Positions 1 to 46,239 of a DNA stretch of 46,239 nucleotides are shown piece by piece. Below the pieces are notes generated by a model. It did no database searches, had not been told where the DNA came from, and saw only the letters and a list, made by a program, of their open reading frames with translations. Within the stretch, counting starts at the first letter, position 1. Each line of letters starts with the position of its first letter. The stretch is from Gammaproteobacteria bacterium (lineage in GTDB: Bacteria; Pseudomonadota; Gammaproteobacteria; Steroidobacterales; Steroidobacteraceae). The stretch lies in the NCBI GenBank assembly GCA_041690875.1, contig JBEPVS010000001.1, positions 1-46,239 on the forward strand. Direction: 5' to 3'. The position numbers and the translations under genes are program-made.

Positions 1-1
1 C

Positions 2-919
<918 letters not shown>

Positions 920-920
920 T

Positions 921-1769
921 GTGAGCCAGCCGCGCGTCCTCATCATTGACGGCAACCGCGCCGAGATCCGCGAGCAACAAGCAGCAGCCGGCGGCATGCC
1001 GACGGGCGAGGGTTACGTGCGCGCGCTGCAACTGCTGGCGCCGGTGAGCTGCGACATCGTGCGTCCCGCCGATGCGGCCGTGAGGCTGTCGGCAGGCGTC
1101 GCATTGGGCGATTACGACGGCGTTGCGATCACTGGTTCCGCGCTCAACATCTACGATGGCGGAGAATACATCGAGCGGCAAATCGAACTCGCGCGCGCTG
1201 TGTTCGACAGCGGCGTGCCCTGCTTCGGTAGTTGCTGGGGCATGCAGCTCGCCGTGACCACGGCGGGTGGCCGCGTGCGCCCCAATCCACTCGGGCGGGA
1301 GTTCGGCTTCGCGCGTCGCATCGCGCTAAATGCCGCCGGGCGCGCGCATGAAATGTTTCGTGGCAAGCCGGCGGTGTTCGAAGCGGTCACGGTACACCGT
1401 GACGACATCGAGGCGCTTCCGCCCGGCGCGGCTGTGCTGGCGGACAGCGACATGGGATTGCAGGCGATCGAAATGCGTGCCGGAAGCAGTGTGTTCTGGG
1501 GCGTTCAGTATCACCCCGAATACAGCTACGCGGACATCGCGGCCACCGCGAAACGCTATGCGCAGGTGCTGCTGGGCGAAGGCCTGTTCGCCGACCGCGC
1601 CGAACTTGACGCCTGGGTAAATGACGCGCTCGCCCTCGATCGCAACCCGCACGATGCGCGATTGTGCTGGCGTCACGGGCTCGGTCCGGCGATGCAGGAT
1701 GCCGCCGTCAAGATGGCCGAGCTCCGCAACTGGCTGCATGTGCAGGTGCTGCCGCGCCACACGGCATGA
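921..1769 (+). CDS. Class I glutamine amidotransferase-like protein (GATase1)
   Basis: 282-aa ORF with a GTG start 1 nt after the upstream stop. Carries the nucleophile elbow GSCWGMQLA and the His/Glu motif VQYHPE typical of type-1 amidotransferases. Confidence 0.8.
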   Translation: MSQPRVLIIDGNRAEIREQQAAAGGMPTGEGYVRALQLLAPVSCDIVRPADAAVRLSAGVALGDYDGVAITGSALNIYDGGEYIERQIELARAVFDSGVPCFGSCWGMQLAVTTAGGRVRPNPLGREFGFARRIALNAAGRAHEMFRGKPAVFEAVTVHRDDIEALPPGAAVLADSDMGLQAIEMRAGSSVFWGVQYHPEYSYADIAATAKRYAQVLLGEGLFADRAELDAWVNDALALDRNPHDARLCWRHGLGPAMQDAAVKMAELRNWLHVQVLPRHTA

Positions 1770-2545
1770 TCCCGACCGTCCATTGGCTGTGGCTGGCGCT
1801 TGCCGGTTTCTCTGCCGGCGCGATCAACGCGCTCGCCGGTGGCGGAACGTTGGTCAGTTTTCCTGCGCTGCTGGCCTTGGGCATTGCGCCGGTGACTGCC
1901 AACATCACCAGCACCGTTGCACTGTGCCCCGGCTACCTGGGCGCTGCGCTGGCGCAACGCCGCGACCTGCATGGCCAGCAATTGCGCTTGGTGTCTTTTC
2001 TACCGATCGCTGCGTGCGGCGGGTTGCTGGGGGCCGCCTGGCTGCTGCACACGGACGCGCGCGCCTTCGCTCGCGCCGTGCCGTGGTTGATCCTGCTCGC
2101 CTGCGCGCTGCTCGCGATGCAGGAGAAAGTGCGCTCGATACTGGCGCCGCGCGCGGCGCTGGACGCCCCCACCCGCACGTCGCTTTCGCCGTCGTACTGG
2201 GCGCTGCCATTGATCGGCGCGGGCGCAGTCTACGGCGGATACTTCGGCGCTGGCATGAGCGTAATCCTGCTCGCTGCGCTCGGCATCGTGTGCGACGACT
2301 CGCTCGTGCGCCTGAACGCGCTGAAGCAGTGGTTGGCGCTGGCGGCAAACGGGGCGGCCGCGGCCTGGCTGGCATCGCGCACGCGGCTGGATTGGACCGT
2401 GGTCTCGGTGCTCGCGCTGAGCGCCGCGCTCGGCGGCGCCTGCGGCGGACGGATTGCAGGCCGCCTGTCGCCGCGCGTGTTGCGCCGCGCCGTTGTGCTG
2501 CTCGGCGTCGGGATCGCGATGGTTTACCTGTGGCGCAGTGCGTGA
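1766..2545 (+). CDS. TauE/SafE (TSUP) family anion exporter membrane protein
   Basis: ATG 1766 overlaps the upstream stop (ATGA). The N-terminus MIPTVHWLWLALAGFSAGAINALAGGGTLVSFPALL is the typical TSUP signature. The protein is multi-helix and hydrophobic throughout. The ORF-track start at 1664 is an Arg-rich extension inside the upstream gene. Confidence 0.8.
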   Translation: MIPTVHWLWLALAGFSAGAINALAGGGTLVSFPALLALGIAPVTANITSTVALCPGYLGAALAQRRDLHGQQLRLVSFLPIAACGGLLGAAWLLHTDARAFARAVPWLILLACALLAMQEKVRSILAPRAALDAPTRTSLSPSYWALPLIGAGAVYGGYFGAGMSVILLAALGIVCDDSLVRLNALKQWLALAANGAAAAWLASRTRLDWTVVSVLALSAALGGACGGRIAGRLSPRVLRRAVVLLGVGIAMVYLWRSA

Positions 2546-2589
2546 CGACGTGGCAGGCCGGCACGAGCGGCGTATCATGTGCCACTGCC

Positions 2590-3171
2590 ATGGGCGACAA
2601 CTCCAATCTCGATTCCGCCCGGCGCGATTCCGCCAAGCCGGGCGTGACCTACACGGTTTTCCAGACCCCGATCGGACATTGTGCCGTCGCGTGGAACAGC
2701 GGGGGACTCGTCGGTGTGCAGTTGCCGGAAGGCAGCGCGGTGACGACCGCGCGCCGTATCGTCGGGCGCTTTCGCGGCGCAGTGCGGCGTACGCCGCCGC
2801 CGCCCGTGCGCCAGGCGATCGATGCAATCCGCAAGCTACTGCGCGGTGGCAAGGATGAGTTGGCCGCCATCGAGCTCGATCTTTCGGGCCACACGCCATT
2901 CTGCCGGCGCGTGTACGAATTGGCGCGCGCTATCCCTTCGGGCGAAACGGTGAGCTACGGCGAACTCGCTGCGCGTGCCGGCGAACCGGCCGCGGCGCGC
3001 GCCGTGGGGCAAGCAATGGCGCACAATCCGTTCCCGTTGATCGTGCCCTGCCATCGAGTGCTGGCGGCGCACGGCGCCGGCGGTTTTTCCGCCCGCGGCG
3101 GCGTCGAGACGAAATTCAGGTTGTTGCGTATCGAAGGCGCGATCCGCCAGGCTGCGTTGCCGCTGGGCTGA
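2590..3171 (+). CDS. ogt: Methylated-DNA--protein-cysteine methyltransferase
   Basis: ATG 2590 lies within the long 1621..3171 frame. Active-site motif PCHRV is present (IVPCHRVLAAHG), together with YGELA and NP.P..IPCHRV family motifs. Confidence 0.85.
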   Translation: MGDNSNLDSARRDSAKPGVTYTVFQTPIGHCAVAWNSGGLVGVQLPEGSAVTTARRIVGRFRGAVRRTPPPPVRQAIDAIRKLLRGGKDELAAIELDLSGHTPFCRRVYELARAIPSGETVSYGELAARAGEPAAARAVGQAMAHNPFPLIVPCHRVLAAHGAGGFSARGGVETKFRLLRIEGAIRQAALPLG

Positions 3172-3195
3172 AGGCGCTCGCTCGCCCAAACGGCG

Positions 3196-3723
3196 TTATC
3201 GCGACGTATCCGCGTCCGTCAAGGTGTGCACCTGTCCCATCGCGGGACGAAACCGCACGCGCACCGAGGATTCGGCATGCGCCATCGAACTGATGACCTG
3301 GATGCCCGCGTCCTGCAGGAACGCGCCGATGAAAGCCTGCAGTCCTTCGCAGCGCACGCGCGCGGAGGCCTGGTCTTCGGTGTGCGCCACAAGTTTTGCC
3401 TGCCAGTGCTTGGCCTGCGGACTGACCGCGCCGAGTTCACGCATTGCGCGATCGAGCAACGCCAGGTCGCTTGACAGCGTGTTGTCGGTCAGATTCGGAT
3501 CGCGGCTGTGTCCCGGAGCCGCCAGCCGCAAGTGCAACAGCGCGCCGTGTTCCTCGACCGCGTCGTACAGGCACACGACCAGCGAACTGTGCAGCGCTGC
3601 GCACAGCACGACGTCGTCGGTGACGATGCGGTAATCGTCCGATTCGACCGTCAGGTCCGGCGCAGGCTCATCCATCGACGCAGTCTCGCAGGCATAACGC
3701 GCAACCGGTGTTAGCCAGGTCAC
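3196..3723 (-). CDS. CheD-like protein (orphan, nucleophile position apparently Ser)
   Basis: 175-aa ORF with GTG 3723 or alternative ATG 3675. By-eye alignment to CheD: HSSLVVCLYDAVEEHGALLHLRL versus GSCVGVVIYDLFHQVAGMAHVML. Also AKLVAH...GIQVISS...VRVRF versus AKIAGG...GI.I.SED...R.IEF. No chemotaxis genes lie nearby. Confidence 0.45.
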   Translation of the reverse strand: MTWLTPVARYACETASMDEPAPDLTVESDDYRIVTDDVVLCAALHSSLVVCLYDAVEEHGALLHLRLAAPGHSRDPNLTDNTLSSDLALLDRAMRELGAVSPQAKHWQAKLVAHTEDQASARVRCEGLQAFIGAFLQDAGIQVISSMAHAESSVRVRFRPAMGQVHTLTDADTSR

Positions 3724-3761
3724 AGTATGGGGCGCAGAGCAGCCTCTGCTAGCATGCCCAC

Positions 3762-4163
3762 ATGGAGCAGAATGCCGATCACATCACGCATCGCGGTGGT
3801 TGTCATTGCGGCCGCGTGCGCTTCGAGGTGCGCGCGCCAGGCGAGATCGAAGTCATGGATTGCAACTGTTCGGTCTGCAACAAGGCGGGATTCCTGCACC
3901 TGATCGTGCCGGCCCTGCAATTCAAACTGCTCAGCGGCGCCGACGCATTGACCCACTACCAGTTCAACACTGGCACCGCACACCATCTGTTCTGTTCCGT
4001 GTGCGGCATCAAGTCGTACTACGTGCCGCGCTCGCATCCGAACGGATTCAGCGTCAACGCGCGCTGCCTCGATGAAGGAACGGTGACCGGCATGCGCGTC
4101 GTGGCGTGCGACGGGCGCGATTGGGAGGGGCAATTTCCGGATGGCCCGCATGTACGATCCTGA
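3762..4163 (+). CDS. GFA family protein (glutathione-dependent formaldehyde-activating / CENP-V fold)
   Basis: 133 aa with the family's zinc-binding Cys pattern: GGCHCGRVRF, CNCSVC and FCSVCG. Confidence 0.85.
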   Translation: MEQNADHITHRGGCHCGRVRFEVRAPGEIEVMDCNCSVCNKAGFLHLIVPALQFKLLSGADALTHYQFNTGTAHHLFCSVCGIKSYYVPRSHPNGFSVNARCLDEGTVTGMRVVACDGRDWEGQFPDGPHVRS

Positions 4164-4710
4164 ACTGCGCGTGGAAACGGCGCGACTGGTCCTGCGGCCG
4201 CCGCGCCTTGCCGACCTCGATGCCTGGGCGGACTTCATGGCCGATCCGCGCGCGACGCTGCACCTGGGCGGCGCGCAACCCCGCTCGACGGTGTGGCGCA
4301 GCCTCGCAGCAATGGTCGGTTCATGGACGATGAGCGGATTTGCAATGTTCTCGGTAGTCGAGAAAGACAGCGGCGAGTGGGTTGGACGCGTCGGCCCGTG
4401 GTGCCCAGAAGGGTGGCCCGGCACCGAAGTGGGCTGGGGCGTGCGCTCGAAATTCTGGGGACGCGGCTACGCCACCGAAGCCGCGATCGCCTCGATCGAC
4501 TGGGCGTTTACGAACCTGGGTTGGACCGAGGTCATCCACGCGATCGCCCCGGAAAACGCCGAGTCGCAGGCGGTCGCGCGCCGGCTCGGTTCCTCGTCCC
4601 TGCGCGCGACGGAACTGCCGCCGCCGTTTGTCGGCTACAAAGTCGATATCTGGGGACAATCGCGCGAGCAATGGCAGGCGCAACGTGCACGCCTGCCACT
4701 GAAGACATGA
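4141..4710 (+). CDS. GNAT family N-acetyltransferase (RimJ/RimL-like)
   Basis: 189 aa. N-terminal ETARLVLRPPRLADLDAW is typical of the RimJ/L subgroup, and the acetyl-CoA loop is FWGRGYATEA. Overlaps the upstream GFA gene by 23 nt; alternative ATG at 4150. Confidence 0.85.
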   Translation: MARMYDPELRVETARLVLRPPRLADLDAWADFMADPRATLHLGGAQPRSTVWRSLAAMVGSWTMSGFAMFSVVEKDSGEWVGRVGPWCPEGWPGTEVGWGVRSKFWGRGYATEAAIASIDWAFTNLGWTEVIHAIAPENAESQAVARRLGSSSLRATELPPPFVGYKVDIWGQSREQWQAQRARLPLKT

Positions 4711-5291
4711 AGAAATCGCGGCTCGAGGCCTTCAGCGATGGCGTGCTCGCGATCATCATCACGATCATGGTGCTGGAACTGCACGCGCCGCACGAGCCGA
4801 CGCTCAATGCGCTGGTGCTGCTTTGGCCGACGCTGCTCAGCTACTTGATGAGCTATGTATTCGTCGGCATCTACTGGAACAACCATCACCACCTGTGGCA
4901 GTTGGTCGAGCACGTCAACGGCCCGGTGCTGTGGGCCAACCTGCACCTGCTGTTCTGGCTATCGCTCGTACCGTTCGTCACCGCATGGATGGGCGAGAAT
5001 CATTTCGCGGCCGCGCCGGTCGCTGTGTATGGCCTGGTGCTGTTCGGCGCCGCGGTCGCGTACTACATCATGACGCGCGTGCTGCTGGCCGACCACGCGC
5101 GCGACTCGCTGCTGGCGCGCGCACTCGGGAGCGATTTCAAGGGCCGGATCTCGCTGGTCATCTACGCTGTGGCGATCGCCCTCGCATTCGTTCTGCCCTG
5201 GGTGTCGGGATTACTGTACGCAACGGTGTCGGTAATCTGGCTGGTGCCTGACCGCCGCGTCGAGCGCGTGCTCGTTGGAAAGCACGGCTAG
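4707..5291 (+). CDS. TMEM175 family potassium channel (DUF1211)
   Basis: ATG 4707 overlaps the GNAT stop (ATGA). Hallmark RLEAFSDGVLAIIITIMVLE (RxxxFSD) is present. Six predicted hydrophobic helices. Confidence 0.85.
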   Translation: MKKSRLEAFSDGVLAIIITIMVLELHAPHEPTLNALVLLWPTLLSYLMSYVFVGIYWNNHHHLWQLVEHVNGPVLWANLHLLFWLSLVPFVTAWMGENHFAAAPVAVYGLVLFGAAVAYYIMTRVLLADHARDSLLARALGSDFKGRISLVIYAVAIALAFVLPWVSGLLYATVSVIWLVPDRRVERVLVGKHG

Positions 5292-8200
5292 CGCTCGATC
5301 GTGTACACGAGGTCGGCGCTGCGCGTCAGGCCGGCCTCGGTCTTGATCGTCCAGTGATCGCCGAGCGTGTATCGCATCTTGATCGTGTTGATCGCCTCGG
5401 CGAGGCTGATGCCGTAGCTGACATACAGTCGTGGCGACAGGTAGCGGCCCAGCACGAGCGAGGTTTCGTTATTGAGATCCGATTCGACGCTGACATCGTC
5501 GAGACCGACCTTGCCGCCGAACTGCTGGAACAACAGCGCGCTGCCCTGCAGCAGCATGTTGTTGCGCGCCTCGGCGCCGCGCTGCGCCGGGTCAGCGTTC
5601 TGCACGCTGTCGAGCGAACCGCCGGCGAGCAGCAGCGACACAATCTGCGACTGCGACACCATCGGATCGGAGAAGAAGGTCATGCGCGGCGCGCGCAATG
5701 TGCCGCGCACGTTGACCCCCGCCGTGATGTCGGGAAATTTCTTGATCGCGCGCAGGTCGATTGCCGGATCGTTCAACGGTCCATTGCGGAACTGCAGCTT
5801 GCCGCGCTCGATGTCGAGCCTGCGCCCATAGGCCGTATATTTGCCTTCCTCGACCTTCAGTTCACCGGTACCGCGCGCAAAGCCCGTGTCGTCGGCAATG
5901 GCGCGCAGGCTCCCGCTCAGGCGCCCCACCAGGCCGAGCGTATCAATCGTTACGCGCTCGCCCAACACCAGCGTCAGGTCGCTGAACACATGGAAGCTCT
6001 CGCCAGGCGGTGCCTGATTGGTGGTGACGATGATCTCATCGCCCGATGCGCGCACCGCGTTCGTGAGCTGGTCGGGACGCTGCAGGCGCGCATACGGAAG
6101 CGTGACGGTGCCGGTGATGTCTATGCGCCGTCCGCCGAATTTCATCCGCACGTCGGGCGAGGCCTGCACGCGCGCTTCGGGAATGTTGACGACACGCAGG
6201 TTGTCGCCGCTCAGGTGGATCTGTCCGTAGGGCAACAGGTCGCGCCACGCGAGTTCGCCATCGAACTGCGCATGGCCGTCGGCACCGGCGCGCGTACTGC
6301 CATTGAGCTGTAGAACCGAGTCCTTGAGTCGCGCCTCGAAATTCAGTTCACGCAGCGAGAGGTTGATCTGGTAGGCGTCGACCTCTGCGTCCGTCAATTT
6401 CAGGTCGCCGTTCAGGTTCAATGCCGCCAGCGTTCCGTCCAACTGCACGTTCGCATCGAGCTGCCCTGCCACGCGGTCGACCTGCGCGACGTACGAGTCG
6501 ATGAAGCCCAGCGAGTGTGTCTGCAGCCGCACATCGCCTTTGAGCGGCCATGCGCGCAGCTCGCCCCCATCGTTTCGAGCATCCAGATGCCCGGCGATAT
6601 TGCCGCCGGTACCGGCGTCGAGCCCGACGCTCGCCGTGAGGCCGCCTTCGTCCAGCTTGGCGCGCATGTTGCCCGTGCCGAGGCTGAAAGATTCGATGCG
6701 GCCGCCACTGAGATGATGGCGCACAGCCGCGTCGGCGAGCGTGCCGGTGATTGAGCCGGTCCACGCGGCGTCGCCCGTCGCTTCGGCTTGAGCATCGAGC
6801 GACACACGACCTTCAAAGTCAGTTTGGACGCCGAGGCCGGCAGTCAGCGTGCGCAGCGGCACATTTTCGGCATGCACGCGGGCCTGCGTGTGCCCGGCCT
6901 CGCGCGACAGCGCGGCACACAACGTGGCCTGCGTATCCTGCAGGCAGAAGTTGCTGAGCTGCAGCGGATCGCCGGTGACCGAGGCGACCAGCGTCGCGGG
7001 CTGCGCCAGCGCCAGGTGCAACGCGCCGCCGTCGCCGGCCGTGAACGCCTCGATACCGGCGCGCCACACGCCGTCGGCGTATTGTCCCTGGCCGCTCGCC
7101 TGCATTCGGTATGGCGCCGCGCGCAGATCGACCTCGTAACGGTGTGCCGCAGTGGTGCCGGCCGTCGTCACGCCCAGGTGCGAAAAATGGTGCGCGCCCG
7201 AAGTGAACTGTTCAAGCTGCAGGTTGATGTCGGCGCGCCCGTTGCCTTGCGGTTCGAAATCGATGTCGGCGCTGACAGCCTGCAGTTGCATGCCCTCGAA
7301 GTCGATGCCGGTGCCACGGACGCGCGCCACGAGCAGCGGGTCGCGCGTATCGCTCCGGTAATGTCCGCTGGCGCGCAGCTGTCCGCGCGCTCCGGTGTGC
7401 AAGAGTGCCAGGTCGTTTGCATCAATGGCGAAACGCAGGTCGGGGTGCACGCCAAGTCGGCCGTCCGCCTCGAGGTGCGTGGCGCCGAGCTGCACCTGTA
7501 CCTGCTGCAGCAGCCAGTCATCACCCGCGAGCGCGATGCCGGCGCGCCCGCTGGCACGTTGGCCGCGCACATTGCCCGCAAGCGCCGTGAATTTCGACTG
7601 CAATTCTCCGCCGGCTCCAAAGCCCTGGCCTGCTGCGCTTACGTTGAAGTCAAGACGCCCACTGACCCCGGACCGCACCGTGGAAACGTTCAGGCCATGC
7701 ATCGCACCGGCGATCGACCAGCGCTCGAGCGGCGACCACTGCGCATCGGCACGCAGCTGCGCGTGGCCGCCGAAGGCGTCGAGCGCGAGATCGGGAATGT
7801 CGATGCCATTGTGCTCGATATGACCGCTTGCGCCGAAGTGCAGCGCGGGCAGCGTGAGTACTTGCAATGCTCCGCTCGCCGAAAAGGCGAAGGGCTTGAG
7901 GCCACTGAGCGTGTAGCTGCCTTCGGGGCTGTGCACATTCGCATCGGGCGCGGCCAGCGGCCAACGAAATCGCTGCCAATCGCCGCGCAGGTCGAGCCGC
8001 GGCCCCTCGGTCTCGATACCGATGCTGCCAGAGGCGCGGAGTAGTGCGCCGGAAGCGCGATGCAGGAACGTTGCGCGCGATACATCGAGTACATGCGACG
8101 CGTACCGGCCGTAGAAATCCACTGCCAGCGCGCCGGCATGCAGGCCTGGCGGTTCGAGCGTACCCTGTGCGCCAAACCCATCGCGGTTACCCTTCAGTTG

Positions 8201-9037
8201 CAGGGTACCGTGCATGACGCCCAGCGCGTTGCCGAGTCCCCAGGCACGCAGGTCGAGGCCGCGCACTTCCGAAGTGCCCAGCCAGTTCCAGTCACCGGTG
8301 AGTGCGCGGGCCTCGCCGTGGGCATCCGCATTGAACGGCGCGAGCAGGGCGCCGGTAATCGGCAGCCGATCGAGATCGCCGTCGAACTGGGCATTCGCAA
8401 GCCACGCAGGCTGGCCCTCTAGCGTCAAGCTCAGGCGCGATTGGCCCGTAAGGCGGATCGGATTGGCGGCGAACACGATCCCGCTGCTGCGCGTCTCCCA
8501 ACCCAGGTACAGCATTGTGGCCTCGAAAACGCGGATCTCGTTGAGGCCAACCACCGCAACCGTGTGCAGCCGATCGAAGGCCACGCTGACCCCACTCGGT
8601 GAAATGATCTCCGCGTGCGCGATGTTCAGATCTTCGGCACGGATGTTGAGCAGCCCGACGAGGAAATGCGGTTGCCATGGCGCGGCGTTCGACTGTGGAT
8701 GCGGCAGCACATGGATCTTCACGTCTGCCATCGACAGGTGCGCGACGCGAATCGTTTGCCACAACAGTGGGAGCAGTGCGACGCGGCCGTCGACGTTGGT
8801 TGCGACCACCTGCATGCGCGCATGGTCGACTTCAATGCGATCGATATGCAGTCCGCCGTGCAGCGTGCCGCGCACACCGCTGATCTTGAGCGTGACAGGA
8901 CCGAGCTGCCGGCTCGACAGCGAGACGATGCGCTGCAGTCCGCCGGGCGTCCAACCGACATAGTAGATCGCGCCGCCGACCAGTAGCACCAGCGCCAGCA
9001 GCGAGATCCACGAGGTGTGCAGCACGCGGCGAATCAT
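5288..9037 (-). CDS. tamB: Translocation and assembly module inner-membrane subunit TamB
   Basis: 1249 aa with an N-terminal anchor (ISLLALVLLVGGAIYYV) and a long beta-rich body. The C-terminal DUF490-type end is LGRYLSPRLYVSYGISL...WTIKTEAG. The start overlaps the tamA stop by 4 nt. Confidence 0.9.
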   Translation of the reverse strand: MIRRVLHTSWISLLALVLLVGGAIYYVGWTPGGLQRIVSLSSRQLGPVTLKISGVRGTLHGGLHIDRIEVDHARMQVVATNVDGRVALLPLLWQTIRVAHLSMADVKIHVLPHPQSNAAPWQPHFLVGLLNIRAEDLNIAHAEIISPSGVSVAFDRLHTVAVVGLNEIRVFEATMLYLGWETRSSGIVFAANPIRLTGQSRLSLTLEGQPAWLANAQFDGDLDRLPITGALLAPFNADAHGEARALTGDWNWLGTSEVRGLDLRAWGLGNALGVMHGTLQLKGNRDGFGAQGTLEPPGLHAGALAVDFYGRYASHVLDVSRATFLHRASGALLRASGSIGIETEGPRLDLRGDWQRFRWPLAAPDANVHSPEGSYTLSGLKPFAFSASGALQVLTLPALHFGASGHIEHNGIDIPDLALDAFGGHAQLRADAQWSPLERWSIAGAMHGLNVSTVRSGVSGRLDFNVSAAGQGFGAGGELQSKFTALAGNVRGQRASGRAGIALAGDDWLLQQVQVQLGATHLEADGRLGVHPDLRFAIDANDLALLHTGARGQLRASGHYRSDTRDPLLVARVRGTGIDFEGMQLQAVSADIDFEPQGNGRADINLQLEQFTSGAHHFSHLGVTTAGTTAAHRYEVDLRAAPYRMQASGQGQYADGVWRAGIEAFTAGDGGALHLALAQPATLVASVTGDPLQLSNFCLQDTQATLCAALSREAGHTQARVHAENVPLRTLTAGLGVQTDFEGRVSLDAQAEATGDAAWTGSITGTLADAAVRHHLSGGRIESFSLGTGNMRAKLDEGGLTASVGLDAGTGGNIAGHLDARNDGGELRAWPLKGDVRLQTHSLGFIDSYVAQVDRVAGQLDANVQLDGTLAALNLNGDLKLTDAEVDAYQINLSLRELNFEARLKDSVLQLNGSTRAGADGHAQFDGELAWRDLLPYGQIHLSGDNLRVVNIPEARVQASPDVRMKFGGRRIDITGTVTLPYARLQRPDQLTNAVRASGDEIIVTTNQAPPGESFHVFSDLTLVLGERVTIDTLGLVGRLSGSLRAIADDTGFARGTGELKVEEGKYTAYGRRLDIERGKLQFRNGPLNDPAIDLRAIKKFPDITAGVNVRGTLRAPRMTFFSDPMVSQSQIVSLLLAGGSLDSVQNADPAQRGAEARNNMLLQGSALLFQQFGGKVGLDDVSVESDLNNETSLVLGRYLSPRLYVSYGISLAEAINTIKMRYTLGDHWTIKTEAGLTRSADLVYTIER

Positions 9038-10995
9038 AGGCGCGGCGAGATGTTCAGATGCAAGCGTGCGCCAGGCAAGGTGTCGAACCCCGGCGCGTGC
9101 AGTGCCTTGGCAACGTCGATGCCAACCGTGACTACCGGCAGGCGCCAGCGGAAACCCACGCCTACAGCGATCGCCAGTTTGTCGTCGAGACGGTCGAGCG
9201 CATTGCCGAAATCGGAGAACACCGCCACGCCCAGGTTGCGCGGCAGGTCGCGCTCGAATTCGACGGTGCCGGTGAGCAGGTGGCGGCCGCCGATACGCTG
9301 CGACACGAAGCGGTCGAACGGCTGTCCCTGGTTGGGTCCGGTGTCGAAGGTGCCGGTCTGGCGCACGGTGCGCAGCGGCGACAGGTCGTCGTAGCCGAAA
9401 CCGCGCACGCTGCGGTCACCGCCAGCGAAGAAACGGTATGCGGCAGGCAGCTGGTCGAAATTGTGCACGGCGCTGATGCCGACTTCGCCGCGCAACAGCA
9501 GGTGCCAGAGACGGCTGAGGTTGAATACCTGTTCCGAGCGCACGTCGAGGCGCAGGAAGCTGGACTTGGCGCCAAGCGCGCTGGTCGAGCCGTCAAGCTG
9601 CGCATACAGCGAGCGTGAGAACAGGTCTTCGCCCAGGTAGCCCTCGGGTATCGCGGCAACGACGATGCTCGGCACCACCAGGTTGTCGACCTTGCTGTTG
9701 TCGATTGCGTCGCTGGTGACATCGTGCACGAATTTGGCGGCGAACACCCGCTGCCAGTGGCCGGTGCTAAAGCTGATGGTGGGAGCCAACGACACCTCGC
9801 GGGTGTCGATCTCGGCGCTGCTGGTGGTGAAGCCGGTATCCGGGGCCACCGGCGCCGGCAGCAAAGTCTGTGTGTAGACGTTGCTGCCGATATGCTGGGT
9901 CTGGTCGATGAATTGCAACGAAAATTTTTCCAGCACCGGATCGCCAAAAGGCACGTCGTAGCGGGCGTTGATGTTCTGCGTGGTCTCCGATACCTGCAGC
10001 GAGACACGCATGCGGTGGCCGCGATCGTTGATGCGTGGGTTGAGCCAGCTGACGGTGATGCGTGCACCCGTGTCCGTGGCGTAGCCGGGCCCGATTGAGT
10101 AGGTGCTGCGCGCGGCCTTGGCGGCAATCTGGATCGGCACAATGTGCGTCACCGGGTCACGCTGACCGAGCACCATGTCGACGTTGGAAAAGAATTCACT
10201 GTCATCGAGCGCGAATTGCGTGCGCAACAGCTTGCCGGCGTCGTAGGGTTCACCTTCGCGGTAGCGCAGGTAGCGGACGATCTGCGAGTCACGGATCGCA
10301 TTCTGGTCGATGGTCGTGGCGCCGAAGCGATAGCGCTCGCCGGTCTCGATTTCGATGATCACGTTGGCGCGGTGCGCGGCCGGATCGACCAACAGATCGC
10401 TGCGCAGCAGCCGCGCATCGAGGTAACCGAACGTAGCGGCCGCCGACTGCAGATCGCTCTTCACCTTTTCATAAGCGGCGTGCTCGAGCCGCGCGCGCTC
10501 GTGCTGCGCGCGGCCGGCGGCGACGCGCGCGAACACGGGATCGTCCGCGCCGGCGCCCTGGATGCTGATGGTGACACTGTCGATCAGCACCGGTTCGCCA
10601 GGCTTGATATCGATGTGCACGCGCCAGTTGCGCTGTTCGTCCTCGGGCGTCAGGCTCGCCTTGATCACCGGCTCGTAGTAGCCGAATGGGCGCAATGCAT
10701 CGCGCACTTCGCCGTCGACGCGCCGGAACAGGCGCGCCACCGCATCGGGCTCGATGCGGTCGCGGTCCTTGTAGCTTTCGAGGCTGAGCAGTGCGAGTAC
10801 GTTGCGCCGCAGGTCACCGTCAACGCCTTCGATCTCGACGCGGATCTCGGCCGAGACCGGCCGCGCCAGCAACACCGCCAGCATTGTCGCCAGCGCCAGC
10901 ACGCGCGCATGCAAGCGCAGCAGCCCGGGACGGGTAACGGCAGCGTGGATCGGGCGCGCGAATTTCACCAGATTTTGAGTGGCCGGGACCGTCAT
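9034..10995 (-). CDS. tamA: Translocation and assembly module outer-membrane subunit TamA (Omp85 family)
   Basis: Signal peptide ...MLAVLLARPVSA/EIRVEIEG, POTRA-like repeats and a C-terminal Omp85 barrel ending in aromatic-rich strands. Sits immediately upstream of tamB. ATG 10995 has a GGA 7 nt upstream. The ORF-track GTG 11016 would overlap nudC by 10 nt. Confidence 0.85.
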   Translation of the reverse strand: MTVPATQNLVKFARPIHAAVTRPGLLRLHARVLALATMLAVLLARPVSAEIRVEIEGVDGDLRRNVLALLSLESYKDRDRIEPDAVARLFRRVDGEVRDALRPFGYYEPVIKASLTPEDEQRNWRVHIDIKPGEPVLIDSVTISIQGAGADDPVFARVAAGRAQHERARLEHAAYEKVKSDLQSAAATFGYLDARLLRSDLLVDPAAHRANVIIEIETGERYRFGATTIDQNAIRDSQIVRYLRYREGEPYDAGKLLRTQFALDDSEFFSNVDMVLGQRDPVTHIVPIQIAAKAARSTYSIGPGYATDTGARITVSWLNPRINDRGHRMRVSLQVSETTQNINARYDVPFGDPVLEKFSLQFIDQTQHIGSNVYTQTLLPAPVAPDTGFTTSSAEIDTREVSLAPTISFSTGHWQRVFAAKFVHDVTSDAIDNSKVDNLVVPSIVVAAIPEGYLGEDLFSRSLYAQLDGSTSALGAKSSFLRLDVRSEQVFNLSRLWHLLLRGEVGISAVHNFDQLPAAYRFFAGGDRSVRGFGYDDLSPLRTVRQTGTFDTGPNQGQPFDRFVSQRIGGRHLLTGTVEFERDLPRNLGVAVFSDFGNALDRLDDKLAIAVGVGFRWRLPVVTVGIDVAKALHAPGFDTLPGARLHLNISPRL

Positions 10996-11006
10996 GGTTC
11001 CGGAAT

Positions 11007-11930
11007 TCAATTGCACGGCGTGAGTGCCGTGCCGGTAACGCTGCGGTACCAGGCATCGATCAATCGCCGCGCGATGGTGTACACGGGCGGCAGCACCGCC
11101 TGGTTCGCAGCCAGTTCCGCGGCGCTGAACCAGCGCGCATGCTCCAGTTCGCCGTCCAGCTGCACCGGCTCGCTCCGGTCGGCCGTCGCGTGGAATCCCA
11201 GCATCAGTGATGCGGGAAAAGGCCAGGGCTGCGATGCAAAATAGCGAACGTTGCCGGCGTGCACGCCGGTCTCCTCGAGCACTTCCCGAACCACGGTGTC
11301 TTCGAGCGTTTCACCCGCCTCGACGAAGCCCGCCAGCGTCGAGTAGCGTCCGTCGGGCCACGACGCCTGCCGTCCGAGCAGCGCGTGATCGCCGTCGCTG
11401 ACCAGCACAATGACAGCCGGATCGAGCCGCGGAAAAAATTCCGCGCCACACTCGGTGCTGGTGCAACGCAGGCAATGGCCGGCCTGCCGCGGCGCAGTCG
11501 GCGCGCCGCAGACGCCACAATGCCGGTGGCGCTCGCGCCAGATCTGCAGCGCACGCGCGCTGATCAGCAGCGCTGCCTGCGGCTCCGGCAGTTCGGTGAG
11601 CAGCGGGCGCAGCTCCTCGAATTCCGTATCATCGGGAAATACACCGCGCCCGGGTTGCGCCTCAAGCAGCACGCAACACCGGCCTTCGAACCATCCCAGC
11701 AGCAGCAGCTTGGTGGCGTCCGCGGCGCGCACCAGAGGATGGAGCGAGTCAAGGAAGGCGATCGAGGTCGAAGCGCCGCGCCTCACCAGGTGACGCGTGC
11801 CGCTGGCCACGAGGAACAGGGTGCCCGTGTCGGCCAGTGCCTGGGCCGCCCAAGTCTCAGTCTCGCGCAAGTGCGCGCGGCGCTCCAGCCAGGCGCCGGT
11901 AAAGGGATTGCCGCCAAATTCCGCCGTCAT
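11007..11930 (-). CDS. nudC: NAD(+) diphosphatase (NADH pyrophosphatase)
   Basis: Zinc ribbon CGVCGAPT...CLRCTSTECG, Nudix box GFVEAGETLEDTVVREVLEETGV and the NudC-specific SQPWPFPASLMLGF motif. Confidence 0.85.
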   Translation of the reverse strand: MTAEFGGNPFTGAWLERRAHLRETETWAAQALADTGTLFLVASGTRHLVRRGASTSIAFLDSLHPLVRAADATKLLLLGWFEGRCCVLLEAQPGRGVFPDDTEFEELRPLLTELPEPQAALLISARALQIWRERHRHCGVCGAPTAPRQAGHCLRCTSTECGAEFFPRLDPAVIVLVSDGDHALLGRQASWPDGRYSTLAGFVEAGETLEDTVVREVLEETGVHAGNVRYFASQPWPFPASLMLGFHATADRSEPVQLDGELEHARWFSAAELAANQAVLPPVYTIARRLIDAWYRSVTGTALTPCN

Positions 11931-11955
11931 CGGGCCGCTGCCTGCATGGCCCGAT
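11929..11955. promoter_or_regulatory. Inverted repeat ATCGGGCC-N11-GGCCCGAT spanning the nudC start codon
   Basis: Perfect 8-bp arms read directly (11929-11936 and 11948-11955). An extended -10-like TGATAATAT on the minus strand abuts it at 11954-11962. Confidence 0.3.
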
Positions 11956-12011
11956 ATTATCAGTTGGCCGTTTGAGGACCCGCTGGAAGTACCGCCTTTT
12001 GGTGGCTGAGG

Positions 12012-12608
12012 TCAGGCGGGCGGGCGAGGGCGACGCACGGTGCTGCATGCCTGCGGCGTGCGCGGATCGGCTTCTGCGCACACGGCACAGCGCGGCGGCC
12101 GCAACGCCAGCGCATCGACGACCACGAGGGCGCCGCAACCCTGGCAATCCGCCAACGCGAGTTCGGTCCCGCGCGCCAACGCACTCACCAGCAGCACGGC
12201 GTGCTCGAAGCCAATGCCCGGCGCGCTGACGATCGCCCGATACACGTCATAGGCCTGGCACAGGGCCGACGCGCGCGCGACGCCCGCCAGCGGTGCCGCG
12301 GCCGGACGCTCGGGCCGCCGCCGTTCCACAGCGCCAACCAGGCAGCACAGCGCCGCCAGGGCGCCCGCTTCGTGCCGAAGCCGTGTCGTGCGCAGGAAAA
12401 ACGCAGGCTGCTGCGGCGACTTGCCGCGGTGGCGCGTGACGCGCCGGCCACCCTCCTGCAGGTAGGAGCGATAGAGCTTGCGGATACGGTCATCGGTGAG
12501 CCCCGTCCACTGCCGGATCGTGTGCGTGCGCGCTTCGTGGTGGATGAAATGCATGGCGATATCGAGACGCTGGCGGTCGCGGCTGTAGCGGTCGTCGGAG
12601 ATGCGCAT
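12012..12608 (-). CDS. FlhC-like transcriptional regulator (non-flagellar context)
   Basis: ATG 12608 is preceded by GAGG. The ORF-track TTG 12665 lies inside the palindrome. By eye, RQRLDIAMHFIHHEARTHTIRQWTGLTDDRIRKLY matches E. coli FlhC [34 protein letters not shown]. The C-terminal CQGC-N15-CAVC is spaced like the FlhC zinc site. Confidence 0.6.
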   Translation of the reverse strand: MRISDDRYSRDRQRLDIAMHFIHHEARTHTIRQWTGLTDDRIRKLYRSYLQEGGRRVTRHRGKSPQQPAFFLRTTRLRHEAGALAALCCLVGAVERRRPERPAAAPLAGVARASALCQAYDVYRAIVSAPGIGFEHAVLLVSALARGTELALADCQGCGALVVVDALALRPPRCAVCAEADPRTPQACSTVRRPRPPA

Positions 12609-12647
12609 GGTGACCTCACTCGCCGGTATTCCGGCTTCTTGGTAGAA

Positions 12648-12665
12648 TTGGGATAAATATCCCAA
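12648..12665. promoter_or_regulatory. Perfect AT-rich palindrome TTGGGATA-AA-TATCCCAA in the divergent control region (candidate operator)
   Basis: 8-bp arms and a 2-bp spacer read directly. It overlaps a minus-strand sigma70-like promoter TTGGAA(12684-12679)-N17-GATATT(12661-12656) pointing at the FlhC-like gene. Confidence 0.4.
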
Positions 12666-12729
12666 ATTACCGGGTGGCTTCCAAGCCCCTTACGCAGCAA
12701 ATTTGACACCGGAACGCAGAGGAACGCAT

Positions 12730-13332
12730 ATGCCCGAGCCGCAGTACATCGTCGCCGCAGCCGGCGGCAACTGGGATCACACCGTGATCGAGCCGCTGGC
12801 CGAGCTCAATCTCGAGGTGCTTGATGCACTGCTGGGCGCTGGCAGCAGTCTCGGCTGGCGCTGGCGCGCGCTGGGAGACGACGCACGCGTGCGACTGACG
12901 CGTTGCCCGTTTCTGCTCGTCGACGTCGGCGGGGCGCAGCCGCAACTGTGGTCGAGCCTGCCGCGCGTCGGCGTGCACGAGGCGCAGGCGGTATCGGCGT
13001 TGCTCGCGCAGCGCGGTCCGCTGCCCACGCCGCTGCTGCGGCGCGTGCTGCTGTTCGCCTGGCACCTTGCGCGCGCCAATCCGCTGGCGGCGCGCATCAC
13101 GCTCGGCATGAGCGCGCCGTGCGCGGCCCTGGTGGCCGCCTGCCGTTTCGCCGACCTCGAAGCGCTGGCCGAGCGCCGCCCCGCCTGGATCCGGCCGCGC
13201 TGGCACGATCGCACCGAAATATGGCAAGCATGGCTCGTGGCGGCCGCCGAGGAATCGCCGCGTGGACTGGAAAACCTGCAGCTCTGGGGCCTGCAAATGC
13301 TGGCGGCCGACGTGCTCGGGCGCCGCGGCTGA
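12730..13332 (+). CDS. Hypothetical protein with FlhD-like segment
   Basis: ATG 12730 is preceded by GAGGA. LLFAWHLARANPLAARITLGMSAPCAALVAACRFADLEALAERRPAWIRPRW aligns by eye with E. coli FlhD [52 protein letters not shown]. About 200 aa, nearly twice the length of FlhD. Coding status is fairly secure; the function is inferred. Confidence 0.45.
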   Translation: MPEPQYIVAAAGGNWDHTVIEPLAELNLEVLDALLGAGSSLGWRWRALGDDARVRLTRCPFLLVDVGGAQPQLWSSLPRVGVHEAQAVSALLAQRGPLPTPLLRRVLLFAWHLARANPLAARITLGMSAPCAALVAACRFADLEALAERRPAWIRPRWHDRTEIWQAWLVAAAEESPRGLENLQLWGLQMLAADVLGRRG

Positions 13333-13449
13333 ACTCTAAGAGCAATCCGCGATGGCGCCGCGTCCTCGCGGTGGAAAACTGCCAATACAGGCTCTACTAT
13401 TGCGCCCTTGCTGCGCGGCTCCGATAACAGGCAAAAGCGAGGTCCAATC

Positions 13450-14394
13450 ATGTGGGGGAAAGTCGTGAATACTGCATTGACGCTGGCGATCACAGCCGGC
13501 CTCACGAGTTTCGCTGCCGTCAGCAACGTGCAGGCGGGCGAGAAAGACACCAAGCCGCCCGAGATTCCGACCTGTGACCACAAGATTGGTACGCTGGCGG
13601 TCACTGAACCCGAGAAGCGCTGGTGGCAGGACCTCAACCTCGAGTCACCGGAGGCGCTGATCAAGATTTTCGTCTCGCAGTCGCACTGCTTCACGCTGGT
13701 CGATCGCGGCAAGGGCCTGGCCGCGGCACAGGCCGAGCGCGCGCTGGCGGGCGAGGGCGAAATGCGCGGCGGTTCAAACATCGGCAAGGGCCAGATGAAA
13801 GCGGCTGACTATGTGCTCGTGCCCGACATCGTCAACCAGAATGGCAATTCCGGCGGCCGCCACATTGGCGGCATTCTCGGCGGCTTCGTGCCGGGCCTGG
13901 CCGGTGCAGTGCTCGGCGGCATCAGCCTGAAGAGCAAGACGGCCGACGTCGTGCTGACGCTGACAGACGTGCGTTCGACCGAACAGGTTTCACTGCAGCA
14001 GGGGCATGCGAAGAAGACCGACCTCGGCTGGGGCGCAGGGGGCGGCTTGGGTTTCTTCGGCGGATTCGCCGCCGGCGGCGCCAGCAGCTACGCCAACACC
14101 GAGATCGGCCAGGTCGTCACGATGGCCTACCTCGATGCGTTCTCGAAACTGGTCACCGACGTCAAGGCGATCCAGCCCAATGCCAAGGCCGACAACGTGA
14201 CGCAGTCGGTGTCGATGTCGAAGCCCGGCAAGCTCTACGCCGAGCCGAACCTGAAGTCCGCCGTCGTGCGCGATCTCGATCCGGGCATGACGATGTACCC
14301 GACCGGTGACAAGCAAGGCATCTGGTGGAAAGTCACCGACGAACTCGGCAACGAGGGCTGGGTCCCATCCAGTCTCTTCCAGCTCGCGAAATAA
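13450..14394 (+). CDS. CsgG/HfaB family protein with C-terminal SH3 domain
   Basis: Sec signal MWGKVVNTALTLAITAGLTSFAAVSNVQA/GE with no lipobox Cys. CsgG-like blocks are ALIKIFVSQSHCFTLVDRGKGL, ADYVLVPDIV and a Gly-rich loop followed by ADVVLTLTDVRS. The C-terminal SH3_3-like segment is KLYAEPNLKSAVVRDLDPGMTMYPTGDKQGIWWKVTDELGNEGWVPS. Confidence 0.7.
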   Translation: MWGKVVNTALTLAITAGLTSFAAVSNVQAGEKDTKPPEIPTCDHKIGTLAVTEPEKRWWQDLNLESPEALIKIFVSQSHCFTLVDRGKGLAAAQAERALAGEGEMRGGSNIGKGQMKAADYVLVPDIVNQNGNSGGRHIGGILGGFVPGLAGAVLGGISLKSKTADVVLTLTDVRSTEQVSLQQGHAKKTDLGWGAGGGLGFFGGFAAGGASSYANTEIGQVVTMAYLDAFSKLVTDVKAIQPNAKADNVTQSVSMSKPGKLYAEPNLKSAVVRDLDPGMTMYPTGDKQGIWWKVTDELGNEGWVPSSLFQLAK

Positions 14395-14395
14395 C

Positions 14396-15319
14396 TTGCT
14401 GGCGCTGTCGATACAGGGGCTGACCAAGACCTACCGCAACGGCGTACAAGCCCTGCGCGGCGTCGACCTCGACGTCGAGCAGGGTGATTTCTTCGCGCTG
14501 CTCGGCCCGAACGGCGCCGGCAAGACCACACTCATCGGCATCATCACCTCGCTCGTCAACAAAACGGCGGGCACGGCGAGCGTGTTCGGCTACGACCTGG
14601 ACCGCGAGCTCGAGCGCGCGAAATCCTGCATCGGCGTGGTGCCGCAGGAACTGAACTTCAACCAGTTCGAGACGCCGCTGACGATCGTCATCAATCAGGC
14701 CGGTTTCTACGGCATTCCGCGCGCGGTAGCGCGCGAGCGCGCCGAGAAATACCTGAAGCAGCTGCAACTCTGGGACAAGCGCAACGGCATGGCGCGCGGG
14801 CTCTCCGGCGGCATGAAGCGCCGGCTGATGATCGCGCGCGCGCTGATGCACGAACCGCGGCTGCTGGTGCTCGATGAACCGACCGCCGGCGTCGACATCG
14901 AGATCCGCCGTTCGATGTGGGAGTTTCTCAACGACATTAATGCGCGCGGCACCACCATCATTCTCACGACTCACTATCTCGAGGAAGCCGAGAATCTCTG
15001 CCGCAACATCGCCATCATCGACAACGGCCTAATCGTCGAGCGCGACCGCATGAGCAACCTGCTGCGCGGATTGCACACCGAGACCTTCGTGCTGAACCTG
15101 CGCGATCCGGTGGCGGCCGCGCCGCAGATCGCCGGGTTTGCGCTCACGCGCATCGACGATCACACGCTCGAGGCCGAAGTGTCGAAAGATCAGAGCCTGA
15201 ACGGACTGTTTGCGCAGCTCGCCGCGCAGCGGCTCGACGTGCTGTCGATGCGCAACAAGGTCAATCGCCTCGAAGAGGTGTTCATGCGGCTGGTCGAACA
15301 TCGAGGCGCCAATGGCTGA
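14396..15319 (+). CDS. ABC transporter ATP-binding protein (ABC-2 exporter type)
   Basis: TTG 14396 is the only plausible start, since the domain begins LSIQGLTKTY. It lies 1 nt after the CsgG-like stop. Walker A GPNGAGKTT, signature LSGGMKRRL, Walker B LLVLDEPTAGVD. Confidence 0.85.
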   Translation: MLALSIQGLTKTYRNGVQALRGVDLDVEQGDFFALLGPNGAGKTTLIGIITSLVNKTAGTASVFGYDLDRELERAKSCIGVVPQELNFNQFETPLTIVINQAGFYGIPRAVARERAEKYLKQLQLWDKRNGMARGLSGGMKRRLMIARALMHEPRLLVLDEPTAGVDIEIRRSMWEFLNDINARGTTIILTTHYLEEAENLCRNIAIIDNGLIVERDRMSNLLRGLHTETFVLNLRDPVAAAPQIAGFALTRIDDHTLEAEVSKDQSLNGLFAQLAAQRLDVLSMRNKVNRLEEVFMRLVEHRGANG

Positions 15320-16124
15320 CACGACTGCGGCAACCCTGCCCGCTGAGGCTTCTCTGAACGCGGTGCGCTGGACCGGATTCGTCACGATCATCATTCGCGA
15401 ATACAGCCGCATCGTGCGCATCTGGGGCCAGACGCTGGTGCCCTCGGCGGTGACGGCGATCCTGTACTTCGTGATCTTTGGGAGCCTCATCGGCCGGCGC
15501 GTCGGCCAGATGGGCGGCTTCGATTATATGCAGTACATCGCGCCCGGCCTGATCATGATGTCGGTGATCACCAACTCCTACGGCAACTCGGTGGCTTCGT
15601 TCTTCGGCGCCAAGTTCGGCAAGCATGTCGAGGAACTGCTGGTCTCGCCGCTCCCCAACTGGATCATCGTCTCCGGCTATGCGGCCGGTGGCCTGTTGCG
15701 CGGCCTGATGGTGGGCGCCGTCGTGACGGTCGTGTCGCTGATCTTCGCGCACCTGCCTGTGCAACACCTCGGCCTGCTGATTGCGGCGGTGCTGCTCACA
15801 TCGCTGATCTTCTCGCTCGGCGGCTTCATCAACGCGGTGTTCGCCAAGAACTTCGACCAGGTAAACTGGATTCCGGCTTTCGTGTTGACTCCGCTGACTT
15901 ATTTCGGCGGCGTGTTCTATTCGGTCGCGATGCTGCCGCCATGGGCGCGCGCGCTGTCGCACATCAATCCGATCCTGCACATGGTCAACGCGTTCCGCTA
16001 CGGATTCCTCGGCGTCAGCGATGTCAGCATCGCCGGCGCCTTCGCCATCATGGTGGGGCTGGCGATCGTGTTGTTCGTCGTAGCACTGCAGTTGATGAAC
16101 CGGGGCGTGGGCATCCGCGAGTAG
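15312..16124 (+). CDS. ABC-2 type transporter permease
   Basis: ATG 15312 overlaps the ATPase gene by 8 nt. The protein has six hydrophobic helices and an N-terminus FVTIIIREYSRIVRIWGQTLVPS typical of ABC-2 (YadH-like) permeases. Confidence 0.85.
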   Translation: MADTTAATLPAEASLNAVRWTGFVTIIIREYSRIVRIWGQTLVPSAVTAILYFVIFGSLIGRRVGQMGGFDYMQYIAPGLIMMSVITNSYGNSVASFFGAKFGKHVEELLVSPLPNWIIVSGYAAGGLLRGLMVGAVVTVVSLIFAHLPVQHLGLLIAAVLLTSLIFSLGGFINAVFAKNFDQVNWIPAFVLTPLTYFGGVFYSVAMLPPWARALSHINPILHMVNAFRYGFLGVSDVSIAGAFAIMVGLAIVLFVVALQLMNRGVGIRE

Positions 16125-16127
16125 TCG

Positions 16128-16157
16128 GCCGCGAGGGGCTCGGATCCCGCTCGCGGC
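16128..16157 (+). terminator. GC-rich hairpin after the ABC-2 operon (possible terminator, no U-tract)
   Basis: GCCGCGAG (16128-16135) pairs with CTCGCGGC (16150-16157), with an inner GGG/CCC. It starts 4 nt after stop 16122-16124. It is followed by AGCTGTATACAAAA rather than a T-run. Confidence 0.35.
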
Positions 16158-16241
16158 AGCTGTATACAAAATGCCCACGCGCTTCTGTAGTGGCTGAATT
16201 ATGTAGCGTAACTGGTTCACTCTATTGAGCGGAAAAAAGTG

Positions 16242-16259
16242 CTGTCACACAACTGTCAT
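16242..16259 (+). promoter_or_regulatory. Pho box (PhoB-binding site) CTGTCAC-ACAA-CTGTCAT
   Basis: Two 7-bp direct repeats with a 4-bp spacer (11-bp period), matching the enteric consensus CTGTCAT-A(A/T)A(T/A)-CTGTCA(C/T). It ends 36 nt upstream of the PAP2 ATG, inside an AT-enriched 171-bp intergenic region. Confidence 0.6.
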
Positions 16260-16295
16260 CGGACGGTAACCCGGCAGTAGCTTCTCTTCATCAGC

Positions 16296-16838
16296 ATGGC
16301 ACGCATGAATCGTGCACAGCTCGTACTCGCCCGGTTCGATGACGCCGAATACCGCGTATGCCGCGGACTCAATCGCGCGGCGGGACAACCGTGGGTGCGC
16401 GACACGATGCGGATCGCGAGCCGGCTCGGCGACGGCTTGCTTTGGTACCTGCTGCTGGCTTCGATGCCGTTGATTTTCGGGGCGGCAGCGATCCGGCCGG
16501 CGCTGGTCATGATGCTCACCGGCTTAGCCGGGCTCCTTATATACCGGCGCCTGAAGTCGACGCTGGTGCGCGAGCGTCCCTTCATCCGGTATCCCGGCAT
16601 CAAGCGGGCCATGGCGCCGCTCGATCGCTACAGCTTCCCATCGGGCCACACGCTACACGCGGTGTGCTTCACCTGCCAGGCGGTCGCGCATTTCCCCGTG
16701 CTGGGATGGGTGCTCGTGCCCATCGCCGCACTGATCGCGCTCTCGCGCGTCGTGCTCGGCCTCCACTATCCTACCGATGTGCTGGCCGGCGGCGCGATCG
16801 GCGCGTTGCTTGCGATCGGCGGGCTCGCGCTCGCATGA
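16296..16838 (+). CDS. PAP2 superfamily phosphatase (membrane lipid-phosphate phosphatase)
   Basis: All three acid-phosphatase motifs are present: KSTLVRERP, PSGH and SRVVLGLHYPTD. Multi-pass membrane protein. Confidence 0.85.
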   Translation: MARMNRAQLVLARFDDAEYRVCRGLNRAAGQPWVRDTMRIASRLGDGLLWYLLLASMPLIFGAAAIRPALVMMLTGLAGLLIYRRLKSTLVRERPFIRYPGIKRAMAPLDRYSFPSGHTLHAVCFTCQAVAHFPVLGWVLVPIAALIALSRVVLGLHYPTDVLAGGAIGALLAIGGLALA

Positions 16839-18082
16839 GTGCAAAGCCGATGCGCGTGCTGTTCGTGTCCGACGTCTATTTTCCGCGCGTCAACGGCGTT
16901 TCCACTTCGATCGCGACCTTTCGCGCCGACCTGGCTGCAGGCGGCGTCGAGACGACGCTGGTGGCGCCGCAGTATGCCGTGAAGCCCGCGGTGCCCGATG
17001 ATGCGGACGTCATTCGCGTGCGCTCGGGAGCGGTACCGCGCGATCCCGAAGACCGGCGCATGCGCTGGAGCGAGTTGGGGCGATCGTTGAATGCGTTGCA
17101 CGAGCGGCCGTTCGATCTCGTGCATGTGCACACGCCATTCCTCGCGCACTACGCCGGCGTGCGATTCGCACGCGCCGCAGGGATTCCGGTGGTCGAGACC
17201 TATCACACCTTCTTCGAGGAATACCTGCACCACTACGTGCCGCTGCTCCCGCGCGCCCTGGGTCGGCGGCTGGCGCGATCGGTCACGCGTTCGCAGTGCG
17301 CGCAGGTGGATGCGGTCATTGCGCCGTCACAGCCGATGCACGCGATGCTGACGGCAAGTGGCATCGAGCGTCCGATCCAGGTGATACCGACCGGTCTTCC
17401 CGTCGATCGCTTCGTGCGCGGCGACGGCGCGCGCTTCCGGCGCCAGCACAATATTCCGCCGGATCGTCCGCTGCTGCTGTACGTGGGACGCGTGGCGCAC
17501 GAAAAGAACATCGGTTTCCTGCTCGAGATGCTGCTCGACGTCCGGCGCAGCCGGCCCGACGCGCTGCTGGTCGTTGCCGGCGAAGGACCGGCGCGCGCTG
17601 CACTGGCGGCGCAGGCCGGCAGGCTCGGGCTGGAACGCGAAGTCGTGTTCATCGGCTATCTCGACCGCGAGCGCTCGCTCCCCGATTGCTACGCCGCGGC
17701 CAGCGTGTTCGTGTTCGCATCGCGCACCGAGACGCAGGGCCTCGTGCTACTCGAGGCGATGGCACAGGCCTGCCCAGTGGTGTCGACGGCTTACCTGGGC
17801 ACGGCATCGATCCTGCAGCCGGGTTGCGGCGCGCGCGTAGCGCCCGACGAGCCCGCCGGATTTGCGCAGGCGGTTGTCGGACTGCTCGATACGCCTGCGC
17901 GCGCGGCGCGCTGCGGTGTGCAGGGCCAGGTCTACGCGCGCGGCTGGACTTCTGCGCTGATGGCCACGCGCATGCACGAGTTCTACGCGGATGTTTGCGC
18001 GCGCGCTAAAATGGTTCCGCGGCCGGCCGACTCGGTCGGGACGAGGGGACCGGATGAGCGCCAAGCGTGCCTTGATAGTTGA
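16835..18082 (+). CDS. Glycosyltransferase family 4 (GT-B, retaining)
   Basis: ATG 16835 overlaps the PAP2 stop (ATGA). N-terminus MRVLFVSDVYFPRVNGVSTSI and the E-x7-E motif SRTETQGLVLLEAMA. Confidence 0.85.
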   Translation: MSAKPMRVLFVSDVYFPRVNGVSTSIATFRADLAAGGVETTLVAPQYAVKPAVPDDADVIRVRSGAVPRDPEDRRMRWSELGRSLNALHERPFDLVHVHTPFLAHYAGVRFARAAGIPVVETYHTFFEEYLHHYVPLLPRALGRRLARSVTRSQCAQVDAVIAPSQPMHAMLTASGIERPIQVIPTGLPVDRFVRGDGARFRRQHNIPPDRPLLLYVGRVAHEKNIGFLLEMLLDVRRSRPDALLVVAGEGPARAALAAQAGRLGLEREVVFIGYLDRERSLPDCYAAASVFVFASRTETQGLVLLEAMAQACPVVSTAYLGTASILQPGCGARVAPDEPAGFAQAVVGLLDTPARAARCGVQGQVYARGWTSALMATRMHEFYADVCARAKMVPRPADSVGTRGPDERQACLDS

Positions 18083-19451
18083 TGATTCGCGAACCGCGCG
18101 CACAATCCTGACTCGCATCCTGCAGCGCTACGACTTGCAGGTTGACGGCGCTGCCTCGGCCGAGGAAGCATTTGAATACCTCGCGGCCGGGCACCCCGAT
18201 GTGATCTTCATGGATCACCTGATGCCCGGCATGGACGGATTCCAGGCGCTAAGCGCGATCAAGAACGATCCGCGCACCGCGGCGATCCCGGTAATGATGT
18301 ACACATCGCAGGAAGGCGAGGTGTACCTGAACCAGGCGCGCGCGCTCGGTGCAGTCGGCGTGCTACCGAAGCAGGCGCGCCCCGACGATGTGGGCCGCGC
18401 GCTGAAGCCGCTGCAGCTGCTCGGTGAATCGCCTCCCGTGGAACTCGTGCGCGCCGCGTTGACGCCTGCGCCGACCGCGGCCGCGGCGGAATTCGACTCG
18501 GCCGCGACATGGGCGAGCGATGCAGCGCCGATTGGCATGTCACCCGAAATGCGCGCGCACTTCGACGCGCTGCTGCGCGATCACGGCGTCGAACTGCGCC
18601 GGTTCGTCGCCGCTTCCCTCGCGCAACACACCGGACAGATCATCAACGAAGTGCGCGCATTGATGGATGGAGCAACGCCGGCCGCAGCGGCTCTCCCTGC
18701 GGTGCCGGCGCGCGCGCCGATGGCGACGTCGGATAGGCCTGCATTGGCTGGGCCGGTATCGCGTCCGCGGCACGGCGGTACTGCAGCGTTGTGGTTCGGT
18801 GCGGCGGCGACACTGATCGCCGTGGCCGCAGGCGTATTCTGGTATCGAGCGCAGCTGCTGGAAGCGGCGCGCGCTGCCGTTGCTTCGCACGCACGCGTGC
18901 ACGCTGCGGCGGCGCCGACTCCGGCAACAACGCCACCCGCGTCTGCTGCTGCTGAAGGCGCCACGAGTGGGGCGGACATCGCGCCGGTCTCCGCTACGGA
19001 GACACAGCTCGTCGAGGCGGTGCCATTCGGCGAACAACCGCTGGCCGGTTCGCGCGTCGAGACGATACGCGCCGTGCTCGATCAGCTTGCCGCCGCCGGT
19101 TTTCGTGGCGTGGTCGAGATCCGCAGCTACCCGGGCCGCTTTTGCATGCAGGCGGGCAGCACGGCGCCGCACATGCCCGCCGCGGATGCCGCCTACGCGC
19201 AATGCGGCAGCGTTGGAAATCCGCTGGACTTTGCCGACCCGCGCTCGCTCCAGTCGCCCGATTTCGCCGCGCTGCTGGCGGCGCAGGCCGGTCGCGGGCG
19301 CGGCGCGCTGGACGTGCAGCTCGTAATCGGCAGCGCAGACGATGTGGCGACGCCTTACCCGCTGGTCTCAGCGCCGCTGACCGCCGGCGAGTGGAATCGC
19401 GCGGCCGCGGCCAACAACCGCGTCGAAGTGCGCACGCGGCCGATGCCTTGA
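18054..19451 (+). CDS. Response regulator receiver protein with transmembrane segment and C-terminal OmpA/MotB-like extracytoplasmic domain
   Basis: ATG 18054 overlaps the GT4 gene by 29 nt. CheY-like receiver motifs LIVDDS, IFMDHLMPGMDG, MYTS and LPK. A single hydrophobic helix TAALWFGAAATLIAVAAGVFWY follows, then an Ala/Pro linker. The about 150-aa C-terminal domain has two Cys and ends NNRVEVRTRP. Confidence 0.8.
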   Translation: MSAKRALIVDDSRTARTILTRILQRYDLQVDGAASAEEAFEYLAAGHPDVIFMDHLMPGMDGFQALSAIKNDPRTAAIPVMMYTSQEGEVYLNQARALGAVGVLPKQARPDDVGRALKPLQLLGESPPVELVRAALTPAPTAAAAEFDSAATWASDAAPIGMSPEMRAHFDALLRDHGVELRRFVAASLAQHTGQIINEVRALMDGATPAAAALPAVPARAPMATSDRPALAGPVSRPRHGGTAALWFGAAATLIAVAAGVFWYRAQLLEAARAAVASHARVHAAAAPTPATTPPASAAAEGATSGADIAPVSATETQLVEAVPFGEQPLAGSRVETIRAVLDQLAAAGFRGVVEIRSYPGRFCMQAGSTAPHMPAADAAYAQCGSVGNPLDFADPRSLQSPDFAALLAAQAGRGRGALDVQLVIGSADDVATPYPLVSAPLTAGEWNRAAAANNRVEVRTRPMP

Positions 19452-19469
19452 CGCGGCCGATGCCTTGAC
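19436..19469. repeat. Perfect 2 x 17-bp tandem duplication GCGGCCGATGCCTTGAC spanning the response-regulator stop codon
   Basis: Read directly: copy 1 is 19436-19452 and contains stop TGA 19449-19451. Copy 2 is 19453-19469 and contains TTG 19465, the ORF-track start of the next gene. Confidence 0.95.
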
Positions 19470-19491
19470 GCGGGCGCTGCCGACCCCTGTA

Positions 19492-20502
19492 ATGCCGCAG
19501 CGCACCGCGGACTTCAATCCGCCAGCGTGGTTGCGCGGCTCGCACCTGCAATCGGTGCTGCCCAGCATGCCACCGCGCCGCTTCATCACGCGTGCCCGTG
19601 CGTTTCGGTTGCGTGCAGCGGCGCAGGCGTGGCTGCTCGATTGCGGCGAACGTGTGCGCCTGCAGGCATGGCACACGGCCAACAATAACGGCAACGGACG
19701 CGCGGCGGTGCTGCTGCATGGATGGGAAGGAAGCACCGACTCCTGCTACGTGCTGTCGCTTGCGCAACGCCTGTACGCGCGAGGGTACGAACTGGTGCGG
19801 CTGAACCTGCGCGACCATGGCGGCACGCAACCGCTCAACGACGGGCTGTTCCATTCCTGCCGCCTCGCCGATGTCACCGGCGCGCTACGCGCGATCGCAG
19901 CGCGATGCGGAGCGCGGTCGCTGTACCTCGCCGGATTTTCACTCGGCGGAAATTTCCTGCTGCGCGCCTGTGCCGAGCCAGCACTGCCCGAAAGCGTCGC
20001 CGGCGTCGTCGCCATCTCGCCGGTGCTCGATCCCGAACGCACGCTGCGCGCGCTCGAACACGGTTGGCCGCTCTATCATCGTTACTTCGTGCAACGCTGG
20101 TCACGCTCGCTTCGCTACAAGCAGGAGTGCTGGTCCGACCTCTACGACTTTGCCGATACACTGCAGACGCGGAACCTGCGGCGCATGACCGATGTGCTGG
20201 TGCGCCAGCGCACGGGTTTTGCCGACAGCGCCGCCTATCTCGATGGCTACGCGATCACCGGTGCGCGCTTGCAGACGCTGGCTGTGCCGGCGCGCATCCT
20301 CGCGGCCGATGACGATCCGATCATTCCCGCTGTCGATCTCGATCGGCTCGCGCCCACGCCGCTGCTGCGCGTCACGCGCACCGCACGTGGCGGCCACTGC
20401 GGATTCATGACGGGCCTGTTCGCGCCGGCGTATTCGGATGACTTCGCGGTGCGCCAGTTCGATTCATTTCAGGAGCCGACGGCGCCGAGGAACCGGAGGT
20501 AG
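19492..20502 (+). CDS. Alpha/beta hydrolase, YheT/ABHD1-3-like
   Basis: LLHGWEGS, nucleophile elbow GFSLGGN and a C-terminal GGHCGF. ATG 19492; an alternative TTG 19465 sits in the duplicated junction. The 3' end overlaps the convergent kinase gene by 34 nt. Confidence 0.75.
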   Translation: MPQRTADFNPPAWLRGSHLQSVLPSMPPRRFITRARAFRLRAAAQAWLLDCGERVRLQAWHTANNNGNGRAAVLLHGWEGSTDSCYVLSLAQRLYARGYELVRLNLRDHGGTQPLNDGLFHSCRLADVTGALRAIAARCGARSLYLAGFSLGGNFLLRACAEPALPESVAGVVAISPVLDPERTLRALEHGWPLYHRYFVQRWSRSLRYKQECWSDLYDFADTLQTRNLRRMTDVLVRQRTGFADSAAYLDGYAITGARLQTLAVPARILAADDDPIIPAVDLDRLAPTPLLRVTRTARGGHCGFMTGLFAPAYSDDFAVRQFDSFQEPTAPRNRR

Positions 20503-21899
20503 CGCGCGCGCAATGCCGCGTCGGGCCGGGGTTCCCAGGTTTGTGTCGGCGCGGCCGGCCAAGGTGCGGCGAACTCGGGCGCCGCGAGACGCGCCACGCC
20601 GCGAGCGCTGGCCTCGGCGGCGATGACCTGCACCGGCAGCTCCAGCAGCGATGCCAGTTTCCGGCACAACCATTGCGATCGGCTCATGCCACCGGCCAGC
20701 AACACTCGTTTCGGGCTGCCGGATTGCTGCACGAGCAGCGCGGCGTTCGATGCGATCATGAACGCGACGCTCTCGATCACCGCGGCGAAACCCAGCAGCG
20801 GGTTGTCATTCCCGTCGATGAATCTCGATTCCATCGTAGAGCGCCACCACGGCGAACCCAATCCACCAATGCCGTTGACGAAAACGGGCAGCGCCTTGTG
20901 CGCATCGAGTGCATCGAGCGCGGCCCACAACGGCTGCTCGGCGCATTGATGTTGCTCGCAGAACCAGCTGACCGCGGCACCGGCGCCGTTGACGGTGCCC
21001 TCGAGCGAATAAATCGCGCTCGCGTCGTCGCGGTACAGCACGCTACCCAGCAGCGGAGTCGGCGAATCAGGGCGCGCGAGCAACGGTCGCTGGATGAACG
21101 CACCGGTGCCGAGATTCACGTACACCACGGCAGGATCAGCCGTGCCTTCCGACCACGGCACCGCCGATTGATCGCCGGTGACGGCGCGCAGCGCCACCTC
21201 GCAATCGGGCAGTGGCAAAGCGCCCCACTCGCCATGCGTGGGTGCCAGCGATGGCAGCCACGTTCGATCGATTCCAAACAGCGCCAGAAGTTCGGGAGAC
21301 CAGTCGAGTTGCCGCGAATCGAGCAAGAGCATGCGCGAGGCATTCGCCGCATCGACGTACGCCGCGCGCGCATCGCCTGCGCCGAGTTTCATCGCGAGAT
21401 AGCTGGCCAGCGGTGCCGCCAGCAATTCGCCCGTTGACGCGGCGTGCGCCACGCCCGGCAAGTGCTCGAGGCACCAGCGCAGCTTGCTGGCGCCATAGTG
21501 CGCCGACAACGGCAGTCCCGTGAGTTCGCGGATGCGCGCGGCCTGCGGCGCCAGCGTCTTGAGCCATGCCGCGTTGCGATGATCCTGCCATGACAGCGCG
21601 GGAGAGAGTGCACGACCATCATGGCGCGTACAGCAGACGATCGTGGAGCGCTGCACCGCCAGTCCGGCGGCGACAACTTCCAGTGAAGAGCGGGCGGAGC
21701 GTGCTTGCGCGAGCGCTTCAATCGCCGCGCTACGCAGCGAGTGCACCAGTTCATCGGCGTCCTGCTCGACCTCGGCAAGCCCGCGACGCACCGTCGCAAC
21801 CGGTACCGATGCGCTGGCGAGGAGGGTTCCCGATTCGTCGAACAGGCAGGCGCGGCTGGCGTGGCTACCCTGGTCGAGGGCGAGCACGCCGGGGCTCAT
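20469..21899 (-). CDS. FGGY family carbohydrate kinase (glycerol kinase-like)
   Basis: ATG 21899 overlaps the glpD stop (ATGA). N-terminus MSPGVLALDQGSHASRACLF is the FGGY phosphate-1 motif, and the C-terminal half carries GG.SRS. The ORF-track extension to 21998 lies inside glpD. Confidence 0.8.
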   Translation of the reverse strand: MSPGVLALDQGSHASRACLFDESGTLLASASVPVATVRRGLAEVEQDADELVHSLRSAAIEALAQARSARSSLEVVAAGLAVQRSTIVCCTRHDGRALSPALSWQDHRNAAWLKTLAPQAARIRELTGLPLSAHYGASKLRWCLEHLPGVAHAASTGELLAAPLASYLAMKLGAGDARAAYVDAANASRMLLLDSRQLDWSPELLALFGIDRTWLPSLAPTHGEWGALPLPDCEVALRAVTGDQSAVPWSEGTADPAVVYVNLGTGAFIQRPLLARPDSPTPLLGSVLYRDDASAIYSLEGTVNGAGAAVSWFCEQHQCAEQPLWAALDALDAHKALPVFVNGIGGLGSPWWRSTMESRFIDGNDNPLLGFAAVIESVAFMIASNAALLVQQSGSPKRVLLAGGMSRSQWLCRKLASLLELPVQVIAAEASARGVARLAAPEFAAPWPAAPTQTWEPRPDAALRARYLRFLGAVGS

Positions 21900-23077
21900 G
21901 CCGGACGCAACTCCAGCTGGTCGGTGCGCGCGCGTGGCGTGCGCGTGGGCAATGACGGACCGATCCGCGCGAGCACGCGCGCCGAAACCGCGCGCCACGT
22001 CGTGAGTTTACCGCCGTAGATCGATAGAACGCGCGGCCGGTGGTTGCGGTCGGGCACCAGCATCGTTTCACGCGAGCGATGAAAGGCGTGACCGCCACCG
22101 GCGGGCAACACGCGCAGGCCGGCGAACTCACCGCGCAACTCCGATGCAGCGGCATCGCGAAACCGCGGAAAATAATGGCGCAACACGCCGAGCAGGTAGT
22201 GCACCTCGTGCGGTCCCGGTGCCACCGCGGATGGATCGCCGTGATAGCGCACTTCAGTCGTTCCCACCATCAGCTGCCCGCGAAACGGCATGACGAAAAT
22301 CGCGCGGCCATCGCGCGGACTCTCGAGATAGTAGACGCCGCGCCGTGGCGGCGTATCGAGCAGCAGATGAGTGCCCTGCACCAGTTCGAGCGGCGGCACG
22401 GTGATCGCCGGCGTGATCGTGCGGGCCAGCGTTTCGGCCCACGGACCCGCGGCGTTGACCAGTACGCGCGCCGCGCATTCCTGCGGGGCGCCATCCTGCT
22501 CGTAGCGTACCTGCACGCCATCCGCGGCCAACAACGCGCCCGTGCAGCGCGCCGGCAGCGCCAGCTCCGCCCCCAACGATTGTGCCGAGCGCATGACCGC
22601 TCCGGTGAGCAACGCGTCGTCAGTCTGCGCATCGTGGTACCAGAACACCTGGCGCAGTCCGTGCACGTCGAGTCCGTCGAGCGAAGTCCACTCGCTGCGC
22701 GGCACGGTGCCAAAATGAGTGGTCGAGTCGAGACCGGCCAGCAGTGCGTACAGCGAAAGTCCTATACGCAGTTGCCAAGGATGCCGCCGGTTCTGGTCGT
22801 AAATGGGGATGAAAAATCTTTGCAGGTGCACGAGCTCCGGCGCAAGTCGCAGCATCAGCGCGCGCTCGCGCAGGCTTTCGTGCACGAGCCGCAGCTGGCC
22901 CGATTCGAGATAGCGCAATCCGCCATGGATCAGCTTGCTCGAGCGGCTCGAGGAACCGGCGGCAAGCGAACTCTGTTCGAGCAGCAGCACGCTGTGACCC
23001 GCCGCCGCGGCAGCCTGCGCAATGCCGACCCCGTGGATGCCGCCGCCGGCAACGACCACGTCGTAGCGGGCGCTCAC
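21896..23077 (-). CDS. glpD: FAD-dependent glycerol-3-phosphate dehydrogenase/oxidase (short form)
   Basis: GTG 23077. FAD fold YDVVVAGGGIHGVGIA and the GlpD hallmark SSKLIHGGLRYLE. At 393 aa it is shorter than E. coli GlpD and appears to lack the C-terminal extension. Confidence 0.8.
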   Translation of the reverse strand: MSARYDVVVAGGGIHGVGIAQAAAAAGHSVLLLEQSSLAAGSSSRSSKLIHGGLRYLESGQLRLVHESLRERALMLRLAPELVHLQRFFIPIYDQNRRHPWQLRIGLSLYALLAGLDSTTHFGTVPRSEWTSLDGLDVHGLRQVFWYHDAQTDDALLTGAVMRSAQSLGAELALPARCTGALLAADGVQVRYEQDGAPQECAARVLVNAAGPWAETLARTITPAITVPPLELVQGTHLLLDTPPRRGVYYLESPRDGRAIFVMPFRGQLMVGTTEVRYHGDPSAVAPGPHEVHYLLGVLRHYFPRFRDAAASELRGEFAGLRVLPAGGGHAFHRSRETMLVPDRNHRPRVLSIYGGKLTTWRAVSARVLARIGPSLPTRTPRARTDQLELRPA

Positions 23078-23105
23078 GTGCCGGTGCTCATGACACGGTG
23101 CTCAT
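23064..23105 (-). repeat. Three tandem 14-nt units at the GDPD/glpD junction (ATGAGCACCGTGTC / ATGAGCACCGGCAC / GTGAGCGCCCGCTA on the minus strand)
   Basis: Read directly from the reverse complement of 23064-23105. Units 1 and 2 are identical in their first 10 nt. Unit 3 carries the glpD GTG start and matches unit 2 at 9 of 14 positions. Confidence 0.9.
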
Positions 23106-23857
23106 GGCGCGGCGCGCAGCCCGCGCAATGCACCGGACATCTCGCGAACCGCCATCGTCTCGACGTAATCGGCGCCGCGTTCCGCGAGGTCGAGTGCCAG
23201 CGGCAACGTCGCGACCTCGTAGATGACCCAGCGCCAGGGCCCTTGCCACAGCGTGCCACTCGTGCCGAGCTTGCGGTGGTCGCAGAACAGAAACTGCGGC
23301 TGCAGTGCCTGGTATTTGAGGCGGCTGTGATCGTCCGCCGCGTCGAGGATCCAGCCGATCGGCGTATCGTCGAACCGTCGCGCGCGATAGATCGCCGCGA
23401 GGTCGAACGAGATCAGGACGCATTGCGTGCGCCACGGCTTGATCACCTCGAGCACCCGCGAGACGACGTGGTCGTGGCCGAACTGCGCAAGGCTGGCGCG
23501 CTTGATCTCGACAAACAACGTGATCTCCGGCCGGCCCGCGAGCAGCTGCAGCACATCGCGCAGCAACGGCAGTCGCGTGCCGTTGAAGCGCGCGCCAAAG
23601 CGCTGCACCTCCGCCGCCTCGATGTTTGCCAATTCACTGGCGTCGTGATCGAAGACGCTCCCTGGAAGTCCCGTCGTGCGCGCCAGCAGGTGATCGTGGA
23701 AGACGATCGGCACACCATCGCGGCTTAGCTGTACATCGAGTTCCAGGAACCGCACGCCGAGCTCGAGCGCCGAAACGAAGGCCGGCAAGGTATTCTCGGG
23801 AAACTCCGCGGCATTGCCGCGATGTGCCACCAGGTGTATGAGCCGCTCTGTGTTCAA
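23102..23857 (-). CDS. Glycerophosphodiester phosphodiesterase (UgpQ/GlpQ family)
   Basis: GDPD motifs VAHRGNAAEFPENTLPAF and ELDVQLSRDGVPIVFHD. The start is assigned to TTG 23857 (MNTERLIHLVAHRG, AGG upstream). The longer ORF to 24112 is an Arg-rich extension overlapping the divergent gene. Confidence 0.75.
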   Translation of the reverse strand: MNTERLIHLVAHRGNAAEFPENTLPAFVSALELGVRFLELDVQLSRDGVPIVFHDHLLARTTGLPGSVFDHDASELANIEAAEVQRFGARFNGTRLPLLRDVLQLLAGRPEITLFVEIKRASLAQFGHDHVVSRVLEVIKPWRTQCVLISFDLAAIYRARRFDDTPIGWILDAADDHSRLKYQALQPQFLFCDHRKLGTSGTLWQGPWRWVIYEVATLPLALDLAERGADYVETMAVREMSGALRGLRAAP

Positions 23858-23985
23858 ACTGCCTACCGCAAATGTCGCCAGTCGCCTACGCCGCAGCAAC
23901 TGCCGGTCCAGGGACCGCTGTGCGAAGATTCGGCGTTGCCGTGGTCGATCGCCGATCGGCCCCAAAGTATAGCGGGGTGCAGCGC

Positions 23986-25251
23986 ATGAGTAATGGCAGG
24001 CGGGTCCGGACCGCGATGCTGGTGGCATCTCTTGTGCTGCTGCAAAGTTCCTGCGGTGGCGATGGGTCCACGGGTAGCAGTCCGCCGCCCACCACGCCGC
24101 CGACCAAACCAACCGGCACCATCACCTTGAGCGTCACACGCGTGTTCGCCTCGCTCCCAGCCTTCGAGATGCCGGTCGGCGCGTTGCAGGCGCCGGGCGA
24201 CTCGAGCCGGTGGTTCGTCGTCGAGCAGAGCGGACACATCAAGGGTTTCGAGAATCAGTCGGGCGCCAGCACCGTCGCCGACTTCCTCGATATCAGCGAT
24301 CATGTCACCTGTTGCGGCGAGCTGGGACTGCTCGGCGTCGCGTTTCACCCAGATTTCCCCAACGACCCGCGCGTGTACGTTTCGTATACGACGACGGTGG
24401 GCGGCCAGCTCGTCTCGCGGTTGTCCGAGTTTCGCACGGCCGACAGCGGCGTGACGCTCGATGCGGTGAGCGAGACAGTCCTGCTGCAGATCAACCAGCC
24501 GGAGACCAACCACAAAGGCGGCCACGTGGTCTTCGGCCCCGACGGCATGCTCTATCTCGGCTTCGGCGATGGTGGCGGCGGCGGTGACGCGCACGGCACG
24601 ATCGGCAATGGCCAGGATCTCACCACGCTGCTCGGCAAGATGCTGCGCATCGATGTCGGCGCGGTCGGGGATGCGTACGCGATACCTAACGGCAATCCGT
24701 ATTCCGCGAATGCCCACTGCGGCAGCGCTGCGGGGCCGGGCACCGGCACGGCGCCCTGCGCCGAGATTTACGCCTACGGGCTGCGAAATCCGTGGCAATA
24801 CAGCTTCGACAGTTCGGGCGGCGCGCTGTGGATCGGCGATGTGGGCCAGGGTGCGTGGGAGGAGATCGATCGCATCAGCGCGCCGGCGAACCTCGGCTGG
24901 CGTTGCCGCGAAGGCGCGCATGTGTACAACGCGAGCTGCGGCCCCGCGACCGATTTGGTAGATCCCGTGGCGGAGTATCCGCACAATCCGGAGATCGCTG
25001 TCACGGGCGGATTCGTCTATCGCGGCAGCGTGTATCCGGATCTCGTCGGTCAATACGTGTGCGCGGACTACGGCAGCGGCAAGCTGTTCCATTTCGACGC
25101 GGCGACCAGCGCGAGTTCCACGCTCGAGATGACGGGTGCGGGCAGCAGCGGCATCAATCCTTCCGCGTTTGCGCGGGGCACGGATGGCGAGCTGTACCTG
25201 CTCGACTACGGTTCGGGCGCGATGTATGCGCTGGTGGCGACTACGTCGTGA
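23986..25251 (+). CDS. PQQ-dependent sugar (glucose/sorbosone) dehydrogenase family lipoprotein
   Basis: Lipoprotein signal MSNGRRVRTAMLVASLVLLQSSC followed by a Pro/Thr linker. Beta-propeller motifs GLLGVAFHPDF, NHKGGHVVFGPDGMLYLGFGDGG, GKMLRIDV, YGLRNPW and GDVGQGAWEEID. Confidence 0.85.
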   Translation: MSNGRRVRTAMLVASLVLLQSSCGGDGSTGSSPPPTTPPTKPTGTITLSVTRVFASLPAFEMPVGALQAPGDSSRWFVVEQSGHIKGFENQSGASTVADFLDISDHVTCCGELGLLGVAFHPDFPNDPRVYVSYTTTVGGQLVSRLSEFRTADSGVTLDAVSETVLLQINQPETNHKGGHVVFGPDGMLYLGFGDGGGGGDAHGTIGNGQDLTTLLGKMLRIDVGAVGDAYAIPNGNPYSANAHCGSAAGPGTGTAPCAEIYAYGLRNPWQYSFDSSGGALWIGDVGQGAWEEIDRISAPANLGWRCREGAHVYNASCGPATDLVDPVAEYPHNPEIAVTGGFVYRGSVYPDLVGQYVCADYGSGKLFHFDAATSASSTLEMTGAGSSGINPSAFARGTDGELYLLDYGSGAMYALVATTS

Positions 25252-25255
25252 CGCG

Positions 25256-25672
25256 CTAGCGAACGGCTGGCTCGGGCACGGCGGCGCGTTTCTCGACGAA
25301 CTGCACCATCGGTTCGCTCCCGGTGCAGGCGACGTCGCCTTCAATCTGCGCGCCGAGCGCGATCGCAATGCGCTTGGCCGTGACACGACCGCGAAGCCGA
25401 GCGCTGGCGCCGATCTCGAGCTTGTCCGCAATGGTGATGTCACCGATCACCGTGCCGGCGATGACTGCGTTTTCCGCCTGCAGATCGCCTTGCCAACGGC
25501 CGCCGCTCGAAATCGCGACCTCGCCGCCGACGCGGCCGTTGCCTTGCACCGCGCCGTTCACGAGCAGCGCGCCGCGGGTGTCGATGTCGCCCGCAAGGCT
25601 CGTGTGCTGTGCGATCAGCGTCGGCGTGGAACCGAGGCGGTCGAGTAGCCGGCGGCGTGGCAAGTCGTTCAT
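25256..25672 (-). CDS. Bactofilin (polymer-forming cytoskeletal protein)
   Basis: 138 aa starting at ATG 25672. Repetitive beta-helix pattern (G.I...G.L.V.G.V.G...) typical of DUF583/bactofilin. The longer ORF-track frame to 26524 is an artefact. Confidence 0.85.
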   Translation of the reverse strand: MNDLPRRRLLDRLGSTPTLIAQHTSLAGDIDTRGALLVNGAVQGNGRVGGEVAISSGGRWQGDLQAENAVIAGTVIGDITIADKLEIGASARLRGRVTAKRIAIALGAQIEGDVACTGSEPMVQFVEKRAAVPEPAVR

Positions 25673-25708
25673 GCTGTTACAATATCCGACCTCGCCTTGG
25701 AGAAAAGA

Positions 25709-26461
25709 ATGCGCAAGTCTCAGATTGGAACGATCGTCATGCTGATGGCGGTCACGTTCGCGATGGCAGGCTGCAGCCGTGTCGGGGAAGACTGGAAAGC
25801 CGCCCAGACCGCCGACACCACCGAGGCCTACCAGGATTTCCTGCGCCAGCACCCGGACAGCGAATTCGGCGTTTCCGCGCAGGAGCGCGTCAAGCAACTT
25901 GCCGAGGACCGCGACTGGCAGGCCGCATCCAAGGCCGACACGCTCGATGCCTACCAGCAGTTCGTCGCCACTCACGCCGACGGCAAATGGGCGCAGGAAG
26001 CGCGCGTGCGCATCGAGAATTTTCAGCTCGCAGGCGGCGCAGGCAGCACGGGTAATCCGCCGCCCGCCGGCGGCGCCTCGCCCATGCCTGCGGTCGGAGC
26101 GCCCACGAACGTGGCGCCGCCCAGTGCGCCGGCGAGCGCCGCTGCAAAGTCCGCGGCCAGCGCACCGGCCGCGAAGCCTAAGCCGGCGGCGGCGACGCCG
26201 AGAGCCAGCACGGCTTCGAGCGGCGGCAGTCATTATGCCCAGCTCGGCGCATTCGCATCGAAGGCCAGCGCGGAAGCCGCCTGGCACAAGCTCAACGGTC
26301 GCAACACTTCGCTGAAAACGCTGCAACCTCATTATGTGACCGCCACTTCCAACGGCAAGACCGTAGTGCGCTTGCAGGTCGGGCTCTCCTCGTCGGAGCG
26401 CGCACGTGAATTGTGCGCGGCGTTGAAGAAGCAGTCGCAGGCCTGCATTCCGGTCAGCTGA
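25709..26461 (+). CDS. SPOR domain-containing lipoprotein
   Basis: ATG 25709 with GGAGA at 25699-25703 and an extended -10-like TGTTACAAT at 25675-25683. Lipobox FAMAGC. Two about 38-aa internal repeats (DWKAAQTADTTEAYQDFL... and DWQAASKADTLDAYQQFV...) precede an Ala/Pro linker. The C-terminal SPOR-like segment is HYAQLGAFASKASAEAAW...VVRLQVG. Confidence 0.8.
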   Translation: MRKSQIGTIVMLMAVTFAMAGCSRVGEDWKAAQTADTTEAYQDFLRQHPDSEFGVSAQERVKQLAEDRDWQAASKADTLDAYQQFVATHADGKWAQEARVRIENFQLAGGAGSTGNPPPAGGASPMPAVGAPTNVAPPSAPASAAAKSAASAPAAKPKPAAATPRASTASSGGSHYAQLGAFASKASAEAAWHKLNGRNTSLKTLQPHYVTATSNGKTVVRLQVGLSSSERARELCAALKKQSQACIPVS

Positions 26462-27819
26462 TGCGGCGTGGAACAGCCTGCCTTGCCATCGCGTTGCTGG
26501 GCATCGCGTTTTCCGGTATCGCAAGCTCGGCGGCGGTGCCGACTATGAGCTTCGCTGCCACCGGCGCCGCGATCCAGACGCGCACGCTCGACAACGGCCT
26601 GACCGTGATCGTGTGGCCTGATCACAATATTCCGAGTGTCGCGCTGTTCAACTGGGTGCATGTCGGCAGCCGCAACGAGGGTACGGGCACGACCGGCCTC
26701 GCACATTTCTTCGAGCACATGATGTTCAACGGCACGAGCAACCACGCGCGCGGGGAGTTCAACCGGCTGATTGAATCGAACGGCGGCAGCGAAAACGCTT
26801 TTACCTCGCAGGACGTGACCGTTTACCAGGACTGGTTCCCGCGCTCGACGCTCGAACTCGTGCTGCAGCTTGAAAGCGATCGCCTCGCGAACCTGGCGTT
26901 CTCGCCGCCAGTGGTCGAAAAGGAGCGCGAGGTGGTTTATTCCGAACGGCGCTTGCGCGTCGAGGACAGCAATCCGTCGTTCCTCAGCGAGCAGGTGCAG
27001 GCGACGGCGTTCATCGCGCATCCGTATCGCATCCCGACAATAGGCTGGCCGTCTGACATCAAGGCCTGGACGCTCGCCGACCTGCAGAATTTCTACCACA
27101 CCTGGTACGCGCCGAATAACTGCACGCTGGTGCTGGTCGGCGACGTCGAGCCCGCGCAGGTGTTCGCGCTGGTCGAGAAATACTACGGCGCCATTGCGCG
27201 CGGGCCGGCAACCAGTCCGGTGCGCACGGTCGAGCCCGAACAGACCGGCGAGCGACGCCTGGTCATCGAGCGCAACGGACAGAATCCGCTGCTGCAGATG
27301 GCGTGGCACGCGATTGCAGCCGACGATCCGCGCGCGCCAGCGCTGAACCTGTTGCAGACGATCCTCACTGGTGGCGATGCCTCGCGGCTGCATCGTTCCC
27401 TGGTCGAGGAACACAAGCTCGCCGTGGAAGTTGACAGCGGCTGGTCGGAAGGATTCGATCCGAACCTCTACTCGATTTACGCCACGCTACCCGAGGGCGG
27501 CTCGAGCAGCGAATTCGAACAGGCCCTGAACGCCGAGATTGCGCAGTTGCTCGACAAGGGCGTGACAAGCGCAGAATTGTCGCGAGCGAAACGACAGGTG
27601 GCCGCCGCGTTCTGGCGCGGCGTGTCGACGATCGACGGCAAAGCGCAACTGCTCGGCGAGTACGCGGTGATGCACGGCGATTATCGCAAGCTCTTTTCCG
27701 CGCCGGGTGCGTACGAACGCGTGAGCGCCGATGACGTGCTGGCGATTGCGCGCGAGGTCTTCAAGCCCGAGCACCGCACCGTCGGTGTGCTGCGGCCGCG
27801 CGCAGCCAGCGGACACTGA
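26461..27819 (+). CDS. M16 family zinc peptidase (active subunit)
   Basis: ATG 26461 shares 1 nt with the upstream stop (TGATG). Signal peptide present. The inverted zinc motif is HFFEHMMFNG (HxxEH). Confidence 0.85.
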   Translation: MRRGTACLAIALLGIAFSGIASSAAVPTMSFAATGAAIQTRTLDNGLTVIVWPDHNIPSVALFNWVHVGSRNEGTGTTGLAHFFEHMMFNGTSNHARGEFNRLIESNGGSENAFTSQDVTVYQDWFPRSTLELVLQLESDRLANLAFSPPVVEKEREVVYSERRLRVEDSNPSFLSEQVQATAFIAHPYRIPTIGWPSDIKAWTLADLQNFYHTWYAPNNCTLVLVGDVEPAQVFALVEKYYGAIARGPATSPVRTVEPEQTGERRLVIERNGQNPLLQMAWHAIAADDPRAPALNLLQTILTGGDASRLHRSLVEEHKLAVEVDSGWSEGFDPNLYSIYATLPEGGSSSEFEQALNAEIAQLLDKGVTSAELSRAKRQVAAAFWRGVSTIDGKAQLLGEYAVMHGDYRKLFSAPGAYERVSADDVLAIAREVFKPEHRTVGVLRPRAASGH

Positions 27820-27822
27820 CCG

Positions 27823-29265
27823 GTGAGGGGCATCATCATGGCTGGAGCGATGATCCTGGCTTGCGGCGCCGGAGCGGGCGCCCCCGCCGCTGCGGCAGCG
27901 ACCGCGACCGCGTCGAACCATGTCAACGTGCCGGTGCCGGCCAATGAACGCCTCACTCTGCCGAATGGCCTGCGGCTGATCCTGCTGCCACGCCATGACA
28001 TCCCGCTGGTCGCGTTCAACTTGCTGTTGCGTGGCGGCGCACTGCTCGACGCACCGGGCCACGACGGCACCGCCGCGCTGGCCGCCGACCTGCTGACGCA
28101 CGGCGCGGGTTCGCGCGATGCCTACGCGTTCGCTGACGCCGTCGAAGGCGCCGGTGGTAACCTCGATGCGGCCGCGCACAATGAGTTCATCCAGGTGCAG
28201 GGCCAGTTTCTCGCGCGCGACAGCCACCTGATGCTCGAGCTCCTGGGCGACGCGGTGCTGCGTCCGCGCTTCGACGCCGCGGAATTCGACAAGCTGCGCG
28301 AGCGCCGCATCGAGGAAATCAAGGCCGCCAAGGACTCCTCCCCGCAGGCGCTGCTCGGCAACTACGGCCGTGCGTTGTTGTTCGGTTCGCACCCTTACGG
28401 CAACGCGGTCAGCGGCAGCGAAGCTTCGCTGGCGAGCGTCACGCGTGATGACGTGACGCGCTTTTACGCCGCGCAATCCGGCGCCGATCGCGCCATCCTC
28501 GTCATCGCCGGCGATTTCGATCCGGCGCAGGTCCGCCGCGATGTCGCCGCGGTGTTCGGCGGATGGAAACGCGCGGCGCAACCGCTCGCACCGCTGGTGG
28601 CGCCGCCGCGCGTGCACGGCCGGCGCTTGCTGCTCGTGGATTCGCCGGGTTCTGCGCAGACCTACATCTGGATGGCGAACGTAGGCGTGCCGCGCCACTA
28701 TGATCTGCGGCCGGCGCTGAACATTGCGAACCTGGCGCTCGGCGGCAGTTTCGGCTCCCTGCTCAACCGCGAATTGCGCCAGAAGGCCGGACTCACCTAC
28801 GACGCCAGCTCGCGCTTCACCCGGGGGCTCGTCGCCGGCGAATTCTCGATCAGCACTTTCACGCAGACCGACAAGTCTTCAGAAGCCCTGCAGCTGGCAC
28901 TGACGACGCTCGCCGAGTTCAAGAAAGCGGGGCTCGATGCCAGCGCGACCGACTCGGCGCGCAACTACTTGCTGGGCCAGTATCCGCTGGCCTTCGAAAC
29001 GCCGTTCGATTGGGCGGTGGCGCTTGGTGACCTGGAGTTCTACGGTCTGCCGGAGAGCTACATCGGCCACTTCGGCTCCGATCTCGTGGCGACCGATGCC
29101 GCGTCGATACGCTCGGTCATCGATGCCGCGTTCCCGTCACCCGACGACCTCGACATCGTGCTGATCGGCGACGCGGCGAAGATTAGCGACTCGCTGGCCC
29201 AGTTCGGGCCGGTGACGACGATGCCGCTGTCGGCACCGGCCTTTTCGCCCGCCAACGGTCGATAA
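27823..29265 (+). CDS. M16 family peptidase-like protein (HxxEH motif absent)
   Basis: GTG 27823 gives MRGIIMAGAMILAC, a short lipoprotein-like signal. An alternative ATG 27838 follows GAGGGG. M16 fold motifs are present (NGLRLILLPRHDIPLV), but AALAADLLTHG replaces HxxEH. Confidence 0.8.
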   Translation: MRGIIMAGAMILACGAGAGAPAAAAATATASNHVNVPVPANERLTLPNGLRLILLPRHDIPLVAFNLLLRGGALLDAPGHDGTAALAADLLTHGAGSRDAYAFADAVEGAGGNLDAAAHNEFIQVQGQFLARDSHLMLELLGDAVLRPRFDAAEFDKLRERRIEEIKAAKDSSPQALLGNYGRALLFGSHPYGNAVSGSEASLASVTRDDVTRFYAAQSGADRAILVIAGDFDPAQVRRDVAAVFGGWKRAAQPLAPLVAPPRVHGRRLLLVDSPGSAQTYIWMANVGVPRHYDLRPALNIANLALGGSFGSLLNRELRQKAGLTYDASSRFTRGLVAGEFSISTFTQTDKSSEALQLALTTLAEFKKAGLDASATDSARNYLLGQYPLAFETPFDWAVALGDLEFYGLPESYIGHFGSDLVATDAASIRSVIDAAFPSPDDLDIVLIGDAAKISDSLAQFGPVTTMPLSAPAFSPANGR

Positions 29266-29298
29266 GCAGCGCGCGCGCCGACCGGCGAGCACTGCCGC

Positions 29299-29316
29299 GC
29301 GCATAGGTTGATGCGC
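29299..29316. promoter_or_regulatory. Repeat copy 1 / palindrome GCGCAT-AGGTTG-ATGCGC upstream of the gltB promoter
   Basis: Read directly. GCGCATAGGTTGATGC recurs at 29357-29373 with one inserted C. Confidence 0.4.
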
Positions 29317-29325
29317 ACGAATGCA

Positions 29326-29353
29326 TTGACCTGCCATTCATCGTCAGTAATAT
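29326..29353 (+). promoter_or_regulatory. Sigma70-like promoter TTGACC-N16-TAATAT for gltBD
   Basis: -35 at 29326-29331 (5/6 match) and -10 at 29348-29353 (5/6 match). It lies in the only AT-enriched stretch upstream of gltB. Confidence 0.45.
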
Positions 29354-29356
29354 TCG

Positions 29357-29373
29357 GCGCATAGGTTCGATGC
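29357..29373. promoter_or_regulatory. Repeat copy 2 GCGCATAGGTTCGATGC overlapping the predicted gltB transcription start
   Basis: Read directly. It begins 4 nt after the -10 hexamer. Confidence 0.4.
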
Positions 29374-29432
29374 CGCCGCTCGGGGCAACCCGGCCCGCTC
29401 GCCGCAAGTCTCTGAAAGTGTTTGAATAGTTT

Positions 29433-29458
29433 GCCGTTCCTGGATTGGACAGGACGGC
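29433..29458 (+). other. Stem-loop in the gltB 5' leader (GCCGTTCCTG / CAGGACGGC)
   Basis: 9-bp stem with one bulged T and a 7-nt loop GATTGGA. It ends 35 nt upstream of ATG 29493. Confidence 0.35.
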
Positions 29459-29492
29459 AAGGCCGTGCGCGGCCCTAGCGGCGAGGAACTTG

Positions 29493-32400
29493 ATGGCTGA
29501 CGAGAGCACGCGACTGGGGCCGCCAAAGAAGGCAGGCCTCTACGACCCGCAGTTCGAGCACGAGGCCTGCGGCATCGGCTTCGTCGTCGACATCAAGGGG
29601 CGCAAGTCGCATCGCATCGTGCAGCAGGCGATCGAGGTGCTCGTGAACCTTGATCATCGCGGCGCCTGTGGCTGCGAGAACAACACCGGCGATGGCGCCG
29701 GCGTTCTGCTGCAGATGCCGCACAAATTCCTGCTGGAAGCGGCGAAAAAGGCGCGCATCGCGCTGCCTGAGGCTGGCCAGTACGCCTGCGGCCTCGTATT
29801 CCTGCCGCGCAATCCGACCAGGCGGCGCAAGCTCGAGGAACTGTTCGGCCACATCGTGCAGTCGGTGGGCCTCACGCTCCTCGGATGGCGCACCGTGCCG
29901 ACCGACAATTCGATGCTCGGTGAAACCGCGCGCATGAGCGAGCCGTTCATGCGCCAGGTGTTCATCGGCCGCGGGCCGGAACTGACCGATGACATGGCTT
30001 TCGAGCGGCTGCTGTACCGGGCGCGCAAGCGCGCGTACAGCGAGATACGTGCCTCGACGATCGATGGCGCCGAGTACTGGTACGTTGCGAGCTTCTCGTT
30101 CAAGACGCTGGTCTACAAGGGTATGCTGATGACCGGGCAGCTCGCCCGGTATTTTCCGGACCTGCAGAACCCGCTGCTGGAATCGGCGCTCGCGATGGTG
30201 CACTCGCGCTTCAGCACCAACACTTTCCCGAGCTGGGACCGCGCGCATCCGTATCGCTACATCGCGCACAACGGCGAGATCAACACCGTGCGCGGCAACC
30301 TCAACTGGATCAAGGCGCGCGAGTCGCTGTTCGAGTCGGAGCTGTTCGGCGAGAACATGCGCGAGCTAATGCCGGTCGTGAATCCGAACGGCAGCGACTC
30401 GGCGATGTTCGACAACACGCTCGAGTTGCTGGTGCTCGCGGGCCGTTCGCTCCCTCACGCGATGATGATGATGATTCCGGAACCGTGGTCCGCGCACGAG
30501 ACGATGGATGAAGACCGGCGCGCGTTCTACCGGTACCACTCCTGCCTGATGGAGCCCTGGGATGGCCCCGCCGCGGTGGCGTTTACCGACGGCCGGCAGA
30601 TCGGCGCGATGCTCGATCGCAATGGATTGCGACCGTCGCGATACTACGTGACGCGCGATGACCTGGTGATCATGGCGTCCGAAGTCGGCGTGCTCGACAT
30701 TCCCCCGCAAGACATCGTGCGCAAGGGCCGCTTGCAGCCGGGGCGCATGTTCCTCGTCGACACCACCCAGGGTCGCATCATCGAAGACGAGGAAATCAAG
30801 CGTAGCGTCGCGCTCGAACGTCCCTACCGGCAATGGCTCGACGAGCACCTGGTCACGCTCGACTCGCTCCCGCCGGCGAGTGCTGCGCCTGCCGTCGATC
30901 ACGAGACGCTGCTGCAGCGGCAGATCGCGTTCGGCTACACGTTCGAGGACCAGCGACTGCTGATCGAACCGATGGGACGCAACGGCGTCGAGGCGATCGG
31001 TTCGATGGGCAACGACACGCCGCTGGCCGCGCTCTCGTCGCACCCGCGCTTGCTGTACGACTATTTCAAGCAACTGTTCGCGCAGGTGACGAACCCGCCG
31101 ATCGATTGCATCCGCGAGGAGTTGATCACCTCGAGTGAGATGCTGATCGGCGCCGAAGGCAACCTGTTGCAGCCGCGGCCGGCGGATTGCCGGCAGCTGG
31201 AGTTGCCCGGACCGTTGCTGACGAACGAGGATTTCTCGCGACTGCGCCGCATGGATCTGCCCGGACTGAAAGTCGGCGTGCTGCCGATCCTGTTCCGCGT
31301 GACGCGCGGCGAAGTGGGCCTCGTCAAGTCGATGGAAGAGTTGCGCATCATGGCGCGGCGCATGATCGAGGAAGAGGACGTCAGCGTGCTGATCCTCACC
31401 GACCGCGGCGTGAACCGCGAATTCGCCGCGGTGCCGGCGCTGATGGCCGTCGCGGGGCTCCATCATTACCTGATCCGCGAGCAGCTGCGCACGCGCGTCA
31501 GCCTTGTGCTCGAAACCGGCGAGGCGCGCGAAGTGCATCACTTCGCGCTGCTGGTGGGTTACGGTTGCAGCGCGATCAATCCGTACCTCGCCTTCGAGAC
31601 GATGGACGGCATGATCAGCGACGGATTGCTGACGACCGTCAATCACAAGCTGGCCTGCAAGAATTTCATCAAGGCCGCCACGAAGGGCATCGTCAAGGTC
31701 GCCTCGAAGATGGGCATCTCGGCGATCCAGAGCTATCACGGCGCGCAGGTGTTCGAAGCCGTCGGCGTACGCCAGGACGTCATCGACGACTACTTCACCG
31801 GCACCGCTTCGCGTGTCGGCGGCATCGGCGTCGATGTGATCGCGAAGGAAGTGCTGATGCGCCACCGCGCGGCGTTCGTCGACCGCACCGATGCCAGCCG
31901 GCCGCTCAACACCGGCGGTCAGTACCAGTGGCGCGCCGGCGGCGAGTATCACCTGTTCAATCCAGAGTCGATCCACCGATTGCAGAAATCGGTGCGCACC
32001 GGAAGCTATGCCACGTACAAATCGTACGCGGCGCTGGTCAACGACCAGTCGAAACAGCTGTGCACGCTGCGCGGGCTGCTCGATTTCAAGGCGGGCGATG
32101 CGGTGCCGCTCGATGAAGTCGAGTCCGTCGAGAGCCTGGTGCGGCGCTTCAAGACCGGTGCGATGTCCTACGGATCAATCAGCAAGGAAGCGCACGAGAC
32201 ACTCGCGATCGCAATGAACCGCATCGGCGGCAAGAGCAACACCGGCGAGGGCGGCGAGGATCCCGCGCGGCACGTGCCGCTTGCCAATGGCGATTCGATG
32301 AACTCGGCCATCAAGCAGGTGGCGTCCGGTCGGTTCGGCGTCACCAGCGAATACCTGGTGAGCGCCCGCGAATTGCAGATCAAGATGGCGCAGGGCGCAA

Positions 32401-34103
32401 AGCCGGGCGAGGGCGGGCAACTCCCCGGCACAAAAGTGTATCCGTGGATCGCCAAGACACGGCACACGACCGCGGGCGTCGGATTGATCTCGCCGCCGCC
32501 GCACCACGATATCTATTCGATCGAGGACCTGGCGCAGCTGATCCACGACCTGAAGAACGCAAACCGCGCAGCGCGCATCAGCGTGAAGCTCGTTGCCGAG
32601 GTCGGAGTGGGTACGGTGGCCGCGGGCGTGTCGAAGGCGCACGCCGATGTCGTGCTGATCAGCGGTTACGATGGCGGCACCGGCGCCGCGCCACAGACTT
32701 CGATCACGCACGCGGGACTTCCGTGGGAGCTCGGCCTTGCCGAGGCGCACCAGACACTGGTGCTCAACAATCTGCGCGACCGGATCGTCGTCGAAACCGA
32801 CGGGCAGTTGAAAACCGGGCGCGATGTCGCGATCGCGGCACTATTGGGCGCCGAGGAATTCGGCTTCGCGACTGCGCCGCTGGTGTCGCTCGGCTGCATC
32901 CTGATGCGTGTGTGCCACCTGAATACCTGTCCGGTCGGCGTCGCGACGCAGGATCCGAAGCTGCGCGAGCAGTTCGCCGGCAGGCCCGAGCACGTCGTCA
33001 ATTTCATGCGCTTCATTGCGCAGGACCTGCGCGAGGTGATGGCGCAGCTCGGCTTTCGCAACATCAACGAGATGGTTGGGCGCGTCGATCGGCTCGAGCC
33101 GCGCAAGGCGATCGATCACTGGAAAGCGCGCGGCTTCGATTTCAGCAATATCCTCTACCAGCCCGATGTCGGCGACGAGGTTGGCCGCCATCATCGTGTC
33201 GCCCAGGACCACGGCCTCGAGCAGTCGCTTGACCTTACGACGATACTCGAGCTGTGCCGCCCGGCGATCGAACGCGGCGAGAGCGTTTCCGCCGAGCTGC
33301 CGATCCGCAACGTCAATCGCGTCGTTGGCACGATCACCGGCAGCGAGATCACGCGCAGGCATGGCGCGAAGGGACTGCCCGCGGACACGATCCAGCTCAA
33401 ATTCAACGGTTCGGCCGGCCAGAGTTTCGGCGCCTTCATTCCGCACGGCATGAGCCTGACGCTTGAGGGCGATGCCAACGACTACGTTGGCAAGGGGCTG
33501 TCGGGCGGCAAGCTGATCATCTTTCCGCCGCAAGGCGCGGGCTTCACGGCCGAGCACAACATCATCGTCGGCAATGTCGCGCTTTACGGCGCAACCGGTG
33601 GCGAGGCGTACATCCGCGGCATGGCCGGCGAGCGCTTCGCGGTGCGCAACAGTGGCGTCGACGCGGTCGTCGAAGGCGTCGGCGATCACGGCTGCGAATA
33701 CATGACCGGCGGACGCGTCGTCGTGCTCGGCCACATCGGCCGAAATTTCGGCGCGGGCATGTCGGGCGGTGTCGCCTATGTGTATGACGACCACGGTGAT
33801 TTCGCCTCGCGCGTCAACACACAGATGGTTGAGGTTGAGCGGCTCGACGATGCGGGCGAGATCGCCGCCGTGCGCGGGCTCGTCGAGAGGCATCGCGCGT
33901 TGACCGGGAGTACGCGAGCCGATGCGCTGCTCCAGAAATGGGATCGCACCGTGACGAAATTCACGAAGGTCATGCCGAAGGATTACAAGCGCGTGCTCGC
34001 CTGCATCCGCCGCGCGCACGACCAGGGACTGTCCGGCGATGAGGCGATCATGGTGGCGTTCGAGGAGAACGCGCGCGATCTTGCGCGCGTGGGCGGCAAC
34101 TAG
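29493..34103 (+). CDS. gltB: Glutamate synthase (NADPH) large subunit
   Basis: About 1536 aa. The N-terminal amidotransferase begins CGIGFVVD, followed by the FMN/3Fe-4S central domain and the C-terminal GXGXG beta-helix. ATG 29493 is preferred over TTG 29445. Confidence 0.95.
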
Positions 34104-34125
34104 CATGACGCGCGGTGCACCGTAG

Positions 34126-35610
34126 ATGGGTAAAATCACTGGCTTTATCGAGTACCTGCGCGAGCTGCCCGTCGATCGCGCGCCGGCGACGCGAGTACGC
34201 GACTGGGACGAATTTCATCACCATATGGATGAACGGCACCTGCGCCAGCAGGGGGCGCGCTGCATGGACTGCGGTGTGCCGTTCTGCCAGACCGGCAAAC
34301 TGATCAGCGGCATGGCGGCCGGCTGCCCTGTGAACAACCTGATTCCGGAATGGAACGATCTCGTCTATCGCGGACTGTGGCGCGAGGCGCTCGACCGGTT
34401 GCATCTGACGAATAATTTTCCCGAATTCACCGGCCGCGTGTGTCCGGCGCCCTGCGAGGGATCGTGCGTGCTCGGCATGAACGCGGCGCCGGTCGCGATC
34501 AAGACGCTCGAGAACGCAATCATCGACAAAGGCTTCGATTCGGGCTGGGTGCTGCCGCACGCGCCGCCCGTTCGCAGCGGCAAGAAAGTGGCGGTCATCG
34601 GATCCGGGCCCGCCGGGCTCGCGGCCGCAGCGCAACTCAATAGCGCTGGCCATCTCGTCACGGTGCTCGAGCGCGCCGATCGTCCCGGCGGATTGTTGAT
34701 GTATGGCATCCCGAACATGAAGCTCGACAAGCGTGCTGTCGTGCTCCGGCGCATCGAGCTGCTCGAGCGCGAGGGCGTCAAGTTCATCTGCAACGCGCAT
34801 GTCGGGGAAAATGTCGAAGGGCCGTTGCTGGTGCGCGATTTCGATGCGCTGGTGCTGTGCACCGGCGCGACGCAGGCGCGCGACCTTGGCGTGGAGGGCC
34901 GCGCGCTCGAGGGCGTGCACCTGGCGATGGACTACCTGACTGCCAGCACGAAAGCGCTGCTCAATGGCGGAGCAGGGCACACGTCGATCAGTGCTCATGG
35001 CAGAGACGTGGTCGTAGTCGGCGGCGGCGACACCGGCACGGACTGCGTTGGCACTGCGATGCGGCAGGGGTGCCGCACTCTAACGCAACTGGAGATCATG
35101 CCGCGCCCGCCCGATGCGCGCGCCACCGATAACCCGTGGCCGGAATGGCCGAAGGTCTACAAGCTCGACTACGGCCAGGAGGAAGCCGCGGCGCGCTTCG
35201 GCGGCGATCCGCGCAGCTATTCGGTCACGGTGAAGAAGTTCGTCGCGGGCGCGGATGGCAAGCTCGCCTCGCTCGTCACGGTCGCCATTCGCTGGGAGAA
35301 AAATGCCGCCGGTCAGTTTACGCCGGTCGAGATGCTGGGGAGCGAACGCACGCTGCCGGCGCAACTCGTGCTGCTCGCGCTCGGATTCCTGGGGCCGGAG
35401 CAATCATTGCTGCGCGAGTTGAAGACCGACGTCGATGCGCGCAGCAACGTGCTGGCCGAGCACGGTCAGTTCGCGACCAGCATCAAGGGCGTGTTCGCCG
35501 CAGGCGATTGCCGCCGCGGGCAGAGCCTCGTCGTATGGGCAATCAATGAAGGACGCGGCGCCGCGCGCGAGTGCGACCGGTACCTGTGCGGACGCACCAG
35601 CCTGCCGTGA
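34126..35610 (+). CDS. gltD: Glutamate synthase small subunit
   Basis: Fe-S Cys cluster CMDCGVPFC...CPV, the dinucleotide fold [17 protein letters not shown] and a second GGGDTG. Lies directly downstream of gltB. Confidence 0.95.
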
Positions 35611-35613
35611 TTG

Positions 35614-36342
35614 CTATTTCGGAGTGACCAGCGCCAGGACGCGGGCGGCGAACTCTGGCACGCACACCAGCAAGTCCGGCATGTACGGATTGGGCTGGTT
35701 GTAGCGCAACGGACGGCCATCGAGGCGCGAGGCGTGCAGGCCAGCGGCCTGCGCCACGGCGACCGGAGCGCAGCTGTCCCATTCGTACTGACCGCCAGAG
35801 TGCACGTAGACTTCGGCCTCGCCGCGCACGACAGCCATGATCTTCGCGCCGGCCGAACCCATCGGCAGCAGTTCCGCGCCGAGTGCCTCCGCGACGGCGG
35901 TGGCCTCGGCCGCTGGGCGCGTGCGGCTGACGACGAGACGGGGCTTGCCGTTGTGGCGTGGCCGCGCAAGCGTGTCATCGCTTGCAAGTGTGAGCGGAAG
36001 CCCCGGCAGTGCCACTGCGCCGAGTGTCGCGACGCCATCGATGGTGAGTGCAATGTGCACGGCCCAATCGGCGCGCCCTTCGCCGTATTCGCGCGTACCA
36101 TCGAGCGGATCGATGATCCAGACCCGTGCAGCGCTGAGCCGCGCTGAGCTGTCCTTTTCTTCTTCCGATAGCAGCGCATCGTCCGGGCGGTGCGTGCGGA
36201 GCGATTCGATGATGAAGCGGTTGGAAAGCTCGTCGCCGACTTTGCCGAGCGGCTTGCCGGTGAGCAGCGCCGCTTGGCGCAGGCCCACGAGCAGGCGCCC
36301 GGCGTGCTCGGCGATCTGCCGCGCCAGTTCGGTGTCGTTCAC
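35614..36342 (-). CDS. cysQ: 3'(2'),5'-bisphosphate nucleotidase
   Basis: Inositol monophosphatase-family motifs LSEEE and [12 protein letters not shown]. The start overlaps the cysNC stop by 4 nt. Confidence 0.85.
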
Positions 36343-38243
36343 GAAATCAACCGGCTGACGATCAGCTCGGCCGCCTGCTCCGGCGTGAGCTTTGATGTGT
36401 CGATGCGAATCTCAGGCGCGGTTGGCGGCTCATACTCACTGTCAATGCCGGTGAAATTCTTCAGCTGACCGGCGCGCGCTTTCTTGTAAAGCCCCTTTAC
36501 GTCGCGCGCTTCCGCGGCAGCCAGCGTTGTATCGATATGGATCTCGAAGAATTCGCCCGGCGCGATCATCTGTCGCACCATCGCGCGCTCCGCGCGGAAC
36601 GGGGAGATGAAGGCGGTGATGACGATGAGGCCCGCGTCCGTCATCAGCTTCGCCACTTCGCCGACGCGGCGGATGTTCTCGACGCGATCGGCGTCCGAGA
36701 ATCCGAGATCGCGGTTCAGTCCGTGACGCACGTTGTCGCCGTCGAGCAGGAAAGTGTGGCGGTTCATGCGCGCCAGCTGCTTCTCGACCAGGTTTGCGAT
36801 GGTTGACTTGCCGGCGCCTGACAGGCCGGTGAACCACAGCACCGCGGATTTCTGGTTCTTGAGCTTTGCGTGCAATTCGCGCGTGACGTCGAGCTGCTGC
36901 CAATGGATGTTGCCGGCGCGTCGCAGCGCGAAATGCAGCAGGCCGGCCGCAACCGTGGCATTGCTGAGCTTGTCGATCAGGATGAAACCGCCCAGGTCGC
37001 GGCTCTGTTCGTACGGTTCGAACACGAGCGGCTGGTCGGTCGAAATATTCGCCACACCGATCGCGTTGAGCTCGAGGGTGCGGGCGGCGAGATGCTCGAG
37101 CGTGTTGACGTTGACCTGGTACTTCGGCGCCTGCACCTGCGCCGTGACGGTCTGGGCGCCGAGCTTCAGCCAGTACGTGCGCCCGGGCAGCATTTCCTCA
37201 TCGGACATCCACACGACGGTCGCCTCGAACTGATCGGCGGATTCCGGCGGATCATCGGCCTGCGCAATGACGCAGCCGCGCGAGCAGTCGACTTCGCTCG
37301 AAAAACACAGCGTCACTGATTGTCCGGCGACGGCTTCGGCCGGTTCGCCATCCATCGTCACGATGCGGCTGATCGTCGTCGTCGTGCCGGCGGGCAGCAC
37401 GCGCACGGCATCGCCGGGTCGAACGTGTCCGGAAATGATCAACCCCGCGTATCCGCGGAAATCAAGGTTCGGCCGATTGACCCACTGCACCGGCATGCGG
37501 AATGGCTTCGCCTGGTCGGCATCGGTCGAGAGCGGTACTGCCTCGAGGTGCTCGATAAGCGCGGGTCCGCGGTACCACGGTGTGCGCTCGGAGCGGCTGG
37601 TGATGTTGTCGCCCTGCAATCCGGAAATCGGAATCGCAGTAAAATCACCGATGCCGATGCGTGCTGCGAACTCGCGGTAGTCGCTGACGATCGCATCGAA
37701 GCGCGCCTGGTCGAAACCCACGAGGTCGAGCTTGTTGACCGCCAGCACGATGTTGCGGATGCCGAGCAGCTGCACCAGGTAACTGTGTCGGCGCGTCTGC
37801 GTCAGCACGCCGAGCCGCGCATCGACGAGGATCACCGCGAGCTCGGCGGTCGAGGCGCCGGTGACCATGTTGCGCGTGTACTGCTCGTGTCCGGGTGTGT
37901 CGGCGACGATGAACTTGCGCTTCTCGGTGGCGAAGAAGCGATAGGCGACATCGATCGTGATGCCCTGTTCACGCTCGGCCGCGAGTCCGTCGACGAGCAA
38001 CGCGAAGTCGAGATTCTGGCCCTGCGTGCCGATGCGCGCGCTGTCCGCTTCGAGCGCCGCGAGCTGGTCCTCGAAGATCATCTTCGAGTCGTACAGCAAT
38101 CGTCCGATCAGCGTGGACTTGCCGTCATCGACGCTGCCGCAGGTGATGAAGCGCAGCAGCGACTTGTGCTGGTGCGCTTTCAGGTAGGCGTCGATGTCGG
38201 TGGCCGCGAGTTCTTGAGCCTGGTAGGAACCGGGTGGGCTCAA
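36339..38243 (-). CDS. cysNC: Bifunctional sulfate adenylyltransferase subunit 1 / adenylylsulfate kinase
   Basis: N-terminal GTPase G1 GSVDDGKST plus DTPGH and NKLD. C-terminal APS kinase P-loop [11 protein letters not shown]. Confidence 0.9.
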
Positions 38244-39136
38244 AAGTAGCCCTCCTGCTTCTTCTTCTCCATGCTCGCGGGCTGGTCACGATCGATCGCG
38301 CGTCCCTGCCGCTCGGAAGTCGTCGTCAGCAGCATCTCGCGGATGATTTCCGGAATCGTCGCCGCCGTGCTTTCGACCGCGCCGGTCAACGGATAGCAGC
38401 CCAGCGTGCGGAACCGGATGGAGCGCATCTCCGGCTTTTCGCCCTTGGCCAGTGGAAAGCGCTCATCATCGACCATCATCAGCAGGCCGTCGCGCTTCAC
38501 CGTCGGGCGCGGCGCGGCCATGTACAGCGGCACGATCGGGATCTTCTCGAGATGGATGTACTGCCACACATCCAGCTCGGTCCAGTTCGACAGCGGGAAC
38601 ACGCGGATGCTCTCGCCGCGCGCCTTGCGGGCGTTATAGATGCGCCACAATTCGGGACGTTGCCGTTTCGGATCCCAGCGATGATTCGCGGCCCGAAAAC
38701 TGAAGATACGTTCCTTGGCGCGGCTCGCTTCCTCGTCGCGCCGTGCACCGCCGAAGGCCGCGTCGAAGCCGTGCAGGTCGAGCGCCTGCTTCAATCCTTC
38801 GGTTTTCCACAGGTCCGTGTGCAGCGAGCCATGGTCGAAAGGATTGATGCCGCGTTGCTTCGCATCCGGGTTTTGGTACACGATGAGCTGGATGCCCGGT
38901 GTCGCCGCGACCTGATCGCGCAACGCGTACATGTCGCGGAATTTCCATGTCGTGTCGACATGCAGCAGCGGGAACGGGAGCGGCGCGGGATGGAAGGCCT
39001 TGCGCGCGAGCTGCAGCATCACCGCCGAATCCTTGCCGATCGAATACAGCAGCACCGGCTTGATGGTTTCGGCGACGACCTCGCGAAAGATGTGGATGCT
39101 TTCGGCTTCGAGTCTTTGCAGGTGCGTCAGTGGCAT
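38240..39136 (-). CDS. cysD: Sulfate adenylyltransferase subunit 2
   Basis: ATG 39136 shares 1 nt with the cysH stop (TAATG). [17 protein letters not shown] and PP-loop [13 protein letters not shown]. Confidence 0.92.
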
Positions 39137-39900
39137 TATAAATCGCTGATGGAACCCGGCAGTTGTCGTGGTTGCAGACCGCACTCGCGCGACGCCGGGT
39201 CTTCCCACCACCAGCGGCCGGCCCGGCTATCCTGCCCGGGTTGGACCGCCCGCGTGCACGGCGCGCAGCCGATGCTGGGGTAACCGGCATCGTGCAGCGG
39301 ATTGTAGGGCAATTTTTCCTGCCGGATGTAGTTCCAGATTTCCCCGTGGCTCCAGTCGAGCAGCGGATTGACTTTTTGCAGCCGATAACGCACATCCCAC
39401 TCCAGCGCCCGCGCCTCGGAGCGCTCAGCAGATTGCTCGTGCCGCACTCCGCTGATCCAGGCGTTGTAGCCGAAGATCGCGCGCTGGAAAGGCTCGACCT
39501 TGCGGATCTGGCAGCAGGACTGGCGCTGCGCCAGGCCGTTGTAGAAACCGTTGATGCCATGATCGGCAACGTAGTTCTGTACGCGCTGCGCCTCGGGAAA
39601 CACGACGCGGATCTTGCGCTGGTAGCGGTATTCGACGCGCTCGAGCAGCTCAAGAGTGGACTCGGGCAATCGCCCCGTATCGACGGTAAAGATATCGATC
39701 TGCGGTGCGTGCCTGAAAATCAGGTCCGTCAGCACCGACGATTCGGCGCCGAGGCTGGTGGCGTAGACAACGCGGCCGAACTGGCGAACCGCGGCGCGCA
39801 ATTGCCCAATGGAATCAGCCACCCTGACGGGTAGTTCGGGCGCTAACGCAGGCGCGACGACGAGGTCAGGAGCAGCGGTACGTGCGGTGACAATGCGCAT
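39136..39900 (-). CDS. cysH: Phosphoadenosine/adenosine 5'-phosphosulfate reductase (APS-reductase-type Cys pattern)
   Basis: [11 protein letters not shown] pair [19 protein letters not shown] and a C-terminal RECGLQ. The CC...CxxC set is the Fe-S signature of assimilatory APS reductases. Confidence 0.88.
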
Positions 39901-39923
39901 ACCTGCATTGTGATCCGCCTATC

Positions 39924-39941
39924 CATAACATTGTAGTTATG
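39924..39941 (-). promoter_or_regulatory. Palindrome CATAAC-N6-GTTATG whose spacer is a -10-like TACAAT (minus strand) upstream of cysH
   Basis: Read directly, 24-41 nt upstream of the cysH ATG. No good -35 is present, which is consistent with an activator-dependent promoter. Confidence 0.35.
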
Positions 39942-39957
39942 AGTATGGCACGCGGGA

Positions 39958-40359
39958 TCAGTCCTGATGCTCCATCGCCAGACCCGCGATGTGCTGGGTC
40001 CATGGATGGCGCCGCGTTTCGTAGACGGAATGAGCCGGCGGTGGATAGGTCGGGTCGGCGAATGCACCCAGCGCGATGCTGATCATGCCGGGGTAGCCAT
40101 GCGGCTCCCAGTACACGGTCGATCCGCAACCAGGACAAAAATGAAAGCTCACCGTGTTGCCGCTGTCAGCGACGCGCGTGTACGTGGAGCTTAAGCCTTC
40201 CACCTGCACCTGCTCGCGCTTGAAGCGCGATTGCGCGCCAAACGGCGCACCGGTGCGCCGCTGGCAGTCGAGGCAATGGCACATCGAAATGCGGTGAGGG
40301 GAGCCGCTGCAGATCGCACGCAATTGGCCACAACTGCAGGCGGCGGTACGAATGTCCAT
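39958..40359 (-). CDS. GFA family protein (second copy)
   Basis: 133 aa from ATG 40359. Cys motifs CSCGQLR, CHCLDCQRRTG and FCPGCGS. The remaining 5' part of the 365-aa ORF-track frame is antisense to the MaoC/CitE genes. Confidence 0.8.
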   Translation of the reverse strand: MDIRTAACSCGQLRAICSGSPHRISMCHCLDCQRRTGAPFGAQSRFKREQVQVEGLSSTYTRVADSGNTVSFHFCPGCGSTVYWEPHGYPGMISIALGAFADPTYPPPAHSVYETRRHPWTQHIAGLAMEHQD

Positions 40360-40435
40360 TGCCGCATCATAGCCGCGCGGCTGCGCTTCGGGGCGTGTAG
40401 TAACATGCCGCCGATCGCGACAGGAGCGTGAAGTC

Positions 40436-40894
40436 GTGCCCGGATTGTATTTCGAGGAATTTCGCGTCGGACAGCTGTTCAGCCACGCAATGCGGCGCAC
40501 GGTGACCGAAACCGACAACCTGTTGATCTCGACGCTGACGCACAATCCGGCCGCGCTGCATCTCGACGCCGAGTACTGCCGCACCCAATCTGAATTCGGG
40601 CAGCGCGTCGTCAACAGCGTGTTCACGCTCGGGCTCATGGTCGGCGTTTCCGTCGGTGACACAACGCTCGGCACGACGGTGGCGAACCTCGGATGGGATG
40701 AAGTGCGCTTTCCGAAGCCGTTGTTCCACGGCGATACCGTGCGCTGCGAAACCGAAGTACTCGAACTGCGCGACAGCCGCTCGCGCCCGGGCAACGGCAT
40801 CGTCATCTTCGCGCATCGCGCCTTCAACCAGCACGACGTGCTGGTCGCGAGCTGCAAGCGCTCGGCGCTGATGCTGCGGAAACCGCAGGCGTGA
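40436..40894 (+). CDS. MaoC family (R)-specific enoyl-CoA / itaconyl- or mesaconyl-CoA hydratase-like dehydratase
   Basis: 152-aa hot-dog fold protein. FEEFRVGQ...TVTETDN..F..LT.D.NP.H and GDT motifs typical of the MaoC dehydratase family. Confidence 0.8.
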   Translation: MPGLYFEEFRVGQLFSHAMRRTVTETDNLLISTLTHNPAALHLDAEYCRTQSEFGQRVVNSVFTLGLMVGVSVGDTTLGTTVANLGWDEVRFPKPLFHGDTVRCETEVLELRDSRSRPGNGIVIFAHRAFNQHDVLVASCKRSALMLRKPQA

Positions 40895-41796
40895 GCGCGC
40901 GATCCTGGCTGTTCGTTCCGGGTGACAGCGATCGGAAACTGGCCAGGATCGCGCAATGCGGTGCGGATGTCGTCATCCTCGATCTCGAGGATTCCGTCGC
41001 GCCCGCGCAGAAAGCGGCCGCGCGCGGCCGCGTGCACGAGTTCCTGCGTGCGCAAGCGGCGCTTGCCGCGCAGTCACCGGCCTCAGTGCCCGCGCCGCAG
41101 TTGTGGGTGCGCATCAATCCGCTGAATTCCGCGCTCGCTGAACATGATCTCAACGCTGTCGCGCCGGCCGCGCCGGCCGGTATCGTCCAGCCCAAGACGC
41201 GCTCACCAGCCGACGCCGTCGCGTTGACGTATCGGCTCGATGAACTCGAGCACGGCCACGGCTTGCGCCCGGGCTCGATCCGCATCCTGCCGATCGCGAC
41301 GGAAACGCCGGCCGCGCTGTTTGCAATGGGTGGCTTCGCGCAAGTGGGTGCGCGGCTCGCGGGATTGACGTGGGGCGCTGAAGATTTGAGCACGGTGATC
41401 GGCGCGACGGCGACGCGCGAGGCCGATGGCGCGTGGACTGCGCCGTTCGAATTCGTGCGCTCGCTTTGCCTGTTTGGAGCCGGCGCGGCCGGTGTGCCCG
41501 CAATAGATACCTTACACGCGGATTTTCGCGATCGCGATGGCCTGCGGACAAGTTGTGAACGCGCGCGACGCGATGGATTCACCGGCAAGCTCGCGATCCA
41601 TCCCGACCAGGTGCCGGTGATCAATGAGTACATCGCGCCTTCCGCGGATGAACTGGCGCAGGCGCAGCGCATCGTCGAGTTGTTTGCGGCGAATCCGGGA
41701 TCGGCGGCGCTGTCGCTCGATGGCCGCATGGTGGACATCCCGCATCTGCGGCTGGCGGAGAAAACGCTGGCGCGTGCGGCGGCGCCGAACCGTTGA
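40891..41796 (+). CDS. HpcH/HpaI aldolase / citrate lyase beta subunit-like (CitE family) acyl-CoA lyase
   Basis: GTG 40891 overlaps the MaoC stop (GTGA). SWLFVPGD, DVVILDLEDSV, KLAIHPDQV. Confidence 0.85.
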   Translation: MSARSWLFVPGDSDRKLARIAQCGADVVILDLEDSVAPAQKAAARGRVHEFLRAQAALAAQSPASVPAPQLWVRINPLNSALAEHDLNAVAPAAPAGIVQPKTRSPADAVALTYRLDELEHGHGLRPGSIRILPIATETPAALFAMGGFAQVGARLAGLTWGAEDLSTVIGATATREADGAWTAPFEFVRSLCLFGAGAAGVPAIDTLHADFRDRDGLRTSCERARRDGFTGKLAIHPDQVPVINEYIAPSADELAQAQRIVELFAANPGSAALSLDGRMVDIPHLRLAEKTLARAAAPNR

Positions 41797-41802
41797 CGCG
41801 GC

Positions 41803-42825
41803 ATGCCGGACGTCAATCGCCGCATCGTGCTCGATCATCGTCCCGAGGCCACGCCGGGCCCGGAGCATTTCCGGCGCGATGACCAACCCGCGCCGGAACT
41901 GGCCGACGGGCAGGTCCTGGTGCGCAATCAATACCTTTCGATCGATCCGGCGCAACGCGGCTGGATCGGCGGTGCCGGTTACGCCGAGCCGGTCGCAATC
42001 GGCGCTGTCATGCGATCGCTCGCGGTCGGCAGGGTCGTCGCGACGCGCAACGCGAAGTTCGCCGAGGGGCAGTATCTCTACGGCTGGTTCGGCTGGCAGG
42101 ATTTCTGCGCGGTCACCGAAACGCAGGTGATCGCGCGCGTGCAGCCCGAGCGGGCCGGCGTGAGCACCGGCGCCGGCCTGTTCGGCATCTGCGGCGTGAC
42201 CGCCTACCTTGCGCTCACCGAGCTGGGCCGGCCGCGCGCCGGCGAAACCGTGCTGGTGTCGACCGCGGCCGGAGCGGTGGGATGCCTGGTCGGACAGATC
42301 GCGCGGCGACTGGGCTGCCGCGTCGCGGGCCTCACCGGGAGCGATGACAAGGTGCGGCAGTGCCTCGCGGAGTTCGGTTACCGGGCAGCGCTGAATTACC
42401 GCACCGCGCTCAACGCGGAAAACCTGAGCGCGTTGTGCCCGCAGGGCGTCGATGTTTTTTTCGACAACACCGCCGGCGCCGTCGCGGACGCGGTGTGGCC
42501 GTTGATGAATATTCGCGGCCGCGTCGTGCAATGCGGCACCGCCGCCGTCAGCTCGTGGGATCCCTGGCCCACAGGTCCGCGCCGCGAGCGCAGTGTGCTG
42601 AGCAAGCGAGTGCGCTACGAAGGATTTCTCGTCTTCGATCACCTGCTGCGCTTTCCGGAAGTGATCGCGCAGCTCGCACGCTGGCACGCGGAAGGCACGT
42701 TGGTGTTCCACGAGGACATCGAGGACGGACTGGCGCGCGCGCCCGGCGCTCTGGCGTCGATCTATCGCGGCGAGAATCGTGGCAAGAAGATGGTGCGCGT
42801 GGCCGATGGAGAGCGGGCGCTCTGA
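41803..42825 (+). CDS. NADP-dependent oxidoreductase, medium-chain reductase family (YncB/CurA/PTGR-like)
   Basis: GQVLVRNQYLSIDP, nucleotide fold STAAGAVGCLVGQIA and a C-terminal GENRGKKMV typical of the zinc-independent MDR alkenal/one reductases. Confidence 0.85.
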   Translation: MPDVNRRIVLDHRPEATPGPEHFRRDDQPAPELADGQVLVRNQYLSIDPAQRGWIGGAGYAEPVAIGAVMRSLAVGRVVATRNAKFAEGQYLYGWFGWQDFCAVTETQVIARVQPERAGVSTGAGLFGICGVTAYLALTELGRPRAGETVLVSTAAGAVGCLVGQIARRLGCRVAGLTGSDDKVRQCLAEFGYRAALNYRTALNAENLSALCPQGVDVFFDNTAGAVADAVWPLMNIRGRVVQCGTAAVSSWDPWPTGPRRERSVLSKRVRYEGFLVFDHLLRFPEVIAQLARWHAEGTLVFHEDIEDGLARAPGALASIYRGENRGKKMVRVADGERAL

Positions 42826-42830
42826 GCAGC

Positions 42831-43598
42831 ATGAACCCGCCCGCGAAACTTGCCGCCTGCATCATCACGCGCAACGAAGCAGCGCGCATCGGCGCATGCA
42901 TCGAGGCGCTGCGTTTTTGCGACGAAATCATCGTTGTCGACTCGCACTCGACCGACGATACGCGCGAGATCGCTGCGCGCCTCGGCGCACGCGTCATCGA
43001 ACGCGACTGGCCGGGCTATCGCTCGCAGAAGCAGTTCGCGACCGGTGCGGCCTCGTGCGACTGGGTTTTGTCGATCGACGCAGATGAACGCGTGACGGCG
43101 GCGCTGTACGCCGAGATTGAAGCGCTGCGCGCTGGCGGCTTTACCGGTCCGCGGGGCTACAGCATTCCGCGGCTGACGGAATATTTCGGCCAGTTCCTCC
43201 GCCACGGCAATGCGTGGCCCGACCGCCAGATTCGCCTCTATGATCGGCGCGCGGCGCGGTGGTCCGGTTACGAAGTGCATGAAAAGATCGTTGTCGACGG
43301 CCCGGTACACGCGTTGGCCGCGCCGCTCGAGCACTACGCCTACCGTGACCTGGATGACCACCTGGCGCGACTCGATCGCTACGCGAGCCTGATGGCCGCG
43401 CAGATGTATGCGGCCGGGCGCCGCGGTGGCCTGGTGCCAGTGCTGTTCAATCCTGCATGGCGAATGTTCCGCGGACTGTTCATCAAGCTCGGCGTACTCG
43501 ATGGTTGGCGCGGCTGGTTGTTCCATATCGCCGAGGCAGGTTACGTTCGGCGAAAATATTTGCGGTTGTGGGCGTTGTCGCGCGGCGCCGGAAGCTGA
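42831..43598 (+). CDS. Glycosyltransferase family 2 (LPS-core WaaE/KdtX-like)
   Basis: ATG 42831. ACIITRNEA, VVDSHSTDDT, the DxD motif SIDADE and a C-terminal amphipathic tail. Confidence 0.85.
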   Translation: MNPPAKLAACIITRNEAARIGACIEALRFCDEIIVVDSHSTDDTREIAARLGARVIERDWPGYRSQKQFATGAASCDWVLSIDADERVTAALYAEIEALRAGGFTGPRGYSIPRLTEYFGQFLRHGNAWPDRQIRLYDRRAARWSGYEVHEKIVVDGPVHALAAPLEHYAYRDLDDHLARLDRYASLMAAQMYAAGRRGGLVPVLFNPAWRMFRGLFIKLGVLDGWRGWLFHIAEAGYVRRKYLRLWALSRGAGS

Positions 43599-43610
43599 AA
43601 CGGAGACCAC

Positions 43611-44636
43611 ATGGCGAAGGCTAAATCTTCGGCGAAGACCAAGGCCAATCCGAACAAGCGCGGCAAGAAATCGAATTCGCGACGCCGCCTGAAGCCGGCC
43701 GCGCGCACCCGCGGCCTGGCCGGTACCGAAATCGCGCTGCCACTTGAGCACGCGGACCTCACCGGGCTGGTGCAGCTCGTCGAGTCCGCCGGTGGCGCCG
43801 TAATCGGCGGCTATCGCGATCCACTCGGCGGCCGCGCCCTGCTACTGGCGACAGTGCCGCTCGCCGCCGTGCAACCGACGCCCTTTCAGCGCGATCTCTC
43901 GCCGACTCATACCAAACGCCTCGCCGAGAAAATTGATCAAGCTGGCGCGTTTCTCGACCCGCTGATCGTCGTGCGCGGCCAGGAAGGATCGCTGTGGACG
44001 CCGAATGGACGTCATCGCCTCGCGTCGGCCAAGGTGCTGGGCCTGCAGCAGATCACCGCGCTGATCTGTCCGGACGAGACGCTCGCATTCCGCATCCTCG
44101 CGCTCAATACCGAGAAGGCGCACAACCTGAAGGACCGCAGCCTGGAGGTGATCCGCATGGCGCGCAATCTCGGGAAGCGCGACCGCAGCGCCCGCGAGAC
44201 GCAATACACCGATCAGTTTGAAGCGGCCGAATTGCTGACACTCGGCATCCTGTACGAGAAAAATCCGCGTTTCGCCGGTGGCGCCTACAGCTCGTTGCTC
44301 CGCAAGGTCGACCGCTTCAGCGATCGCACGCTGGCCGCGTCGCTGCGCGAGCGCGAAGGCTACGCGGCGCGCCTCGCCGCCATCGACATCGAGGTGAAGC
44401 GCATCATCGCCGCGCTGACGGCGCGTGGCTTCAAGTCACCGTACCTGCGCAACTACGTCGTCGCGCGCATCAACCCGGTGCGTTTCATCAAGCAGGCCCA
44501 CGGCGTCACCAAGCCGGCCATGCCGATCGGCCAGGCGCTGACGCGCATGATCGCCGCCGCGAAGGGATTCAAGCTCGAGTCGGTGTCGAACGCCGACCTG
44601 GCGTGGGTGGCGGTAGGAGCAGGGGCGCAGGAATAG
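43611..44636 (+). CDS. ParB/Srx-like N-terminal domain protein with lysine/arginine-rich N-terminal tail
   Basis: ATG 43611 with GGAGA at 43602-43606. The tail is MAKAKSSAKTKANPNKRGKKSNSRRRLKPAARTRG. ParB-like core: VQPTPFQRDLSPTHTKRLAEKI...LDPLIVV...LWTPNGRHRLASAKVLG. Confidence 0.65.
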   Translation: MAKAKSSAKTKANPNKRGKKSNSRRRLKPAARTRGLAGTEIALPLEHADLTGLVQLVESAGGAVIGGYRDPLGGRALLLATVPLAAVQPTPFQRDLSPTHTKRLAEKIDQAGAFLDPLIVVRGQEGSLWTPNGRHRLASAKVLGLQQITALICPDETLAFRILALNTEKAHNLKDRSLEVIRMARNLGKRDRSARETQYTDQFEAAELLTLGILYEKNPRFAGGAYSSLLRKVDRFSDRTLAASLREREGYAARLAAIDIEVKRIIAALTARGFKSPYLRNYVVARINPVRFIKQAHGVTKPAMPIGQALTRMIAAAKGFKLESVSNADLAWVAVGAGAQE

Positions 44637-44648
44637 CGCGCGGCGCTA
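44634..44648. other. Palindrome TAGCGC-GCG-GCGCTA formed by the two convergent stop codons
   Basis: Read directly. TAG 44634-44636 is the plus-gene stop and CTA 44646-44648 is the minus-gene stop. 6-bp arms with a 3-nt loop. Confidence 0.5.
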
Positions 44649-45851
44649 GCGATAGAGCACGGCGTCGGCGTGCGCATTGAGCCACGAGCGCTCATCGGGC
44701 GACGCCATGACGTCGAGGTCTGCGGCGCTGGCGCGCGGATCTTCGATCCACTGGCGCAGCCGCGGCCCGCCATTGATCACATCGATCGCAATGCGATCGC
44801 GCTCATACTCATAGGGAAAGTCGCGCCACAATGCTCGCTCCCGATGGAGCGCGCGTTGCGCCTTGAAAATAGCCGCCATCAATCGCCACGGGCGAAATTC
44901 TCCGTGACGGTAGGCGGCATCATCGACATGGAACTGGATGCCGTCGCACAGCGCTCCGACATGCTTGTGGAAGGTCGGCTCGAACCAGCACACTCGCGGC
45001 GTGCAGCCAATGAGCCAATGCGGTGAAAACGTATCGACCCACTTGAGTGTCGCGAGCGCATCGAACTGCGGGGCACCGACCAGTTCGAGCGGGCGCGTCG
45101 TGCCACGCCCTTCGGAGAGCGTCGTGCCTTCGATCATCACGGTACCCGCGTAGCAGCGCACCATCGAGAGATTTGGCGCATTGGGGCTCGGATTGACCCA
45201 GCTGCGTTCGTGCAGCGGCCAGCCGTAACCCGGCGCGGCGGCCGGATTCCAGCCCTGCATCTCGATCACCGTGAGTTCGACAGCGAGCTTCAGCGTCGCG
45301 ACGAACCAACGAGCCAGCTCGCCGATCGTCAACCCATGGCGCATCGGCATCGCGCCGGCGCCGACAAAACTCTCCCAACCCGCATCCAGCAGCATTCCTT
45401 CGACCGGACGCCCGGCCGGATTCGGGCGATCGAGCACCCACACTGATTTGTGTTGCTGCGCGCAGGCCTCGAGCAGGTAGCGGAGCGTCGTGATGAATGT
45501 ATAGACGCGGCAGCCGATGTCCTGCAGGTCGATGAGCAGCACATCGAAGCTTTGCATCATCGCGTCGGTCGGGCAACGCACGGTGCCGTAGAGACTGTAG
45601 ACGGGTACGCCGAGCTGCGGATCAAGGAAGTCGGGCGACTCGATCATGTTGTCCTGCTTGTCGCCGCGCAGGCCGTGTTGCGGTCCGAAGGCCGCTATGA
45701 GCCGAAGTTCCGGAATCGCGGCGAGTGCATCCAGGGAGTGGCGCAGGTCGGCCGTGACCGAGGCAGGGTGCGCGACGAGCGCGAGCCGCTTGCCCTCGAG
45801 TGGCCGGCGCAACGCGCGATCCTCGATCAACCTGTCGATGCCGAATTTCAT
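44646..45851 (-). CDS. DUF1343 family exo-beta-N-acetylmuramidase (NamZ/YbbC-like)
   Basis: 401 aa. G.DRL......L.GKRLALV.HP.SV and FGPQHGLRGD motifs are characteristic of DUF1343. Confidence 0.85.
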   Translation of the reverse strand: MKFGIDRLIEDRALRRPLEGKRLALVAHPASVTADLRHSLDALAAIPELRLIAAFGPQHGLRGDKQDNMIESPDFLDPQLGVPVYSLYGTVRCPTDAMMQSFDVLLIDLQDIGCRVYTFITTLRYLLEACAQQHKSVWVLDRPNPAGRPVEGMLLDAGWESFVGAGAMPMRHGLTIGELARWFVATLKLAVELTVIEMQGWNPAAAPGYGWPLHERSWVNPSPNAPNLSMVRCYAGTVMIEGTTLSEGRGTTRPLELVGAPQFDALATLKWVDTFSPHWLIGCTPRVCWFEPTFHKHVGALCDGIQFHVDDAAYRHGEFRPWRLMAAIFKAQRALHRERALWRDFPYEYERDRIAIDVINGGPRLRQWIEDPRASAADLDVMASPDERSWLNAHADAVLYR

Positions 45852-46239
45852 GTCAGCGTGACCGCAAATGCGTTTGCCGCGTGGAAGTCAGGCTTCGCGC
45901 CGCCATGGCGCAGCGCCCAGTAACTGAGCTCGCCATCGTCCGCTTCGATGACGGCCGCAAGACCGAGCCGCCAGCCGGATGCATCGGCGGCTCGCGGCGC
46001 CGACGCCGGCAACCGCGCACAGGCCTGGATGCGCAGCTGTCCGGGCCCCAGCGGGTGCAGCGTGATGCCGACGGAATGCTGTTCGAATTGGCACTGCCCG
46101 TTCCGGTAGGCGTCGAAGCGGTACGCCGCCCAATCACCGGATGGCGAAAAATTGAACTCAACGTAATCGTCCGCTCCGTCGCGCTGCGCGAACAGTTCGA
46201 AGCAGGTATGGCGCCACAATTCGTCGCGCCGCTGTGGAC
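45848..46239 (-). CDS. Hypothetical protein (possible DOMON/CBM9-like fold), 5' end outside window
   Basis: The frame stays open to the window edge (PQRRDELWRHTCFELF...). The stop overlaps the NamZ start by 4 nt. CFELF....YVEFNFSPSGDWAAYRF resembles DOMON-like proteins. The functional call is weak. Confidence 0.45.
   Translation of the reverse strand, partial: PQRRDELWRHTCFELFAQRDGADDYVEFNFSPSGDWAAYRFDAYRNGQCQFEQHSVGITLHPLGPGQLRIQACARLPASAPRAADASGWRLGLAAVIEADDGELSYWALRHGGAKPDFHAANAFAVTLT

Follow-up and report, generated by a model that had tools for sequence, protein, structure and literature searches.

It is known that two-subunit activators of the FlhDC type work in two settings, at the top of the flagellar hierarchy and as the switch for conjugative transfer in SXT/R391 ICEs, IncA/C plasmids and mobilised islands. 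The canonical flhDC genes are co-directional and usually lie beside motAB-cheAW, and the sigma-54 activator FleQ/FlrA, not FlhDC, is the normal regulator in polar-flagellate Gammaproteobacteria. The FlhDC box is bipartite and spans about 42–48 bp. In Enterobacteria and Betaproteobacteria, flagellar genes are under the master activator FlhD4C2 (PDB 2AVU, 8J56; PF05280, PF05247), and AcaCD, the transfer activator of IncA/C plasmids, and SetCD of SXT/R391 ICEs are distant heteromeric activators of the FlhC/FlhD family. Class II activation has been described for members of this family (PMC4344509, PMC4207636), and the DNA boxes differ between them (PMC4344509). AcaD and AcaC are 202 and 183 aa in length, respectively (PMC3915882). 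In BisDC of ICEclc, BisC has a DUF2857 domain, and BisD has a ParB domain but none of the FlhD type (PMC7423338). In the literature, no description of chromosomal non-flagellar FlhDC-like pairs was found, and nothing that connects FlhDC with yadGH in E. coli.

The gene pair analyzed here belongs to a soil gammaproteobacterium of the Steroidobacteraceae and lies in a 46,239-nt stretch of DNA, hereafter called the window. An earlier note, made by reading this DNA alone, had described the pair as divergent FlhC-like and FlhD-like genes. Both ORFs were present, including the peptides quoted from them (Table 1), and alignment with homologues placed the start codons at ATG 12608 (MRISDD...) for the FlhC-like gene and ATG 12730 (MPEPQY...) for the FlhD-like gene.

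Table 1. Features of the gene pair and its surroundings, with positions in the window
Feature	Position	Strand	Basis or remark
tamB	5288-9037	-	overlaps tamA; distal end of the FlhC-like–nudC string
tamA	9034-11016	-	overlaps nudC and tamB
nudC (NAD+ diphosphatase)	11007-11930	-	NCBIfam NF001299, E 2e-70
FlhC-like subunit gene	12012-12608	-	198 aa; FlhC fold and profile matches
Cys4 motif codons, putative zinc site	12078-12146	-	C155-x2-C158-x15-C174-x2-C177
Divergent control region common to both genes	12609-12729	.	121 bp
Candidate operator	12648-12665	.	perfect 18-bp AT-rich palindrome TTGGGATAaaTATCCCAA; conserved in the spacer
FlhD-like subunit gene	12730-13332	+	200 aa; profile and fold matches to FlhD
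N-terminal extension of FlhD-like protein	12730-13026	+	about residues 1-99 (~95 residues)
FlhD-core half of FlhD-like protein	13027-13329	+	8j56_A profile match; FlhD top fold matches
CsgG-like lipoprotein gene	13408-14394	+	Pfam CsgG, E 4e-8
YadG/YadH-type ABC-2 exporter, ATPase	14405-15319	+	Pfam ABC_tran
YadG/YadH-type ABC-2 exporter, permease	15312-16124	+	Pfam ABC2_membrane

The FlhC-like protein of the window, searched as a single sequence, scored 18.3 bits (E = 0.002) against Pfam PF05280, for which the cut-off is 27 bits, and 19.6 bits against the NCBIfam FlhC equivalog, for which it is 216. These scores fall under the curated cut-offs; the protein is a distant relative and not an orthologue. 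Within the family, PF05280 was matched at E ≤ 0.01 by 27 of 30 members (best E, 7e-6), and the PDB chains matched by the family profile were all FlhC (E 0.0012 and 0.012). The AF2 model of the protein (pLDDT 86) also matched FlhC chains only when searched with Foldseek (E 1e-5 to 5e-5; TM 0.74), the next match having an E value above 1. As predicted by this model, the protein has the FlhC fold, which supports the earlier reading of the minus-strand gene. The C-terminal CxxC-N15-CxxC arrangement pointed out in the same note was confirmed as well: C155, C158, C174, and C177 are invariant in an alignment of 30 homologues and align with the CxxC...CxxC pairs of the FlhC chains in 2AVU and 8J56, and the motif is retained in 112 of 128 full-length representatives of the family. 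Across the family, the N-terminal ~65 residues hardly vary, and some members of the clade carry the NCBI label “FlhC family transcriptional regulator.”

Pfam scanning of the FlhD-like protein of the window alone gave no match, and only two of 31 relatives matched PF05247 at E ≤ 0.01. The family profile, however, aligned residues 106–167 with residues 23–84 of the PDB FlhD chain 8j56_A (E 2.5e-4; 62 residues), the same stretch that had previously been aligned by eye. FlhD chains were nine of the ten best matches in the fold search (probability up to 0.98; TM 0.65–0.70), although with weak E values of 0.2–2. The profile searches proposed in the earlier note linked both families to FlhC and FlhD but left the window proteins themselves under the Pfam cut-offs or without a match, and the predicted structures pointed to the FlhC and FlhD folds.

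The FlhD fold match covers just half of the FlhD-like protein. The N-terminal extension is modeled as a folded region (pLDDT >90 at residues 21–70) and had no match in Pfam, NCBIfam, or the PDB, and the family has kept W45, L63, W74, and a CPFLLVD motif within it. A second FlhD repeat was also considered for the N-terminal half and was rejected on the basis of an hhalign probability of 2% between the two halves. The length of the protein, which the earlier note gave as about twice that of FlhD, is not exceptional in the wider family, since AcaD has 202 aa and likewise carries the core in its C-terminal half (PMC3915882). Overall, the two proteins are genuine distant homologues of FlhC and FlhD. 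That two separate families each match one subunit of a single complex is far more than chance would yield.

Downstream of the FlhC-like gene and co-directional with it, nudC follows after 81 nt. No terminator-like site was found between them, and the two genes are probably co-transcribed. The same co-directional order, with nudC within 130 bp, was observed in 56 of 73 loci. Orthologues of the adjoining tamA and tamB in a related locus matched the Omp85/POTRA_TamA and TamB Pfam families. On the other flank, the CsgG-like gene stands between the FlhD-like gene and the exporter mainly in the closest relatives (ten loci). The exporter permease scored 377 bits against NF011648/PRK15066 (cut-off, 225), and even the most distant of the examined lineages have the exporter directly 3' of the FlhD-like gene; the two are co-directional in 56 of 64 loci. 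The setting is chromosomal and agrees with the earlier note, which had placed housekeeping genes on one flank and an envelope export operon on the other. That note had also listed no flagellar, conjugative, or integrase genes; consistent with this, Pfam scans of 30 other ORFs in the window identified none of these and no chemotaxis genes, and ARAGORN identified no tRNA genes in the window. Flagellar genes lying just beyond the window had been raised as a possibility, and in eight Pfam-annotated related loci of diverse lineages, no flagellar, chemotaxis, conjugative, integrase, or tRNA genes were present in the 8–10 kb around the pair.

The FlhC-like protein is encoded at no fewer than 594 loci of species-representative genomes. 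Its divergent partner was present in 73 of 75 analyzable loci, even where the identity of the FlhD-like protein drops to 33%, and the spacer of 121 bp in the window measures approximately 118–180 bp in 73 of 75 related loci when partial alignment starts are allowed for. The divergent layout is retained in distant lineages, with a range comprising the Steroidobacteraceae and related uncultured Gammaproteobacteria, and the arrangement is ancient. The survey of distribution and synteny suggested earlier found the pair to be widespread, divergent, and set among housekeeping neighbors. The distance matrices of the FlhC-like and FlhD-like proteins were correlated with an r of 0.94, compared with 0.85–0.94 for correlations with housekeeping proteins. 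When the contributions of NudC, the ABC ATPase, and TamA were removed, the partial correlation between the two was 0.60, the highest of ten pairs. The two proteins thus evolve in concert and follow the species tree. The GC3 of the pair resembles that of its neighbors, and the base composition is native. No match to the FlhC-like protein was found by tblastn in 72,556 plasmids, and no relatives of the pair were found in a scan of viral contigs; PHROGs gave only insignificant matches and PADLOC none. Taken from these sequence data, vertical inheritance of the pair is most likely.

The perfect palindrome in the spacer precedes the FlhC-like ATG by 39 nt and the FlhD-like ATG by 64 nt, and across related loci it lies 35–50 nt 5' of the FlhC-like start codon. 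It occupies the equivalent position in 50–52 related loci, in 22 of them as a perfect palindrome, and changes in the arms are compensatory. Searches for further sites covered exact or near-exact copies, so degenerate regulon sites would escape them. No second copy with up to three mismatches was found in the window, and the remaining copies in 1.39 Mb of related loci were at rearrangement sites only. The commonest exact variant was present in 46 high-GC metagenome contigs, and the gene pair adjoined it in 44 of these; in one of the two contigs with the palindrome but no pair, it lies upstream of an unrelated small gene. The palindrome is essentially unique to the locus of the gene pair. The helix-turn-helix-like region at the N terminus of the FlhC-like protein is near-identical in clades with differing intergenic palindromes, and for this reason the FlhC-like N terminus may not be the part that reads the candidate operator. 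A consensus scan of positions 11800–13600 detected no sigma-70-like promoter. By eye, hexamers can be read such that a -10-like hexamer of the FlhC-like promoter overlaps the palindrome, with a -35-like element of the FlhD-like promoter downstream of it. An Rfam scan of the whole window, spacer included, detected no RNA family.

Because distant relatives of FlhC and FlhD form a conserved pair among the housekeeping genes of Steroidobacteraceae, the pair is probably an uncharacterized two-subunit transcription factor. We consider it likely that the two proteins make up, as C and D subunits, a heteromeric transcription factor of the FlhDC family that is chromosomal and passed on vertically. By analogy with FlhDC, SetCD, and AcaCD, the subunits would assemble into an FlhD4C2-like DNA-binding complex, and this complex may activate sigma-70 promoters as the three known activators do. 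The conserved adjacency of the genes and the partial co-evolution of 0.60 lend indirect support to such a complex. The palindrome is a putative operator that would couple the expression of both subunits from back-to-back promoters. The minimal regulon might consist of the two flanking gene strings, flhC-like–nudC(–tamAB) and flhD-like–(csgG-like)–yadGH-type exporter, and with such a regulon we propose an envelope/efflux-related local circuit instead of a flagellar hierarchy. The synteny with nudC, tamAB, and yadGH could also be inherited gene order without a regulatory link. The earlier note had viewed the pair as a “re-purposed” master regulator. This term assumes a direction of evolution for which the analysis offers no support, and since the only conserved cis element found is confined to the spacer of the pair, a local, self-contained circuit fits no less well than an extensive regulon would.

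A stricter version of the local circuit would be a regulator, either the complex or one subunit, that binds only its own palindrome and controls the YadGH-type exporter and/or nudC-tamAB, with no wider regulon. Such a regulator would be comparable to the divergent efflux regulators; it overlaps with the explanation that we prefer but is denied any “master” role. This version agrees with the confinement of the palindrome to the pair locus across the 1.39 Mb of related loci (rearrangement sites aside) and with the 44 of 46 metagenome contigs in which the palindrome adjoins the pair, and also with the exporter directly after the FlhD-like gene in the most distant lineages and the short distance to nudC in 56 of 73 loci. 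However, FlhDC, SetCD, and AcaCD all control many promoters, a search of exact or near-exact copies would miss degenerate sites, and the FlhC-like N terminus, near-identical in clades with differing palindromes, may not be what binds the palindrome. On balance, we regard this strict form as possible but on the unlikely side. It was also considered that the pair could be the flagellar master regulator of the lineage, that is, a diverged FlhDC in divergent layout with the flagellar genes elsewhere on the chromosome. Both proteins are homologous to FlhC and FlhD, and Steroidobacter species in culture owe their motility to a polar flagellum (PMC5979037), which makes a flagellar regulon at another genomic site possible. 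Against this, neither the 46-kb window nor the 8–10 kb around the pair in eight related loci contained flagellar or chemotaxis genes. Canonical flhDC is co-directional and usually stands beside motAB-cheAW, and FleQ/FlrA is the usual regulator in polar-flagellate Gammaproteobacteria. The pair also appears to be lineage-wide, yet some Steroidobacter species are non-motile (PMC7966939). That the pair is simply the flagellar master regulator of the lineage is clearly improbable in our view.

Another candidate is an activator module of the SetCD/AcaCD/BisDC type, belonging to a mobile element and either active or left as a domesticated remnant. In its favor, the subunits of 198 and 200 aa are close in size to AcaC and AcaD (183 and 202 aa; PMC3915882), the D subunit has its FlhD-like core C-terminally, like AcaD, and the profile is weakly similar to AcaC (E 0.0015 over 130 columns). 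Such a module is nevertheless very improbable given a chromosomal neighborhood that stays constant over deep divergence in about 75 loci, the agreement of both proteins with the housekeeping phylogeny, the native base composition without tra, integrase, or tRNA genes, the absence of matches among 72,556 plasmids (tblastn) and viral contigs, and the lack of the DUF2857 and ParB domains of BisDC (PMC7423338). An active mobile element in particular is largely refuted. Finally, the two proteins could be independent of each other, for example with an FlhC-like DNA-binding protein working alone next to an unrelated helical protein of the exporter operon. The evidence for the FlhD-like protein is indeed weaker than that for the FlhC-like protein (Foldseek E 0.2; PF05247 matched by 2 of 31 at E ≤ 0.01). 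Adjacency was nevertheless kept in 73 of 75 loci though other neighbors change, the partial co-evolution of the two proteins was the strongest of all pairs tested, and separate profile and fold evidence links the FlhD-like protein to FlhD, the partner of FlhC in the known complex, which makes independence hardly probable.

If a heteromeric regulator of the FlhDC family is indeed encoded here, its vertical inheritance throughout the lineage, among housekeeping genes, would indicate that the FlhDC regulator architecture is used more widely, and it would provide a handle on the origin of the long D subunit in AcaD-type proteins. The palindrome offers a defined cis element, and the flanking genes offer candidate targets, for work in cultivable Steroidobacter strains. 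The practical weight of the finding is limited until the regulon is known.

Among the known systems, BisDC shares with the present pair the organization as a two-subunit activator, with BisC resembling FlhC by structure prediction. A domain scan found neither DUF2857 nor ParB in the window proteins and 61 relatives, and the pair is therefore not BisDC-like. AcaCD resembles the pair in subunit size (AcaD 202 and AcaC 183 aa vs. D 200 and C 198 aa here) and in the position of the FlhD-like core in the C-terminal half of the D subunit, at residues 123–155 of AcaD and 114–146 here. With hhalign, the sequence similarity of the family was marginal, with an E value of 0.0015 over 130 columns against a single AcaC sequence and 0.16 against a single AcaD sequence, comparable to the scores with FlhC and FlhD. 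AcaCD and SetCD belong to conjugative elements, where they are encoded by co-directional, overlapping genes and activate tra, xis, and int, whereas the present pair is core-chromosomal, divergent, and without mobile genes. The co-directional order that had been ascribed to the plasmid relatives was verified on pAR060302, in which acaD and acaC overlap.

FlhD4C2 shares with the present pair the fold of the C subunit (~176 aligned columns; TM 0.74), a Cys4 motif at the equivalent place, with the CxxC pairs 15 residues apart here and 16 in FlhC, the FlhD helical core in the D subunit, and one gene per subunit. The differences are the identity of approximately 21–22%, with the window proteins under the Pfam cut-offs; the divergent genes with a 121-bp spacer in place of a co-directional operon; the extra N-terminal domain of ~95 residues on the D subunit; the absence of a flagellar/chemotaxis neighborhood; and a conserved 18-bp palindrome unlike the FlhDC box, a comparison based on the general description of the box and on the differing boxes within the family (PMC4344509). 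Compared with these systems, the pair may represent a third lifestyle of the FlhDC family besides flagellar and transfer regulation, core-genomic, fixed throughout a gammaproteobacterial lineage, and divergent, with its own operator coupling the two subunits and with envelope/efflux targets (YadGH-type exporter, NudC, and TAM) in place of flagella or conjugation, and given its long, AcaD-like D subunit, it could be the chromosomal stock of the plasmid and ICE activators; we put this forward tentatively, as an idea with somewhat less than an even chance of being correct.

Homologue alignments placed the true start of the FlhC-like protein at ATG 12608 (MRISDDRY..., 198 aa) and that of the FlhD-like protein at ATG 12730 (MPEPQY..., 200 aa), so that a divergent spacer of 121 bp remains between the two genes. 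GC3 was 0.81–0.83 in both ORFs and equally high in their neighbours, and the GC content of the region was unremarkable in the window. The peptides quoted by the earlier note were both found in window ORFs, and the C-terminal CxxC-N15-CxxC arrangement that it described was located in the FlhC-like protein as C155-x2-C158-x15-C174-x2-C177, with all four cysteines invariant in an alignment of 30 relatives. As a single sequence, this protein matched only FlhC in Pfam (E value, 0.002; 18.3 bits vs. a cut-off of 27) and only the FlhC model in NCBIfam (E value, 6e-4; far under the cut-off). PF05280 was matched by 27 of the 30 relatives (best E value, 7e-6), and a family profile searched against 177,635 PDB sequences matched FlhC chains alone (8j56_C, E value, 0.0012; 2avu_E, E value, 0.012), in an alignment that takes in both CxxC pairs. 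For the AlphaFold2 model (pLDDT 86, pTM 0.80), the fold matches were FlhC chains in 8J56 and 2AVU (E values, 1e-5 to 5e-5; TM 0.74; probability 1.0); beyond these, the best match had an E value above 1. The FlhC likeness proposed from the sequence was thus upheld, and by profile and predicted fold the minus-strand protein is FlhC-like. Some members of the clade carry the NCBI name "FlhC family transcriptional regulator."

The partner of these clade members is named "hypothetical protein" by NCBI. The FlhD-like protein of the window gave no match as a single sequence in Pfam or NCBIfam searches. Its family profile matched Cupriavidus FlhD (8j56_A; E value, 2.5e-4) and E. coli FlhD (1g8e; E value, 0.15) over residues 106–167, in the same register as the alignment previously made by eye. 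Precomputed PF05247 matches were present on many relatives, and a re-scan gave an E value of 0.01 or less in 2 of 31. Nine of the ten best PDB fold matches of the predicted model (pLDDT 83) were FlhD chains, with probability up to 0.98 and TM 0.65–0.70 (normalised to FlhD); the E values were just 0.2–2, because only half of the query was covered. The N-terminal ~95 residues were confidently folded in the model and conserved among relatives, and they had no family or PDB fold match; a repeat of the C-terminal half was rejected on comparing the halves. By profile and model, the plus-strand protein is FlhD-like over its C-terminal half. The joint evidence is strong: in sequence and predicted fold, each of two independent families points to one of the two subunits of a single heteromeric complex. 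The paired observation of the earlier note is real and well above chance, and the homology part of its interpretation was borne out for both proteins.

Features of the window and of related loci
Feature	Position	Strand	Remark
FlhC-like open frame	12012–12665	minus	ORF call on the window
FlhD-like open frame	12703–13332	plus	ORF call on the window
Palindrome TTGGGATAaaTATCCCAA	12648–12665		18 bp, perfect; in the spacer of the pair; operator-like candidate
CsgG-like lipoprotein	13408–14394	plus	Pfam CsgG, E value 4e-8
Receiver-domain protein	17991–19451	plus	486 aa
ORF	22040–23728	plus	562 aa
ORF	43611–44636	plus	341 aa
ORF	3196–3723	minus	175 aa
Insert in L033	6172–9962		~3.7 kb
Rearranged region of L018	9183–18990		FlhC-like copies at 10001–10537 (plus) and 18362–18898 (minus); palindromes at 9909 and 18973
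Palindrome in L146	10937–10954		exact copy
Spacer elements by clade			GTGACTAGTAAC with repeated ATCTGT; TTGCTATTTTTATCACAA, sometimes two copies; ACCATATATGGT/ACCAAATATGGT
Loci with such elements, first group			L017, L021, L023, L024, L038, L044, L047, L076
Second group			L020, L050, L051, L062, L063, L069
Third group			L084, carrying ACCATATATGGT

More than 3,592 FlhC-like relatives were found in a 90%-clustered collection. At 50% identity, the clusters of the protein numbered 989, 715, and 260 for E values up to 1e-3, 1e-10, and 1e-30, respectively. Contigs of one genome per species contained at least 594 loci, the best 80 of which belonged to Steroidobacteraceae, Steroidobacterales, or unclassified gammaproteobacterial MAGs, with a few bins otherwise labelled. 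The closest named locus, in the Steroidobacteraceae MAG L002, showed 83–95% protein identity over the neighbourhood, which assigns the window to the same family. Among the 75 loci with both genes visible, the divergent arrangement described earlier was confirmed in 73, with the FlhD-like gene on the opposite strand 118–180 bp from the FlhC-like start (a range that allows for partial alignment starts); insertions of 1.3 and 4 kb broke the spacing in the other two. In 56 of 73 loci, nudC came after the FlhC-like gene at a distance within 130 bp and in the same direction, usually with tamA-tamB next in line; in the window, nudC, tamA, and tamB overlap mutually. The FlhD-like gene was followed in 56 of 64 loci by a YadGH-type ABC-2 exporter (permease of the window, 377 bits vs. 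NF011648), which came directly after it in 20 of those 56. The CsgG-like gene, which had no NCBIfam match, intervenes in the window and mainly its closest relatives; the C-terminal tail of its product appeared SH3-like by eye (WWKVTDELGNEGWVPSSLF). At the greatest evolutionary distances covered (FlhC-like proteins ~35–40% identical), the core yadH-yadG-flhD-like <> flhC-like was unbroken, and the outer neighbours were now arginine biosynthesis genes, mdh, and polA. In E. coli, YadGH has been reported as a macrolide-exporting ABC pump, with no FlhDC link reported (PMC13462070, PMC13585988).

Elsewhere in the window, the 486-aa protein carries a response-regulator receiver domain in its N-terminal part, besides ~350 residues without a Pfam match; its gene lies downstream of PAP2 phosphatase and GT4 glycosyltransferase genes, an order repeated in the related locus L001. 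Three further ORFs (562, 341, and 175 aa) showed coding-like GC3 and no Pfam family at E values of 1e-5 or less.

The palindrome had no other copy in the window, even at three mismatches. In 50–52 related loci, it stood 35–50 nt before the FlhC-like ATG. Its commonest forms were TTGGGAAATTTTTCCCAA and TTGGGATATTTATCCCAA; 22 of 50 copies were perfect, and some carried compensatory changes in both arms, e.g., TTGGTAGATTTCTACCAA. Across 1.39 Mb of related sequence, it occurred elsewhere only at two rearranged loci. A contig scan found the exact commonest 18-mer in 80 metagenome contigs, of which 44 had the pair adjoining the motif, 34 were from low-GC unrelated organisms, and two were high-GC contigs without the pair. 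Based on these three scans, the palindrome is essentially specific to the locus of the pair. The metagenome contig L146, the only clearly high-GC one (0.68) with an exact palindrome and no pair nearby, has it shortly before the start of a small ORF on the minus strand; this copy may have arisen by chance or may mark a rare second target.

Read by eye, with a TTGGAA/TTGAAA hexamer located 17 nt upstream, the left arm would overlap a -10-like GATATT/GAAATT serving the FlhC-like gene; for the FlhD-like gene, a -35-like element can be read on the opposite strand, with the palindrome upstream of it. A consensus scan found no promoter, and we only infer this placement from sequence. Other clades have different AT-rich symmetric elements at the same spacer position. 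Because the N-terminal 50 residues of the FlhC-like protein are nearly identical over these clades while the elements differ, the binder may be the complex, the FlhD-like subunit (which varies more), or some other factor.

Two related genomes appear rearranged at the palindrome. In L033, an insert exactly at its centre places the regulator genes 4 kb apart; the insert has 40-nt terminal matches (95% complementary), an inner repeat GGCGATTATCCCTTTGACAAACCCA, and an apparent 8-bp target duplication AAATTTTT, and it has the appearance of an inserted IS or transposon. In L018, the two FlhC-like copies and the two palindromes bracket an inverted tamB-tamA-nudC block, which looks like an inverted duplication or an inversion with breakpoints at the candidate operator.

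Pairwise-distance matrices of five proteins correlated at r = 0.85–0.94 over 40 loci, consistent with vertical descent. With NudC, the ABC ATPase, and TamA regressed out, which is no formal test of interaction, the FlhC-like/FlhD-like partial correlation was the highest of ten pairs (0.60; next 0.49 and 0.47), which hints that the two proteins are physical partners. The evidence demonstrates the identity, conservation, and co-inheritance of the pair and its dedicated cis element; the "master regulator" part of the earlier interpretation is not established by it. The two proteins would assemble as an FlhD4C2-like complex, expressed from back-to-back promoters coupled through the palindrome, and at the least it would act on the gene strings to either side, flhC-like-nudC(-tamAB) and flhD-like-(csgG-like)-yadGH.

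A flagellar role of the pair is possible. Pfam analysis of 30 other window ORFs gave Fe-alcohol dehydrogenase, Ogt, glutamate synthase, CysDN/CysH, M16 peptidases, NamZ, and similar functions, and assigned none to flagellar, chemotaxis, conjugation, or integrase genes, as the sequence-only reading had claimed for flagellar, conjugative, and integrase genes; eight Pfam-annotated related loci likewise had none. Flagellar control in polar-flagellate Gammaproteobacteria is normally exerted by FleQ-type regulators. Cultured Steroidobacter species either bear one polar flagellum or lack motility (PMC5979037, PMC7966939). With regard to mobile elements, the window contained no tRNA or Rfam elements, a tblastn plasmid search gave no match, no relative was found in viral contigs, and PHROG and PADLOC searches matched no family.

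The pair has both folds and the Cys4 site in common with canonical FlhD4C2; its gene layout, its context, and the length of its D subunit are different. AcaD (202 aa) and AcaC (183 aa) of IncA/C plasmids (PMC3915882) are almost equal in size to the subunits of the pair, and the FlhD-like core of AcaD is also in the C-terminal half; a D subunit of this length is therefore no novelty by itself, and the unusual length suggested earlier was not established. AcaC showed marginal similarity to the FlhC-like protein (E value, 0.0015). As stated previously for plasmid relatives, acaD/acaC are co-directional, and on pAR060302 they overlap beside traFHG. BisDC of ICEclc differs from the pair by its DUF2857 and ParB domains (PMC7423338). 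A literature search yielded no paper on such chromosomal pairs. Class II activation is the mode of FlhDC, SetCD, and AcaCD, whose boxes are unrelated (PMC4344509, PMC4207636). We file the pair as an FlhDC-family heteromeric regulator apart from the flagellar and mobile-element subfamilies.
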